This document shows positions 1 through 64,000 of a DNA stretch of 64,000 nt, in pieces (position 1 is the stretch's first letter; each line of letters begins with the position of its first letter). The notes below the pieces were generated by a model, which was not told where the DNA came from, made no database searches, and saw only the letters and a program-made list of their open reading frames with translations. A program made the translations under genes and the position numbers. The stretch comes from Actinomycetes bacterium. GTDB lineage: Bacteria; Actinomycetota; Acidimicrobiia; Acidimicrobiales; JAMCPL01. Location of the stretch: the NCBI GenBank assembly GCA_021846515.1, contig JAJZWU010000007.1, positions 13,505 through 77,504 of the forward strand, given 5' to 3'.

Positions 1-1
1 C

Positions 2-1402
2 ATGCCCGTGTTGGAAGATTTTGACCTTTCCGGCCATGGTCTGCGTTTCTTCAAGCCGTCTCTGCAAACAAAGTCGTATATAGGCGATGAAGAGGTTTGC
101 CTCTACCGCACTCTCGAAGACACAAGAGACTTCCTGGCCAGGACATCTCTATCTCTGGCCGATTCGTTCGCCAGAACCTCTATGAGTTTCAGGCGCATGG
201 TAGACGAGATAGTAGGTCCTGCTACCTACCTCCCCCCAATGCCACCACTTGACATGATAGACAGAATGGGTACCACCCCTACAGGCAACGAGCTGCTTGC
301 AGTATCTGAAGCGAGCCCTCATGAAGTCCTGGACGGAGCCAATCTGGATGACCCGCTTACCGCTACCCTGCTCTACATGGCATGCCAATGGGGAATATCT
401 CCGAGGGAGACTGGCATGGGGTTCATGGTCCCCCTGCTGGTGGACAGGGGCATGCAAAAGGCAATCTGCTATGGAGGCTCCCACCGGATGGCAAGTGCAC
501 TCTCACGAGAGTTTCTCCGAAGGGGAGGTACCATCCTGGACAATGCAGAGGTGGATTATATCGAGGTAGGAGATAATGGGGCCAGCGGCATTGGCATGGC
601 GGACGGAAGGGTTATAAAAGCCCGTAGAGCCGTAGTGTCCAGCCTGGATCCAGCGACCACTATGTTGCGCCTTCTCCCGGATGGATCTGTACCCGATGAA
701 ATGGTATCAGCACTTGGTGAATGGAAATGGGACAAGTGGTCGTTACTGACAGTATTTTTCGCACTGCAGGCAGGGGAACACAGGGACACATCATACGGCA
801 ACAACGAGCCTTTCGCTACGATACTGGGTTTTGACTCCTCCGATGACGTGATAGATGTTCTTGAGAGCGTGGAAGCAGGTGAAATATCGAAAATAGCCGG
901 CCATCTAACCATAGAATCCGAGCTCGACCCATGCCTGAAACCACGAAACGGGGAAAGGGTTGGATTCTTCCAGATGCCTGCACCTTACGACTACCCCTGG
1001 CAGGAAAACTCGAACAGCATCCTGCAGCAGGTACTCGACCTGCTGGGGGCGCATACACCAGGTATCCGGGAAGACCTGCTCGCAGTCAAGGTGGAAACGC
1101 CTGTGGATGTGGAGAGGCGATTAGCCTCTATGGTCAGGGGGTCAATCAAGCATGGTGACTATAACCCATTGCAGATGGGATACCTGAGGCCACACATCGA
1201 CTGCTCTGATACGCGCACCCCGGTGGAAGGACTCTACCTGTGTGGAGCATCTGTATATCCTGGTGGCATGATAATTGGTGGACCGGGATACCTTTGCGCC
1301 CGGGCAGTTATAAATGACTTGGGTATGGAATTCCCCTTCCCTGTCACCAAAAAGATGGAGTCTTACGCAAATACATACCTGGACGGCAACATAGAGTGGT
1401 AG
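2..1402 (+). CDS. Phytoene-desaturase-like FAD-dependent oxidoreductase (COG1233-type), 5'-truncated by the window edge
   Basis: GGSHRMASAL motif and C-terminal GLYLCGASVYPGGMIIGGPGY FAD motif; the N-terminal GxGxxG is missing, so it presumably lies upstream; clear paralog of 3785..5320. Confidence 0.85.
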   Translation: MPVLEDFDLSGHGLRFFKPSLQTKSYIGDEEVCLYRTLEDTRDFLARTSLSLADSFARTSMSFRRMVDEIVGPATYLPPMPPLDMIDRMGTTPTGNELLAVSEASPHEVLDGANLDDPLTATLLYMACQWGISPRETGMGFMVPLLVDRGMQKAICYGGSHRMASALSREFLRRGGTILDNAEVDYIEVGDNGASGIGMADGRVIKARRAVVSSLDPATTMLRLLPDGSVPDEMVSALGEWKWDKWSLLTVFFALQAGEHRDTSYGNNEPFATILGFDSSDDVIDVLESVEAGEISKIAGHLTIESELDPCLKPRNGERVGFFQMPAPYDYPWQENSNSILQQVLDLLGAHTPGIREDLLAVKVETPVDVERRLASMVRGSIKHGDYNPLQMGYLRPHIDCSDTRTPVEGLYLCGASVYPGGMIIGGPGYLCARAVINDLGMEFPFPVTKKMESYANTYLDGNIEW

Positions 1403-1509
1403 TGGCTGTACCTGTCAGCATAAGAGCAATCCACATTAAATCACCAAAATCGCCCCAAGGGACGTTACACAAGTAAAAATTGTAATAGGATATTAAAAGG
1501 AGACAACTC

Positions 1510-2043
1510 ATGAAATTATGGTCACGGGGACTTGGACGCAGAGAACTGATCATGGACTTCACTCACTACGCAGTACGTCGCTCTGATGATGGCGGCATAG
1601 AAATATTCGGAGTTACAGAACAGCCGGTGAGTTGGGAGTTCAGAGTTCACATTGAACAGGAAGATGTTCCGGGGTTGGTACATGTGGCTCTCTCTAAACC
1701 GGTAAGAAAAATGTTGATACGAAAGATACCCACAGCCATAGCCACCGTATGGAGAAGGCGCCGCTTCAAAGTACCTGAGGGATTGGAGGAACGGGTAAAG
1801 AACGCTCACTCACACGTAATGGAGAGGCAACGCATGAATCGCCAGATGATAGGTAGGAGGAATACCGGTGCTGTACCCATCACTGCAGATTCCGATGACC
1901 TTACCGATGATGCAGTAGATCTCGATGCTGGCACTACCCCCACCTATAACAATAAAGTTGCTTCCGGCAGTTCCAAAGTTGCCGACAATAAGGTTGCCGG
2001 TAATAACAACAAGACCACGGGAAGTGCAGTAGGGATCGGCTGA
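1510..2043 (+). CDS. Hypothetical protein (177 aa) inside the flavoprotein operon
   Basis: Strong RBS AAAAGGAG just upstream; its TGA stop overlaps the next ATG (TGATG at 2041-2045); globular-looking N-terminal ~110 aa and a low-complexity tail. Confidence 0.8.
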   Translation: MKLWSRGLGRRELIMDFTHYAVRRSDDGGIEIFGVTEQPVSWEFRVHIEQEDVPGLVHVALSKPVRKMLIRKIPTAIATVWRRRRFKVPEGLEERVKNAHSHVMERQRMNRQMIGRRNTGAVPITADSDDLTDDAVDLDAGTTPTYNNKVASGSSKVADNKVAGNNNKTTGSAVGIG

Positions 2044-3785
2044 TGGACTACGATGTTATAGTTATAGGTGGGGGAATCAACGGTTTGACAGCGGCAGCCT
2101 ACCTGGCAAAGTCAGGCTTAAAAGTCGGGGTTTTCGAGCGTAAAGGGCAGTGCGGGGCACATTGCGACAGCATAGAGCTGGGTATGCCCGGCTTCTGGCA
2201 TAATCTTCATGCGACATGGTTGATATGCGGCATGAGCCCGGCAATGGAGGACCTGGATTTGCCGGGGCATGGGCTGGAGCTTGTCGGTACCGATGTCGCC
2301 TATGCAAAAGAGTTTCTCGGGGGACGCAACTGCCTGATCTCTCCCGATCCGCTCACTACACTCGAAAGTATCTCCTCCGCATCTGCACACGATGCAGAGT
2401 TGCTTCAGCGCAGTGCCGCCTTTTTTATGGAGCACTGGAGCGACCTTCTCGACCAGATGAAGCTTTTTTTTGCCAGGCCGCCATCGGCGGAACTGAGCAA
2501 CTCTGTGTTGCTGGTAGAGGCAATGTTGAATCTAATGGACATAAAGATCGATCCATTTGAGTTTCAGGGAATGACCGGGTTCGAAGCACTTGACCTGATT
2601 TTCGAGTCAGAGGAGCTGAAGACTACCCTGGCATCACTGTCGTGGATAGGAGGCATACCACCGATTCATAGAAAAATTGGAGTGATGGGAGCACTTCTTC
2701 TCGGCTCATTTACCGGGACACTGTTTCCGGTACATCAAGCCACAGGCGGTTCACACGCACTCACTCATGCCCTGGTCAGATCAGTGGTGGACAATGGTGG
2801 GGAGATATGGACAAGCAGCGCGGTGGACAGGATCATTGTCGAAGACGGTAAGGCGGTAGGCATACACCTGCACCCGGACAGCCTGCTGGGAGATGTCGAG
2901 ATAAGAGCAAAGACAGTCCTTTCCAACCTCACCGTAGCACCCACCTTCACCAGACTTCTCAGCGAAGAAGTAATCGGCTCAGCCTGGGCGAATAAGATAA
3001 GAGCTTTCAGCTACGACGAACAGGTTCTATTTGGCGTATACTATGCCCTCTCCGGTGATCCCGAGTTCGCCTCTGCCGCACGGGCTCCAGGAGTACAACG
3101 CAGTTTTATGGGTTTCTTCGGCGGAGAAACAATGGAGGAATTACGCCGATTCGGTGTCAATCTTGTATCAGGAGTAATTGACGATACCATAGCCGGCAAC
3201 TGGTTCGTACCGACCAGAGCAGATCCGACGCAGGCTCCTCCCTCCATGCATACGTCATTCGTATGGCTGGATGTTCCACCTGCACCCAGGAAATGGCACG
3301 GCAAGTCACTGGGGGGCTGGAATGCATGGCCAGATATAGCAGAGAGCCTAGCTGACGAAGTTACCGATGCATATGAACTCTATGCTCCCGGATTCAAGGA
3401 TCTTATACTGGAAAGGTTTGTAATGACCCCACCAGATCAGGAACGCAATAATCCGTCGGCAGTTAGAGGCAACTGGATAGGTGGTTCGATGCTTCCGGAA
3501 CAGGTCTTCTACAATCGGCCCGTTCCGGGACTCATCCAGCAGGGATCGGCCTCACGGACGTTTATACCCAACTTGTACCTGTCCAACTCCATCCACCCCG
3601 GAGGAACCACCTGGCTCACCTCCGGATATCTGGCAGCAGTGGAGATAGCTCAAGACATGGGGACTTTCAGTACAGAGCTCTGGAATGCCCAGGCATTTAA
3701 CTGGTGCCTGGCCAACGCGGGATCCATACCGCTAAACAGAGGAGTAGCACCACGTTGGCTGAAGCAGAATACGGGAGGGAAGTAA
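2043..3785 (+). CDS. Phytoene-desaturase-like FAD-dependent oxidoreductase
   Basis: N-terminal DVIVIGGGINGLTAAAYLAK...VFER Rossmann motif, GGSHALTHAL, C-terminal NLYLSNSIHPGG. Confidence 0.88.
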   Translation: MDYDVIVIGGGINGLTAAAYLAKSGLKVGVFERKGQCGAHCDSIELGMPGFWHNLHATWLICGMSPAMEDLDLPGHGLELVGTDVAYAKEFLGGRNCLISPDPLTTLESISSASAHDAELLQRSAAFFMEHWSDLLDQMKLFFARPPSAELSNSVLLVEAMLNLMDIKIDPFEFQGMTGFEALDLIFESEELKTTLASLSWIGGIPPIHRKIGVMGALLLGSFTGTLFPVHQATGGSHALTHALVRSVVDNGGEIWTSSAVDRIIVEDGKAVGIHLHPDSLLGDVEIRAKTVLSNLTVAPTFTRLLSEEVIGSAWANKIRAFSYDEQVLFGVYYALSGDPEFASAARAPGVQRSFMGFFGGETMEELRRFGVNLVSGVIDDTIAGNWFVPTRADPTQAPPSMHTSFVWLDVPPAPRKWHGKSLGGWNAWPDIAESLADEVTDAYELYAPGFKDLILERFVMTPPDQERNNPSAVRGNWIGGSMLPEQVFYNRPVPGLIQQGSASRTFIPNLYLSNSIHPGGTTWLTSGYLAAVEIAQDMGTFSTELWNAQAFNWCLANAGSIPLNRGVAPRWLKQNTGGK

Positions 3786-5320
3786 TGAGTGCCGATTCGC
3801 AACACGATTACGATGCCATCATCATCGGAGGAGGGCCAAACGGGCTGATTGCTTCGTCATATCTGGCCAGAGCAGGCGCACGCGTACTTTTACTGGAAAG
3901 GCGCATAGAAACCGGTGGAGGACTGAACACAGATGAGTACTTTGGGTTTCGGTTCAATCTCCACGCTGTATACCACTTGATGGCCGATGTAATGCCGGCA
4001 TATAGAGACTTGGACCTTTCCGGCTATGGGCTCAGATACGTCACACCACCGTACGGAGCGGCATTCCTGCTCCCCGACAACCGTTCAATGCTGTTCAGCA
4101 ATGATCCTGCTGCAACGGCTGAGGAGATAAGGAAGTTCTCGAATACAGATGCTATACGATATGTCGATATGTGGAACAGCTTCCAGCCAATGCTTGATCA
4201 GTACCTCATACCGCTTACCTATGAGCTGCCAATGCCCCCACTGGAGCAGCTTGAGCTGATGGAACAGGATGAGGCGGGCCAGGAGATGGCACGTATCTCA
4301 GAAATGTCGTTTGTAGACATTCTGGATGACTACGGCTTTGAGAATACACACGTGAGGATGGCACTATTGAGCTTTCCTGCAATGTGGGGACTTGACCTTC
4401 ATGAACCATTGGGCTTTCTGTACCCACTGTATCTCTGCCGTATGCTCAATGCCGCTCTGGTAAAGGGTGGCTCACACCGCATGTCTTCAGCTATATACCG
4501 TTCCCTCGTTCATGCAGGTGGGGTTGTGCGCGACGCATGCCCGGCAGCATCACTGATCGTAGAAGATGGTACGGTAGTGGGAGTAAGGACTGCCGCCGGA
4601 GAGACCTTCCGGGCACCCCTGGTCATCTCCACACTCAATCCCGAACAGACATTTATCAACCTGCTCGGAGAAGAATACCTTGATGAAGCGTTGCAATCTG
4701 CGATATCCGGCTGGGAATGGGAACAGCGTAGCCTGTTCGGATTGCATCTGGGCATACGAGGTGATTTTTCCTATAAATCGGGAGACAACAGAGTGGATGA
4801 TGCACTGGTTGCATTCATGGGGCTATCCACCGAAGAAGATTTGCATTCTCACCTGGCTGGAGTAGACAGCGGAGAATTGAGCGGCACAGACTGGATACAT
4901 GTGACAGTACCAACCAGGTTCGACTCCACCCAGGCATCTGATGGATACCAGACTGTGCGCATAGAATCGGTTGCTTCATATTCGTCTCCATGGAATGAGA
5001 TTACACCGACATACGCTGAATCCTGCCTTAATCTGTTACATAAGTATGCCGACTTGGGGGAGATAGTAGTGCAACGAACATGCACCCCGGTCGATATTGA
5101 ACAGCGCCTTACCACCATGAAGCAGGGCTCCATAAAGCATGGCGCCTATACTCCCCTGCAACTTGGGTACTTCAGGCCAACCGAGCTGTGTTCCCAGATA
5201 GAGACCCCGGTACCCGGATTGTTGGTGGCGGGTGCTTCAGTCTATCCGGGTGGCATGATACTCGGAGGCCCCGGCTACCTGGGAGCCAAGGTCGCCATGG
5301 AACTGCTTGGTATCAGGTAA
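3785..5320 (+). CDS. Phytoene-desaturase-like FAD-dependent oxidoreductase
   Basis: DAIIIGGGPNGL...LLERR...GGG motif and C-terminal GASVYPGGMILGGPGY; start moved to ATG 3785 (TAATG overlap with the upstream stop, GGAGG upstream). Confidence 0.88.
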   Translation: MSADSQHDYDAIIIGGGPNGLIASSYLARAGARVLLLERRIETGGGLNTDEYFGFRFNLHAVYHLMADVMPAYRDLDLSGYGLRYVTPPYGAAFLLPDNRSMLFSNDPAATAEEIRKFSNTDAIRYVDMWNSFQPMLDQYLIPLTYELPMPPLEQLELMEQDEAGQEMARISEMSFVDILDDYGFENTHVRMALLSFPAMWGLDLHEPLGFLYPLYLCRMLNAALVKGGSHRMSSAIYRSLVHAGGVVRDACPAASLIVEDGTVVGVRTAAGETFRAPLVISTLNPEQTFINLLGEEYLDEALQSAISGWEWEQRSLFGLHLGIRGDFSYKSGDNRVDDALVAFMGLSTEEDLHSHLAGVDSGELSGTDWIHVTVPTRFDSTQASDGYQTVRIESVASYSSPWNEITPTYAESCLNLLHKYADLGEIVVQRTCTPVDIEQRLTTMKQGSIKHGAYTPLQLGYFRPTELCSQIETPVPGLLVAGASVYPGGMILGGPGYLGAKVAMELLGIR

Positions 5321-5861
5321 CCAAACGAAGCAGCGCCTGTCTGGCCTCTTCGGATCTATCTGCTTCCCTGGAAAGACGCTCGGCCAATCGTTGCGTCCAC
5401 TCCCCTACGCTAATCGTATCATGGCGTATGGCAATACCACCCATTACCTTGGCAACGGTAGGCACAAGCCGTCCTTTCTGCTTGGATATGGAGAACTGCT
5501 CCTCCTCCAGAATGACTATTACCTCAGATACGCTGCCATGACCCAGCAAGCCTGCCTTTTTGACCTGTACGGCTTCAGGCCATGCAGATCCCAATTGATC
5601 CGCCAGGTAGCCGAGCAGTAGTTGGTCATCCCTTGCCTGCTCGGCAAGGAGCTGAGCGAGCGCCGCTACCTCGTATCCCTGGACGTCGTTGCTGCCCGGT
5701 GGCTCTTCCAACCCCTGCATGTCGCTGCTGGAGATCTCGCTGCCAACGGGCATATTCACCAGTTCTCCCCCGCTAACACCCTCCTCGCGGGTAGAGGGTA
5801 TGTCCGAGTTGGGCACTGCATTACCGGATACTGAGTCAATGTCATCCATTTTCACCACCAT
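5313..5861 (-). CDS. Hypothetical protein (acidic N-terminus, alpha/beta C-terminal domain)
   Basis: 182-aa ORF downstream of miaA, convergent on the flavoprotein operon with an 8-nt overlap; no recognised motif. Confidence 0.7.
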   Translation of the reverse strand: MVVKMDDIDSVSGNAVPNSDIPSTREEGVSGGELVNMPVGSEISSSDMQGLEEPPGSNDVQGYEVAALAQLLAEQARDDQLLLGYLADQLGSAWPEAVQVKKAGLLGHGSVSEVIVILEEEQFSISKQKGRLVPTVAKVMGGIAIRHDTISVGEWTQRLAERLSREADRSEEARQALLRLVT

Positions 5862-6009
5862 ATCTCATACAGGTAAAAAAATCAATAGCTACCCAGTTGC
5901 CCCGGGCGTACCAACGATCTCCGCTACCGGAATTTGGAAGTGAGTACTCGCTCATCCATCTTGGTAGATTTTCACTACACTACATCACTTTTAGACGGCG
6001 GCTTACCGG

Positions 6010-6918
6010 TCACTGCCCACCAAACAGTTCTACGAACTGCTCCAACATGTCTCCCCTGGGGTCGAGCCAGTGTATCCTGGGGTCTCGCCTGAACCATCTC
6101 CACTGCCGCCTTGCAAATACTCTGGTTCTGGCAATGGCCTGCTCTATTGCATCGTCCAATTCCAATCCATCCTCCAAATGCAGGAACAGCTCCTTATATC
6201 CAAGAGCCTGCCTGGCAGTCCTGGAAATGCCCCCAGGTAGTTTCAGCAGGTTCTCTGCCTCATCAAGCAAACCCTCCTCCATCCACCTGTGAAAACGCAG
6301 TTCAATATCATGCGCGTACGTCTCATAATCAAGTGGTATGCCGGTGAACATAAAGCGGGTACTGGGAGGGTAACTCTCCAACCCCGGCCCAAAGGACGAG
6401 AACGGGCGTCCGCATCCAATGGTTACTTCAAGCGCCCTTATTATTCTCCTGGAGTTCTGAGGGGTGATCCTGGACGCTGCCACTGGGTCAAGTTCGGTGA
6501 GTCGCTTATAGAGCAATTCAATTCCTCCCTCTCGATTCAGTTCCTCGGTAAGACTCTCTACTATGGAAGGCCATCTTGCCGGTATGGACAATCCGTCCGT
6601 CAGTGCCCTCATATAAAGACCCGTACCTCCGACAAGTATCGCCCTATTACCCCTTAACTCTATGGATTTCAGTACATCCAGCGCCTCAGACTGGAAACGA
6701 GAGACCGTATATTCCTCGTGAGGCTCTACAATATCTATCATATGGTAATTGACCTCGTTTTGTTCATCCAAAGAAGGCTTGGCCGTAGCTATATCCATAT
6801 GCCTGTAGACACACATAGAATCTACAGAGATTATCTCGATTCCCGGAAGAGTCTTGGCCAAACTGTGAGCAAGCCCAGACTTGCCTGTAGCGGTAGGTCC
6901 AACCAGAATTAAGTGCAA
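6010..6918 (-). CDS. miaA: tRNA dimethylallyltransferase
   Basis: GPTATGKS P-loop, DSMCVY, VGGTGLY, FARRQWRWF; directly follows miaB. Confidence 0.96.
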   Translation of the reverse strand: MHLILVGPTATGKSGLAHSLAKTLPGIEIISVDSMCVYRHMDIATAKPSLDEQNEVNYHMIDIVEPHEEYTVSRFQSEALDVLKSIELRGNRAILVGGTGLYMRALTDGLSIPARWPSIVESLTEELNREGGIELLYKRLTELDPVAASRITPQNSRRIIRALEVTIGCGRPFSSFGPGLESYPPSTRFMFTGIPLDYETYAHDIELRFHRWMEEGLLDEAENLLKLPGGISRTARQALGYKELFLHLEDGLELDDAIEQAIARTRVFARRQWRWFRRDPRIHWLDPRGDMLEQFVELFGGQ

Positions 6919-8321
6919 GCAACCCTCAGAGGTATTCTACGCTGATTCGACCCGGGCAACCTCTTGCCAAGATATTCTCCCTTAAGATGGTGAGGGCCTG
7001 CATCGGTAATACTTACCTGCACATAGGATCCGGGGGATAACGGTTGCCCTGGACGGAAGTGTACCAACTTTCCCTGGCGAGTCCTGCCTGTGAGTACTGA
7101 GTCGTCCTTTTTGGATCTACCTTCTACCTGTACCTCTTCGGTCAAGCCCACTCTGGCTCTATTGCGCTCAAGCGCAGATCGCTCCACCAGATCCACCAAG
7201 CGCGAGAATCTGGAACTAACGATATCGGGATCCACAAATTGATCCACCATTCGTGCCGCGACCGTTCCAGGTCTGGAAGAAAATTCAAAGGTATACGCTG
7301 CATCAAACTGCGCCTCTGCAACCACCTTCAGGGTTTGCTCGAAATCATCCTCAGTCTCCCCCGGAAATCCCACAATGATGTCTGTAGTTACCGCCAAATC
7401 AGGTATCATCTCGCGTGCAGCACGCAACTTGCCAAGATAACGCTCGGCATTGTAGCCTCTGTGCATCATTGCCAGTATCCTGTCGCTCCCGGATTGCAAT
7501 GGGAAATGGAGTTGCTCACAGACTGCGTCTACCGTCGCCATCGCGTCAATGGTCTCCGGAAGAATGTCCTTGGGGTGAGGACTGGTAAACCTGACCCTCC
7601 GTATACCATCTACTAATCCCACTTCTCTCAGCAACTTGGCAAAAAGCGGACGCCTTCTGGTGATGTCTCGTCCATAGGAGTTCACGTTCTGGCCAAGTAG
7701 GGTAATCTCACTTACACCCTTGGATGCCAACCTGGACACCTCCCCTACTATCTCATCGATCGGTCTGGATGATTCATGCCCCCTGACCATCGGTACAGTG
7801 CAGAATGTACAGGAATTATTACAACCACTCTGAATGCTCACATAAGCCGACCAGGGGGTATTCTCCATTGATGGCAGGTTCCAGGCATAGCTGCCTCCCT
7901 GGTCTCCGGTCATCCCTTCGGCCTCCTCCCGCGTTTCAGGCACTTCTACAATGGACATGCCCGAATTGCCAGTATCCTTGAGGAGGACGGGTATCCTGCC
8001 AAGATTATATGTACCGACCACGACATCTACATAGGGTGCATGCTCCAGTAGCTGCTCCTTCTCCCGCTGGGCCAGGCAGCCACCGACAACTATACGCATG
8101 GCGGGATTGGCTTGACGCAGGCTTTTTATCTGACCAAGGAAGCCGTATAGCTTGTTGTCTGCGTTTTCCCGGATGCAACAGGTATTGACAAACACAACAT
8201 CTGCATCACCGGGATCATCAACACCCTGCATGCCGACCGATTGCAGGAGCCCTTCGACACGCGAAGTATCATGATCGTTCATCTGGCAACCGAAACTACG
8301 GGTGTAATAAGTGCTCGCCAT
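6909..8321 (-). CDS. miaB: tRNA-2-methylthio-N6-dimethylallyladenosine synthase
   Basis: FGCQMN..D, NTCCIRENA, radical SAM CNNSCTFC, C-terminal TRAM domain; start moved to ATG 8321. Confidence 0.96.
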   Translation of the reverse strand: MASTYYTRSFGCQMNDHDTSRVEGLLQSVGMQGVDDPGDADVVFVNTCCIRENADNKLYGFLGQIKSLRQANPAMRIVVGGCLAQREKEQLLEHAPYVDVVVGTYNLGRIPVLLKDTGNSGMSIVEVPETREEAEGMTGDQGGSYAWNLPSMENTPWSAYVSIQSGCNNSCTFCTVPMVRGHESSRPIDEIVGEVSRLASKGVSEITLLGQNVNSYGRDITRRRPLFAKLLREVGLVDGIRRVRFTSPHPKDILPETIDAMATVDAVCEQLHFPLQSGSDRILAMMHRGYNAERYLGKLRAAREMIPDLAVTTDIIVGFPGETEDDFEQTLKVVAEAQFDAAYTFEFSSRPGTVAARMVDQFVDPDIVSSRFSRLVDLVERSALERNRARVGLTEEVQVEGRSKKDDSVLTGRTRQGKLVHFRPGQPLSPGSYVQVSITDAGPHHLKGEYLGKRLPGSNQRRIPLRVACT

Positions 8322-8327
8322 CACCTC

Positions 8328-8336
8328 AGTATACCA
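8328..8336 (-). promoter_or_regulatory. Extended -10 element TGgTATACT, 6 nt before the miaB ATG (leaderless-type)
   Basis: Motif and spacing read directly from the minus strand. Confidence 0.55.
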
Positions 8337-8490
8337 AGAATTATCAATCCTCCGGGCACTGAAATGCTGCACCCACACAAAAGTACACTGTGGTCCATGT
8401 AAACAGCCAACCGAGATATTACATATGACGAATCAAAAAGCAGAGCACAGCTCAGGGTGGTCGAATATCGACCCAGCATCACCGACTGAA

Positions 8491-8730
8491 TCACGTCACA
8501 CCTGAGTTGCGCTCTCCTCCTTGATCTATCTTAACCACGGGATATGGTTCCATCACTCCAAAGTGCCCAGGAACAAGTGAATATGCCACCACCGTGCCCG
8601 GCATAACAACACGAGTCCCGTCACTTATAGCCGTGCAGTGGAACCCGTAACCTTCAATAGTGCCCACACCCCTTGATTCATCATAGGAGTCGACTATACC
8701 AACAAACATGCGACCAGGATAAGCACTCAA
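8491..8730 (-). CDS. Small cold-shock (OB-fold)-like protein
   Basis: GIVDSYDESRGVGTI...FHCTAI resembles the RNP1/RNP2 layout of CSD proteins; overlaps the hisG stop; alternative ATG at 8709. Confidence 0.6.
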   Translation of the reverse strand: MSAYPGRMFVGIVDSYDESRGVGTIEGYGFHCTAISDGTRVVMPGTVVAYSLVPGHFGVMEPYPVVKIDQGGERNSGVT

Positions 8731-9662
8731 TGCACTACCTTCGAAATGGGTATCTCTACGATATCGCTGGCGCCGGCATCCTTCAACTCCGGTATAAGAG
8801 TATTTACATCTCTTTTCTCTATCACTGTCTCGACGGCATATCCCCCATCGCCTGCCAACTTGGATACGGTAGGTGATTTCATGGATGGCAATAACGCAAG
8901 AACTCCATTCAATCCTGATTCGACAACATTCAGCTTAATAAGAACCTTCCCCCGTGCTTCCAGTACCCCGGTCAAAAGAGTCATAATCTGCTCCATTGCG
9001 TGACGGCTATCGGGATCTTCTGCGCATTTTTTGTTCGTAATAAGCTCGGTGCGAGATACCAGCAATGTCGAAATAATCCTCAAACCGGCAGCCCTGAGCG
9101 CCCTACCGGTCTCGGTGATCTCCACCACCGCATCGACGATTTCCGGTACCTTCGCTTCCGTGGCACCGTAAGATAATTGAATATCTGCATCTATGCCCAA
9201 CTGATCAAAGTAGCGCCTGGTCAACTGTGGATATTCAGTAGAGATTTTCACTCCAGACGGCAGCTCACCGGGATCATTATAGGAAGAATCGCTCGATACT
9301 GCCAGTACAACGCGAATAGGATTTGCGGTGGCCTTTGAATAAGCCAGCTCGCCCAATGAGACCACGTCTGCTCCCGTCTCTTCTATCCAGTCACGACCCG
9401 TAATGCCAACATCGAATATTTCTCTCTCCACATAAGTAGGTATCTCCTGAGGTCGCAAAATCATCACTTCGCCTATACGGGGATCATCTATTTCTGCCCT
9501 GTAGTCGACAGAGGAGCTTCTGGACACAGCAAGATCTGCTGCTTCAAATAGTTCGAGAGTAGCCTTCTCAAGAGAACCCTTGGGCAGCACTATTCTGAGG
9601 TCGCGGCTTTTAGTCTTGGCAGGTGCACCGGTAGCATCACCTGCATAACTACCGGAACTCAC
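8727..9662 (-). CDS. hisG: ATP phosphoribosyltransferase (long form)
   Basis: LPKGSL, GITGRDW, SYGATE, ETGRALRAAGL, C-terminal regulatory domain. Confidence 0.95.
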   Translation of the reverse strand: MSSGSYAGDATGAPAKTKSRDLRIVLPKGSLEKATLELFEAADLAVSRSSSVDYRAEIDDPRIGEVMILRPQEIPTYVEREIFDVGITGRDWIEETGADVVSLGELAYSKATANPIRVVLAVSSDSSYNDPGELPSGVKISTEYPQLTRRYFDQLGIDADIQLSYGATEAKVPEIVDAVVEITETGRALRAAGLRIISTLLVSRTELITNKKCAEDPDSRHAMEQIMTLLTGVLEARGKVLIKLNVVESGLNGVLALLPSMKSPTVSKLAGDGGYAVETVIEKRDVNTLIPELKDAGASDIVEIPISKVVH

Positions 9663-10243
9663 GATTGAGCCTCTCTGGTAGACACAAGGTACCGGGAGAA
9701 CATATCTATCATCTCCAACGCAACGGTTACTGCCTCATAACCTTTATTGCCTGCCCCCTCCTCAGAACGCTCAAGAGCTTGACCCTCATTCTCGGTCGTC
9801 AGCACTCCAAAGATAACCGGCTTGTCTACCTCAAGCATTACCTGCCGGATTCCGGCAGCGCACTCGCCAGCCACATAATCGAAATGGGGAGTATCTCCCC
9901 TTATCACGGCTCCCAAACATACAATAGCGTCATAAGCATTACCGGAGGCCATCCGCCGTGCAGCCAGTGGAATCTCGAAGGCGCCGGGCACCCAGGCAAC
10001 ACTAACCAGGTGAGGCGAGATACCATACGCTTTAAGCCCCTCAAGTGCTCCATCAAATAGCCTCTTTGTAATTGACGAGTTGAATAATGAACAGACCAAT
10101 CCAATCCTGGCTCCTCTCGAGGCAGCCACCTTAGGATCCCCCCGGATAACCCTACCGACACCGGACTCTATCTCCTGCCACTCTTCGTCAGATAGACCTG
10201 GCAAACTCCGGTCAGACATACTGCCTAGATTAGAGGACATCAT
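9659..10243 (-). CDS. ribH: 6,7-dimethyl-8-ribityllumazine synthase
   Basis: WVPGAFEIP, LGAVIRGDTPHFDYV, GVLTT, NKGYEA. Confidence 0.96.
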   Translation of the reverse strand: MMSSNLGSMSDRSLPGLSDEEWQEIESGVGRVIRGDPKVAASRGARIGLVCSLFNSSITKRLFDGALEGLKAYGISPHLVSVAWVPGAFEIPLAARRMASGNAYDAIVCLGAVIRGDTPHFDYVAGECAAGIRQVMLEVDKPVIFGVLTTENEGQALERSEEGAGNKGYEAVTVALEMIDMFSRYLVSTREAQS

Positions 10244-11456
10244 CCAAGCCCTCTATTAGATGACCCATACGCTCTCGTTTTGTACGCAGGTATTTTATAT
10301 TCTCTGGATTCACAGCAGGAGGCAGAGCGACGCGTTCAGTGATTACCAACCCAAATCCATCCAATCCTCCGTATTTTGCAGGATTGTTCGTCATTAGCCT
10401 CATCCTGGTAACTCCTATGTCTGCAAGTATCTGAGACCCAATACCATACTCCCGCACATCCACCGGCAACCCGAGATCAAGGTTTGCATCGACAGTATCC
10501 CTACCCTGCTCCTGAAGGCTGTAGGCTCTCATCTTGTGTCCAAGCCCGATTCCACGTCCTTCATGGCCACGCAAATAGACTATTACCCCCCTACCCGCAT
10601 CCCCTATCATTGACATTGCCTGCTGGAGTTGAACGCCGCAGTCGCATCTCATGGAGCCAAATACGTCACCGGTCAGACATTCTGAATGAACACGAACCAG
10701 CACTGGCTCATCACCGGATACATCCCCCTTTACCAATGCAAAATGCTGCTCGCCGTCGAGCACCGATTCGTATACCATTCCCTCACAATCACCAATTGCA
10801 GTCGGTATTCTGGCCTTTGCAACAAGCTGCACCAATTTCTCGTTGCGTCTGCGGAACTTGATCAGATCAGCTATAGATATAATGGGTAGATCGTGATCAG
10901 ATGCAAATTGCTCGAGCTCTGGAAGCCTGGCCATACCCTTTTTGTCTGCACTGACGATTTCACACAACACTCCCCCTGGATAGAGGCCGGCTGCCTTGGC
11001 CAAGTCTACAGTAGCCTCTGTATGTCCGCCACGTTTCAACACCCCGCCCGGAGAATATCGTAACGGGAAGACATGACCGGGACGGTTAAAATCCTTTGGA
11101 AGGGACTCCGAATCTACAAGTGCTCTAATGGTAGCAGCCCTATCTGTAGAAGATATACCGGAGCTTGTGCCATGCCTGTAATCGACACTGACCGTAAAGG
11201 CCGTCCTCTGTGATTCTGTATTATATCTGTGCTCTATCATGAGTGGCAGGTCAAGCTCCTCCAGGCGTTCCGGGGTCAGTGGAACGCAGATGACCCCAGA
11301 GGTGTATTCCAGAAAAAAGGCAATCTTATCCGGCGTAACCGCTTCCGCGGCCATAACCAAATCACCTTCGTTCTCTCTATCCTCGTCGTCCACCACGACG
11401 GCCATACCACCGTTGCGAATTACCTCTATTGCTTCTTCTATGCTCGTCAATGCCAC
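10230..11456 (-). CDS. ribBA: Bifunctional DHBP synthase / GTP cyclohydrolase II
   Basis: DDEDRENEGD, GHTEA, RVHSECLTGDVFGSMRCDCG, HEGRGIG, TNNP. Confidence 0.96.
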   Translation of the reverse strand: MALTSIEEAIEVIRNGGMAVVVDDEDRENEGDLVMAAEAVTPDKIAFFLEYTSGVICVPLTPERLEELDLPLMIEHRYNTESQRTAFTVSVDYRHGTSSGISSTDRAATIRALVDSESLPKDFNRPGHVFPLRYSPGGVLKRGGHTEATVDLAKAAGLYPGGVLCEIVSADKKGMARLPELEQFASDHDLPIISIADLIKFRRRNEKLVQLVAKARIPTAIGDCEGMVYESVLDGEQHFALVKGDVSGDEPVLVRVHSECLTGDVFGSMRCDCGVQLQQAMSMIGDAGRGVIVYLRGHEGRGIGLGHKMRAYSLQEQGRDTVDANLDLGLPVDVREYGIGSQILADIGVTRMRLMTNNPAKYGGLDGFGLVITERVALPPAVNPENIKYLRTKRERMGHLIEGLDDVL

Positions 11457-12505
11457 CAGGCTCTCTCCTTGGGTTCTATAGATACCTTTATATCATCCCC
11501 CATCGGTGTCATTTCCACAAACCGGCCACGCCAAAGTGAATTCATATCCTGCACACCGGGACCGCTGAACATTGCTCTGGCATCATCTCCTCCGAACAAA
11601 ACTGGCGCCATATAGAACACATACCTATCTACCATGCCTGCATCATGAAACTCATGCGCTACCACAGATCCTCCTTCTACGAGTACCGACATGTAGCCTT
11701 CTTCAGCCAATCCCCGTAATAAATCAGCTACATCACCATCATACTCCAGAGCTGGCAGTACACGAGCACCTTGGGGAATCTTTCCAAGTACGATTCGTAG
11801 TGGCTGGCGCGCCAGCTGATCGCCACCCTCTCTGGCGGTGAGTTGCGGATCGTCGGCACGTACTGTTCCCGCACCGGTGATTATTACATCACTGCGCGAT
11901 CTCATCAAATGCACATCCTCACGGGCAACCTCCCCGGTAATCCATTGGCTGGATCCATCGGGAGCAGCAATCCTTCCATCAGCAGATATGGCCAGTTTAA
12001 GAGTCACCCAGGGAACTCCCGCTACTCTGTGCTTTATATAGGGCATCAATGACTCCTCTACTTCATTGGCCAGTAGCCCTACCTCCACCTCAATGCCGAC
12101 ATCCTCTAATTTCTTGATACCTGATCCGTTTACCTTCGGGTCAGGGTCCTGTATCGCTACGACGACCCTCTTTACACCGGCTTCAATGATTGAATTCACA
12201 CATGGTGGCGTACGGCCATAATGGCTGCATGGTTCCAGAGTCACGTAAAGTGTAGAGCCTTCAGCTGACTTGCCTGCATTTTTTACCGCATCCAGAACTA
12301 CTATTTCAGCATGCCTGCCGGGAGGCGGCTCAGTGAAACCTTCAAAGACCTCTCCGTCACGATCAATGAGTACTGCACCTACCCAGGGGTTTGGAGAGGT
12401 TGTGCCTGCAATGCTCGATGCCAATTCCAATGCAGCACGCATCATAGTTTCATCTGAAGGGATATCCGATTGTGAAGGTACCACTATACCTACCATAATA
12501 GCCAA
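11447..12505 (-). CDS. ribD: Diaminohydroxyphosphoribosylaminopyrimidine deaminase/reductase
   Basis: PNPWVGA, HAE, TLEPCSHYGRTPPC, SQWIT, VEGG; exact start uncertain. Confidence 0.95.
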   Translation of the reverse strand: MAIMVGIVVPSQSDIPSDETMMRAALELASSIAGTTSPNPWVGAVLIDRDGEVFEGFTEPPPGRHAEIVVLDAVKNAGKSAEGSTLYVTLEPCSHYGRTPPCVNSIIEAGVKRVVVAIQDPDPKVNGSGIKKLEDVGIEVEVGLLANEVEESLMPYIKHRVAGVPWVTLKLAISADGRIAAPDGSSQWITGEVAREDVHLMRSRSDVIITGAGTVRADDPQLTAREGGDQLARQPLRIVLGKIPQGARVLPALEYDGDVADLLRGLAEEGYMSVLVEGGSVVAHEFHDAGMVDRYVFYMAPVLFGGDDARAMFSGPGVQDMNSLWRGRFVEMTPMGDDIKVSIEPKERAWWH

Positions 12506-12752
12506 CTAGCAATAGCCAATGTATAGTGTACGCTTAGCAACGTAACCATATTCTTAATCCTGCGATTTCAGCTGCTCTAATGCCCGTGAGAGAAGATGCA
12601 AGCATGCAGGAGCGATGCCTGATATGACAACCCATCCCTAGAAGTCATCTGGCCGGTGATATCTGATGGCTGTCAGCGGATCCCTACACTGGCTTACCAC
12701 ATGAGTAGGCTCTGCTGACCGGTTAGTTGGAATCGGATAAAATGATCTTGCA

Positions 12753-13259
12753 ATGGTCGATGAACAAGTAACAAGCGACAGTACGGTGAGTACGGTAGCA
12801 ATGAATAGCAACAAGCTGAAAGCTCCTCAAGTCCCCCCAAATTGTGACCTTACATTGGGTATGGTATGCGTAGACAAGCAACAACCGGGAATAACGGTGT
12901 GGCGGATGAAAGCCGACGAGCGTTTTTCCAACCCAGTCGGAGCTATGCAGGGTGGATTCATTGCTGCATTCTGCGACTCGGCAATGGGGGCATCCAGCCT
13001 TACCTGGCACAGAGGCAGGCAAGTCTATTCATTCAATGCCGAGATGAAAGTAAGCCTTATGCGGCCAGTCATATTACCGGCCGAACTAACCTGCACTGCC
13101 AAGGTTATTTCGGGGGGACGTAGGGCAGTCTTTGCAGAAGCGGAGGTCACCGACCAGGCAGGTCATCTTGTCGCAAAAGCCAGTTCAACGTTTCTTATCA
13201 GCGAACGAACGGAAAGCGCCTCAAAGACAGGTTCTGCTCAGATACCTGGGAATGAGTAG
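12753..13259 (+). CDS. PaaI-family hotdog thioesterase
   Basis: NPVGAMQGGFIAAFCDSAMG motif, GGRRAVFAEAEV. Confidence 0.85.
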   Translation: MVDEQVTSDSTVSTVAMNSNKLKAPQVPPNCDLTLGMVCVDKQQPGITVWRMKADERFSNPVGAMQGGFIAAFCDSAMGASSLTWHRGRQVYSFNAEMKVSLMRPVILPAELTCTAKVISGGRRAVFAEAEVTDQAGHLVAKASSTFLISERTESASKTGSAQIPGNE

Positions 13260-14571
13260 AAGATTGCCGGGAGAACCCTCAAACGATAACGCCGGATGGA
13301 GTACAGGCAACGACCAAGTACGAACAGAGCGATATGACAACAGCCAGATCATCTCAGATAGTATCGCCAACGATCTCCATAGAACAGTGGTGATAAGCGC
13401 GGAAACCGTAATTACGCCCTACGACATATTAAAGAATCAGGCTATTACTATTCGCGATGGCCTTATAATCTCCATACAGCCAGTCGAAGCCGCACTCGCA
13501 GCTAATGGCCCAGCAGGTAACGCCATAAGGAACTACGACATAATAGTGCCTGGATTTATAGATATACAGGTTAATGGCGTTGGATCGGTAGATGTTGCCT
13601 CAGCATCCTCAGGGCAAATGGAGGAGATAGGCAGAGCCCTGCTCGCCCAGGGGACAACCACATGGTGTCCTACCGTTATCACTGCTCCCCTACCGGAACT
13701 TGAATCCCAGTTGCAAAAGATAAACGACATCGCCCTGCATCCAATAGAAGATCTGCCTCACATAGCTGGAGCACACTTGGAAGGCCCCTTCATTACGGTT
13801 GCAGGAGCACATCCCACTGAATACATGATTGCAAAGGTCGATCTTGATGTGCTCCGTCGACTTGCCCCTTACCTCACTATAATTACACTTGCTCCCGAGA
13901 TTGATGGGGCAATGGACGCAATCAGGTACCTCTCTTCCGAGGGGGTGGTGGTATCTTTGGGCCATTCCAATTGCACAGCCGAGCAGGCACACGACGCCAT
14001 AGATCGTGGAGCAGGATTGGTCACCCATCTTGGAAATGCTATGAGTGCAATGCATCACCGAAAGCCTGGGCTGGTCGGCGCTGGATTGGAGGATGGCAGA
14101 GTTAGGGTGTCGCTTATTGCGGATCTAATCCACTCGCACCCTTATTTTTTGGAACTGGCCTTCAAGTCCAAGGGGCCAGACCATATCGCCATCATAACTG
14201 ATAGCGTTGCTGCAGGGTTGGGAGTAATAGGAGCGGCTCCCATAAACAGTTCGCCGTCTGATGATGATGATAATGCTTATATACCACGCACAGCGGACGG
14301 CCAGCTCGCGGGATCGACAGTTACCATGCCTCAATCGATTGCCAATTTACACAACAGGTGTAGCATTGAGCTAACAAGCTGTATAGAAGCCGCCACGGCC
14401 TCTCCGGCGCGATTGCTGGGACTTTCTGACCGAGGTCATATTGCCATAGGAAATCAAGCAGACCTTGTTGCATTGCAAAAAGATACTTTTAGTGTGCAGG
14501 CAACATATATCAACGGTACGCTGGCCTACAGTCCGCCCACAGGTCTGTATAATGCTCAAACTGCAGAGTAA
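13252..14571 (+). CDS. nagA: N-acetylglucosamine-6-phosphate deacetylase
   Basis: PGFIDIQVNG, HLEGPF, TLAPE, GHS, THLGNAM, TDS, LAGS; start moved to ATG 13252, which overlaps the thioesterase stop. Confidence 0.9.
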   Translation: MSRRLPGEPSNDNAGWSTGNDQVRTERYDNSQIISDSIANDLHRTVVISAETVITPYDILKNQAITIRDGLIISIQPVEAALAANGPAGNAIRNYDIIVPGFIDIQVNGVGSVDVASASSGQMEEIGRALLAQGTTTWCPTVITAPLPELESQLQKINDIALHPIEDLPHIAGAHLEGPFITVAGAHPTEYMIAKVDLDVLRRLAPYLTIITLAPEIDGAMDAIRYLSSEGVVVSLGHSNCTAEQAHDAIDRGAGLVTHLGNAMSAMHHRKPGLVGAGLEDGRVRVSLIADLIHSHPYFLELAFKSKGPDHIAIITDSVAAGLGVIGAAPINSSPSDDDDNAYIPRTADGQLAGSTVTMPQSIANLHNRCSIELTSCIEAATASPARLLGLSDRGHIAIGNQADLVALQKDTFSVQATYINGTLAYSPPTGLYNAQTAE

Positions 14572-14699
14572 TGCTATATGAGCCCCATATGCCGCGGGAT
14601 CCAGCTACCGCACGGGATACTGACCGTCATATTGCCGGGTGACTCTATAGTGTCCAAGCTGTAATGTAACAGCAGATGACAATCTACTACACTAGTAGC

Positions 14700-16724
14700 A
14701 TGCAACAGGAAACTCATAACGCTCAACAAGGATCCAGTAAAACAACAGTAGATACAGACATAGAAGACCTATGTGTAGCGGTCATAAGGGGCCTTGCAAT
14801 GGATATGCCCCAGCGTGCAAACTCCGGTCACCCCGGTACAGCAATGGCGCTTGCCCCGCTTGCTCATGTCTTGTTCTCACGCATAATGACTCACGATCCA
14901 TCAGATCCTCAATGGCCGGATAGGGATAGGTTCGTTCTGTCCTGTGGACACGCTTCGGTATTGCTCTACAGCATGCTCTACCTGACAGGCTATGGGCTTA
15001 CGATAGATGATCTCAAAAGCTTCCGCCAATTGGGGAGTATTACTCCGGGCCATCCCGAAGTCGGGCTCACTCCAGGGGTCGAGATCACTACAGGTCCGCT
15101 GGGACAGGGGTTGGCTACATCGGTAGGAATGGCAGTTGCAGAGCGATTCTTGAGATCAAAGGTAGGATCAGAGTTGGTAGACCATCATACATATGTGATC
15201 TGTTCTGATGGTGACCTCATGGAGGGGATCAGTCACGAAGCAGCTTCATTTGCCGGTCATCAGAGACTCGGAAGGCTTGTATGCATATACGACGACAATC
15301 ATATAACTATCGACGGATCTACCGATCTGGCCTACAGCGATAACGTGGCAGGACGCTTTGAATCATACGGCTGGCATGTAATGCCCATCGGCGAAGTGGC
15401 TGAAGACCGTAGAGTTCTACAATCTGCAATCGAAACGGCAAAAAATGACGAGAGGCCATCTATGATCATTCTACGCAGCCATATTGGATGGCCATCGCCA
15501 CACAAACACGATACATCTGCAGCACACGGCGAGCCATTGGGTGTAGACGAAGTCAGAGAGACCAAAGAAATACTCAGACTACCTGAAGATCAGGAAATGT
15601 ACGTACCGGAGTCTGTCCTGGACTTCTACCGGAAAGCAGTTGCACCAAAATCCGCTGTCCGCCAAAGCTGGGAATCCAGATTGAAGTCGGCTCCTCAAGA
15701 AACAGCAGAACTGTGGAAATCATTGCACAATCCTCCTCCAAGGTCATGGCAACAGTCATTACCAATCTTCGCTACCGGTACCGCTGTAGCAACCAGGGCT
15801 GGGTTAAAAAAGTGCATCGGGTCCACAAAACAATACCTGCCAGGGCTACTTGCCGGATCTGCCGATCTTACCGGCAACACGGGAGTTGAATTGGAAGACG
15901 CTTCGCAACTATCAGCCGACTATCCTGCAGGCACTCAAGTGCACTTCGGTATCAGGGAACATGCAATGGCAGCCACCATGCTCGGAGCATCTCGCCACGG
16001 TGGCATACTGCCGGTAGGAGGAACTTTTTTTGTATTCAGTGACTACATGAAGCCATCAGTTAGACTGGCTGCGCTCACCCACAGCCATGTAATCTATTCC
16101 TGGACTCACGATTCTATCGGACTGGGAGAAGATGGACCCACGCATCAACCTATAGAACATCTAATGGCTATGCGTGCTATGCCGGGTATCGTGATCATCC
16201 GTCCGGCAGATGCAAACGAATGCTCCCAAGCCTGGCGTATCGCAGTAGAGCATGACGGCCCAGTCGGGCTGGTACTTTCACGACAACCCCTGGAGGTACT
16301 ACCCGGCACTTCTGACCCGCTGGAAAATAGAACCCTGGAAAACGAAGGCGTAGCCAGAGGAGCTTATGTACTGGCCGAATCGGAAGAAACTCCCGACATT
16401 GTACTGACAGCAAGTGGCAGTGAAGTAGCCCTATGCCTACAAGCCAGAGAGGTTTTGAAAAATAGTGGGCGAAACGCAAGGGTAGTTTCATTCCCCTCCT
16501 GGGAGATCTTTGAAAAACAGGACGAAGACTATAAAAAACATATATTTCCACCCGGAGTCCCAACTCTTGCAGTTGAAGCCGGAAGCAAACTGGGTTGGGA
16601 CCGTTATGCCACCAAAGTAATCGGCATGGAATCTTTTGGTGCATCTGCACCCGGTGCACAGGTAATGGAAAAATTTGGCTTTACGGTAGAAAATGTCAGC
16701 GCAGAGGCACTTACATTACTGTAG
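14700..16724 (+). CDS. tkt: Transketolase
   Basis: SGHPG, DRDRFVLSCGH, TTGPLGQG, DGDLMEG, THDSIGLGEDGPTHQP; ATG 14700 preferred (TACACT 6 nt upstream). Confidence 0.97.
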   Translation: MQQETHNAQQGSSKTTVDTDIEDLCVAVIRGLAMDMPQRANSGHPGTAMALAPLAHVLFSRIMTHDPSDPQWPDRDRFVLSCGHASVLLYSMLYLTGYGLTIDDLKSFRQLGSITPGHPEVGLTPGVEITTGPLGQGLATSVGMAVAERFLRSKVGSELVDHHTYVICSDGDLMEGISHEAASFAGHQRLGRLVCIYDDNHITIDGSTDLAYSDNVAGRFESYGWHVMPIGEVAEDRRVLQSAIETAKNDERPSMIILRSHIGWPSPHKHDTSAAHGEPLGVDEVRETKEILRLPEDQEMYVPESVLDFYRKAVAPKSAVRQSWESRLKSAPQETAELWKSLHNPPPRSWQQSLPIFATGTAVATRAGLKKCIGSTKQYLPGLLAGSADLTGNTGVELEDASQLSADYPAGTQVHFGIREHAMAATMLGASRHGGILPVGGTFFVFSDYMKPSVRLAALTHSHVIYSWTHDSIGLGEDGPTHQPIEHLMAMRAMPGIVIIRPADANECSQAWRIAVEHDGPVGLVLSRQPLEVLPGTSDPLENRTLENEGVARGAYVLAESEETPDIVLTASGSEVALCLQAREVLKNSGRNARVVSFPSWEIFEKQDEDYKKHIFPPGVPTLAVEAGSKLGWDRYATKVIGMESFGASAPGAQVMEKFGFTVENVSAEALTLL

Positions 16725-16910
16725 CTCGTTTCATCCCATGCGCCATCGCCAGCAGCACTTACTCCTCCTATGGCCGCACGTCTCCCTATACCTCCCGTCT
16801 CCACCATCGACGGCAGGACTTATGAACCCCACATATAGCTATTGCCGCAGTTGTGAACCAATTCGCTTCGCGTCTTCAATGGCCATTACACGTGATAGAT
16901 TGTAAATGAT

Positions 16911-18074
16911 ATGAAATCAAAACCATACACCACACTCCAAAAATTACACAATGACTGCGGCCAAAGTCCTTGGTTGGACAATCTCAGGCGTGACTACATA
17001 CGTAAAGGTCACCTGGAAGAGCTCATAGATCAAGGCATAAGAGGTGTAACGTCGAATCCGTCCATCTTTGCCAAAGCGATAGAGGATCATCCAGATTACG
17101 ATGAGCAGTTCATGGATCTACTCCCATCGCACAATGTGAAGGAGGCGACATGGGAACTCATATTGACAGATATCAGTGAAGCAGTCAATACCTTTGCACC
17201 ACTATTTATCTCTTCTAATGGCGAAGATGGCTTTGTGTCGGTAGAGGTAGACCCCTCTCTGGCGTTTGATTCGTACGGCACACTAAAGGCTGCGATAGAG
17301 ATCCATGAACGCATAAACACTCGCAACCTGCTGGTAAAAATACCCGCAACCGAGGAAGGCCTGGTAGCTATCCAATCTGCCATTACACTGGGACTTAATA
17401 TCAACGTAACACTGATATTCGGGATCAAGCGGTATGCCCAGGTAATAGATGCATACATAAGTGGTATAGAGGAGCTTATAAAACGTAATCCGGCAAGGGT
17501 TCCGAGAGTGAGGTCGGTAGCATCTTTCTTTGTAAGTAGAATCGATACCGAGGTAGATAATAGGCTTGATGAATTGGCAAAACAGGCCAAGAAGGATACC
17601 GGCAACAAAGGGTTGCTGAAAGAGATCGAGCACCTGAGAGGCAAGGTGGCGATATCGCAGGCCAGCCAGGCATACCATCTATTCCAAGACAAATTCAAGT
17701 GTGAAAAGTTCTACGAATTAGAAAAACACGGAGCAAAACCACAACGGCCATTATGGGCATCTACCTCCACAAAGAACCCCAAATATCCTGACCTTTTATA
17801 CGTAGACAACCTTATTGCAGAATCAACAGTGAACACCATGCCAGATGCAACAATAGATGCATTTCTTGATCACGGTACGCCAGAAACTACTATAAGCAAC
17901 CTGACCGCTTACGACGATGAATTGAACGCCAGGTTGGCTGATGTTGGGATAAACATGGATGACGTTGCCACTACTTTGGAATCCGAGGGAATCGAGAGTT
18001 TCAGCCAGTCATTTAATGAGCTTATAGCCACACTTGAGCGAAAAGCAATTAGCATCAAACGTAGTACAAGCTAA
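16911..18074 (+). CDS. tal: Transaldolase (mycobacterial/plant type)
   Basis: WLDNL, GVTSNPSIF, VKIPAT, NVTLIF, SFFVSR, LWASTSTK. Confidence 0.96.
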   Translation: MKSKPYTTLQKLHNDCGQSPWLDNLRRDYIRKGHLEELIDQGIRGVTSNPSIFAKAIEDHPDYDEQFMDLLPSHNVKEATWELILTDISEAVNTFAPLFISSNGEDGFVSVEVDPSLAFDSYGTLKAAIEIHERINTRNLLVKIPATEEGLVAIQSAITLGLNINVTLIFGIKRYAQVIDAYISGIEELIKRNPARVPRVRSVASFFVSRIDTEVDNRLDELAKQAKKDTGNKGLLKEIEHLRGKVAISQASQAYHLFQDKFKCEKFYELEKHGAKPQRPLWASTSTKNPKYPDLLYVDNLIAESTVNTMPDATIDAFLDHGTPETTISNLTAYDDELNARLADVGINMDDVATTLESEGIESFSQSFNELIATLERKAISIKRSTS

Positions 18075-18206
18075 TCTCCCACAAGTAACTGATGCACAAT
18101 ACTCAAGCATAACACTCGAGTCAGTAAAGAGATTTTATCGATATACGATAAGCTACGGTACAGTATAGGCAGCCGGTAGGCAGTCACAGCAGAAAGGAAA
18201 AGTAAT

Positions 18207-19109
18207 ATGCAACTTGGAATGATTGGACTTGGAAAGATGGGCGCAAACATGGCTACTCGCCTTATACGCGATGGTCATAAAGTTGCGGGATACGACCCGG
18301 AAGAAGATGCCCGTGCCGCTGCATCAGCAAATGGCGTTCTTCCTGCCGCTTCACTGGAAGAGTTTGTGAAATTGTTGAATGCTCCAAGAGTGGTGTGGGT
18401 GATGGTACCCGCAGGGCAGCCTACTGTATCTACCATAAATAACCTTTCCAAATTACTTTCAGATGGAGACATAGTCATTGATGGGGGAAACTCAAACTAC
18501 AAAGAGGCCGCTGATATTGCCAAGCACCTCGATGAATTGGGCATTGGTTTTATCGATGCGGGCACTTCCGGCGGTATATGGGGGCTGGAAGAAGGATATT
18601 GCCTTATGGTAGGCGGTGAGCCAAAGCATGTCTCCGCTTGTGAGCCAATCTTCACCTCCCTCGCCCCTGAGGGAGGATATGCACATGTGGGCCCGGCAGG
18701 CGCAGGTCACTTTGTCAAGATGGTCCACAATGGCATAGAGTACGGCATTATGCAGGCATACGCAGAAGGCTTTGCCATCATGAAGTCTGCAGATGAGTTT
18801 TCGCTGGACATGCACCAGATTGCGTCTATATGGAGATACGGTTCGGTGGTGCGTTCATGGTTGCTGGACCTGACCGAGCGCGCATTGCGGCCTGAGTATC
18901 ATATTGAAGAGATTGAGGGATATGTAGTCGATTCGGGTGAAGGCCGTTGGACACTTGAAGAAGCAATATCCAGAGGAGTGCCTGCGCCAGCAATGGCTGT
19001 TTCTCTATTTAATCGTTTTTCATCACGTGATCCAGATTCGTTCTCAAATAAGTTACTGGCAGCCCTGCGGAACCAATTTGGTGGCCATGCCATAAAAAAG
19101 GAAGACTAG
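18207..19109 (+). CDS. gnd: 6-phosphogluconate dehydrogenase, decarboxylating (short YqeC-type)
   Basis: GLGKMG, MVPAG, DGGNS, GTSGG, KMVHNGIEY, DSGEGRW, LRNQFGGH; RBS AAAGGAA. Confidence 0.96.
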   Translation: MQLGMIGLGKMGANMATRLIRDGHKVAGYDPEEDARAAASANGVLPAASLEEFVKLLNAPRVVWVMVPAGQPTVSTINNLSKLLSDGDIVIDGGNSNYKEAADIAKHLDELGIGFIDAGTSGGIWGLEEGYCLMVGGEPKHVSACEPIFTSLAPEGGYAHVGPAGAGHFVKMVHNGIEYGIMQAYAEGFAIMKSADEFSLDMHQIASIWRYGSVVRSWLLDLTERALRPEYHIEEIEGYVVDSGEGRWTLEEAISRGVPAPAMAVSLFNRFSSRDPDSFSNKLLAALRNQFGGHAIKKED

Positions 19110-19214
19110 TGCGTTGTCTTGCAAATAATGATTCCCTCCTCTTTGAAAGTTCATTGCTCCCCAAGCAACACAGAACAACACAGATTGAGCGAAAAATTGG
19201 AAGGTGAGTGAATA

Positions 19215-20711
19215 ATGGCAAAATCCTACGAATACACGCTTAGCAAACCGGATCCCCAGATACTGGTAATATTCGGTGCATCAGGCGATCTGTCTCATAA
19301 AAAGCTGATGCCGGCGCTGGCAGCCCTGTCGGGTCGCAATGCACTACCTGACCAGTTTACAGTCGTGGGAGTAGCGCTTGATCATATGCAGAGCAGTGAT
19401 TTTGCCCAGATGGCTCTTGGAACAGTAGATGATCCTTCACCTTCGTGGAAAGAACTCACAAAGGAGTTCCATTACATAGAGGGTAATTATTCTGACGATA
19501 CTACCTTCCAGCAACTAAGCGTTCTCCTAGATGAAATCGATAAACGTAACGGTACGCTGGGTAACAGGATATATTATTTAGCCACCATCCCGGAGTTGTT
19601 CGCCGTTGTGGCGGAAGGACTAAAAAAGGCCGGATGTGTACAGCTTCCTGGAACTTCACCGTTTACCAGAATAGTCATAGAGAAGCCATTCGGTATAGAT
19701 CTTGCAAGCGCAATAGAGCTCAACCAGCACCTGCATAGTTGCTTCGACGAATCACAGATATTCAGAATAGACCATTATTTGGGTAAGGAGACAGTACAAA
19801 ATGTACTGGCACTTCGCTTTGCCAACGCCATCTTCGAGCCGGTATGGAACAGGCGGTACATGTCATGTGTGCAGATTACCGTAGCGGAGAGCATTGGTAT
19901 AGAACATAGGGGAGCATACTACGATAAGGCAGGAGCGTTACGCGATATAGTGCAGAATCATCTTATGCAGGTAGTAGCTCTCACTCTGATGGAACCGCCA
20001 ACAACAATCAGCGCTCAAGATGTACCGCCTGTAAAGGTCAAGCTACTCAAATCAATCGAGATAGTCAACTCTGATCATGCTGCAAGAAGGGCTGTACGCG
20101 GTCAGTACGGTAAGGGCGTCATAGACGCACAGAGTGTGCTGGCATACAGAGAGGAGGATGGAATACCGGAAGACTCCGACACTGAGACATTTGTAGCTAT
20201 GAAACTGGAGGTAGACAACTGGCGATGGGCAGGAATGCCTGTATTCATACGGACGGGGAAACGCTTACCGGAACGTGTAACCGAAGTCGTTTTGGAGTTC
20301 AAAGGTGTACCGCACCTTGCCTTTAAGTCACGCCAAGCAAGATTGCTTGAACCAAACCGCCTGGTAATGCGCATACAGCCAGATGAGGGTATCACGTTAC
20401 GATTTGGTGCAAAGGCTCCCGGTGAATCTTTTGACTTGCGCTCTGTATCTATGGACTTTTCCTATCAAGACACCTTCAAGCAGGCACCGCCTGATGCATA
20501 TGAACGACTTATCCACGATGCCATGATAGGTGACCATATGCTCTTTTTGCGATCAGACGAAGTAGAGCAGGCTTGGAAAATAGTGGATCCTTTCCTTGAA
20601 GCATTCAGGAATTCAGATGTACCACTATCCACATATCGTTCCGGATCGTGGGGGCCACATGATGCAGACATACTACTGGCCAGAGAGGGTCACGAGTGGG
20701 CCAACCCCTGA
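19215..20711 (+). CDS. zwf: Glucose-6-phosphate 1-dehydrogenase
   Basis: FGASGDL, EKPFG, RIDHYLGKE, DIVQNH, RTGK. Confidence 0.96.
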   Translation: MAKSYEYTLSKPDPQILVIFGASGDLSHKKLMPALAALSGRNALPDQFTVVGVALDHMQSSDFAQMALGTVDDPSPSWKELTKEFHYIEGNYSDDTTFQQLSVLLDEIDKRNGTLGNRIYYLATIPELFAVVAEGLKKAGCVQLPGTSPFTRIVIEKPFGIDLASAIELNQHLHSCFDESQIFRIDHYLGKETVQNVLALRFANAIFEPVWNRRYMSCVQITVAESIGIEHRGAYYDKAGALRDIVQNHLMQVVALTLMEPPTTISAQDVPPVKVKLLKSIEIVNSDHAARRAVRGQYGKGVIDAQSVLAYREEDGIPEDSDTETFVAMKLEVDNWRWAGMPVFIRTGKRLPERVTEVVLEFKGVPHLAFKSRQARLLEPNRLVMRIQPDEGITLRFGAKAPGESFDLRSVSMDFSYQDTFKQAPPDAYERLIHDAMIGDHMLFLRSDEVEQAWKIVDPFLEAFRNSDVPLSTYRSGSWGPHDADILLAREGHEWANP

Positions 20712-21529
20712 GCACCACCGTACCTGATCTACCTGGGCTGATTGCCAAAGGCAAAATGCCAAATGGTGAAATGGTCGTAGTAGAAGATGTTGCCTCGGCT
20801 TGGTGTCACGTAGTGCATTCTACCCTGTCTGAATACTCTCAGCATGAAGTCTCTCAAGAAAAACCGTTTACTCTAGCCCTATCGGGAGGGCCGACTGCAC
20901 GGAAATGCTATGAGACCTTGGCGGATACGTTATCCTCTCCTCCCTCTCCCCATTCCCCGCTCTCACCCGCCTTGCCTTCTTCCTCTCCTGCCAAATACCC
21001 ATTTTCCCACCCTTTCTCGCTCTTCAACGATATATCGTGGAACAATGTTCACATACTGGTAGGAGATGAGCGCTGTGTACCTATAGATCACCCTGACTCC
21101 AACAGCGGTATGATAAAGGAGGTGTTGATAAGCAATATACATGATATAGGAGCGTTTTATCCTATGGACTGCAAGGCCGGTCCCTCCACATACAGTGACA
21201 TTGTTTCACGTTATATACCACTTGACTTGGTACACCTGGGAATGGGGATTGACGGACATAGCGCTTCACTCTTTCCCGGTAGTACTTTATTGGATGAGCA
21301 ATCCTCACTGGTTGCCTACTCGCGTGATCCACAACAGATGAACGCGCATGATAGGATGACTCTCCTATTGCCAGCAATCAACTCTTCCAGACAGGTCATA
21401 TTCACAGTATCCGGTAGTGAGAAGCTGGAGGCCATGGCAAAAGCAATGCAGGGCATTGACATGCCTGCACTACATATCAATGCAGGTAATGTTCTGTGGA
21501 TTGTGGACGAAGCAGCTAACCCGCGGTAG
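20696..21529 (+). CDS. pgl: 6-phosphogluconolactonase
   Basis: LSGGPT, GDERCVP, SNSGM, LGMGIDGHSASLFP, RMTL; follows zwf; start uncertain. Confidence 0.92.
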   Translation: MGQPLSTTVPDLPGLIAKGKMPNGEMVVVEDVASAWCHVVHSTLSEYSQHEVSQEKPFTLALSGGPTARKCYETLADTLSSPPSPHSPLSPALPSSSPAKYPFSHPFSLFNDISWNNVHILVGDERCVPIDHPDSNSGMIKEVLISNIHDIGAFYPMDCKAGPSTYSDIVSRYIPLDLVHLGMGIDGHSASLFPGSTLLDEQSSLVAYSRDPQQMNAHDRMTLLLPAINSSRQVIFTVSGSEKLEAMAKAMQGIDMPALHINAGNVLWIVDEAANPR

Positions 21530-21538
21530 TATTTTAGA

Positions 21539-23854
21539 ATGGGCACCAAGGAAAATCATATGGCCAGTTCAATTGACAGCATGGGAACCAGCACCGGAAG
21601 TATAGACAGCCTGATAGCCGGAGCACAAGGCATCAGGAAATCTGCCTTTGGAAATATCGTAACCTACTCCCCAAAGGTATTTATACCGCTTACAAATCTA
21701 TGTAGAGATCGCTGTGGATACTGCACATTTTCACAACCACCAGCTCGCCTCTCTTCGCCTTACTTATCCACCGAAGAAGTATTGGACATTGCGCAAAAGG
21801 GTGTTGACGCCGGGTGCAGCGAAGCGCTCTTTACCCTTGGTCAGCTCCCAGAGAAGCGTTACACTGTTGCCGCCCAATGGCTCAAAGAGCATGGATACGA
21901 TTCGACTATACACTATCTCGTAGAAATGTGCAGGACGGTCAGGGACAATACCGGGCTACTACCTCACGCAAATGCCGGAGCATTGACCCACGAGGAGCTG
22001 AACGCATTACGTCCGGTAACTGCCAGCCAGGGTATGATGCTGGAAAGTGTTGACCCCTCGTTACGCTGCCATCTGAACTCTCCGGATAAAGTGCCTGAAG
22101 TCAGGCTAAAGACTCTGGATGATGCGGGTAAATTGCATATACCATTCACTACGGGACTGCTCGTGGGTATAGGTGAAAACAGGCAATCTCGTATTGACAC
22201 CTTGGTAGAGATTGCCAAGTCACATAAACTATACGGCCATATACAGGAAGTAATTATCCAGGGATTTCTTCCCAAGCCGGGAACATCAATGCATAATTAT
22301 CCACCATGCCCTACTGAAGAGCTACTCTGGACGATCGCGGCCGCAAGACACATACTGTCACCTGACATACACTTACAATCCCCTCCAAACCTCACAGACG
22401 ATTTAGCATCACTCCTGAATGCGGGTATCGATGATTGGGGGGGTATATCACCGGTGACACTGGATCATGTAAACCCGGAGCGCCCTTGGCCTGAGATCGA
22501 GCTGATCAATAAAGTGACCAGCGACAACGGTTTTACTCTGGTACCCCGCCTTACTATATACCCGCAGTTCCTCTCTGATCCGCATCGCTGGCTCCATCCC
22601 GACATGGTATTCCCCGTTATGAACATGCAGGATGCCAATGGATATGCACGTGAAGACAGATGGTGCTCAGGCTCGGATATCGAACCACCGCACTTAGCGG
22701 TCGATTCAGGACATACAAACAAACCAAACAACCTATCGACACGTACCAAAGTATCCGAAGTCATTGAGGGCATCACTGGAGGCCAAGAACCCGGAATAGA
22801 CGAACTGGTCACATTATTCGGCGCTCGCGGAAATGACTTCCATAATGTAATTGAGCTGGCAGACGAAATGCGTGCGCGTGTCAATGGTGAAACTGTTACC
22901 TTCGTAGCTAATCGCAATATAAACTACACCAATATATGCACCTTCAAGTGTCGTTTTTGTGCATTCTCCAAAGGACCTCTTTCGCTCAACTTACGGGGAA
23001 ATCCATACCTGCTTGACTTCGACGAGATAAGCGCAAAAGTAGTCGAAGCCGTACAGGCAGGTGCAACTGAAGTATGCCTTCAGGGTGGCATACACCCCGA
23101 CTTTGATGGAGAATATTACCTCTCTGTCCTGGACGCAATCCGTAAGGCTTCGTCCAATATACACATACACGCATTCAGCGCACTGGAAGTGCATGAAGGA
23201 GCAAGAAGGTTGGGAATAGAGCTGGAAGATTACTTGAGGATGCTGAAGGAAAAAGGACTGGCCAGCCTGCCCGGCACCGCGGCGGAAATCCTGTCAGACG
23301 ATATCAGGGACATTCTCTGCCCCGACAAGATTAAAACAGAACGCTGGTTGGAGATCCATAGAGTAGCGCATAGCGTCGGGTTACGCTCTAACGTAACCAT
23401 CATGTTTGGTGCAGTAGAACAGCCTATTCATTGGGCAAAACACATAGTGCTAACCAGAGAATTGCAGAAACAAACCGGTGGGTTCACTGAATTCGTGCCC
23501 TTACCCTATGTACATATGGGAGCTCCACTCTACGTTCAGCGGCGATCAAGGCGTGGACCTACATTCAGGGAAGTGATGCTGATATACGCTGTCGGCCGTA
23601 TCGCATATCATGGCTATATAGACAATATACAGACCAGCTGGGTAAAATTGGGGGTGGAGGGTGCGCGGCAAACTCTTGCCGCCGGAGCAAATGATCTTGG
23701 AGGGACGTTAATGGAGGAGAGCATATCACGTGCTGCAGGGGCAAACCACGGGCAATCTGTTAGCATCTCTGATCTGTACTCCATAGTACAACCCCTGGGT
23801 AGGACACTTTACCAACGCTCTACACTGTATAACCTGTTGAATCAGGCAGCGTAA
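21539..23854 (+). CDS. fbiC: FO synthase (CofG-CofH fusion), F420 biosynthesis
   Basis: Two radical SAM motifs: VFIPLTNLCRDRCGYC (CofG-like, with DDWGGISP) and NINYTNICTFKCRFC (CofH-like, with PGTAAEIL and GANDLGGTLMEE). Confidence 0.93.
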   Translation: MGTKENHMASSIDSMGTSTGSIDSLIAGAQGIRKSAFGNIVTYSPKVFIPLTNLCRDRCGYCTFSQPPARLSSPYLSTEEVLDIAQKGVDAGCSEALFTLGQLPEKRYTVAAQWLKEHGYDSTIHYLVEMCRTVRDNTGLLPHANAGALTHEELNALRPVTASQGMMLESVDPSLRCHLNSPDKVPEVRLKTLDDAGKLHIPFTTGLLVGIGENRQSRIDTLVEIAKSHKLYGHIQEVIIQGFLPKPGTSMHNYPPCPTEELLWTIAAARHILSPDIHLQSPPNLTDDLASLLNAGIDDWGGISPVTLDHVNPERPWPEIELINKVTSDNGFTLVPRLTIYPQFLSDPHRWLHPDMVFPVMNMQDANGYAREDRWCSGSDIEPPHLAVDSGHTNKPNNLSTRTKVSEVIEGITGGQEPGIDELVTLFGARGNDFHNVIELADEMRARVNGETVTFVANRNINYTNICTFKCRFCAFSKGPLSLNLRGNPYLLDFDEISAKVVEAVQAGATEVCLQGGIHPDFDGEYYLSVLDAIRKASSNIHIHAFSALEVHEGARRLGIELEDYLRMLKEKGLASLPGTAAEILSDDIRDILCPDKIKTERWLEIHRVAHSVGLRSNVTIMFGAVEQPIHWAKHIVLTRELQKQTGGFTEFVPLPYVHMGAPLYVQRRSRRGPTFREVMLIYAVGRIAYHGYIDNIQTSWVKLGVEGARQTLAAGANDLGGTLMEESISRAAGANHGQSVSISDLYSIVQPLGRTLYQRSTLYNLLNQAA

Positions 23855-23908
23855 GGTTGAGAAACGCCAAAGAAGTATTCAACAGGCAGTCAAGCCATAT
23901 AATGCGCT

Positions 23909-24967
23909 ATGAGTAATGATAACTCCGTACAGAGGAATGACCCCATACAGACCAGGGAAGCAATGCGTAATAAATTCGAAAAACTACTTGAACTGCTCGA
24001 TGATAGTTCCCGTATAGATCTTTACGATATAGCGATAGGATCGCTGCTGGAGCTTGCTGAGGACAATACCGACACACTGAACCTAAAGATAGCTGCCAGT
24101 GCCCTCAGGGAAATGGCACAGGCTTTTTCCATATTTCAACCCTACACGGGAATCAAGAAGGTCACCTTCTTTGGGTCCTCACGCATAAAAAACGATGATG
24201 CACTCTACAATCAAACTAAAGAGCTTGCCAAAAGACTTGCCAAACTGGGATGGATGACCGTAACCGGTGCCGGTCCTGGAATTATGAGTGCTGCCATTGA
24301 GGGGGCCGGCAGAGAAATGTCTCTCGGTGTCAATATACGACTACCTCACGAGCAATACGCGAATCCATTTATTGCCAATGATCCAAAGTTGGTAGAAATG
24401 CGCTATTTCTTCACCAGGAAACTCATGCTAATCAAAGAATCGGATGCCTACGTGGTACTCCCTGGAGGATTTGGCACCATGGATGAGTCGTTCGAGCTTT
24501 TTACTCTACTGCAAACCGGCAAAATGAATCCGGCTCCGGTAATCCTACTTGATGCTCCCGGAGGAACCTACTGGAATTCGTGGTACAACTTCCTTGGTAC
24601 AGAGCTTATACCTCTCGAAATGATACATCGCAACGATACGGCCTTCTTTATGATTACCTCAAGCATAGACGCATCCATCAACGAGATAACGCATTTTTAT
24701 TCCAATTATCATTCACTTAGATTCGTAGGTGACATCCTGGTTATTCGCCACCGGCACAAGCTATCACCAGAGCAACTTGATAGCCTGGTGGAGGACTTTG
24801 CCGACATCACACTTGACGGCACAATCCGTAAGGCAACACCTCTTCCACCCGAACGCGCCGACAATGACAACCTCGACATGGAGCGTATAGCGCTTAAATT
24901 CGACAAAGCAAGCTACGGTAAACTGCGTATGATGATTGACCGGATCAATTCATTCCAGTCTCAGTAG
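23909..24967 (+). CDS. LOG-family (TIGR00730-like) nucleotide phosphoribohydrolase, long form
   Basis: FGSSR, TGAGPGIM, YFFTRK, PGGFGTMDE. Confidence 0.88.
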   Translation: MSNDNSVQRNDPIQTREAMRNKFEKLLELLDDSSRIDLYDIAIGSLLELAEDNTDTLNLKIAASALREMAQAFSIFQPYTGIKKVTFFGSSRIKNDDALYNQTKELAKRLAKLGWMTVTGAGPGIMSAAIEGAGREMSLGVNIRLPHEQYANPFIANDPKLVEMRYFFTRKLMLIKESDAYVVLPGGFGTMDESFELFTLLQTGKMNPAPVILLDAPGGTYWNSWYNFLGTELIPLEMIHRNDTAFFMITSSIDASINEITHFYSNYHSLRFVGDILVIRHRHKLSPEQLDSLVEDFADITLDGTIRKATPLPPERADNDNLDMERIALKFDKASYGKLRMMIDRINSFQSQ

Positions 24968-24976
24968 CTATTTCAC

Positions 24977-25216
24977 TCAATCCAGACCATCTTCTACTGT
25001 TACTATCAGGGATTCAAGGACGGACACCGCTTTTTCTACCGATCTTCTGGCTCGGGTAACGGCTTTTTCTTCTGTCATCAGCCTGCTGGAGAACTGTCCA
25101 GCTGCATCTCCAGAAGAGATCTGCTTGCTGGCCTCCAAGAGACATTCATAGGCATACTCAGACATCTCATCTGTAATAGACTGAAGTTTAGCGACAAGGT
25201 CTTCTATAGATGCCAT
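24977..25216 (-). CDS. Small helical hypothetical protein
   Basis: 79-aa helical-looking ORF; TGaTAATAT 6 nt before the ATG. Confidence 0.65.
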   Translation of the reverse strand: MASIEDLVAKLQSITDEMSEYAYECLLEASKQISSGDAAGQFSSRLMTEEKAVTRARRSVEKAVSVLESLIVTVEDGLD

Positions 25217-25328
25217 ACTGTCATATTATCACTGCAATGCATAGCAGATAGACGATAACCCGCCACAATTCACCCGGACAGAACTCCGACTATGGTCGTT
25301 TCTCTACCCCCGCATTAAGACCTTGGCT

Positions 25329-26075
25329 TTAGCCCTTCCATCCCCCGGATGAAGAACTCGCCGTCTTGCTGGGCGATGTAGAACCTGAGGTTGTAGAGCT
25401 ACTGTATCCAGGTGTACTGCCCGCGCTGGTACTGGACCCATAACCCGACGAAGTGCTCCCCGTAGAACTACTGGAGCCATACCCCGACGAGCTTGTCGAA
25501 GTGGATGTCGAGCTGGACGATTTTACGACAAATGTACCTGATGGCGAAAGAGCATACCAGTGTGCAGTCGGGTGAGCGGATCCTACCGGGAATGCGAGTC
25601 CTTCGCCGTTTGTCTGCCCAGCAGCAGAATCACCACTGAACAGGTATAGCGGGTGACCATAGTAGGTCAGTTGCTTTGCACCATTCGGAAGCGTCAGTAC
25701 GCCAAAGTGAGCACTCGATACCCCAGTGCCGACAGACGGTCTTGACGACCCAGACACCGGTGGCCATATACCAAGACATTTAGAAGTATCACACGGGCTG
25801 GAAGTAGCTGTTGCAGAACTCAGGGTATACAGTACCATGCCAGATCCGTTTACCAGCACAGTACCTATTGAGCTATGTGCGGTCTTGACAGCTACACTGC
25901 TACTCACAGGCTTCGTCGGAGCAACCGTAGAACTGGATGTAGTAGGCGACGAATAACCCGTAGATGGTTTTGGTTTTGCCGGCGTAGATGAACTACTCGA
26001 ACATGCAGCAAGAGCAAGTGCACTACCGATGATCAATACTCCAAACTTGAAAAAATGCCTGTTACTTAATTTCAT
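25329..26075 (-). CDS. Lipoprotein with Yx(FWY)xxD repeats (COG4315-like) and a Ser/Thr-rich tail
   Basis: Signal peptide with lipobox LAAC; GMVLY, CLGIWPP, QLTYYGHPLYLFSGD; RBS GAAAGGGA before ATG 26075. Confidence 0.85.
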   Translation of the reverse strand: MKLSNRHFFKFGVLIIGSALALAACSSSSSTPAKPKPSTGYSSPTTSSSTVAPTKPVSSSVAVKTAHSSIGTVLVNGSGMVLYTLSSATATSSPCDTSKCLGIWPPVSGSSRPSVGTGVSSAHFGVLTLPNGAKQLTYYGHPLYLFSGDSAAGQTNGEGLAFPVGSAHPTAHWYALSPSGTFVVKSSSSTSTSTSSSGYGSSSSTGSTSSGYGSSTSAGSTPGYSSSTTSGSTSPSKTASSSSGGWKG

Positions 26076-26257
26076 TGTCCGTTCCCTTTCATGGTTAATT
26101 ATGAACCTACCTATACACAAGTATACAACAAATACAGCTACAGATGTGTGCGGTAATTACATTTATCCCAGTCTGTTTTCCAGCACCATCATCAGATCAA
26201 GAAAAACTATCGTGATGGATACAGAGGGCATGCTTGCGGTAACAGTATAAAGGACAA

Positions 26258-27025
26258 CTATGGAATGGAAACCGTGAAAGGTACTCTCTGCGAGTGCGGC
26301 AACGGTATCGACGGCCACTCGACGACGAATTGGTAACGATCTCCACGCACAAGCGAGTGACGGAACTCTATAACCATTCCATCGGACCTGGTAATTCTCT
26401 CCAGAAAAAATGCAGCATCGCCAGGCGGTAGCTGCAATAATTCCGCGTCTTGTTGATCGGGCACAACCGGCCATATTCTTTCCATGCCTCCGTTAAGCAC
26501 TACCCCGCACTCCCTGGCAAGATGATCGTAAAGAGATCCACTAGTCAAATCAGCATCAAGTAGGGGCGCCGCAGTATGCTCTGGCAGCCAAGAGCGATCC
26601 AAAGCAATGGGCTCATCTCCAGCATAACGTTGTCTCTCTATGTAAATACATCTGCTGTCTGCACTGAGCTCCAGTGCCCATCCGGCAACACCACACTCTC
26701 GCCTATCCAGTATTCGTACGATGCTACGCTCCTCAATCCCCTGATCGGCCAATGTAAAAGCCAAGCTATAAAAGCCCTTTAAGGGCTGTTCGAATCTGGG
26801 ATGCACGACAAATGTTCCCTTACCCTGTTGCCTCTCAAGAAGCCCCTGTTGCTGAAGGCTGCGCAAAGCCTCTCTAACCGTATGCCTGCTAACTCCGTAC
26901 TGATTGACGAGTTCCTCTTCGGTCGGAAACTTACTGGATATCTCGCCCTGATTGAGCTTGGCACGAAGTATTTCGGCTAATTGCGCCCAGAGTGGTACCG
27001 GACTGGACTTATCCAGTGCAATCAT
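26258..27025 (-). CDS. GntR-family (HutC/UTRA) transcriptional regulator
   Basis: PTEEEL..YGVSRHTVREAL...QGKGTFV winged HTH; UTRA C-terminus with SLYDHL and RGDRY. Confidence 0.92.
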   Translation of the reverse strand: MIALDKSSPVPLWAQLAEILRAKLNQGEISSKFPTEEELVNQYGVSRHTVREALRSLQQQGLLERQQGKGTFVVHPRFEQPLKGFYSLAFTLADQGIEERSIVRILDRRECGVAGWALELSADSRCIYIERQRYAGDEPIALDRSWLPEHTAAPLLDADLTSGSLYDHLARECGVVLNGGMERIWPVVPDQQDAELLQLPPGDAAFFLERITRSDGMVIEFRHSLVRGDRYQFVVEWPSIPLPHSQRVPFTVSIP

Positions 27026-27068
27026 GACAGTAAGTTGCCTATCATGCTCATACCAGATGAACGGTACA

Positions 27069-27533
27069 CTAACTCCCGGCCTTTCCGAGGAAGAATGAAC
27101 TCACCAGCACCAGTAGAACAAAAGTAGTAACCGCCACCATGATTGGATCCTCTTGGTATGCGAATGCAAAGATGGATACAGCTACACGCATCACCGGCGT
27201 CAGGATGAGCAGAGCCAATCCAAGTACTATAACTCCCCTACCCTCGCCCTTGGACAACGCGCGAAAAAGACCAGACAGGGTATCCGGAAACCGGTAGTGT
27301 GAATCTGCAAGGCTTTTGTAGGAAAAGTGAGAGAGGTATTCAGGATGGTGCAAGAACGATAAGACTAAACCTACAACTATTACTATGACGCTGACAACGA
27401 CACCTGTCCTGAGGACAATGCTTATCACTGTCTCTACCTTTCTAACTTTCTCATCTTGCCGGCGAGCATACTCATCTTGGGGAGCATCCTCATCCTGGTT
27501 ACCTGGTTTATCCTGACGATCGGGACCTACCAT
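27069..27533 (-). CDS. DUF1634-like membrane protein
   Basis: ISIVLRTGV and GLALLILTPVMRV; three TM segments; directly follows the TauE gene. Confidence 0.85.
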   Translation of the reverse strand: MVGPDRQDKPGNQDEDAPQDEYARRQDEKVRKVETVISIVLRTGVVVSVIVIVVGLVLSFLHHPEYLSHFSYKSLADSHYRFPDTLSGLFRALSKGEGRGVIVLGLALLILTPVMRVAVSIFAFAYQEDPIMVAVTTFVLLVLVSSFFLGKAGS

Positions 27534-27534
27534 A

Positions 27535-28368
27535 TCAAATGCCTCGCTGGAACATTTCGAATGCTATAACCATTAGGACAACGACAAAAATCATCCTGAT
27601 AGCTTTGCTCTCTATCTTTCCAAGCATAAGTGAACCAACTGTCGCACCGCCAAGAACGCCGGCGGCCACCGGTGCCGCTATGACCGGATCTATCTGCCCC
27701 CGTGCAAAATATACCCCGGCACTGGCAGCGGCGGTAACTCCAATCATAAAATTACTGGTTGCGGTGGATACCTTCATCGGAAGATGCATAGCGAGATCCA
27801 TAGCCGGCACCTTTAGTGCCCCAGAACCAATACCCAACAATGCACTCACCATGCCGGCTACATACATAAGAGCCAGTCCGGGCTTTGTCCCGGTTACCTT
27901 GTATGATATCTCTCTCTGCTCTGCTTCATCATAGTAGGAACCATGAAGATTGAGGCGATTTGCAATCCTGTCAGTAGAGACCGCCAGCAGCCTATCCTGG
28001 TGGCGTTTTGCATACATGGCGACACCTGAATAAGCAAGCACAACACCGAAAAGTATAAATAGGAATCTGGCTGGCAGAATAGTAGTTAGAAAGGCTCCGG
28101 TAATGGCTCCAGTGGTAGTGGCTATCTCCAGAAACATTCCTGTACGCAAGTTGGTCATACGCTCTCTCACATACGCAGCTGCGGCTCCGCTCGATGTAGC
28201 TATGACTGAAACAATCGACGCCCCTATAGCAAGGCGAATATCTACGTGGAAGATCAGCGTTAGCACCGGTACCACCACGACTCCCCCACCCAACCCAATC
28301 AGCGAGCCAAGAACACCGGCCACAATGGAAATCAAGAACATTAAGATGACGAAGTCTAATGGGTTCAT
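27535..28368 (-). CDS. Sulfite exporter TauE/SafE-family membrane protein
   Basis: GSLIGLGGG, GASIVSVIATSSG, LLGIGSG, STATSNFMIGVT; start moved to ATG 28368. Confidence 0.9.
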   Translation of the reverse strand: MNPLDFVILMFLISIVAGVLGSLIGLGGGVVVVPVLTLIFHVDIRLAIGASIVSVIATSSGAAAAYVRERMTNLRTGMFLEIATTTGAITGAFLTTILPARFLFILFGVVLAYSGVAMYAKRHQDRLLAVSTDRIANRLNLHGSYYDEAEQREISYKVTGTKPGLALMYVAGMVSALLGIGSGALKVPAMDLAMHLPMKVSTATSNFMIGVTAAASAGVYFARGQIDPVIAAPVAAGVLGGATVGSLMLGKIESKAIRMIFVVVLMVIAFEMFQRGI

Positions 28369-28385
28369 GATTATATCATACAGTA

Positions 28386-28397
28386 TTGTACGGACAA
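28386..28397. promoter_or_regulatory. Putative GntR-type operator TTGTACGGACAA
   Basis: Near-palindrome with GT-N4-AC core in the promoter region between the TauE operon and the divergent lipoprotein gene. Confidence 0.5.
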
Positions 28398-28475
28398 CCG
28401 TGCAAATCCATATTAATAATATTAGCCTAAGATGCCATACATAGACCAAAGAAATCAGTATAATAAACAATAGCT

Positions 28476-28943
28476 ATGCCCCCTGGTCGCATAAAACTAC
28501 TTGCTATGTACCTTGCTGTTCCCATAATAATGGCCGCATGCACACCAGCAACTATGAGTGGATCATTATCACACAGGATGGAAGCGTGGAATAGCGGATC
28601 ACTCCTGGAGGAGACTGTTAGCACGCTGACCACCGACAATCAGCACATTCACACACTCCAAGAAGGTCATGACCCCGCAGCGGTAAAGACTGCATGCGAG
28701 GCCATGGGCGTTGATGCCAGGCGGGCAAACAGCTATCTGCCCACTCCGGACCAGCAGATTACAAATGTGCTCAACGCTGCTTATACGGATGAATACACAG
28801 CATCTATAGAGTGCTACAAATATGCATCCCAACCGCCAACCAGCAAATTACTGACCAAATACAACCAGTTGGCTGCCCAAGCTGACAGTCAACTCACACA
28901 AGCTACTAAGCTGTATAACCAGATCATGCACGGCCACAATTAA
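28476..28943 (+). CDS. Putative lipoprotein, hypothetical
   Basis: Basic N-terminus, hydrophobic stretch and lipobox-like MAAC; two further Cys; helical-looking body. Confidence 0.7.
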   Translation: MPPGRIKLLAMYLAVPIIMAACTPATMSGSLSHRMEAWNSGSLLEETVSTLTTDNQHIHTLQEGHDPAAVKTACEAMGVDARRANSYLPTPDQQITNVLNAAYTDEYTASIECYKYASQPPTSKLLTKYNQLAAQADSQLTQATKLYNQIMHGHN

Positions 28944-28965
28944 TTAAAGACCTAGCGGCAAATAT

Positions 28966-29814
28966 TTAATGCCCGAGCAGGTTGGCTATCAGCAATGATG
29001 CCAATTTGGGACGCTCCGCATAACAGGCATGTCCTGCCGACTGGACAAGTGATACCGTCGCATTTGCGCCGATCAACCGTGCCATGCGTAACGCGTAATA
29101 TGAATATCTCCCATCCAGCATTCCAGCGATGCAGTGAACGGGCATTGCCAGCTCATGCAACCTGCCCCAAAGAGAATCACATGCGCCCGCACCACACAAC
29201 CGTAAACTAGAGGATAAACCGGCTGGAGTGTTTGTCATACGCTCCGCTATCATCCTGGACTGTGCTGGAAGTGTGGAAAAAAGAGGCTGTTCTGTCCATC
29301 TTTCCAAAAACGTAGCAAGATCGGGTCTTCCCTCCTCAAGCGATATGGCCAGCGCATCGTCTGAAGATTTTCGAGCAATCCTCGCATCTTCATCCTCTAT
29401 GCCGGCACTTCCTGATACAAGAATCAGAGCTTCAATCAGCTCTGGGGAAGATAGTGCCAAATAAAGGCAGATGCGGGCACCCATTGAATATCCTATATAT
29501 ACCCCACGGCCAAAGGTCTTACCAAGTGACCCAGCTGTCTCCCATGGCCCGGTTTGTACTGACGATGATAGACCATGGCCCGGCAGGTCTACACCATAGA
29601 TAGAGGAGGACAGACGATGAAGTGCTAAGCGTGACGTGATGACAGCTTCGGACGACTCGAGTTCTGTCTTCAAGCCAACAGGAACATATCCATAAGGATC
29701 ATTATCCGATGGGAATACTTTGGAAATGGGCTCCAATGCAGAGTCCAGTTCCTCTGCAAAGGGGATCATGCACTTTGCATTTTGAGTGAATCCATGTACC
29801 AGGAGTATCTTCAA
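28966..29814 (-). CDS. menH: Alpha/beta hydrolase, probable SHCHC synthase
   Basis: LVHGFTQ, DLPGHG, GYSMG nucleophile, AGH; divergent from menD; TTG start at 29814 is tentative. Confidence 0.8.
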   Translation of the reverse strand: MKILLVHGFTQNAKCMIPFAEELDSALEPISKVFPSDNDPYGYVPVGLKTELESSEAVITSRLALHRLSSSIYGVDLPGHGLSSSVQTGPWETAGSLGKTFGRGVYIGYSMGARICLYLALSSPELIEALILVSGSAGIEDEDARIARKSSDDALAISLEEGRPDLATFLERWTEQPLFSTLPAQSRMIAERMTNTPAGLSSSLRLCGAGACDSLWGRLHELAMPVHCIAGMLDGRYSYYALRMARLIGANATVSLVQSAGHACYAERPKLASLLIANLLGH

Positions 29815-29907
29815 TATGCTGACTACACTACCACTGGCTGATTTGGCAGAAAAATATTTACCTGTATGGTAATTTGCACCAGGGTTTCTTGGCACTACAC
29901 TTGGTTA

Positions 29908-31857
29908 ATGATAATGAGTAATGTTCCCAAGCCAGAGGATGTGCAGGCAACCTTTTGCCTGACATTGGTAGATGAGTGGGTGCGCGGGGGGATAGAGCAC
30001 GCCGTAGTCTGCCCAGGATCCAGGTCGACTCCACTGGCATTGGCACTTGAAGCAAATCCGCGTGTCAATATCCATGTGCATCTCGATGAACGTTCCGCCG
30101 GATTTGTGGGATTGGGAATTGCCTTGGCCACAGGGATTCCTGCAATTATATGCGTGACCAGTGGAACTGCTGCAGCGGAGCTTCACCCAAGTGTGGTCGA
30201 GGCGCATCATCAGGGAGTGCCATTGATTGTATGTACTGCAGATAGGCCATCAGAGCTAAGAAGTGTCGGAGCACCTCAGACCGTCGATCAGAACATAATA
30301 TATACCACTTCAGCCAGATACTACCTTGATATACCTCCAGCTGGGTGGGAGATGAGAGCCATGTGGAGATCATTGGCTGCAAGAGCGTATAGCGAGGCAC
30401 TATACAGTCCTTATGGCCCAGGACCCGTCCATCTAAATTGCCAGTTTCGTGAACCCCTGGTTGGCCAATATCTGGACATGCCCGCCGGTAGACCTGACGG
30501 CAGGATGTGGCATTCTATTGTCAGTCGACGCATGGATGGTGGTAGTGTTGCCTTTGAACATGTAACAGGCACTGACACTACCGGTAGCTCAGATGTACTG
30601 ACTGGCAATGCCGACGAGGGTCTATCCACCGAGCTTTTAATTCACAATATTGTCAGCAAGGCTAAAGGGATCATTGTGGTTGGGCAGTTGCCTCCAGATG
30701 TACTCGACGAGAGAATGTCTATTATTAAGTTGGCCAGAGCGCTTGGTTGGCCGTTGCTTGCCGATCCATTATCCATGTGTAGGACTTCCGATCCTGAGGT
30801 AATTGCCGGAGCTGATGCTATATTGCAAGATGCTGATGTGCGTTCACGTCTACGTCCTGATGCAGTTATCAGATTCGGCAAACCCTGGGCATCAAAGACT
30901 CTGAATAACTGGCTGGCTGAATTGGGTGATAGCGGCGTAGAGCAATTGCTGGTAGATCCCTACTGGCAATGGAGTGACCCGGGACGGGTGTCGTCTTTCA
31001 TCGCCGACCACAAACCAGTGTCGCTTCTCAGGGCAGTGGAAAATAACTCAGCCATTATCAGAGATAACCAAGATTGGCTGCAGCTTTGGCAAGTGGCCGA
31101 TGCGGCCGTACAGGAGGGTATTGACAAGTGGTGTATGGATCATGATGAAATTACAGGTGTTGGATTGGCCAGGGAAGTATTTGCGCGCTGCGCCGGTAAG
31201 GCAACATTAGTAGTGTCTTCATCCATGCCCGTCCGCGACGCTGAGCGCTTCGCCCAAAAGCTTGAGAGTCCACCGAAGGTCTTCTCTAACCGAGGCGCCA
31301 ACGGTATTGATGGTGTAGTTTCAACTGCCAGAGGAATTGCTGAATCCGGGAAGTGGCGCCAAACTGTTGTATGGGTAGGTGATCTTGCCTTCTTCCACGA
31401 CTTGACTGCTCTACTGCGTACTGCCGGCCAATCGACACCCGACAACCGGCTAACCGTGATCGTTATGGACAATGGTGGCGGAGGAATATTCTCGTTCCTA
31501 TCCCAAGCTGAAAAACTGGATAGCCACACTATGGAGAGATTGTTTACGACAAAACAGGAACAGAACGTTGTAGAGATCGCAAAGAGTCTTGGCGCAAAGG
31601 TAGTTAGCGTAGATACCATGGAGGGAGTACGAGCGGCGCTTCGAGATCATGTAGTTGGCCTGGAGGCAGATGGCCCTCTCCCCCTGGAGGATTCCACTGC
31701 CAGTACACCGGTTAATATATCTAGCCACGATATAAGCTTGATAACGGTGATTCACGCAAATGCCCCCAGCGTACTGGAGTCGGCGCAGATCCAGCTTGAA
31801 TTACAACGGCAAATCTCTGGACACTCGCTACAAGCTGTTATCGCCGAAAGTTCTTAG
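29908..31857 (+). CDS. menD: SEPHCHC synthase
   Basis: CPGSRSTPLA, DERSAGF, TSGTA, TADRP, SSMPVRD, NRGANGIDG, GDLAFFHD, NGGGGIF. Confidence 0.95.
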   Translation: MIMSNVPKPEDVQATFCLTLVDEWVRGGIEHAVVCPGSRSTPLALALEANPRVNIHVHLDERSAGFVGLGIALATGIPAIICVTSGTAAAELHPSVVEAHHQGVPLIVCTADRPSELRSVGAPQTVDQNIIYTTSARYYLDIPPAGWEMRAMWRSLAARAYSEALYSPYGPGPVHLNCQFREPLVGQYLDMPAGRPDGRMWHSIVSRRMDGGSVAFEHVTGTDTTGSSDVLTGNADEGLSTELLIHNIVSKAKGIIVVGQLPPDVLDERMSIIKLARALGWPLLADPLSMCRTSDPEVIAGADAILQDADVRSRLRPDAVIRFGKPWASKTLNNWLAELGDSGVEQLLVDPYWQWSDPGRVSSFIADHKPVSLLRAVENNSAIIRDNQDWLQLWQVADAAVQEGIDKWCMDHDEITGVGLAREVFARCAGKATLVVSSSMPVRDAERFAQKLESPPKVFSNRGANGIDGVVSTARGIAESGKWRQTVVWVGDLAFFHDLTALLRTAGQSTPDNRLTVIVMDNGGGGIFSFLSQAEKLDSHTMERLFTTKQEQNVVEIAKSLGAKVVSVDTMEGVRAALRDHVVGLEADGPLPLEDSTASTPVNISSHDISLITVIHANAPSVLESAQIQLELQRQISGHSLQAVIAESS

Positions 31858-31912
31858 CTGCCTATTGTCCTAAAATATACAAGTTAATCAGTAAATACAC
31901 AGATTACTGCTG

Positions 31913-31918
31913 TATAAT
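31913..31918 (+). promoter_or_regulatory. -10 element TATAAT, 8 nt before the sedolisin ATG
   Basis: Consensus hexamer in a short intergenic region with no SD sequence. Confidence 0.55.
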
Positions 31919-31926
31919 CTATTGCA

Positions 31927-34900
31927 ATGAAACACTCGATCGGCATGGCATCAGCTACGTTATGTGCATTATCACTTATTGCGGTCACATTTACGCCAAG
32001 CTCAGCTTACGCTTATACGCCATCTCCAATAAACCAACTAGTTCCTATTGGTAGTACTGTCCCGGTCCCTCACAATGCATTATTCAAGGGATTGGTTCCA
32101 TCAAATACCTCGTTACATATAGACATAGTGATGCATCCAAGAGATCCGAGCGCTCTTGCAAACTTTGTAAAAGAGGTCTCTACTCCAGGATCACCAGAAT
32201 ATCGCCATTTTCTTGCCAAAGGACAGTTTGCTTCTGTCTTTGGGCCGACCAAGAGCCAGATTACCCAGGTACGAACAACTCTTTCATCAGAGGGGTTGAC
32301 ACTGGGTCCAACAAGTAGTAATGGACTTGTAATCCCACTAACCACAACAGCTAGAAAGCTGTCTGAGAGTCTCCATACAAAGCTTGCCTATTATCGCCTA
32401 CGTTCTGGCAGGATAGCTATGGCCAATACAACTGCTCCAATGCTACCAGCATCCATCGCAACGACAGTCCAAAACATAGTAGGACTGAACAACCTCTACC
32501 TGCCAAAACCGGCAGTAATGCTTGCACCCGGATCATCTGTCTCCACAGAAATAAATACCCACCCAACAGCTCTATCCAATCTGCACAAGCTCTTATCACA
32601 CAAGCAATCTGAATCTCTATCTAATCCAGCCAATATTGCATCTACGCAATTGGCCACCGGAGACACCACGCCACACCAAGAATCATCGCCACTGACATCT
32701 GCCCTACAGGCACCTGCACCACAGACATCCAGTCCACCATCACCTTGTACAAGTGCAACAAGCACCGCTACAGCCTATAGTGCATATACCGCAAACCAGA
32801 TTGCCTCTGCTTATGGCTTAACCAGCGCATACAACAAGGGTGATTTTGGAGCAGGTGAGACTATTGCCCTTTACGAACTTGCACCATTTACCTCATCCGA
32901 TATAAGCGCTTACCAGAGTTGCTACGGAACGAATGCCACTGTAACCACATTACAGGTAGATGGTGGGGCGCCATCTGGAACAGGTGGATCTATAGAAGAC
33001 ACACTAGATATAGAAGATTTAATCGGATTAGTTCCACAGGCCACCATAGATGTCTACGAAGCTCCACAGACAGGTTCAGGCCCCTTTGACGGCTATAACC
33101 AGATAGCTACCAATGACAGTGCCCAGGTGGTATCCACAAGCTGGGCATTATGTGAGCCACTGACTGGCAAATCATATGCACAATCAGAAGAGACCATATT
33201 TGAGCAGATGGCGGCACAGGGACAGTCGGTACTTGCCGCATCCGGCGACACTGGATCGGCAGGATGCTACCCAAATGGTAGCTCACCTGGCTTTACAACT
33301 GTATCATGTGCATCGTCTTCTATATGTTGGGCAGGCGACGCAGGTGGGTACGCTAATGAGTGGACTGGCAGTTCGTGGGACTCATCTTTACAGTCTATTC
33401 CCAATATGTCGACTAACGGAGTAGGATCCATATCATGTCCAGAAACCGCCTTCTGTATAGCAACAGGTTACTATGGAAGCCACTATTCGACCTGGACTCC
33501 GAGTGGAGGGTGGACAAGTCCCACCTCCACTACCCCCCTGTCGGGTAATTACGATTCTGTCATGGCATGTGCCTCGTCGTCTATGTGCTGGCTGGTAGAT
33601 ACCAATGGGAACGGGACTGAATGGACCGGCAGCTCATGGTCGGCAAAGACGACAATAGACAGTTCGATAGGATCTGCTACTGTCAGCGCTACCGCAGTGA
33701 TACCAAGTATATTCTGCCCTTCTGCAAGCCTATGTCTGGTTACATATGGCGTGCTTACATCCAATAGTACCTATCAAAATACAAGCGTCTACTGGAATGG
33801 CTCAACTTGGACATCTCCTGTAACCCTCAGCGATACGACTGGAGCTGTGACATCCCTGTCATGTGCGCCTGGAACATCTGGTCCATGTTGGGCAGTGGAC
33901 TCTGCGGGTAATGGAATTAAATGGGCATCCTCCAGTTGGGCAACTTCCACTACTGCGGTAGATCCTGGAGAAGACCTGTCTGCAATATCGTGTGCGTCTT
34001 CCAGCTCATGTTTTGTCCTTGCTGGAAACAACAACCTCCATGCAATCGAGTGGAACGGATCATCGTGGCAATCCCCCACATCTACAGGAGCAGGGTTAGA
34101 GGGAGGGAGCATTTTCCCTACAGGCCTATCCTGCCCCACATCTAGTTTCTGCATGGGAGTGACCAGTGGCGGTAGCGCCATTGAATGGGATGGCACCTGG
34201 GGTAATTATCAGCAAGTAGATGGCATAAGCTCCCTATCTGTCAATGACCCGGCAAGTGATCCCTATGTTACAGGAGTAGGTGGCACCGACATGACATCTC
34301 CTACCACACCTCCAACAGAGACGGTATGGAACGAAAAAATGGCATCAGAAGGAGGGGGAGGGGGGGGTATATCTACCTTCTGGCAGATGCCCTCATGGCA
34401 ACAGAATAACAGCTTACCTGGAGTTATAAACTCATACTCTACCGCTACGCTCTGCAGCGCACAGTCTGGCAGCTATTGCAGAGAGGTGCCGGACGTATCT
34501 GGATCAGCTGACCCGATGCATGGTTATGTAATCTACTACAAGGGCAACTGGACGGCAGAGGGAGGCACCAGCGCCGCTACTCCAACATGGGCGTCACTTG
34601 TAACGCTGACCGATGAAGAATACGGCTCGGTTGATAATTCCTCAGGAAAAGTGACTGGAGGATTGGGATTTTTGAACCCTGCTCTTTATTCCATAGATGC
34701 AAGCACACCCTCAGCATTTAACAACATTACTACCGGCAACAACAATGATTACACGGGAACCAACAAAGGCGACTACCCTGTCGCCACATCCAGCCAGCGA
34801 TACTCAATGGCGGCTGGTCTCGGATCGCCCAATGGATCGGTATTGATCGGCGCTATCGTAAGCTACATGTCGATCACGCCTACTCCTTCTGTAACTGGGG

Positions 34901-36381
34901 TGAGTCCAACCAGTGGTTTCACATCTGGTGGCACAACTGTGACAATTACCGGTACAAACTTCACTTCCTCTGCGACAGTGAAGTTCGGCACTGTTACGGC
35001 AACTGCTGTAACAGTAAGCTCCGCTACGTCTATTACCGCAACCTCTCCTGCAGAGTCTGCAGGTACTGTCAATGTAACTGTCACTACTTCAGGTGGAACT
35101 AGCGCCATAAGCTCAGCTGATCAGTTCACCTATATAGCTGGATATACATATACACCGGTAACGCCATTTCGGATATGCGACACAAGGCCAAACAACCCCT
35201 CCAACCTCTCTGGAACGGCACTTAGCCAATGCGAAGGAAAGACCCTTAATGCCAATACGTCTATTACAATCCAGGTGTCGGGACTCGGATCTGTACCTAT
35301 AAGTGCAACAGGTGCAGTATTGAACATAACGGCCATCATGCCCACACAGCCCACCTACCTTACTGTCTATCCCTCCAGCGATACCACAAGGCCAACCGCA
35401 TCCAGTCTTAATGCAAATACCGATACTACAGTTGCCAACCTGGTAGAGGTTTCACTTCCAACAAACGGAAAGATCACCATATACAACTTCACCGGACAGC
35501 TAAATGTTGCTGTAGACGTAGAAGGATACACAACCACAACAACCGGAGCCAGCCTCTACCAGCCACTTACAAACCCACAACGCCTTGTAGATACCAGGTG
35601 CTCTGAGGCATCGTTCAAAGCGGCAAACTCCACCTATTGCAGTACAATTCCATCCAGTAACTCATCTTTGACTGCCCTTGCACCAGGTGATACAGAAAAT
35701 ATCCAGATATCAGGACTTGGGGGACTACCGTCAAATGGCATAACGGCGGTGGTTCTAAATGTTACCTCCACAGGCACAGAAAAAGGTGGCTATTTCACCC
35801 TGTATCCCGCTGGATCACAAAGACCAACCGCATCAAACTTGAACTGGGTGTCAGGAAAGGCGGTGGCAAATAGAGTAATAGTGCCGGTAGCAAACGGTAA
35901 GGTATCTCTCTATTCGTCTACCTATGCACAGGCAATAGTGGATGTATCTGGATACTTCTCGGATGCGACTACAGGTAACTATCTTATCCCCATATCACCA
36001 ACAAGGATATGTGATACCAGACCAGGTAATCCCTCCGGGCTTACAGGTATAGATGCCCAGTGTAACGGAGACACTCTAAATCCCCTATCCAAGCTGGAGG
36101 TGAAGGTGGAAGGTGCTGGGGGACTACCATCTTCTGGCATAACGGCAGTCATAATAAACCTCACCGCAGCAGGAGCAAGCACAAGCGGCTACCTATCTGT
36201 AAATCCCGCCTCTATTCCACCTACCACCTCTGATCTTAACTGGACAGGAAAAGAGGATATAGCAGTTCCAAACCTGGTCGTAGCGACACTAAACTCAAGT
36301 GGGTATATCACCATCTACAATGGCTCTGGTATATCTACGGTAAATGTAATAGTGGACGTAACCGGGTACATGACCGAATAA
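31927..36381 (+). CDS. Secreted S53 sedolisin-family peptidase: prodomain, split catalytic domain with Cys/Trp repeat insert, IPT/TIG domain, three C-terminal PxRxxDTR repeats
   Basis: Signal peptide; TPGSPEYRHFL prodomain; EDTLD (E357/D361); ASGDTG (D441); PASDPYVTGVGGT; REVPDVS; GGTSAATP (S882); PSVTGVSPTSG IPT/TIG. Confidence 0.9.
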   Translation: MKHSIGMASATLCALSLIAVTFTPSSAYAYTPSPINQLVPIGSTVPVPHNALFKGLVPSNTSLHIDIVMHPRDPSALANFVKEVSTPGSPEYRHFLAKGQFASVFGPTKSQITQVRTTLSSEGLTLGPTSSNGLVIPLTTTARKLSESLHTKLAYYRLRSGRIAMANTTAPMLPASIATTVQNIVGLNNLYLPKPAVMLAPGSSVSTEINTHPTALSNLHKLLSHKQSESLSNPANIASTQLATGDTTPHQESSPLTSALQAPAPQTSSPPSPCTSATSTATAYSAYTANQIASAYGLTSAYNKGDFGAGETIALYELAPFTSSDISAYQSCYGTNATVTTLQVDGGAPSGTGGSIEDTLDIEDLIGLVPQATIDVYEAPQTGSGPFDGYNQIATNDSAQVVSTSWALCEPLTGKSYAQSEETIFEQMAAQGQSVLAASGDTGSAGCYPNGSSPGFTTVSCASSSICWAGDAGGYANEWTGSSWDSSLQSIPNMSTNGVGSISCPETAFCIATGYYGSHYSTWTPSGGWTSPTSTTPLSGNYDSVMACASSSMCWLVDTNGNGTEWTGSSWSAKTTIDSSIGSATVSATAVIPSIFCPSASLCLVTYGVLTSNSTYQNTSVYWNGSTWTSPVTLSDTTGAVTSLSCAPGTSGPCWAVDSAGNGIKWASSSWATSTTAVDPGEDLSAISCASSSSCFVLAGNNNLHAIEWNGSSWQSPTSTGAGLEGGSIFPTGLSCPTSSFCMGVTSGGSAIEWDGTWGNYQQVDGISSLSVNDPASDPYVTGVGGTDMTSPTTPPTETVWNEKMASEGGGGGGISTFWQMPSWQQNNSLPGVINSYSTATLCSAQSGSYCREVPDVSGSADPMHGYVIYYKGNWTAEGGTSAATPTWASLVTLTDEEYGSVDNSSGKVTGGLGFLNPALYSIDASTPSAFNNITTGNNNDYTGTNKGDYPVATSSQRYSMAAGLGSPNGSVLIGAIVSYMSITPTPSVTGVSPTSGFTSGGTTVTITGTNFTSSATVKFGTVTATAVTVSSATSITATSPAESAGTVNVTVTTSGGTSAISSADQFTYIAGYTYTPVTPFRICDTRPNNPSNLSGTALSQCEGKTLNANTSITIQVSGLGSVPISATGAVLNITAIMPTQPTYLTVYPSSDTTRPTASSLNANTDTTVANLVEVSLPTNGKITIYNFTGQLNVAVDVEGYTTTTTGASLYQPLTNPQRLVDTRCSEASFKAANSTYCSTIPSSNSSLTALAPGDTENIQISGLGGLPSNGITAVVLNVTSTGTEKGGYFTLYPAGSQRPTASNLNWVSGKAVANRVIVPVANGKVSLYSSTYAQAIVDVSGYFSDATTGNYLIPISPTRICDTRPGNPSGLTGIDAQCNGDTLNPLSKLEVKVEGAGGLPSSGITAVIINLTAAGASTSGYLSVNPASIPPTTSDLNWTGKEDIAVPNLVVATLNSSGYITIYNGSGISTVNVIVDVTGYMTE
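33301..34200 (+). repeat. Seven degenerate intragenic repeats (xSCxSxxxC...WxGxxW)
   Basis: VSCASSSIC, ISCPETAFC, MACASSSMC, IFCPSASLC, LSCAPGTSGPC, ISCASSSSC, LSCPTSSFC, each followed by a W-x3/4-W motif. Confidence 0.85.
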
Positions 36382-36395
36382 CTACACAGTCATAC

Positions 36396-37304
36396 TCAAA
36401 TCAGCAATCCGGCTACAAGAAGCAGCCCTGCGAGCATCTCCAAAAATGCGGTAGAGCCAAGTAGCGCCAAAAGGTCACGACCGGTCAACCGAGAAAGGGC
36501 AAGTGGTACACTACGTTTAGTCACCGCAAAAGCAACCAGTGCCAACAGCACCCAAGGACGATACACGCTTATAAGAACAATACCTATCGCGGCACATAAA
36601 AGCACTCCCACGTACATCATACCTGCCCTACTTCTTCCCAAGCGGACGGCAAGAGTCAATTTATTCTCCCTCCTGTCGCCCTCTATGTCCCTTAAATTAT
36701 TTGCCTGTAAAATAGCCACTGCCAACATTCCCACGGGTATTGAAGCCAGTAGCCCCTCTATCCAGTAAAGATGACCATCACCCACTACATAAGCACTCCC
36801 TACCGTAGCAACTACGCCAAAGAAGATAAATACAAACAGCTCTCCAAATCCAAGACTGGCGTATGGTTTTGGCCCACTCGAATATCCTATCGCGGCGATG
36901 CCGGCAAGTGCCCCCACAATCAATATCCACCACTGATCGATCATTGCCGCCAATAAAAGGCCACAGATACCGGCTACAGTCATCGAAACCAACGCTGCAA
37001 ATGCAACCTGTTTGGGAGGAACAGATCCAGAAGCGGTCAGCCGCGAGGGGCCTGTCCTCTCTCTATCCCTACCCGCCACCCCGTCAGAATAATCGTTTGC
37101 ATAGTTCACACCTATCTGCAATGAGACAGAAACCAACAGAGCTAGAAACGCTCTTATCCACTGATCAGCACTCAGGCCATGAGCGAAGCCAACGGCACCG
37201 GAATGCCTACTTGCTACCAGAGCTACGCCTACTGCAACAGGTACTGCTGCAGCAACAAGAGTACGCGGCCTGGCTCCGGCAACCCACAGCTTAAAATAAC
37301 TCAT
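36396..37304 (-). CDS. menA: 1,4-dihydroxy-2-naphthoate polyprenyltransferase
   Basis: GARPRTL, QIGVNYANDYSD, ANNLRDIEGD, KLTLAVRLG; multiple TM segments. Confidence 0.94.
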   Translation of the reverse strand: MSYFKLWVAGARPRTLVAAAVPVAVGVALVASRHSGAVGFAHGLSADQWIRAFLALLVSVSLQIGVNYANDYSDGVAGRDRERTGPSRLTASGSVPPKQVAFAALVSMTVAGICGLLLAAMIDQWWILIVGALAGIAAIGYSSGPKPYASLGFGELFVFIFFGVVATVGSAYVVGDGHLYWIEGLLASIPVGMLAVAILQANNLRDIEGDRRENKLTLAVRLGRSRAGMMYVGVLLCAAIGIVLISVYRPWVLLALVAFAVTKRSVPLALSRLTGRDLLALLGSTAFLEMLAGLLLVAGLLI

Positions 37305-37325
37305 CCGACCTGCCTAATTTTACAA

Positions 37326-38219
37326 TCATGGCCTGCGAGGAAACTTGGCAAAATCAGGTTTACGCTTTGCACGATATGCGTCCCTGCCCTCCTGCCCTTC
37401 TTCGGTCATGTAAAACAACATAGTGGCATCACCTGCCAATTGCTGTATACCCGCAAGGCCATCATCTGCCGCATTGAATCCGCCTTTCAGCATTCGTAGA
37501 GCTATTGGTGACAGCTGAAGGATGCGCCTGCACCATGCAACAGTCTCGGTCTCCAACGATGCAAGCGGAACCACAGCATTGACAAGTCCCCACTCAAGTG
37601 CCTGCTCGGCATCGTACTGTCTACAGAGAAACCATATCTCCTTTGCTCTCTTAAGTCCTATAGTTCTGGCAAGCAATCCAGCTCCGTAACCACCATCAAA
37701 GCTCCCTACCACAGGACCAGTCTGTCCAAAACGGGCATTATCGGCGGCAATAGTTAGATCACATACAAGGTGAAGGACATGCCCACCACCTATAGCATAT
37801 CCAGCTACCATGGCTATCACGGGCTTGGGGGTTCTTCTTATCTGTATCTGCAGATCAAGTACATTCAATCTTCCTATGTGCCTTCCTCCCAACTCATCGT
37901 CACCTATGTAACCATCATCTCCCCTAATGCGCTGATCGCCGCCGGAGCAAAATGCCCTATCTCCCTGCCCGGTAAGGACGATGACACCGACCTCCGGATC
38001 ATCCCTTGCCATATTCATTGCCTCGGTTAGCTCAAACAACGTCTGTGGCCGAAAGGCGTTATGTACCTCCGGACGGCAGATGGTCAGCTTGGCAATTCCA
38101 TCTGCAGTTTCGTAGGTAATATCATGCCAGTTGCCTGCAGGCTTCCAATCCGGTGGAGGCAACAGCCTGAGTTCTTCAAGTGGATCAGTTCTTCTGGATG
38201 GTTGTTCTATTGGCATCAT
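37326..38219 (-). CDS. menB: 1,4-dihydroxy-2-naphthoyl-CoA synthase
   Basis: [40 protein letters not shown]. Confidence 0.97.
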
Positions 38220-38320
38220 TACATTCTATGCTATCAGCCGACCCACTTGGCCAATGGCAGCATCCATTAGGCTATCCCGCAAGTACATCTTATGCTACCA
38301 GCCTGCCTGGCCAATTGCTG
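38220..38320. repeat. Imperfect direct repeat, two copies offset by 64 nt, in the menB/menE intergenic region
   Basis: tacattctatgctatcagcc...tggccaat (38220) versus tacatcttatgctaccagcc...tggccaat (38284). Confidence 0.7.
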
Positions 38321-38410
38321 TCTCAAACTAACGATTACCCCGAAACTGCAACCATGAACTCACAGCATCAATGATGGCGTAGGCCGGCAATAGCGGTACT
38401 ATCTAATAGT

Positions 38411-39583
38411 ATGAACAGACTCATAGCACTTGATATACCCGCCAATATGTATCCTGACGCTCTATTAAGCATATGGGAAAATGAAGATGCGGTAACTCCA
38501 ATAGATCGCCGCCTACCCAAAAATGCCCAACAGATACAGCTTGACGCAACCATGCCAACTCACGTCCTGAGAGATGATGGCGAAATATACAAAATAGATA
38601 GTGGTTCTCCTGTAAAGCCTGGAGATGCCCTGGTAATGGCCACTAGCGGCACAACCAGTGTACCAAAGGCCGTTGTGCTCACCATGGAAGCGCTTAAAGC
38701 TTCTGCTATTGCAGCAAGTACAAGGTTGCAAGTAGACCCAGTAACCGATAGGTGGCTTGCATGCTTGCCTCTCGCTCACATCGGAGGTTTTTCGGTTTTG
38801 ACAAAAGCCATGTTCAACGATATTCCCCTGACGGTTGTAAACGAGTTCAATCCTGAATCAGTAGAGGCCGAAACAAAGAATGGATGCAACATTGTATCTC
38901 TGGTGGCAACAGCAATGAATCGGATCGATGCCAGTCTATTCAAAACCATCGTACTGGGTGGATCGGCACCACCTGAAATATTGCCCATTAATTGCGTCAC
39001 AACCTACGGCATGACAGAATCAGGTAGTGGATGCATATATGACGGCTTTCCTCTGGATGGGGTAGAAATGTCAGTAAGATCAGCCACTGCCAGCGCTACT
39101 GGAGACATTTCTACGCACGGCACAGGTGAGATAATGCTGAGAGGAAAGCCACTGCTACGCTGCTACAGAGATGGAGAAGACCCGAAAGATCTCAACGGGT
39201 GGTTTGCCACAGGCGACATGGGCACAATGGATGCTGACGGTAGATTACAGGTCACAGGAAGAATTAGTGAGGTAATCATTACGGGAGGAGAGAAGGTCTC
39301 CCCAGAACAGGTAGAAAGAATACTGCAAAATCATAGTTTGGTCCATGAAGTAGCCGTAATCGGAGCACCAGATACGGAATGGGGAGAAAGGGTGGTAGCT
39401 TGTGTAGTGCCGGAATATCCAGACAATCCACCTTCACTACAACAACTAGCCGAACTGGTAAAAATAAGCCTTGCTCCCTGGTCGACTCCGAAGGAACTGA
39501 GAATAGTCAATAGCCTACCGAAGACATCCATATCAAAGATTGACCGAAAGGCGCTCAAAAATATATATCGTAATAAAATATAA
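38411..39583 (+). CDS. menE: o-succinylbenzoate-CoA ligase
   Basis: TSGTTSVPK, LPLAHIGG, TYGMTE, TGD, TGGEKV; lies within the men cluster. Confidence 0.88.
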   Translation: MNRLIALDIPANMYPDALLSIWENEDAVTPIDRRLPKNAQQIQLDATMPTHVLRDDGEIYKIDSGSPVKPGDALVMATSGTTSVPKAVVLTMEALKASAIAASTRLQVDPVTDRWLACLPLAHIGGFSVLTKAMFNDIPLTVVNEFNPESVEAETKNGCNIVSLVATAMNRIDASLFKTIVLGGSAPPEILPINCVTTYGMTESGSGCIYDGFPLDGVEMSVRSATASATGDISTHGTGEIMLRGKPLLRCYRDGEDPKDLNGWFATGDMGTMDADGRLQVTGRISEVIITGGEKVSPEQVERILQNHSLVHEVAVIGAPDTEWGERVVACVVPEYPDNPPSLQQLAELVKISLAPWSTPKELRIVNSLPKTSISKIDRKALKNIYRNKI

Positions 39584-39704
39584 TAGCCAACGCACAGGCT
39601 CATGCTTGAATGACGTACTATTCACAGCCACGCACAATCCCTCGATACGACCAACATGTCACATCCTCCCCGCACTTACGGACGGGGCTTGCGCTCCCGC
39701 CTGG

Positions 39705-40307
39705 TCACATAGGCCGTCGTATCATAGGCCATACCGTCGGAGTACCCCTACCCACTGATAGCTCCCTGACGACCTCAAAACCATGTGAACGGTAGAATGG
39801 GATATTGCGCTCCTTGGAGGACTCCAGATACGCAGGCATCCCGGCACTGTCACATTTTTCCAATACCGGCCGGATAAGAGATGACCCAATACCGTGTCCC
39901 TGCAGGTCAGGTACTACTCCCAAGGTGGAAAGATACCAGTGTTCTTCGCGCGGCTTGGATGCCTCAATTTTTGCCAGCAGCCTGGACACCTTGATTGAGT
40001 CCCTACTCAAAGCATATGGTATGACCGGAAGAAGCTTAAAGAGATCCAACAGACCGGCTTGTGTCTTTCCGGGAGGAGGCAACCATATTGCAGCTCCCAT
40101 GTGATCACCTGTAGTCCATACTTCACCATGATCTATATAGCCATAACCGGTAAGAAGGGCTGTAAAGAACTTGGCCAAGCCAACTCGTCTGTAGCGAGTG
40201 TAATGAAAAACAAACGCAGCGACAGGGTCATCGAAAAATGCCGAACATAGAGCATCAACTATCCCCTTCACGTCCGAACGACCCGCTTCACGCATACCGT
40301 AATCCAC
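39705..40307 (-). CDS. GNAT N-acetyltransferase (puromycin acetyltransferase-like)
   Basis: AFFDDP, HWYLSTLGVVPDLQGHGIG, AYLESS, NIPFY..HGF. Confidence 0.9.
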   Translation of the reverse strand: MDYGMREAGRSDVKGIVDALCSAFFDDPVAAFVFHYTRYRRVGLAKFFTALLTGYGYIDHGEVWTTGDHMGAAIWLPPPGKTQAGLLDLFKLLPVIPYALSRDSIKVSRLLAKIEASKPREEHWYLSTLGVVPDLQGHGIGSSLIRPVLEKCDSAGMPAYLESSKERNIPFYRSHGFEVVRELSVGRGTPTVWPMIRRPM

Positions 40308-40909
40308 TAGTTCAACCTGGGGTGCAATGGATAGTTTGCAACCATAGCCAAGCTGCCTCCCTGCCTGAACAAAACATCATGCCATAGGTTATCCGGCTGT
40401 GACGTAAATACGTCACCAGTCAATGAATCTACAGCAAACCAAGCGCCGGCATCTATCTCCTCTTCGAGTTGGTTTGCATCCCAGCCCGCATAACCCATAA
40501 AAATACGCAATGACTCAATGCGGCTGTCGGTTAATTGGTCCATGTCTACTGCATATATATCATTGAATAGGTAATTCATCGGCTGTTTATAGATTCTATC
40601 GTCAAACTCACCTTCTACCGCATCTAAAAAATTCATAATATCAGGGCTCGCAGCACGACCAAGAGCTATTACGGACTGAGGAGAGACCGGACCACCGACA
40701 AAAACTACTGCCGGATTGCTGATTGCCGCAACTCCCTTCAAACTACGAAATGCTCCTGTCACTGAAGTCATCGTTGGTTGATTAAGAACCACTCCAATGG
40801 CTCCACTCTCTCCATGCTCCAGCATGAGCACTACGCTTCTGTTGAAGTTGGAATCAACCAACTTCGGCGAGGCTACAATGAGTGTTCCAGCCAGATATTT
40901 ACTCCTCAT
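40307..40909 (-). CDS. YqgE/AlgH (DUF179) family protein
   Basis: LIVASP..DSNFNRSVV, GVVLN, GGPV, GYAGW..QLEEEI..GAW. Confidence 0.92.
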   Translation of the reverse strand: MRSKYLAGTLIVASPKLVDSNFNRSVVLMLEHGESGAIGVVLNQPTMTSVTGAFRSLKGVAAISNPAVVFVGGPVSPQSVIALGRAASPDIMNFLDAVEGEFDDRIYKQPMNYLFNDIYAVDMDQLTDSRIESLRIFMGYAGWDANQLEEEIDAGAWFAVDSLTGDVFTSQPDNLWHDVLFRQGGSLAMVANYPLHPRLN

Positions 40910-43176
40910 TTCATGCTACCAGCAGACTTGATGTTCCTGGCAAGGTGCCTTGAAAGAATATCCAGCTCCCTGGCACATTGCGGAGTCATCGTCGTAGTAC
41001 CATACTGGTCCTCTTCTAGTATACGGCAGAACAGCTCCAGGTCATCTGGTGATACGCGACCAGCCAACCTACCTGTATACTCCCTAAGTGACTCGTATGG
41101 ATATCGACTTATGCCCGCTCTGGCCCCCTTACGCTCTATCCTGTAAAGCGCCCGAAGCGCAGGGGCGGTCTGGCGGCGCCTTTTGGTACCTACCAGCACC
41201 AAAGAGAATGCCACTAAGAGAAAAGGTATCCAAACAAGCGGATCTATAACAACATGCCCCGCGTCTACGGCGGCACCCTCCATGTACTTGCCTATACTGT
41301 GTACAATGACCGAACCGGGCGATGGATTTGCCAGCGGAACGTGAGCGGTTGGGTCAAAACTCTGCCATCCAATACCGGGAAACCATACCTGCACCCATGC
41401 ATGTGCATCTTTAGCCTGCACCTCGTAAAGATCCGTTATAGGGTTATAAGGACCCGGTACATAACCGACTGCTTCACGTGCCGGGACTCCAAGCAATCTC
41501 AGCATAACCGCAAGAGACGTAGATATCTGCTCACAATACCCGGCGTGGGTATGAAAGATAAATTGATTTACGGCATCCTGACCGGGAAGTAGCGGTGGTA
41601 TGTCGGTAGTGTACTTTACATGGTGAGCCATCCAATTCTCAAGATCTTTCACCTCAGCATAGACAGAGGTAGCCCCTCGCACAATCGAATGAGTCAGCCT
41701 GTCAAGCTCCAGATACCTGGAAGTCGGAGATGGTAACTGAGTATAGGTAGTGAGCTCACTGCCTGATAACCCAAAATTAGTGATTCCCGTAATAGATTGA
41801 CCATTTACCTGAATCGTCACTTTGGCGGTCTTTGGATATGTAGTACGGCCATTACCAAGACGACTCGCAGCAGCCAATTCAGCCGGTGTAGCTCTGGTGG
41901 AATTCGATACCACAGTGTATATCGTACCATGTCCCATGGCGTAGCCGGTCCTAATAGAACGCCCCGGGCCAATATATAAGGCATTTCCGTTAAACCATAT
42001 CTGAGACCTATGTTCGGCTCCAAAGATCAAGCTGGGTATCGATTGCTGTATGTAGAAGGTCTGGATCTGCGTAGACGAGGAAGGGTCAGCTGCCCCTGTT
42101 CCATTACCCTGCAATAAGAACGTCCCACCAGATGCAGAACCAGATACAGAGCCTGTTGATGGCGGACTGTTGTCTCTGCCCAGCGGTACAGACAGTCCCA
42201 ATCCCTCTGCAGGTTGCGGTATAGTAAACTCCGGACCACCGCTAATCTTTGTAACCTTGCTGGTATCGCTTGTCCAGCTAACCCCATTCCAATGATCAAA
42301 GGTCTCTCCCAGCCAGTATCCAGGAGCAGTCGCTCTTACCCGCATAACGACAGTATTACCGAGGTTACCACGTACGGCCAGATTCAACGGTCCGTCAAAA
42401 CCAAGGTAACCTCCCACACCAAGCCGGCCAGTTGGGCTTCCTGAACGAGCAGGTAACTGGCCGTTGGAACCTCCTGAAGATATCAGGTTTGGAGTAGGTA
42501 AGTGCAAATCATGCGCAATCGAATGAGGAAAGGCAATCGAATGTTCTGCCTGAGGGGAGGGTAGAAAAACCAGGATAATCAAAGCTACCAGCATGGCCAC
42601 AGCCATTACTGCTGCTGTCATGGGTACCCCAAGCATCCTTAATCTTGCATCTGAATCATGTGACCAAGAAGTAACAAGACTATACCCGCAGAGAAAAACC
42701 CATACCACAACGAACACACCAAAATTGATACCGGTAGCCTGAGCCGCTCCCACCGCCATCAGGGTGGCTGAGCCGGCTATTGAAAACATAAGATCGCGAC
42801 GTGCTCTAACGTCAAAAGAGTGTAATATCTGCATAAGTGTAAAGAGAACTGCAAGTGGAGCCTCGACTGAACCGATGGTCACAATGCCCTGTTCCGTGGA
42901 GACGGTATGAAAAAACGACAAAAACGCAAGTATCGCACCCAACGCAAGCAACAATTTCAGCCAGCCATAAGTTTTATTCCTGCCAAAATAGGAGTAAGCC
43001 ATCCCGGCAGTTATTCCGATTGAAGCACCCAAAGTGAAGGGTAGCGTTAACTCCCCCTCGTACTGGCAGGCAAACAAACTTGTCAGCACCGCAGCCCAAA
43101 CAGATACCCTGAGCATAACAGAGCGCTCTGGGATACCTGGATAATTTGCGCGTTTTACAAATTCAACAAATTTCAT
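40906..43176 (-). CDS. Membrane-anchored transglutaminase-like protein (TgpA/DUF3488 type)
   Basis: N-terminal TM bundle; GYCEQIS (Cys), DAHAWVQ (His), SFDPT (Asp); C-terminal TM. Confidence 0.9.
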   Translation of the reverse strand: MKFVEFVKRANYPGIPERSVMLRVSVWAAVLTSLFACQYEGELTLPFTLGASIGITAGMAYSYFGRNKTYGWLKLLLALGAILAFLSFFHTVSTEQGIVTIGSVEAPLAVLFTLMQILHSFDVRARRDLMFSIAGSATLMAVGAAQATGINFGVFVVVWVFLCGYSLVTSWSHDSDARLRMLGVPMTAAVMAVAMLVALIILVFLPSPQAEHSIAFPHSIAHDLHLPTPNLISSGGSNGQLPARSGSPTGRLGVGGYLGFDGPLNLAVRGNLGNTVVMRVRATAPGYWLGETFDHWNGVSWTSDTSKVTKISGGPEFTIPQPAEGLGLSVPLGRDNSPPSTGSVSGSASGGTFLLQGNGTGAADPSSSTQIQTFYIQQSIPSLIFGAEHRSQIWFNGNALYIGPGRSIRTGYAMGHGTIYTVVSNSTRATPAELAAASRLGNGRTTYPKTAKVTIQVNGQSITGITNFGLSGSELTTYTQLPSPTSRYLELDRLTHSIVRGATSVYAEVKDLENWMAHHVKYTTDIPPLLPGQDAVNQFIFHTHAGYCEQISTSLAVMLRLLGVPAREAVGYVPGPYNPITDLYEVQAKDAHAWVQVWFPGIGWQSFDPTAHVPLANPSPGSVIVHSIGKYMEGAAVDAGHVVIDPLVWIPFLLVAFSLVLVGTKRRRQTAPALRALYRIERKGARAGISRYPYESLREYTGRLAGRVSPDDLELFCRILEEDQYGTTTMTPQCARELDILSRHLARNIKSAGSMK

Positions 43177-43184
43177 TTATAATC

Positions 43185-44093
43185 TTACCGCGATTCAGTA
43201 TCGTAAGACGACTCGCAGACTGCCCTGGACAGCCTACGTCCTGCCGTCCTGGAGTCACGTATTATTCCCTGCACGCGACCGTGTGGCTCAAAGGTGTACA
43301 TCACTACAGGCTTACCGGAACGTATAGCCGCCTCAGATAACCCCATACACTCCTGTGCAATACCATCCGCTTCAACCACATTATCCGGGAGCCGGACATC
43401 AAGCAATAGCGGGGAACTATGTTGCTTATCGCGCTCCTTTACCATCATCTTCCCCATGTGCGCAGTTGCCGGCCAATGTATATCTCTCGGAGTATCTCCG
43501 GGCACATATTCCCGGATACCTCTCTGGTCACCCCCATATGATGCGCCATTCCCGGCTCCATCCTCATTTGTAGCATTAAACAGCATAGCCGACCGTTTAC
43601 TACGAGGCAATATGTATATAGGGCGTTCCAAGTTTATAGTGATATATTTATGCCACCAGAGAATACCAAATGGCCAAGAGGTAGAAACGTCCAAATGAAG
43701 ATGATCTGTTACGCCGCGATAACGCGCAGATAAAAGATACTCACCTCGTTCAGTATTGAAGCTGGAGAGCGACAGGCCAACGTAATCATGCTCATCATGG
43801 CATAGACTTAATCGCGCTGAGTGGTTCATCCAGAATACAATCACACCACTACTCCCGGCTACAATATCTTCCGGCATGGCGACAACTCTCAATCTCAGCA
43901 ACCAGCAGATCACTGCCGGAGCAAGGAGACCAATAACTGCAAACCCTCCAATCAACACCCCAAGGACCTGAACCCATCCAGATCCACTTTGATGAGCGAC
44001 TCCCCCCCAGGACAGAAGAATGGTAGCTGCAATCACAAAGGGAAGGAAGCTGCGTGCTGGTCGTGGAAGCCCAGGGGAAGCCCACCCAGTCAT
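43185..44093 (-). CDS. DUF58 family protein
   Basis: PFG, IREYVPGDTPRDIHWPATAH...MMVKE; ATG 44093 preceded by GAGGTG. Confidence 0.9.
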   Translation of the reverse strand: MTGWASPGLPRPARSFLPFVIAATILLSWGGVAHQSGSGWVQVLGVLIGGFAVIGLLAPAVICWLLRLRVVAMPEDIVAGSSGVIVFWMNHSARLSLCHDEHDYVGLSLSSFNTERGEYLLSARYRGVTDHLHLDVSTSWPFGILWWHKYITINLERPIYILPRSKRSAMLFNATNEDGAGNGASYGGDQRGIREYVPGDTPRDIHWPATAHMGKMMVKERDKQHSSPLLLDVRLPDNVVEADGIAQECMGLSEAAIRSGKPVVMYTFEPHGRVQGIIRDSRTAGRRLSRAVCESSYDTESR

Positions 44094-44145
44094 GAATTGC
44101 ACCTCGACATCTTCATGGAGGAGAGTGCTCTGAGTCTCTGTTTGG

Positions 44146-45168
44146 TCATGGGCGAGGCATCTCCAGGGTAGCCAGACATTCTGTCACCACATCCATACCT
44201 GACATGCCATCAGCAAGTATGCGATGATGCAACACCCCATGTGCCACTGCCTTGACATCATCAGGAGTTACATAAGTCCGGCCAGCTACAACGGCATATG
44301 CCTGAGCAACACGGGTGAGGTTCAAAGATGCCCTGGGACTGGCGCCCAACACTACACTCTTGTGCGAACGGGTTTTACGTATCAGCCGCACCACCATCTC
44401 GGCGACTTTATCCGATACCGTGACAGAAGCAACCGCATCTCTGGCAAACTGCCACCCATAAGTATCGCAGACTGCCACAATACTCTCGAGTGCCCTTTCT
44501 CCACCGCGGAGTTGAGAGACATCAATCTCGGTGGCTTCATCCGGATATCCTATGGTAGTGCATATGCCGAAGCGATCTAGCTGGCTCTCCACAAGAGGAA
44601 ATGTCCCCAGTTCTGAGAGAGGATTCTGAGTTGCAACAACCAGGTGAGGCGAGGGAAGCGGAAGCGTCTGACCATCTATCGTCACATGCCTCTCCGCCAT
44701 AGCTTCGAGTAACGCAGCCTGGGTTCTGGGTGGTGTCCTGTTCAGCTCATCGAAGAGAACAATATTTGCGAAAAGAGGACCTGTACGTATCTGCCACTGG
44801 CTCTTGTCTGGCATATAAACAGACACACCTGTAATGTCGGAAGGCAACAAATCTGGATGACCCTGCACCCTGCTATGAGTTGCCTGTACAGATAATGCCA
44901 TCGCCTTTGCAAGCAATGTCTTACCCACACCGGGGATGTCTTCTATAAGCAGATTTGACCCGCTAAGCATAGCCAGTATGGCGGCAAGCACTGCATGATC
45001 AGAGCCAAGAAGCACTTTGGATATGGTAGTTTTCAACGATGCTGCTACTTCCATTGTAAAGGCATAAGGATCATTCCCAACAGTGCGGTCTTGGGTGCCG
45101 TTATCCGATGTATGATCCAATTCGCCACTCACCATGACAGTTGATACGCTTTTGCTCCATGCCTCCAC
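44146..45168 (-). CDS. MoxR-family AAA+ ATPase
   Basis: EDIPGVGKT Walker A, DLLPSDITG, DELNR, ATQNP, QLDRF, GASPR. Confidence 0.93.
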   Translation of the reverse strand: MEAWSKSVSTVMVSGELDHTSDNGTQDRTVGNDPYAFTMEVAASLKTTISKVLLGSDHAVLAAILAMLSGSNLLIEDIPGVGKTLLAKAMALSVQATHSRVQGHPDLLPSDITGVSVYMPDKSQWQIRTGPLFANIVLFDELNRTPPRTQAALLEAMAERHVTIDGQTLPLPSPHLVVATQNPLSELGTFPLVESQLDRFGICTTIGYPDEATEIDVSQLRGGERALESIVAVCDTYGWQFARDAVASVTVSDKVAEMVVRLIRKTRSHKSVVLGASPRASLNLTRVAQAYAVVAGRTYVTPDDVKAVAHGVLHHRILADGMSGMDVVTECLATLEMPRP

Positions 45169-45251
45169 AACTATATAGTAGTATATAAGTAGATAGGATA
45201 AAACATCATATCTCCATGGACAGCTCTTTGGGGGTTATTGCCGGACAAGAA

Positions 45252-46454
45252 TCAGTAGAGAGAACGAAACACCATACCGGTTCGTGGCTTAGGCCAAAAA
45301 TAGGTACTCTTTGGTGGCATGCGCTTTTTATCATGAGCATACGAGGCAATCTGCGATACCGTAACCGGTCTCATCAAAATTGCAAGGTCGGCCTTACCTG
45401 TATTGACACTTTCAATGGCCGTAGCAGGCTCACTGGTATATGACACGTCACTATCCGGGATGCCCAGAGTAGACAACACCTGCCTGATAATTGACGACTC
45501 CACTACCGACTCGTCACGCGGGTTCTTCCGGGTAAGTTCAAACATTTTACCATTCAGCACCAAAACCATACGACACTGACCGGCCAGAGATATGGCCGAC
45601 TCACTACCGGCAGGATCAAATGGAACAACTTCATACAAAGCTTTGAACCCTTCAATGATGTCTACCTGCGAAACGGTATCCGCTGAGGACAATTTGACAA
45701 GTCTATGTATGGGCATCACTGTCATCTCCTCTTCGGATAGTTCCACGATATAAGCCATGACCAGCCCAGAACCGTCACCCATGCCCCCAGAAGGTGGATC
45801 TGGTGCTTCCCTGCTATATGCAAGTGCTGTCTCGAAACGATGATGCCCATCAGCAATCACAACGACGCTGGACTCGATCAGATCACGTATTTTGGATATG
45901 GTGCCGGCATCCGAGATAGTCCATATCTCGTGGACAACAGCATCAGAATCTACACCAACCCCTGCCGGAGCGGTCGACAGGAGATCACCGCAAAGAGGGG
46001 CAAGCCCAGTTGCCAGCGAAAGTCCCCATATAGGCGAGATATTGGCCTGGCAATGTCTTAGCAGTTCAAGACGATCGGTCTTATCCTTGGAAATTGTTTC
46101 TTCATGCGGCAGGATACCTTCGCCGGGTTCTTCCAGCCCCAGCGCCCCCATTATACCTGTGGTAGCCTGTCCATCCGGAGATGTCATCCTGTATACGTAC
46201 AGGCATGGAGTGGGATCGCGTATAACTACTTTGTCCTCGATCCAGCCGCGCCACACAGACGCAGCGTGTTCATAGCGATTTGGATAGCTGGCATCCTCTG
46301 ATGGCAACTCGACATGAATGGCATTTGCTCTGCTTCGATTGGCATATATTTGGCGTTGGTCGGGGCCGATGATGTCATATGGAGGACATATGACATCATT
46401 TAATGATATGGAGGGTGCATAACGCAACCCGCTGAAAGGTTCAAAAGAAGGCAT
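45252..46454 (-). CDS. DUF1015 family protein
   Basis: PPYD, LPHEET, IADGHHRFET, MPPKSTYFWPK; start moved to ATG 46454. Confidence 0.9.
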   Translation of the reverse strand: MPSFEPFSGLRYAPSISLNDVICPPYDIIGPDQRQIYANRSRANAIHVELPSEDASYPNRYEHAASVWRGWIEDKVVIRDPTPCLYVYRMTSPDGQATTGIMGALGLEEPGEGILPHEETISKDKTDRLELLRHCQANISPIWGLSLATGLAPLCGDLLSTAPAGVGVDSDAVVHEIWTISDAGTISKIRDLIESSVVVIADGHHRFETALAYSREAPDPPSGGMGDGSGLVMAYIVELSEEEMTVMPIHRLVKLSSADTVSQVDIIEGFKALYEVVPFDPAGSESAISLAGQCRMVLVLNGKMFELTRKNPRDESVVESSIIRQVLSTLGIPDSDVSYTSEPATAIESVNTGKADLAILMRPVTVSQIASYAHDKKRMPPKSTYFWPKPRTGMVFRSLY

Positions 46455-46791
46455 AGTTACATAGTTACCACATACTGAGCTCCATAACCAATTGCACAGC
46501 CACACTTCGTTCTGTCCTAGCATTTCTACCATGCGTTCCTTCCCTCGTCCGGCAACCCTCAATCGTTTCATCTTCCTATCCCTTCCTGATGACAACCCCA
46601 CCAAACCTATCGCCGGCAGCTCTCGCAGACCCTACCGTCCCTTCCTCCCGGGGATTTGACTGGCGGCATAATACTCACATTGATATAGTTATAGAGAGAG
46701 TCAGTAAGCAATAATCTGACCGGAAAACCTCGGGGCTGCAGGACAACCTTGCAGCCAACGAGCCAACAAGAACAAAAGTAAAAGGAGACAA

Positions 46792-47916
46792 GTGGCAAAG
46801 ACTATATGTGAACTGCTGGGAATAGAGTATCCGTTACTTGCTTTCAGCCACTGCAGAGACGTTGTGGCAGCCGTATCGAAAGCAGGAGGCATGGGCGTGC
46901 TGGGGGCTGTAAGCTACACCCCGGATGAACTCGAGATAGAGCTAAAATGGATTGAAGGTCAGATTGGTAATCTACCATATGGCGTAGATGTTCTAATCCC
47001 GGCCAGCCTGAAGGGACTCGAGAACCTTAAGCCTGAGGACCTACAGGGAATAGACATAAAATCGCTTCTCCCCGCCGAACAGGTAAAATTCCTTGACAAT
47101 CTACTCTCCCAGTACGGTATCCCGGAGTTGACAGAGGAGCAAGAAGCATCTGGCGAATTGGGGAGGCTCTCACTGCCGACAACGCTGGCAGACATTGGGC
47201 TCAGGCATCCAATAAAGCTCATAGCCAGCGCGCTGGGACCGCCGCCAGCCAAACTCGTGGAAGACGCACACAATGCTGGAGTGCTAGTGGTCGCGTTGGC
47301 TGGCACCAAGGAGCATGCCGTGAGGCAGAAGGAGGCAGGCGTAGATATTATCGTTGCGCAAGGTACTGAGGCAGGAGGCCACACTGGGCAAATCGGGACT
47401 ATGGTACTGGTTCCTGAGGTAGTGGATGCGGTATATCCTACTCCGGTACTTGCTGCCGGTGGAATAGCTACCGGTCGCCAAATGGCAGCCGCAATGGCTT
47501 TGGGTGCGCAAGGTGTCTGGACTGGCTCGGTATGGCTAACCACCGAAGAGGCGGAGACCAATCCTGTAGTGAAGCAGAAGTTCCTAGAAGCATCATCCAG
47601 CGATACAATAAGGTCACGCTCCAGGACGGGAAAGCCGGCGCGCCAATTGAAGAGCGCATGGACAAACGCATGGGAGTCACCCGATAGTCCAGGTACATTA
47701 CCCATGCCGATGCAGCCGCTACTGGTACAAGAAGCCATTGAGAGGATCGACAAGGCAGCTATCTCAGGAAATGAGGGAGCTAAAGAACTGGCCAATTATT
47801 TCGTCGGGCAGGTAGTCGGTATGCTCAATTCCGTCAAACCTACCAGGCAGGTAGTACTGGACATCATCCATGAATATGTCGATACTATCCAGGAATTACA
47901 TGAACTACTACAATAG
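46792..47916 (+). CDS. Nitronate monooxygenase / FabK-like FMN TIM-barrel enzyme
   Basis: AFSHCRDVVAAVS.AGGMG, QGTEAGGH, AAGGI, WTGSVWL; RBS AAGGAG before the GTG. Confidence 0.9.
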   Translation: MAKTICELLGIEYPLLAFSHCRDVVAAVSKAGGMGVLGAVSYTPDELEIELKWIEGQIGNLPYGVDVLIPASLKGLENLKPEDLQGIDIKSLLPAEQVKFLDNLLSQYGIPELTEEQEASGELGRLSLPTTLADIGLRHPIKLIASALGPPPAKLVEDAHNAGVLVVALAGTKEHAVRQKEAGVDIIVAQGTEAGGHTGQIGTMVLVPEVVDAVYPTPVLAAGGIATGRQMAAAMALGAQGVWTGSVWLTTEEAETNPVVKQKFLEASSSDTIRSRSRTGKPARQLKSAWTNAWESPDSPGTLPMPMQPLLVQEAIERIDKAAISGNEGAKELANYFVGQVVGMLNSVKPTRQVVLDIIHEYVDTIQELHELLQ

Positions 47917-49077
47917 TTATGGCACATAGAGATGTAAGAATGCAAGTGTCGAGTAGGCTACAAGGCTCGCGGCCAGTCCAGCCAGTACGAGCCTCTCTAC
48001 CCTGGGTCCTGCTGTCAGGCAAGCTCCGGCAATAACCAGAGGAAAGGCTGACATTGCATAGCGCTCGAATGAGTCTATATTATGACCGGATAATGCCACT
48101 AATATCACCGCAAGCGCAAATGCCCCATAAGACGCCGGCAGCTTCCAGAAGGCCACTACAATCAGGGCCACAGAAAGAAGAGCCCACGGCAAGTGTAGCG
48201 CCTCCTCTAAATGATGGCCTGATATGAGCATTGATGCTTCATGGTATAGGGTTACAAGGGGATCAGTAAATCCACCTCTATGTCGTTGCTCTATGTGTAT
48301 AGGAGCCAGCAGATGATGGTAGTACAGCCCCAGAAATGAAAGATACCCCACAACGCCCATAGGCCCACCCGCAACAGCAGCTGCCCGGGCAATGCGGTCA
48401 CGAATACCCACCTCCCATAAACCGCTTAAAGCCTCTACAATGGCAGGAATGGCAAACAGTATCCCAATAGGTCTGGTAAGGCCGGCGAGAATACCGAATA
48501 CCATGGCCCACCACCATCTATGGCCTCTCAATGCAATAAAACCAGCTACCGTAAAGACGAGTAACGTCGCCTCTGCATAACCCATGACATAAGTAAATGC
48601 AGCGGGAGCAAGAGACATCAGCCAGGCGGAGCGAGTAGCAAGCTCATCATCACCGGTCTCTCGCGCCACCAGAACTACCAGTAATACGAGCCCACACAGA
48701 TCCGATAGATTAGCCACGACCAGTAGTGATAGGCGCACATTCCCCAGCAAAACAAAACTGACGGCCTTGACAATAAGGGGAAAAAGTGGGAAAAACCTCA
48801 GGGAAGAGTAGCCGAGAAAGCCATAACCATGAGCTGCTATGCTCCCGTACCATCCCGCATCCCAACTAAATAATCCTTGTCTGGCAACATTGGCCATAGA
48901 TGCTGGCAAGTGCCCCTTGGTCGCAATTCCACGAGCCATATAAACCATGGGAATGACCACTAATCTAGTGACCAACCATGGGAAGAATGCGGCGCTTACA
49001 CCAAGCCGTAGACTGTCTCGATCCAGCCATCCGCGACAATTGCTGGATCGATTGACATATTGGCTAATTGGCACCAA
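47917..49077 (-). CDS. GT-C integral membrane mannosyltransferase (PIG-V-like)
   Basis: WDAGWY..IA..GY, FFPLFP, YAEA, LTRPIG, ERY; polytopic. Confidence 0.85.
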   Translation of the reverse strand: MVPISQYVNRSSNCRGWLDRDSLRLGVSAAFFPWLVTRLVVIPMVYMARGIATKGHLPASMANVARQGLFSWDAGWYGSIAAHGYGFLGYSSLRFFPLFPLIVKAVSFVLLGNVRLSLLVVANLSDLCGLVLLVVLVARETGDDELATRSAWLMSLAPAAFTYVMGYAEATLLVFTVAGFIALRGHRWWWAMVFGILAGLTRPIGILFAIPAIVEALSGLWEVGIRDRIARAAAVAGGPMGVVGYLSFLGLYYHHLLAPIHIEQRHRGGFTDPLVTLYHEASMLISGHHLEEALHLPWALLSVALIVVAFWKLPASYGAFALAVILVALSGHNIDSFERYAMSAFPLVIAGACLTAGPRVERLVLAGLAASLVAYSTLAFLHLYVP

Positions 49078-49256
49078 AGCAAGTATAGCTCATAGCGATC
49101 ATGGAAGCCAGGATTTTCGGCAACATCGCTTACGACAACAGAGGCATGCCATAGCACAAACATGCAATGACGCAGGAAAACCATTGATAATTACCATGCA
49201 ACCAAGAACCTGAACCATCCGAGACAATACGAAACATAAAATGCTACACTTACGGT

Positions 49257-49457
49257 ATGGGCTTGATGCGATCGTTGCTAAGACACGAAGAAAAAGTGCA
49301 ACAACGGAAAGCGGCTGCAAACGGTTGCATGATACTAATCATCCTGCTAATAATAATCGTTATAGCAGTAGTGATACTGGCCACTCACGGTGCAGCTATA
49401 CATCATTTCCTATCGCACCTGCCCAATAAAACTACCCCCACCCCGCCAAACACATAA
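49257..49457 (+). CDS. Small single-pass membrane protein (66 aa)
   Basis: Basic N-terminus, long aliphatic TM, Pro/Thr tail; TGcTACACT 6 nt before the ATG. Confidence 0.55.
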   Translation: MGLMRSLLRHEEKVQQRKAAANGCMILIILLIIIVIAVVILATHGAAIHHFLSHLPNKTTPTPPNT

Positions 49458-49582
49458 CCGGCTGGCCGCGAGCATAATCCCCCGGTTAACCATGAGAAGT
49501 TATGCCTGGTCAGGCATTGCAGAAGCCGTTTAGTACTTCTCGATTTGTTGCGGCCGGTAATGGCTGTAAGCAACGCGCTTAA

Positions 49583-50473
49583 TCAGGTATCCAGAAAACG
49601 CCTTACAGCAAACGCAGAGCCAAGAGCGCCAATCACAACCCCAATTAAAAGAATAGCAACAAGAATAAACGCCAACTCCCCCCCTGCCAACCTCATCTTG
49701 TATAACGTACTCAGAGTATTCCCGGCACTGGCACTGTCCAACTGCCAATTCAAAATTGATACGACCGCCACCGCGACCAGCGCACCAATCAGCCCCTGAA
49801 CCAGACCTTCAAGCATAAATGGAACTCTTATAAACCAATTCGTTGCACCTACCAACTTCATAACCGATACCTCTTTACGCCGGGAAAAAATGGCAAGCCT
49901 GATGGTATTGATAATCAGCGCCAGAGCAGAGATAAGCAATATGAGCGCTACGATCAAGAACGACAATTGGGCAATGTGTGTAACGTTTTCCATATTATGA
50001 ATTGCCTTGCTTGGATAACTGACGTTAAGTACGCCGGGCATATTGGTAAACCTGGCAGCTATAGCGGCAGCCTCATTGGGGTTCTTCAGAACGCACTGGT
50101 CCGATGCAGGAGTATCGGATGGCGTCATAGCACCTGATGCCGAGCCAAGCAAACTCTGAAAGAACTGCTTTCCCTGGTCATAGTTGTATGTCTGCGTCCT
50201 GTACGCACAGGACTTTACATAAGTTAACTGGGTCAGTTCATCGCCGACAGCACCCTGCTCGGTTACCGATGAACTCGGATGGAACCACACAATTACGTTT
50301 ACACCGTGGCGCCACTCGGTAGTCGCATTGGAAACTCCCTGGCGTAAAAAGAGGGCAGCACCTACCAGCGACAGTGAAATGGCTACAGTCAAGACAGCGG
50401 CAATCGTCATCAGGCGGTTACGCCATAAATTACTCCCTGCTTCTTTGGTGGCAAAACTCACCGGAAGGCTCAA
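49583..50473 (-). CDS. ftsX: Cell division permease-like protein
   Basis: NLWRNRLM, NTIRLAIFSRRKE..VMKLVGATNWFIRVPF.LEG. Confidence 0.94.
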   Translation of the reverse strand: MSLPVSFATKEAGSNLWRNRLMTIAAVLTVAISLSLVGAALFLRQGVSNATTEWRHGVNVIVWFHPSSSVTEQGAVGDELTQLTYVKSCAYRTQTYNYDQGKQFFQSLLGSASGAMTPSDTPASDQCVLKNPNEAAAIAARFTNMPGVLNVSYPSKAIHNMENVTHIAQLSFLIVALILLISALALIINTIRLAIFSRRKEVSVMKLVGATNWFIRVPFMLEGLVQGLIGALVAVAVVSILNWQLDSASAGNTLSTLYKMRLAGGELAFILVAILLIGVVIGALGSAFAVRRFLDT

Positions 50474-50478
50474 TGAAA

Positions 50479-51225
50479 CTAACCCTTTCGCCCTCTGGAG
50501 TGGGCTACCAAATCTCTGGCCGATACACCGGAAGAATTGCCGATATCCACATCATATACGCCCCTATTCTGATCACGAACTATCTCGCCATTATCAAGCT
50601 CTATCACACGCTTTCGCATGGTGTCCACTATATTTGCATCATGAGTTGCTACGACTACAGTAGTGCCCGATTTGTTTATCCGGTCAAGCAGCTGGACAAT
50701 GTCCTTACTGGTAGAGGGATCCAGATTTCCAGTGGGCTCGTCGGCAATGAGGATCAACGGCCTATTTACAAAGGCACGGGCTATGGCAACTCTTTGCTGC
50801 TCCCCGCCCGACAGCTCGTCCGGCATATTATTAGTCTTGTCGGCCAATCCCACCAAATCAAGCACCTGAGTAACCTGCCTCTCTATCTGGTGGCGCGGCC
50901 TCCCTATCACCTGCAGGGCAAATGCAACATTCTCAAATACGGTCTTGGTCGGTAGCAACCTGAAATCCTGGAATACACAACCAATATTGCGACGAAGATA
51001 TGGAACTCTCCAACGCGGAAGATTGGCCAGGTTCCTGCCCGCTACCCATATACGACCCTCATCAGGAAGCTCCTCGCGCAGGATCAAAGCCATAAGGGTG
51101 CTCTTTCCGGCTCCGGAGGCACCTACAAGAAAAATGAACTCCCCCTTGCTCACCTCCATAGACACATCTTTGAGGGCTACTGTTCCCGTCTTGTATGTCT
51201 TTGTGACACTTTCAAGCGTGATCAT
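50479..51225 (-). CDS. ftsE: Cell division ABC ATPase
   Basis: [34 protein letters not shown]. Confidence 0.95.
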
Positions 51226-51234
51226 TACTCTGAC

Positions 51235-51243
51235 ATTATACCA
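51235..51243 (-). promoter_or_regulatory. Extended -10 element TGgTATAAT, 9 nt before the ftsE ATG
   Basis: Perfect consensus on the minus strand. Confidence 0.6.
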
Positions 51244-51357
51244 TCAATTGCACCGTCGATGCATGGATATCCGTCATCTTTTGCTATGCCAATAATCTCA
51301 GAATCATTGGCCCCCTCCCCTAACAAGTGTCGCATCGCCACGCAAGCACGGCGCCAC

Positions 51358-52473
51358 TCACAACAACCGTCTTCTTCGTAGCTCTGCCTCCATAAAGTTT
51401 GAAATATCGCCATCAAGAACTGCCGCCACGTTGCCGGTCTCTTCCTGAGTCCTATGGTCTTTCACAAGCTGGAATGGAGCAAGAGTATAAGAGCGAATCT
51501 GATTTCCCCATGCCACCTCTTCTTTTGGACCACCAATTCTGTCCAGCTCCTTACGGCGTTCTTCTCGATGCAGTTCCGCCAGACGTGCGGCGAGAATCTG
51601 CATGGCGCGAGCCTTGTTCTGATGCTGGCTGCGCTGATTTTGACATGTCACGACAAGACCGGTAGGAAGATGCGTCAGCCTCACGGCAGAATCGGTCTTG
51701 TTCACATGCTGGCCACCGGCGCCGGCAGAACGGTAGGTATCTACCCTTATGTCCTTCTCGTCTATCTCCACCTCGGGGATGTTCTCCATAAACGGGATTA
51801 CGTCCAGAGAGGCAAAACTGGTATGCCTACGATGCTGGGAGTCGAATGGAGAAATCCGCACCAGACGATGTACCCCCTTTTCTGCCGATAGCATACCATA
51901 AGCGTACCTGCCCTTCACTATAAAAGTTGCCGACAGCAGGCCAGCCTCCTGGCCATCTACCACTTCGTCCATCTCTGTATCGAAACCCTGTCGCTCAGCC
52001 CATCGTAGATACATTCTCATCAGCATCTCGCACCAGTCCTGAGCGTCAGTACCGCCGGCGCCGGCATGTACCTCCACTACAGCATCCTGAGAATCATACT
52101 CACCTGAGAGCAACGACCTGATCTCCAGTTCAAGCAACTTGTGATCTATACTATCAAGCAACTCAATGAGCTCATGGTCCATATCCCCGTCTCCCGCTTC
52201 CCGGATCAATGTCAGCAATGCTTCAGCGTCGTCCAATTTGATACGCAAATCTCTCAATATCCCTATATCGTTCTCGACTGATGCCAGTTCGCTGGTTGCA
52301 GCTTTGGCGTGCTCCTGGTCATCCCAAAGATGCACATCGCCCACCTCTTGATTCAATTCGGCATGTCTGGCCTGTAGCTTGTCCAATCCCATGTATACAT
52401 TGGCCTCGTTAAGGCGAGCTACCAGGCTTTCAAGCATACTGGCTGCCTCTATGGGATTTTCAGGTCGCGCCAT
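51358..52473 (-). CDS. prfB: Peptide chain release factor 2
   Basis: SPF and GGQ motifs, WGNQIRSY; continuous frame; start moved to ATG 52473. Confidence 0.96.
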   Translation of the reverse strand: MARPENPIEAASMLESLVARLNEANVYMGLDKLQARHAELNQEVGDVHLWDDQEHAKAATSELASVENDIGILRDLRIKLDDAEALLTLIREAGDGDMDHELIELLDSIDHKLLELEIRSLLSGEYDSQDAVVEVHAGAGGTDAQDWCEMLMRMYLRWAERQGFDTEMDEVVDGQEAGLLSATFIVKGRYAYGMLSAEKGVHRLVRISPFDSQHRRHTSFASLDVIPFMENIPEVEIDEKDIRVDTYRSAGAGGQHVNKTDSAVRLTHLPTGLVVTCQNQRSQHQNKARAMQILAARLAELHREERRKELDRIGGPKEEVAWGNQIRSYTLAPFQLVKDHRTQEETGNVAAVLDGDISNFMEAELRRRRLL

Positions 52474-55285
52474 GGCAGAACTTGTACTTTTTGCCACTAC
52501 CGCACCAGCACGGATCGTTCCTACCCACCTTTGCATGCTCCTCGTGGCCGTGGCTGGGTTGACGGCCTGATCTTGCAGCACTCACCGTATCAGTTACTAC
52601 CGGAACGTAACCAGAATCAATATCGCCATCGAGAACAGCCGTACCGGCACGTGCTGGCTGTTGGTCCAGAGCCCCAGCAAACGGAGCAGTAAGATTCGCT
52701 GCAAGGAACTCCTGGTTCTGCTGCACCAGAGACTGTGAAATGGTTTCAAAATCCTGGGCCGGATCATCGGCTGCCTGATAGGCTACCTGCGCAAGATCCG
52801 GCTCTTTCTCCACCCTCTCCAGCGTCTCTACGTGCAGCACGTAACGAAGGTAATCATCGTTTACTCTGGCAATCATCTTTCCAAACATGTCGTATCCATC
52901 TGCCTGCCAGGCTACGAGAGGATCCAGCTGCCCCATAGCACGCAGATTTATTCCCTCACGCAGATAGTCCATCTCCATCAAGTGATCCTTCCAGTGCTGG
53001 TCGATCATCTGGAGCATGATCTCCCTCTCTATCTCTCTGGCCTCCTCGGCGCCACCCGGAAATAGATCATCGCGTGATTCATAATACCTGGTTGCATCAG
53101 CAATTATGCTCTCAGTAAGATGTGTCCTGTCAGTGGCCTCCGCAAGGTCGTCCTCGTGAAACTCGGTCGGATAGTACTGGCTTATGTCCACAAGGAGGCC
53201 ATCCAGATCCCATTCCTCGGGAAAATTGCCCGGACAGTACTGCTCTATCAAGCTTGCAATAGTCTCCTCGATCAATCCCCTGGTGAATTCCTGGAGGTCT
53301 TCGTTGTCTATTACTTGGAGTCGCCGAGCGTAAATGACCTTACGCTGCTCATTTAGGACTTCATCGTATTTCAGCACGTCTTTTCGCGTCTCCGCATTGC
53401 GCTGTTCTACTGTATGCTGAGCCTTTTCTATTGCCTTGGTGACCATACGCGCCTCTATGGGGACATCATCAGGAAGCGCTCTCTCCATAACCCATTGCAT
53501 GGCTCCGGTGGCAAAAAGACGCATAATATCATCTTCCAACGATAGAAAGAAACGGCTTTCACCGGGGTCTCCCTGCCTGCCGGATCTTCCGCGTAACTGA
53601 TCATCAATACGACGGCTTTCATGCCTCTCGCTGCCCAGTACGTAGAGTCCGCCAAGCTCCCTCACCTTTCCAGCCTCAGATTCACATATATCTCTGTACT
53701 TGCTTAAGATAGAATCATAGTCTTCGTCGCTATCTTTTTCTCCTCCTCTTGCCACTAGCTCGTGTGACGCCAATCCTTCCGGGTTGCCTCCCAAAAGTAT
53801 GTCCACACCTCGACCTGCCATATTGGTAGCAACCGTTACACTTCCCATGCGTCCTGCCTGGGCAACTACCTCGGCCTCTCTGGCGTGCTGCTTGGCATTG
53901 AGAACCTGGTGAGGAACCCCTCGCTGTTCAAGTACCCTGGACAGTTTTTCAGACTTGGCAACTGATGCAGTACCCACCAGGATAGGCTGGCCCTTGCTGT
54001 GACGATCTACTATGTCATCTGCGATTGCCTTGAACTTTGCATCTTCGGTCTTGTAAATTACGTCCGAATAATCAGTTCTCACCATAGGCTTATTGGTGGG
54101 TATAGTAACTACCTGCATTCCGTAGGTATTTGCGAACTCTGCGGCTTCCGTGGAAGCAGTACCTGTCATGCCTGACAATTTCTCATACATGCGAAAGTAA
54201 TTCTGCAACGTGACAGTCGCCCATGTGTGGTTTTCCTCTTTGATCCTTACTCTCTCCTGCGCCTCGACTGCCTGGTGAAGACCGTCGGACCAACGCCTAC
54301 CCTCCAGAACCCTGCCTGTGAACTCATCCACTATCTTTACTTCACCGTCTACCACCAGGTAGTCCCGATCTCTCTTGTAGAGTTCCTTTGCTCGTAGCGC
54401 CTGGGTCAGATGATGGACATAGTTGACAGCCAGAGAATCGTACATATTATCGATACCAAGCTGTTTCTCTACCTTTTCTATGCCCGATTCAGTAGGTACT
54501 ACGATACGCTTCTCCTCGTCAACTTCGTAATCCACCTCAGGTTTAAGGGTACGTACAATCGAAGCAAACTGGTAATAAAGATTTGCCGACTCCATGGACG
54601 GTCCCGATATGATAAGAGGAGTCCTGGCCTCATCTATAAGTATAGAATCGACCTCGTCCACGATCGCATAGGTGAACCCACGCTGTACCATAGCATCTCG
54701 AGATCTGGCCATATTGTCCCTTAGATAATCAAAGCCAAACTCTGTGTTGGTTCCATAAGTAATGTCGCAATCGTACGCCGACTTCTTGGAACTAAAATCT
54801 TCCACATCCGGGGTTACCCTGCCCACCGTAAGGCCAAGGAAATTGTAGAGTTTGCCCATCCATTCAGAGTCACGCTTGGCAAGATAGTCATTTACCGTAA
54901 CTACGTGTACCCCCTTACCAGCCAACCCGTTAAGGTATGCCGGCAGGGTAGATGCAAGCGTCTTCCCCTCTCCTGTTTTCATCTCTGCAATCCATCCAAA
55001 GTGAAGCGCTATACCGCCCATTACCTGCACATCGAAATGCCGTTGACCGAGAACGCGCCAAGCTGCCTCACGCACTACCGCATAAGCGTCAATGAGTATC
55101 TCGTCCAGCGAGCCACCATTGGCCAGGCGCTCCCGGAACTCCGCACTCTTGGAGATCAACTCCTCATCTGACAATGCCTCGATCTCCGGTTCGACGGCAT
55201 TGATATAACCAACCAGCTCTGCCAACCGCTTGACCTTCTTGCCCTCACCTGCTCGGAGAACCCGATCCAGAATGTTCAAATGCAA
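52460..55285 (-). CDS. secA: Protein translocase subunit SecA
   Basis: MKTGEGKT, VDEVDSILIDEARTP, ATNMAGRG, RSGRQGDPG, SEC-C motif GRNDPCWCGSGKKYKFCH. Confidence 0.98.
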   Translation of the reverse strand: MHLNILDRVLRAGEGKKVKRLAELVGYINAVEPEIEALSDEELISKSAEFRERLANGGSLDEILIDAYAVVREAAWRVLGQRHFDVQVMGGIALHFGWIAEMKTGEGKTLASTLPAYLNGLAGKGVHVVTVNDYLAKRDSEWMGKLYNFLGLTVGRVTPDVEDFSSKKSAYDCDITYGTNTEFGFDYLRDNMARSRDAMVQRGFTYAIVDEVDSILIDEARTPLIISGPSMESANLYYQFASIVRTLKPEVDYEVDEEKRIVVPTESGIEKVEKQLGIDNMYDSLAVNYVHHLTQALRAKELYKRDRDYLVVDGEVKIVDEFTGRVLEGRRWSDGLHQAVEAQERVRIKEENHTWATVTLQNYFRMYEKLSGMTGTASTEAAEFANTYGMQVVTIPTNKPMVRTDYSDVIYKTEDAKFKAIADDIVDRHSKGQPILVGTASVAKSEKLSRVLEQRGVPHQVLNAKQHAREAEVVAQAGRMGSVTVATNMAGRGVDILLGGNPEGLASHELVARGGEKDSDEDYDSILSKYRDICESEAGKVRELGGLYVLGSERHESRRIDDQLRGRSGRQGDPGESRFFLSLEDDIMRLFATGAMQWVMERALPDDVPIEARMVTKAIEKAQHTVEQRNAETRKDVLKYDEVLNEQRKVIYARRLQVIDNEDLQEFTRGLIEETIASLIEQYCPGNFPEEWDLDGLLVDISQYYPTEFHEDDLAEATDRTHLTESIIADATRYYESRDDLFPGGAEEAREIEREIMLQMIDQHWKDHLMEMDYLREGINLRAMGQLDPLVAWQADGYDMFGKMIARVNDDYLRYVLHVETLERVEKEPDLAQVAYQAADDPAQDFETISQSLVQQNQEFLAANLTAPFAGALDQQPARAGTAVLDGDIDSGYVPVVTDTVSAARSGRQPSHGHEEHAKVGRNDPCWCGSGKKYKFCHGAT

Positions 55286-55367
55286 GGCTCCACACCACCG
55301 GCCGGTCGTACAAACAACCCTGGCTCCAAATCACCGCATGAAGGAGTATCGAGCAAAACCACGCTTA

Positions 55368-56681
55368 TCAAGTACCTATCTCCCATGAGCTCAGATACTC
55401 TATCTGCTCCTCGGTAAGGATATCTATCTGCACACCAAGCGACTCAAGTTTTAATTTTGCAACCTGCTCATCAATGTGATTGGGTACTCTGTGAACGCTG
55501 CGCGTCAGTCCGGACGCAGACTGTACCGCCCACTCGCTGCAAAGTGCCTGGTTTGCAAAGCTCATATCCATGACCGCCGCAGGGTGCCCTTCAGCGGCAC
55601 CAAGATTCACCAATCTACCCTCGGCAATAACGTAGATCCTTTTTTTGCCACCGGTACCGGCATCACCACTCACAGCAGAGCCACTGCCAGCAAACTGTGA
55701 ATCGTTTACCTGGAATTCCTCGACTCCCGGTCGCACTTCACGCCTGTTCCCTTCAGCCATCTTAGCAAGTGCATTCAAATCTATCTCTATATCGAAATGC
55801 CCCGAATTGGCTAGTATGGCGCCGTCCTGCATCAGGGCAAAGTGCTCGGATCGCAACACATCACGATCTCCTGTAACCGTGATAAAAATATCACCCTCCT
55901 TGGCGGCGGCTTCCATCGGCTCTACCCTGAAACCGTCCATGACCGCCTCCAACGAACGCAGCGGATCCACTTCGCATACTATCACCTGAGCCCCCATACC
56001 TCTGGAACGGCTGGCAACTCCCCTGCCACAATTACCGTAGCCCGCAACTACTATCTTCTTACCCGCCAAAAGAACATTGGTGGCACGAATAATGCCATCC
56101 AGAGTCGATTGCCCCGTTCCGTAACGATTATCGAATAGGTGCTTTGTATAGGCATCATTCACGGCAATAATAGGATACCGGAGAGCTCCGGCAGACTCCA
56201 TTGCCCTTAGCCTGATGACTCCGGTAGTAGTCTCTTCAGTGCCTGCAATCACGTTTTCAGCCTGCTCGGGTCTTTCGCGATGAAGCCTGGTCACCAAATC
56301 GCAACCATCATCCATGGTCATAGTTGGGTGAGCATCCAAACATGCATCTATGTGGGAATAATATTTTTCCTCTCCTTCACCTCTCACGGCAAATACCTCA
56401 ATACCGTAATCGTGCACCAAAGAAGCGGCAACATCGTCTTGGGTAGAGAGAGGGTTTGATGCACACGCCACTACTCTTGCGCCACCGGCTGAAAGGGTTC
56501 TAAGCAAATTGGCTGTCTCTGTAGTAACGTGCAGGCATGCGGCAATTACCATGCCATCCAAGGGGCGTTGTGCCATAAAACGCTCCCGTATCGAACTAAG
56601 CACTGGCATATTTGCATCTGCCCACTCTATGCGTTGTTTACCTAACCCTGCCAAGCTGGGGTCTTTGATATCATATTCCAT
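55368..56681 (-). CDS. ahcY: Adenosylhomocysteinase
   Basis: [42 protein letters not shown]. Confidence 0.97.
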
Positions 56682-56683
56682 AA

Positions 56684-57736
56684 TTATTTATGCTCCTCGC
56701 TCTCTCTCAAGTATCTCTTCATTTTGTCAAGAACCGGTATAGGACCCGGATCAATCTGTTCAATGCGTGCTATCTCCAACGAAATTAGGTCACCCAAAAA
56801 AATAAGATCAAACATTCTCGCAGTCGCGGTATTACCTTCCGCATACAATTCGATAATACCGCTAACAGACTCTGACACAACCTCACGGAGAAAATCGTAA
56901 CGTCTCATTATAGCCCTGCTCTCACAGGTATCTCTCATTACTACGACGGATACCAGCTGGCGAGTAATATCACCAAGCTGACCCCATCCCGCCAGTTCGT
57001 TGTGGCACAACTCAGGAACCGCTGAGCTCATGGCTATAGCTTTTGCATTCTCGTTTATCTGGGTACGCAATCTGTAGGCGGCTACTGCCCCAATACCATC
57101 AGAGCCCCATATAAGCGGAATATGCCCTGCAACGAGTTTAGCAGCTGAGTTCGCCATAGTTATACCACCTGGTTCGTTGGCCTGAGTTACCCGGCGCTTT
57201 AACTGATCGATAGCATCATTGAGTGAGGATAACGCATCTGGCACCAAGCCAACAGCTCCCATCGCTACAGAGGGAGGGACAAATAGTGCCCCTATAGCAG
57301 CTCTGGGTTGAGGTATGGCAGCATCTACACTAAACCATGGTACACCCCAATTGGCAGCCATCTCTGCGACTGCACCGCCACTGGAGATTGCCATCATTTT
57401 TGCACCTCGCTGATGGGCGATTTTCATCGTCTCTATAGTCTCCTCGGTATTACCTGAAAATGAGATCGCGATAAAAAAAGTACGGTCATCTACATACGCA
57501 GGTAGGTTGTAGGACTTACATACCGATACTGGTATTGGACAATTACCGGATACAACAGCACTGAGAAGATCTCCTATTATCCCGCTTCCACCCATGCCCG
57601 CCACCACAACATTTGATACCTCATGGTAAGAGCTAAATATACTCATATCGTGTTGAGTGATGGCATTCAATGCGGCTTCCATCTGCGATGGCAGTCCCAT
57701 AACTGCCTCCCGCATGGAGAGAGAATCCAACGTCAT
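56684..57736 (-). CDS. Bifunctional phosphoglucose/phosphomannose isomerase (SIS family)
   Basis: [34 protein letters not shown]. Confidence 0.9.
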
Positions 57737-57742
57737 GGACTT

Positions 57743-57979
57743 TTAATGGCCACTCAGAGTCTCTACTGCCTTCCCGGCGGCAGCCTTCTCTGTGAGACGC
57801 TTATGCTCTTCGTCGTCCACTTGGCGAGATTCATCGACCAACATAATCGGTATGCCCTCACGCACCTCGTAGGCTCTCTTCAGCCGAGGATTGTAAAGAA
57901 TGCTCTCATCTTCAAAGTAGAGCAAAGATCCTTTATCTTCCGGGCATGCCAGCACTTCAATAAGCAATTTATCAAGCAT
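57743..57979 (-). CDS. Trm112/YcaR family protein
   Basis: LLIEVLACPEDKG...YEVREGIPIML; ATG 57979 after GAGG. Confidence 0.9.
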   Translation of the reverse strand: MLDKLLIEVLACPEDKGSLLYFEDESILYNPRLKRAYEVREGIPIMLVDESRQVDDEEHKRLTEKAAAGKAVETLSGH

Positions 57980-59363
57980 AATTAACCTCTTCAATCAAAT
58001 CTTTAACTTCATGTATGCAAGCTTCCAAGTCTATCTCAGGAGATGCCTCCACGTTAAGCCGAAGCAGTGGCTCAGTGTTGGAAGGTCTCAAGTTGAACCA
58101 CCAGGTAGCGTAGTCTACAGTCAATCCATCTGTCATGTCGCAATCCATCCCCTTGCCCACAAGCAGGTTGGCCACCTCGGTTACTACTTGTGCAGGGTTG
58201 TCTACAACAGTATTTATTTCTCCAGATGCATTATAGCGTTGCAACGGTTTCACCAACTCGGATAAGGGCTGCCCTGATACGGACATCAGCTCCAATACAA
58301 TTAAGGCTGCTATCAGACCCGAATCGGCTCTGTAATTGTCTCGAAAGTAGTAATGTCCTGAATGTTCACCTCCGAATACAGCCCCCGTATCAGCCATTAT
58401 CTTCTTTATGAAAGAATGCCCCACCCGAGTACGTACCGGTTTGCCACCCATCAAAGAAATGGTCTCCGGAACTACCTTGGAACATATAATGTTGTAGAGG
58501 ATGGTAGCCCCAGGGAACTTCGTAAGCATACTCTTCGCCACCAAGGCTGTAGTCAGCGAACCGGATATGGACTGAGCCTTCTCGTCTACAAGAAACACCC
58601 TGTCGGCATCGCCATCGAATGCCAGTCCTATATCTGCGCCTCTATCTAGTACCGCGCGCTTCAAATCAGACAGGTTCTTCTCCTGGATGGGATCAGCCGG
58701 ATGATTTGGAAAGCTGCCGTCCAGTTCGGGATAGAGGATATGATATTCAAACGGTAATCTGGAAAATACCTCCGGAGCCACCAATCCTCCCATTCCATTT
58801 GCAGTGTCGGCGACAACAACCATACTGCGCAATACATTTATATCCACAAACGATAAAATATGATCTGCATAACTATCCAGCATATCTATCGAATCACGAG
58901 TGGTACCGCCAGTAGGCCCTGCCAGGTCGTCACCGGTTTCCATCACATGAACTGCCATTTCCTTCAATTGAAGAAGGCCGGTATCCTGCCCTACTGGCCT
59001 TGCGCCGTTGTAGCAGAGCTTTATGCCATTATAGGCGGCAGGGTTGTGGGATGCGGTAAACATGGCTGCGGGCAGATCGAGGTATCCAGAGATAAAATAC
59101 GCCATGTCAGTAGAGGTCATACCGGCATCCCTGATAGACATTCCCGCCGCCATCGCTCCCTCGGCAAACTGCTTCGAAAGCTCCCTGCCCGATTCTCGCA
59201 TATCACGACAGACCACGATTGAATCCCCAGAACGGCTCGGCGCTTCCAACATGCACAGGCGCGCAAATGCCCATCCGATGGCCCTTGCTTTACGTACATC
59301 CAGTTCTTCGGGTACCAGTCCCCTGATGTCATAAGCCTTGAATATAGCTGATATGTCACTCAT
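57972..59363 (-). CDS. manB: Phosphomannomutase/phosphoglucomutase
   Basis: FKAYDIRG, TASHNP, FDGDADR, GEHSGH, RPSNTEP. Confidence 0.93.
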   Translation of the reverse strand: MSDISAIFKAYDIRGLVPEELDVRKARAIGWAFARLCMLEAPSRSGDSIVVCRDMRESGRELSKQFAEGAMAAGMSIRDAGMTSTDMAYFISGYLDLPAAMFTASHNPAAYNGIKLCYNGARPVGQDTGLLQLKEMAVHVMETGDDLAGPTGGTTRDSIDMLDSYADHILSFVDINVLRSMVVVADTANGMGGLVAPEVFSRLPFEYHILYPELDGSFPNHPADPIQEKNLSDLKRAVLDRGADIGLAFDGDADRVFLVDEKAQSISGSLTTALVAKSMLTKFPGATILYNIICSKVVPETISLMGGKPVRTRVGHSFIKKIMADTGAVFGGEHSGHYYFRDNYRADSGLIAALIVLELMSVSGQPLSELVKPLQRYNASGEINTVVDNPAQVVTEVANLLVGKGMDCDMTDGLTVDYATWWFNLRPSNTEPLLRLNVEASPEIDLEACIHEVKDLIEEVNYA

Positions 59364-59389
59364 TCCCTATGATCATATCATCATAGGGA
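59364..59389. repeat. Perfect 10-bp inverted repeat abutting the manB start
   Basis: TCCCTATGAT-catatc-ATCATAGGGA. Confidence 0.75.
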
Positions 59390-59396
59390 TAGTAGA

Positions 59397-61463
59397 CTAA
59401 ACTTGTGGGAGACTAAACTCGCTCAGTAGACGATCAGTGGGCATAGGCTTGGAGAACAAAAACCCTTGCACAAAGTCGCAGTTCATCTTCTGCAACATCT
59501 CTAATTGCATCTCAGTCTCTACCCCTTCAGCTATAACTTCCAGTTTGAGCGCATGAGCCAGATCGATAATGGCCTTTACAAGGTACCCTGCCTGATCGTC
59601 GGCGCCCAAATCATCAATAAAAGATTTATCTATCTTCAAAACATCCAGCGGGAACTTCTGTAGATAACTCAGTGAAGAATACCCAGTTCCAAAATCATCC
59701 ACTGACAGCACAACTCCCAATGATTTCAATGAGTTCATCACATCCAGTGCTGCTGCTGCATCTTTCATGAGCGCGCTCTCGGTAATTTCAAGAGTAAGCC
59801 TATGAGGATCGACACCGGAATCTGAAATTACCTTTTCTACGATATCTACCAGACCAGGGTGATCTATCTGGCGTGCCGACAGATTAACACCTACCGTATG
59901 ATCTCCGTTACTCCATTGCCAACTTGGGCTGTCCCAAAAACTAAAACTGCTGCATGCACTCTCGAGCACCCACTCGCCAATTGGAATTATGAGCCCGCTG
60001 TCCTCTGCGACCGGAATGAACCTGTCTGGAGGGACCAACCCTTTCTCTGGGTTCTCCCATCTGATCAATGCCTCTACTCCAACTGTGCTCTGTCCATGTA
60101 CATCCACTACCGGCTGGTAAAAAAGACGCAACTCATTCAACTCCATAGCACGATGAAGCCCCATCTTCGTGTCGACTCGATCTATTATCTCTTGACGCAT
60201 GTTCTCGCCAAAGACGACATGCGAATTAATGCCGGAAACCTTTGCGTTCTGCATTGCCATATCAGCAGAGGAAAAAAGAAGGCTGGCATCTATTGTGATT
60301 TGGACATTCTCAGCAATACTTCGAGAGGCATTATCGACAGTACTCTGGGCAACGCTTTGAACGGCATCCATGGCAGCATCCGAAATACCATACTCAACGA
60401 TGCCCAGGACAGAGCCAGAATGATCTTTCCCGTTCTCGGATATGCCTGGCGACGGGCTGGAACGCTGGGTACTTCCAAACAGATTCCCCACTCCGGCACT
60501 ACCTACACCCACGCTCACATCTACATAGAGATACCCCTTGGATGTAGAGATCGGATCTTTGAATGACTCCAGCAAACTTCTGGCAAACTCCTCTGCACGC
60601 TCGGTTGCGCCTGCGGCATCAAAACATACAAAAAATTCATCAGCACCAAATCTACCTATTAGAGCATCGTTTCCCGCTAAAGCAGAAAGCCTGGAAGATG
60701 TCTCAATCAAAACCTCATCTCCCACCTCCTGCCCGTAGGCATCATTGATGGCAGTAAATCTGTCTATGTCGACTGCCGCTATGGCCACCTCGGCTGGATT
60801 GGACGGATCGGTACTGTCCTTTGCCAGTAGGTAGTTCACCTGATAGGTCAGATAAGCGCGATTGGGTAAGCCGGTAAGCTGGTCACGCAGGTAGGCAGAG
60901 GCAAGTCTCTCCTCCATGGCACGCAGCGTGGAGGTGTCTCTTACTGACCCGCCTATACGTATCATATCGCCGTCCCTGTAGGCATATGCTCTCGACAGAA
61001 CCGGTATCTCGGTACCGTCACGTTTTTTAAGTATGATATTGCGCTCCGCTACCTGCTTGGTATCCTGACTGGCCATCTTGACGGCCTCAATGAGGACCTG
61101 ATTGTTGTACAGCTCCCTGTACCTTTCCGGTACGATGATATCTTGGACATAGCGCCCAATAGCCTCGCTCTGGCTCCAGCCAAACATCTCCTCAGCTTTG
61201 TCGTTCCATAGAAGAATAACACCATGACTGTCAACTTCGATAAAGGCATCCAGCATGGAATCCAACAGGTACCCGGTATTCGGAGCTTTCTGGTGGCTCA
61301 AAACGCCTACCTCAGAATTAACAGAGTCACCGTTACTATTACCATGACCGTTTGGCATGCCTCTATGAGCGACGCCGCTCCTATTGGTTACGCTGCTCCC
61401 GGTGGAATAACCAGGTGTGACATTGGAACCTGGCCATTCGATCACTTCTTTTCCATCTCCCAT
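59397..61463 (-). CDS. PAS-GGDEF-EAL c-di-GMP signalling protein
   Basis: PAS (WNDKAEEMFGWS), DQLTGLPNR, RFGADEF, EALIRW, EITE, DDFGTGYSSL, KIDKSF, EGVET; start tentatively ATG 61463. Confidence 0.92.
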   Translation of the reverse strand: MGDGKEVIEWPGSNVTPGYSTGSSVTNRSGVAHRGMPNGHGNSNGDSVNSEVGVLSHQKAPNTGYLLDSMLDAFIEVDSHGVILLWNDKAEEMFGWSQSEAIGRYVQDIIVPERYRELYNNQVLIEAVKMASQDTKQVAERNIILKKRDGTEIPVLSRAYAYRDGDMIRIGGSVRDTSTLRAMEERLASAYLRDQLTGLPNRAYLTYQVNYLLAKDSTDPSNPAEVAIAAVDIDRFTAINDAYGQEVGDEVLIETSSRLSALAGNDALIGRFGADEFFVCFDAAGATERAEEFARSLLESFKDPISTSKGYLYVDVSVGVGSAGVGNLFGSTQRSSPSPGISENGKDHSGSVLGIVEYGISDAAMDAVQSVAQSTVDNASRSIAENVQITIDASLLFSSADMAMQNAKVSGINSHVVFGENMRQEIIDRVDTKMGLHRAMELNELRLFYQPVVDVHGQSTVGVEALIRWENPEKGLVPPDRFIPVAEDSGLIIPIGEWVLESACSSFSFWDSPSWQWSNGDHTVGVNLSARQIDHPGLVDIVEKVISDSGVDPHRLTLEITESALMKDAAAALDVMNSLKSLGVVLSVDDFGTGYSSLSYLQKFPLDVLKIDKSFIDDLGADDQAGYLVKAIIDLAHALKLEVIAEGVETEMQLEMLQKMNCDFVQGFLFSKPMPTDRLLSEFSLPQV

Positions 61464-61848
61464 ATAGTCAAAACTTTCAATAACTCTTACCAGCCAATTT
61501 ACTGCCGACAATGAATAGAACAATGCATCATACCCTGCGCTACACTGAACACTTATTTTTAAGTATACATCACGACACTTCTTTTTTAGCATTAAACGCG
61601 TTGAAATACAACCAAGATTGATACAACTTAATAAATCGTGTAGAGTTTATTACTCTATAGTAAGTAGTTGTTCTTTGTATGATAATACAGGTGTTTGGTC
61701 AGCTGAAACCAATGGCTATCTACGCGGCAAACTACCGGTGCCTGCCCCGGGCAATGTCCAGCCTTACCGGAGCACCTGTGCACCAAGCACCAAGAAGTCG
61801 ATGGTTATTTGCGGTAACGGACTACCACCGTCTATTATGGGCAACCGG

Positions 61849-62922
61849 ATGATAGAAATAACCGGCACGTTACAGAAAGAGGCATGGGATGCCGATCGCC
61901 TACCCCCTATAGAAGACCTTGGGTCAGGACTTTGGTCGATACCCGTACCCATACCAAACAACCCCTTACGTTACGTATTGGTATATGCGCTGGAGTTGCA
62001 AGACGGTATTGCAATAGTAGATGCAGGATGGAACACCGAAGATGCGTGGTCTGCCCTTACGGCAGGACTGGATAGCATAGGAGCTTCGATAACCGATGTA
62101 AGAGCAGCACTCATAACCCATATCCATCCGGACCATTATGGGTTAGCGGGTAGGGTAAAAGAGCATTCAGGCGCGCAGATAGCACTGCATCGGGCAGATG
62201 CCGCTCTTATACCGAATAGATACGACGACCCAAAGGACTTACTCTCTACAATGCAGGTTATGCTTAAAGCGGCTGGCATACCGGATGACTCGATCGAAGA
62301 GCTGAGCATGGCATCGATGGCTATTCGTCAATTCGTCTCCACGGTAGATCCTGACCTGCTTCTTGACGATGGCGATAAAGTAGACCTGCCCGGAATAGAC
62401 TTACGCGCAATATGGACTCCCGGGCATTCTCCAGGACATATCTGTTTCTACAGCGAAAAAAGGAGGATACTGCTTGCCGGCGACCATGTACTACCAAGAA
62501 TCACTCCCATAGTAACGGTGCATACACAACAAGCATTAAATCCACTGGGCGATTACATGAAATCACTGAGACGTATCCGCGACCTTGATGTAGATGAGGT
62601 TATGCCCGCCCATGAATATCGGTTCAGGCCATTGTCTGCACGTATAGACGAACTGATAGATCATCACGAAACCAGGCTAAAAGAGGTCAATGAGGTCATT
62701 GCAACATTGCCGGGATCGACCGCATGGGAGATTACCAATAACCTGCACTGGGCGCATCCACTGGATGAACTACCTCTCTACATGAGAAGAGCAGCAGTCG
62801 GAGAAGCAATGGCCCATATAGTCGTGCTGGAAGAGCGCGGGCAGATCACTCGTCACGATGGACCGCCAATGAAATTCTACCCCAGTGTAGTGTCCCGCAC
62901 TGACAAAAGTGACCTCCGCTGA
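61849..62922 (+). CDS. Metallo-beta-lactamase fold hydrolase
   Basis: THIHPDHYG, TPGHSPGH, GDH, PAH; start tentatively ATG 61849. Confidence 0.9.
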   Translation: MIEITGTLQKEAWDADRLPPIEDLGSGLWSIPVPIPNNPLRYVLVYALELQDGIAIVDAGWNTEDAWSALTAGLDSIGASITDVRAALITHIHPDHYGLAGRVKEHSGAQIALHRADAALIPNRYDDPKDLLSTMQVMLKAAGIPDDSIEELSMASMAIRQFVSTVDPDLLLDDGDKVDLPGIDLRAIWTPGHSPGHICFYSEKRRILLAGDHVLPRITPIVTVHTQQALNPLGDYMKSLRRIRDLDVDEVMPAHEYRFRPLSARIDELIDHHETRLKEVNEVIATLPGSTAWEITNNLHWAHPLDELPLYMRRAAVGEAMAHIVVLEERGQITRHDGPPMKFYPSVVSRTDKSDLR

Positions 62923-62950
62923 AACAATTGGGCGTGTAAGATAACACCCT

Positions 62951-64000
62951 ATGTCTGACAATAATAATTCCAATCGAACTTATAGAGACAATTCTCGTCG
63001 GACTGCTAAGTCCTCGCTTGGTTTCCGAAGAGCGCGAGCTACCGCAATCGTGATTATTCTGGCGATTGGCGCCTGGGGACTCACCCAAGCAATCACGGGG
63101 GGTACTTCATCTCATACGCACCATACATCTGTCACAACGGCTACCGATCATACACATACAACATCGCTAATACCGGCGATAGAGGCAGGCCAACTACCAT
63201 GGAATGTGCCGCTACCCATCCAACGAGAGTTGTCTATTCCGGCGCCATCTTCACTGGGAACCGGTAAAATCTTGATAGCAGGGGGATTGTCAGGGTCTTC
63301 TATTACTACGCTGTCTCTTATGTCGGTGCCGACAGGAACCTACCAGAATGTAGGCAACCTGCCAGTTGCATTACACGATGCGGCAGGCGCTACCCTGGGG
63401 AACCAGTCATTTATATTCGGTGGCGGCACCGGCAGTGGATTCACATCAGATGTAATAACTATAAGCCCCGGCACGACATCCTCAGGTAGCAATGGAAGCA
63501 CTGCATCTGGGCCATCATCAAGTGCTACTCTGACAGCAGCAATAACCGGCCATCTACCACAGCCAAGAGCCGATGCCGTTGCCACAATAGTGAACGGGCA
63601 TATTTATATCATTGGCGGATATGATAACGGACAGCCGACAAGTACCGTACTCTCCACTGCAAATGGTATCAACTTTACCTCTGCGGGCAAACTATCGATT
63701 CCAGTAAGGTATCCTGCCGTTGCAGCACTTGGTCATACGATCTACGTATTTGGCGGCATCTATGTTAGTGGACCACAAACAGGCAAACCAACCAGTGACA
63801 TCCAGGCCATAGATCTGAATACAAGCAAAGTATCGTTGGTGGGGCACATGCCCATACCCATTGAAGGCGCCTCTGCGTCAGTACTGAATGGACATATATA
63901 CCTGTCAGGCGGTGTCACGGATAATCCGTCTGCAGCTATTAGTATAGCAGGCCCCTATAGCCCCGTTGACAATCCAGAGGTATATACTTCGCCATCACGA
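62951..64000 (+). CDS. Membrane-anchored Kelch-repeat protein, 3'-truncated (absent from the ORF track)
   Basis: Manual translation: MSDNNNSN...AIVIILAIGAWG (TM), then Kelch blades ILIAGG, SFIFGGG, HLPQPRADA..IYIIGGY, IYVFGG, IYLSGG; open to the window end. Confidence 0.85.
   Translation, partial: MSDNNNSNRTYRDNSRRTAKSSLGFRRARATAIVIILAIGAWGLTQAITGGTSSHTHHTSVTTATDHTHTTSLIPAIEAGQLPWNVPLPIQRELSIPAPSSLGTGKILIAGGLSGSSITTLSLMSVPTGTYQNVGNLPVALHDAAGATLGNQSFIFGGGTGSGFTSDVITISPGTTSSGSNGSTASGPSSSATLTAAITGHLPQPRADAVATIVNGHIYIIGGYDNGQPTSTVLSTANGINFTSAGKLSIPVRYPAVAALGHTIYVFGGIYVSGPQTGKPTSDIQAIDLNTSKVSLVGHMPIPIEGASASVLNGHIYLSGGVTDNPSAAISIAGPYSPVDNPEVYTSPSR

What the first reader, a model, noticed from the sequence alone, without database searches (positions are those of the whole stretch)
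2..5320. Three paralogous phytoene-desaturase-like flavoproteins plus an unknown small protein: candidate undescribed multi-subunit dehydrogenase
Seen: three COG1233-type FAD oxidoreductases in tandem. The small ORF and the last two flavoproteins are linked by stop/start overlaps (TGATG, TAATG). Genes 1 and 3 share long motifs (GGSHRM, TPVDxExRL..M..GSIKHG.Y.PLQ.GY.RP, GASVYPGGMI.GGPGY), while gene 2 is diverged. No crtB/crtE/crtY or hopanoid genes occur in the window. Known: this fold includes non-carotenoid enzymes such as the heterodimeric limonene dehydrogenase CtmAB and human PYROXD2. Inference: a hetero-oligomeric, O2-independent flavo-dehydrogenase or hydroxylase acting on an unknown lipophilic or amine substrate.
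Basis: partly seen in the sequence, partly recalled or inferred. Interest (0 to 1): 0.7.

Follow-up and report, generated by a model that had tools for sequence, protein, structure and literature searches.

The report
Sterol-desaturase-like flavoenzyme pairs plus helper
The locus encodes two two-subunit flavin enzymes of a family first characterised in 2024 (oxygen-independent sterol side-chain desaturase, limonene dehydrogenase), plus a small conserved companion protein of unknown role.

Summary
The ORFs, overlaps and shared motifs are real, but the window edge cuts the locus. Upstream DNA shows four paralogous flavoproteins, not three. They form two alpha/beta pairs: A1-B1 (ATGA overlap), a gap, then S-A2-B2.

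[quoted passage not shown] They branch inside those subunits' clades. All four proteins keep the histidine that carries the covalent flavin. The enzyme kind is therefore already described, as a relative of CtmAB. This scan found the same family before on other DNA.

Three things are less ordinary:
- The small protein S is a real gene with no Pfam family (core dN/dS 0.08). It accompanies these pairs across phyla, including beside the characterised enzyme's genes, and the passages I searched in the 2024 paper do not mention it.
- A1-B1 is an uncharacterised sister clade.
- I found no molybdenum hydroxylase, KstD, P450 or carotenoid genes in this 92%-complete genome, so the substrate here need not be a sterol.

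Two congeners carry a deletion scar that fuses S to the end of B2.

Verdict: a new member of a known kind, of moderate interest.

The parts
1..1402 (+). B1, C-terminal 466 of 555 residues: beta-type subunit of the first pair. The gene starts 265 nt upstream of the window, at L003:13239. Its partner A1 (580 aa, L003:11500-13242, about window -2004..-262) lies wholly upstream and overlaps B1 by ATGA.
   Evidence: 36% identical to delta24-SD beta. B1 clade is sister to B2. Flavinylation His kept (GYYANTHA). dN/dS 0.053 against a congener.
1510..2043 (+). S: small basic protein (177 aa, 19.7 kDa, pI 9.8). It has a conserved N-terminal core of about 110 residues (MKLWSRGLGRRELxMDF...) and a fast-evolving low-complexity tail. 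AAAGGAGA lies before the start, and the stop overlaps the A2 start (TGATG).
   Evidence: No Pfam or NCBIfam family. 278 cluster representatives at E<=1e-3. Sits beside alpha/beta pairs across phyla. Core dN/dS 0.080. No solved fold match.
2043..3785 (+). A2: alpha-type subunit (580 aa, 62.9 kDa) of the second pair. Probable orthologue of delta-24 steroid desaturase alpha.
   Evidence: 50% identity over 573 aa to WP_067170564.1 (P0144). Inside its clade. Motif GFWHNLHA. dN/dS 0.039.
3785..5320 (+). B2: beta-type subunit (511 aa, 56.2 kDa) of the second pair. The start ATG overlaps the A2 stop (TAATG). Probable orthologue of delta-24 steroid desaturase beta.
   Evidence: 55% identity over 505 aa without gaps to WP_067170561.1 (P0129). 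Inside its clade. Motif GFRFNLHA, identical to the reference. CrtI/CrtD-like fold. dN/dS 0.074.

Best explanation
The locus is a five-gene block, A1-B1 / S-A2-B2. It begins about 2 kb upstream of the window.

It encodes two heteromeric (alpha-beta)n flavoenzymes of the CtmAB / delta-24-steroid-desaturase family. These are CrtI-fold proteins in which each subunit binds a flavin covalently through a conserved N-terminal histidine. They oxidise a C-H next to a C=C bond without O2 and pass the electrons to a still unknown acceptor.

- Shown: A2-B2 belongs to the orthologous group of the characterised sterol side-chain delta-24 desaturase.
- Shown: A1-B1 is a separate, uncharacterised pair, and its beta is the sister clade of B2.
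- Shown: S is a dedicated small companion protein of this enzyme family. Its role as an assembly or flavinylation helper, or as a loosely bound third subunit, is inferred.
- Inferred: the chemistry is allylic dehydrogenation (desaturation), or for A1-B1 possibly water-dependent allylic hydroxylation as in CtmAB, on an unsaturated isoprenoid-type lipid.
- Open: whether that lipid is a delta-22 sterol in this organism. My odds are about 0.3.
For: - Identity: A2 is 50% identical to delta24-SD alpha and B2 is 55% identical to beta, over full length. The references were identified by accession and named as the purified enzyme in PMC11061730. For comparison, delta24-SD versus CtmA/B is 34/38% (paper).
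- Trees: the reference alpha lies inside the A2 clade and the reference beta inside the B2 clade (FastTree on 218 rows, supports 99 and 100). An IQ-TREE on 51 of those 218 rows, picked at random within clades, gives A2 98, B2 93, A1 99, B1 99.
- Sizes: 62.9 and 56.2 kDa, against 63 and 57 kDa for the purified subunits.
- Flavinylation His of the motif G-F-L/R-X-N/S-T/L-H-A: kept in A1 23/24, B1 20/20, A2 69/70 and B2 78/79 rows, and in all four window proteins. It is absent from the outgroup paralogue C (0/25).
- Gene order: A2-type lies directly upstream of B2-type in 63 of 80 related loci.
- S near the pairs: an S-family gene is present in 40 of 53 loci that have room upstream, and directly upstream on the same strand in 19.
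- S across genomes: present in 41 of 50 genomes bearing the pair.
- S among the window's relatives: found in 9 of 41 genomes. These are the 7 with a B2 match plus two deletion scars, and it is in 0 of the other 32.
- S also sits before more diverged alpha'/beta' pairs.
- Purifying selection: dN/dS is 0.02-0.08 for all four enzymes and for the S core.
Against: - No biochemistry exists for this organism.
- Sterol-pathway partners were not found in this 92%-complete genome. The only Molybdopterin-family match is NuoG-like. There is no KstD-like match beyond Rossmann fragments and no P450.
- By contrast, an ethylbenzene-dehydrogenase-like Mo enzyme occurs in 42 of 50 other genomes bearing the pair, and a strong KstD-like gene (E<=1e-140) in 27 of 50.
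- 50-55% identity does not fix substrate specificity.
- The purified delta24-SD showed only two bands, so S is not shown to be a subunit.
- The cluster is dispensable: it is lost in 2 of 4 congeners.
Confidence: 0.75

Rival explanations
1. A2-B2 does exactly what it does in Sterolibacterium. It desaturates the side chain of delta-22 sterols (stigmasterol, ergosterol or brassicasterol derivatives) at C24-C25, as part of sterol catabolism or scavenging.
For: Orthologue-level identity and clade membership. In 6 of 80 related loci an ethylbenzene-dehydrogenase-like Mo enzyme, the kind used for sterol C25/C26 hydroxylation, lies next to the pair. 42 of 50 genomes with the pair hold such enzymes, often 10-21 matches each. 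An earlier finding of this scan placed a 67-69% identical pair in a sterol-degradation island.
Against: This genome, and its nearest relatives with the same five-gene block (the genomes of L004, L005, L008 and L032), gave no such Mo enzyme and no KstD-like gene. No P450 was found either. The genome is small at 2.27 Mb. The flanking genes are housekeeping or signalling genes.
Confidence: 0.3
2. All four flavoproteins plus S assemble into one large mixed hetero-oligomer.
For: The genes are tightly packed and co-oriented. A1-B1 lies beside A2-B2 in 19 of 80 loci. The characterised enzyme is itself a large alpha4beta4 assembly (paper).
Against: A2-B2 stands without A1-B1 in most loci, and Sterolibacterium-type genomes have no A1-type gene (0 of G022, G023, G029, G033). 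A 107-nt gap with its own ribosome-binding site separates B1 from S. A1-type genes are often multi-copy elsewhere in genomes.
Confidence: 0.1
3. They are carotenoid or other isoprenoid biosynthetic enzymes of the CrtI/CrtD/CrtO type.
For: The best NCBIfam matches are CrtO and crtI_fam. The best solved fold is a gamma-carotenoid desaturase, 4rep (TM 0.74), followed by CrtI 4dgk.
Against: Scores are 52-148 bits against cut-offs of 238 (crtI_fam) and 1000 (CrtO). No phytoene/squalene synthase was found in the genome. The proteins carry the covalent-flavin His motif of the CtmAB group.
Confidence: 0.03

Closest known systems
Delta-24 steroid desaturase (delta24-SD) of Sterolibacterium denitrificans, alpha WP_067170564 / beta WP_067170561 (PMC11061730)
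   Same: Adjacent alpha and beta genes of the same sizes. 50% and 55% identity to A2 and B2, in the same clades. The same covalent-flavin His motif in both subunits. An S-family gene lies directly upstream of alpha in Sterolibacterium loci whose proteins share 90% clusters with the enzyme (L030, L047).
   Different: Here a second pair (A1-B1) sits upstream. I found no molybdenum C25/C26 hydroxylase or KstD-type gene in the genome. The host is a small-genome member of the Actinomycetota, going by the record titles of the nearest loci. Activity, cofactor and quaternary structure are untested.
Limonene dehydrogenase CtmAB of Castellaniella defragrans (PMC4109377; the JBC 2018 paper on the enzyme is recalled, not read)
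   Same: A two-subunit COG1233 flavoenzyme that acts on an allylic position without O2. According to PMC11061730 it has the same His motif. The ctm operon holds small hypothetical genes ctmC and ctmD with no known relatives, which could correspond to S.
   Different: No ferredoxin or ferredoxin-reductase genes (ctmEF) lie beside the pairs here. CtmAB hydroxylates, whereas delta24-SD desaturates.
CrtI-type phytoene desaturases / CrtD / CrtO
   Same: Overall fold (4rep TM 0.74, 4dgk) and the N-terminal dinucleotide-binding motif.
   Different: About 15-17% identity to the solved members. Scores are far under the family cut-offs. The organisation is heteromeric, the flavin is covalent, and there is no carotenoid context.

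Membership tests
CtmAB / delta24-SD family of heteromeric covalent-flavin dehydrogenases | Two adjacent paralogous genes, alpha about 63 kDa and beta about 57 kDa, 26-27% identical to each other | tested here: met
   A2 is 62.9 kDa and B2 is 56.2 kDa, 29% identical, with a TAATG overlap. A1 is 63.8 kDa and B1 is 61.0 kDa, 27% identical, with an ATGA overlap. The reference alpha and beta are 26-27% identical.
CtmAB / delta24-SD family of heteromeric covalent-flavin dehydrogenases | Conserved histidine in the N-terminal motif G-F-L/R-X-N/S-T/L-H-A in both subunits (site of covalent FMN; PMC11061730) | tested here: met
   A2 GFWHNLHA, B2 GFRFNLHA, B1 GYYANTHA, A1 GFSIDPHA. His is kept in 23/24, 20/20, 69/70 and 78/79 rows of the A1, B1, A2 and B2 clades. 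The A1 and B1 motifs depart at other positions.
CtmAB / delta24-SD family of heteromeric covalent-flavin dehydrogenases | Sequence relationship to a characterised member | tested here: met
   A2 is 50% identical to alpha and B2 is 55% identical to beta, over full length, and both lie inside the reference clades. A1 is 26% and B1 is 36% identical to alpha and beta. CtmA/B themselves could not be compared.
CtmAB / delta24-SD family of heteromeric covalent-flavin dehydrogenases | Covalently bound flavin, semiquinone resting state, alpha4beta4 assembly | not testable with these tools
   Needs purified protein. The AF2 model of B2 is least confident exactly at the His-motif loop (residues 40-63) and the GSIKHG loop (448-466).
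Delta-24 steroid desaturase (function: delta-22 sterol side-chain desaturation) | Sterol-degradation context: Mo-dependent C25/C26 hydroxylase and a ring-A dehydrogenase (KstD/AcmB type) in the genome | tested here: not met
   In the own genome the only PF00384 match is NuoG-like, and there is no KstD-like match beyond short Rossmann pieces. The genome is 92% complete, so absence is not proven.
CrtI-family phytoene desaturases (TIGR02734) | Score over the curated cut-off (238.1 bits) | tested here: not met
   52.1 bits (B1 part), 59.7 bits (A2) and 75.6 bits (B2). No match over the cut-off anywhere in the genome.
CrtI-family phytoene desaturases (TIGR02734) | Carotenoid pathway partners (phytoene synthase) | tested here: not met
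   No PF00494 match in the genome. The control search matched in 8 of 14 control genomes.
Beta-carotene ketolase CrtO (NF045689) | Score over the curated cut-off (1000 bits) | tested here: not met
   104.5, 147.9 and 134.4 bits.
Limonene dehydrogenase CtmAB proper | Companion 2Fe-2S ferredoxin and ferredoxin reductase genes (ctmEF) in the operon | tested here: not met
   The upstream neighbours are a GGDEF-EAL protein and an amino-acid-permease-family transporter. Downstream lie a 182-aa ORF without a family, then miaA and miaB.

The most novel reading that the evidence does not exclude
The five-gene block is a self-contained, molybdenum-independent 'desaturate then hydroxylate' module. A2-B2 makes a conjugated diene. 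The uncharacterised A1-B1 pair, like CtmAB, then adds water to the allylic methyl group, replacing the Mo hydroxylase that Sterolibacterium needs. S is an obligatory, so far overlooked third component (flavinylation or assembly factor, or small subunit) of the whole CtmAB/delta24-SD enzyme family, including the enzyme published in 2024.

Leads:
- All 8 of the 8 genomes without the Mo enzyme carry an A1-type gene, against 22 of the 42 with it. These genomes are kin, so this is not a statistical test.
- Sterolibacterium-type genomes have no A1-type gene.
- S co-occurs with the pairs.
Probability: 0.2. Interest if true: 0.65.

Novelty: new member of a known kind. Interest (0 to 1): 0.4.

Why it matters
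The family is one of the few known ways to attack unactivated isoprenoid C-H bonds without oxygen, and only two members have been studied. This locus adds three testable points:
- The characterised enzyme's genes travel with a small conserved protein that the passages I searched in the 2024 paper do not mention.
- A sister pair (A1-B1) of unknown reaction is often coupled to the known pair.
- The pair also lives in small genomes where I found none of the rest of the sterol pathway, which suggests a wider substrate range.

None of this changes the basic classification.

Tried and rejected
- Complex prediction (S with A2) was not available, so S binding is untested.
- S fold: Foldseek against the PDB gave no match at E<=0.001. 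VIA-align wide gave a best Z of 4.5 (COMM domain), then Pur-alpha at 3.5, all within the noise range stated by the tool. The ESM Atlas gave only unnamed 'hypothetical protein' clusters.
- Sequence search of the PDB with A2 and B2 gave only N-terminal Rossmann matches. No structure of this enzyme family is in that copy.
- RNA evidence: no RNA holder was listed, and read laying was not used.
- CtmA/CtmB could not be obtained by any tool, so the relation of A1-B1 to CtmAB is untested.
- Follow-up papers: a search for '24-steroid desaturase', 'delta-24 desaturase', '24-SD' and 'CtmAB' (2018 onwards) returned only PMC11061730 and the Castellaniella papers as relevant.
- Supplements of PMC11061730 (phylogeny Figs S10/S11, Table S2) were closed. 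They may already show Acidimicrobiales relatives like these.
- Context in the nearest relatives (L008, L032) and in an Acidimicrobiia locus (L054) gave no pathway clue beyond TetR, SDR and acyl-CoA dehydrogenase genes.
- The rhodopsin search is uninformative because the control matched nowhere.
- My first ORF-based clustering picked antisense ORFs in high-GC loci (one search failed). It was replaced by tblastn-anchored rows.
Full report
**1. What is in the sequence.**

The window is G000:C25:13505-77504. On its + strand lie these ORFs:
- 2..1402, whose start lies upstream of the window;
- 1510..2043 (S, 177 aa);
- 2043..3785 (A2, 580 aa);
- 3785..5320 (B2, 511 aa from the ATG that overlaps the A2 stop).

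The overlaps TGATG (S/A2) and TAATG (A2/B2) are there, and so are the motifs shared by gene 1 and gene 3.

The 13.5 kb upstream of the window (L003) change the picture.
- Gene 1 (B1) is 555 aa long and starts 265 nt before the window.
- It overlaps by ATGA a fourth paralogue, A1 (580 aa, L003:11500-13242).
- Pairwise identities are B1-B2 37%, A1-A2 28%, and all cross pairs 27-29%.
- The anatomy is therefore A1-B1, a 107-nt gap holding a strong ribosome-binding site, then S-A2-B2.

Upstream of A1 lie an amino-acid-permease-family transporter, a GAF-GGDEF-EAL protein, and tig-clpP-clpX on the other strand. Downstream lie a 182-aa ORF without a family, miaA, miaB, hisG, the riboflavin genes, pentose-phosphate genes, an FbiC-like gene and menaquinone genes. 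None of these neighbours suggests a pathway for the flavoproteins.

**2. Which family.**

Pfam and NCBIfam give only generic FAD-binding and amine-oxidase domains, plus CrtO and crtI_fam scores far below the curated cut-offs. The PDB holds no close sequence relative.

A literature search for limonene dehydrogenase led to PMC11061730 (JBC 2024; I read passages, and the supplements were closed). It describes the delta-24 steroid desaturase of Sterolibacterium denitrificans:
- adjacent alpha (63 kDa, WP_067170564) and beta (57 kDa, WP_067170561) genes, 26% identical to each other;
- about 440 kDa, read as alpha4beta4;
- FMN bound covalently in both subunits to a histidine of the motif G-F-L/R-X-N/S-T/L-H-A;
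- 34% and 38% identity to CtmA and CtmB;
- nearest relatives named in Sterolibacterium, Pseudomonadales, Halieaceae, Acidimicrobiales and Deltaproteobacteria.

B2 has a very large set of uncharacterised relatives. There were 725 proteins at E<=1e-10 among 7999 candidates scored, and the best 120 listed are named only 'phytoene desaturase family' or 'NAD(P)/FAD-dependent oxidoreductase'.

A scan of species-representative genomes gave 101 relatives, of which the best 80 were kept as loci L004-L083. They include Sterolibacterium MAGs at 55% identity.

An exact look-up of the Sterolibacterium proteins put them in the same 90% clusters as WP_067170561.1 and WP_067170564.1. That gave me the characterised sequences as P0129 and P0144.

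| Window protein | Identity to alpha (P0144) | Identity to beta (P0129) |
|---|---|---|
| A2 | 50% over 573 aa | – |
| B2 | – | 55% over 505 aa, no gaps |
| A1 | 26% | – |
| B1 | – | 36% |

**3. Trees and motif.**

From tblastn-anchored rows of all 80 loci, plus the four window proteins and the two references (218 rows), FastTree gives five clades: A1, B1, A2, B2 and an outgroup paralogue C.
- The reference alpha lies inside a 59-row A2 set that also holds the window's A2 (support 99).
- The reference beta lies inside a 67-row B2 set that also holds the window's B2 (support 100).
- An IQ-TREE on 51 of the 218 rows, picked at random within clades, keeps each clade as one branch: A2 98, B2 93, A1 99, B1 99, C 100. 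It places B1 as sister of B2 (100).
- The position of A1 relative to the others is not resolved.

The flavinylation histidine is kept in 23/24 A1, 20/20 B1, 69/70 A2 and 78/79 B2 rows, and in 0/25 C rows.

The AF2 model of B2 (pLDDT 82.4) has a CrtI/CrtD-type fold. The best solved match is 4rep (TM 0.74, 17% identity), followed by 4dgk. It is least confident at the His-motif loop and the GSIKHG loop.

**4. Conservation of the arrangement.**

| Feature | Count among the 80 loci |
|---|---|
| At least 75%-length A2-type gene | 65 |
| A2-type 3-211 nt upstream of a B2-type gene | 63 |
| Adjacent A1-B1 pair | 19 |
| C paralogue | 22 |

The exact block A1-B1-S-A2-B2 recurs in L004, L005 and L032. 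L008 has the same block, but no S was detected in the locus.

Among 41 genomes of the window's order (own genome included), 7 have a B2 match at E<=1e-60. Within the genus, 2 of the 4 other species have it.

The two congeners without it (G052, G054; 93% and 91% complete) keep the flanking genes. They carry a scar: a 117-aa ORF in which the first 55 or so residues of S run in frame into the last 60 or so residues of B2. A1-B1 is also missing there. The block is therefore ancestral in the genus and dispensable.

Where it is kept it is under strong purifying selection. dN/dS against the congener locus L004:

| Gene | dN/dS |
|---|---|
| A1 | 0.021 |
| B1 | 0.053 |
| A2 | 0.039 |
| B2 | 0.074 |
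| S core | 0.080 |

dS is about 1 throughout.

**5. The small protein S.**

S has no Pfam or NCBIfam family. Its relatives are all 'hypothetical protein'. A profile search of 1.84 billion cluster representatives finds 278 at E<=1e-3 and 128 at E<=1e-10. Nearly all are short proteins matched from residue 1.

The conserved core is about 110 residues, beginning M-[KR]-L-[WKR]-S-[RK]-G-L-G. The model has five short strands followed by helices (pLDDT 77.7). The tail is low-complexity and variable. No solved fold matches convincingly.

Its link to the enzyme genes is strong.
- Of 53 loci with a full A2-type gene and more than 700 nt upstream, 40 hold an S gene: 19 directly upstream on the same strand, 9 divergent, 4 upstream of A1 and 8 elsewhere in the locus.
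- These include the Sterolibacterium loci L030, L040 and L047.
- 41 of 50 genomes bearing the pair have S.
- Among the window's 41 relatives, S occurs in the same 7 genomes that have B2, plus the two scars, and in none of the other 32.
- Weaker S-like genes stand directly before more diverged alpha'/beta' pairs (29-33% and 37-38% identical to A2 and B2).

A term search of PMC11061730 found no occurrence of 'hypothetical' or 'adjacent' and no passage about a third gene. The ctm operon of Castellaniella has two small orphan genes, ctmC and ctmD (PMC4109377, Table 1), which I could not compare.

That S belongs functionally to this enzyme family is shown by co-occurrence. What S does is inference. 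It is small and basic (pI 9.8) while the enzymes are acidic (pI 4.6-5.1). Roles as a flavinylation or assembly helper, or as a loosely bound subunit, both fit.

**6. What substrate.**

| Gene sought | Query | Result |
|---|---|---|
| Mo enzyme, ethylbenzene-dehydrogenase type | L045:7545-10541; best PDB match 2ivf at E 1e-146 | 42 of 50 genomes, often 10-21 matches each |
| KstD-like gene | NF009478 | strong match (E<=1e-140) in 27 of 50 |

Such a Mo enzyme lies beside the pair in 6 of the 80 loci. This fits the published pathway, in which delta24-SD works with a Mo-dependent C26 hydroxylase.

The window's genome is different.
- Its only Molybdopterin-family match is NuoG-like.
- There is no KstD-like gene, no P450 and no phytoene/squalene synthase.
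- Its nearest relatives with the same block (the genomes of L004, L005, L008 and L032) also gave no Mo enzyme and no KstD-like match.

The genome is 92% complete, so these are 'not found', not 'absent'.

I therefore commit to the family and mechanism, but give only about 0.3 to a delta-22 sterol as the substrate here.

One lead bears on A1-B1. All 8 of the 8 Mo-free genomes have an A1-type gene, against 22 of the 42 Mo-positive ones, and the four Sterolibacterium/Rhodocyclaceae genomes have none. These genomes are kin, so this is a hint only. It may mean that A1-B1 does the allylic hydroxylation in place of the Mo enzyme, as CtmAB does for limonene.

**7. Comparison and verdict.**

'Undescribed' and 'three-subunit' were not.

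This scan reached the same family call on other DNA (finding e1-2073909). That note did not enter my evidence.

What remains new is at the level of detail: the S companion gene, the uncharacterised A1-B1 clade coupled to the known pair, and the occurrence in small genomes in which no other sterol-pathway gene was found.

Noticed in passing
L084:401-754 (G052:C15:6600-6953); also G054:C21, about 14790-15364: Two congeners that lack the flavoprotein block carry a deletion scar. It is an intact 117-aa ORF made of S residues 1 to about 55 fused in frame to the last 60 or so residues of B2. A1-B1 is also missing between the transporter gene and S. In G054 the S remnant has a stop.
   Followed up: partly
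L058:6686-8167, L013:6644-8116 and 20 further loci (22 of 80): A fifth paralogue 'C' (about 490 aa, Pfam Amino_oxidase) sits between B1 and A2 in many Acidimicrobiia loci. It lacks the flavinylation histidine (0 of 25 rows). In L051, L053, L059, L062 and L067 it stands directly before B2, and no A2-type gene is found in the locus.
   Followed up: partly
genomes G006-G020, G026, G028, G031 (handles): Genomes titled Binatia, Myxococcota and 'Deltaproteobacteria' MAGs that carry the A2-B2 pair hold 10-21 matches each to an ethylbenzene-dehydrogenase-like Mo enzyme. This is an unusually large paralogue family.
   Followed up: no
window 3902-3973 and 5126-5182 (B2 residues 40-63 and 448-466): In the AF2 model of B2, the two most conserved stretches are the least confident (pLDDT under 50). 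They are the loop with the flavinylation His and the GSIKHG...LQLGYFRP loop. They may order only with the flavin or the partner subunit.
   Followed up: no
window 8727-12505 (- strand): hisG followed by a riboflavin operon (ribH, ribBA, ribD) lies 3.4 kb downstream of the flavoenzyme block, on the other strand. This is probably coincidence.
   Followed up: no
window 31927-36381 (+): A 1484-aa protein with a pro-kumamolisin activation domain and an IPT/TIG domain, probably a large secreted sedolisin-type protease. It sits amid menaquinone genes (MenD-like 29866-31857, UbiA family 36396-37304, MenB-like 37326-38219, AMP-ligase 38411-39583).
   Followed up: no
window 5313-5861 (-): A 182-aa ORF without a Pfam family, convergent with B2 and overlapping its stop by 8 nt. 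It is conserved in L004 and L005, and its DNA is also kept in the congeners that lost the block.
   Followed up: no
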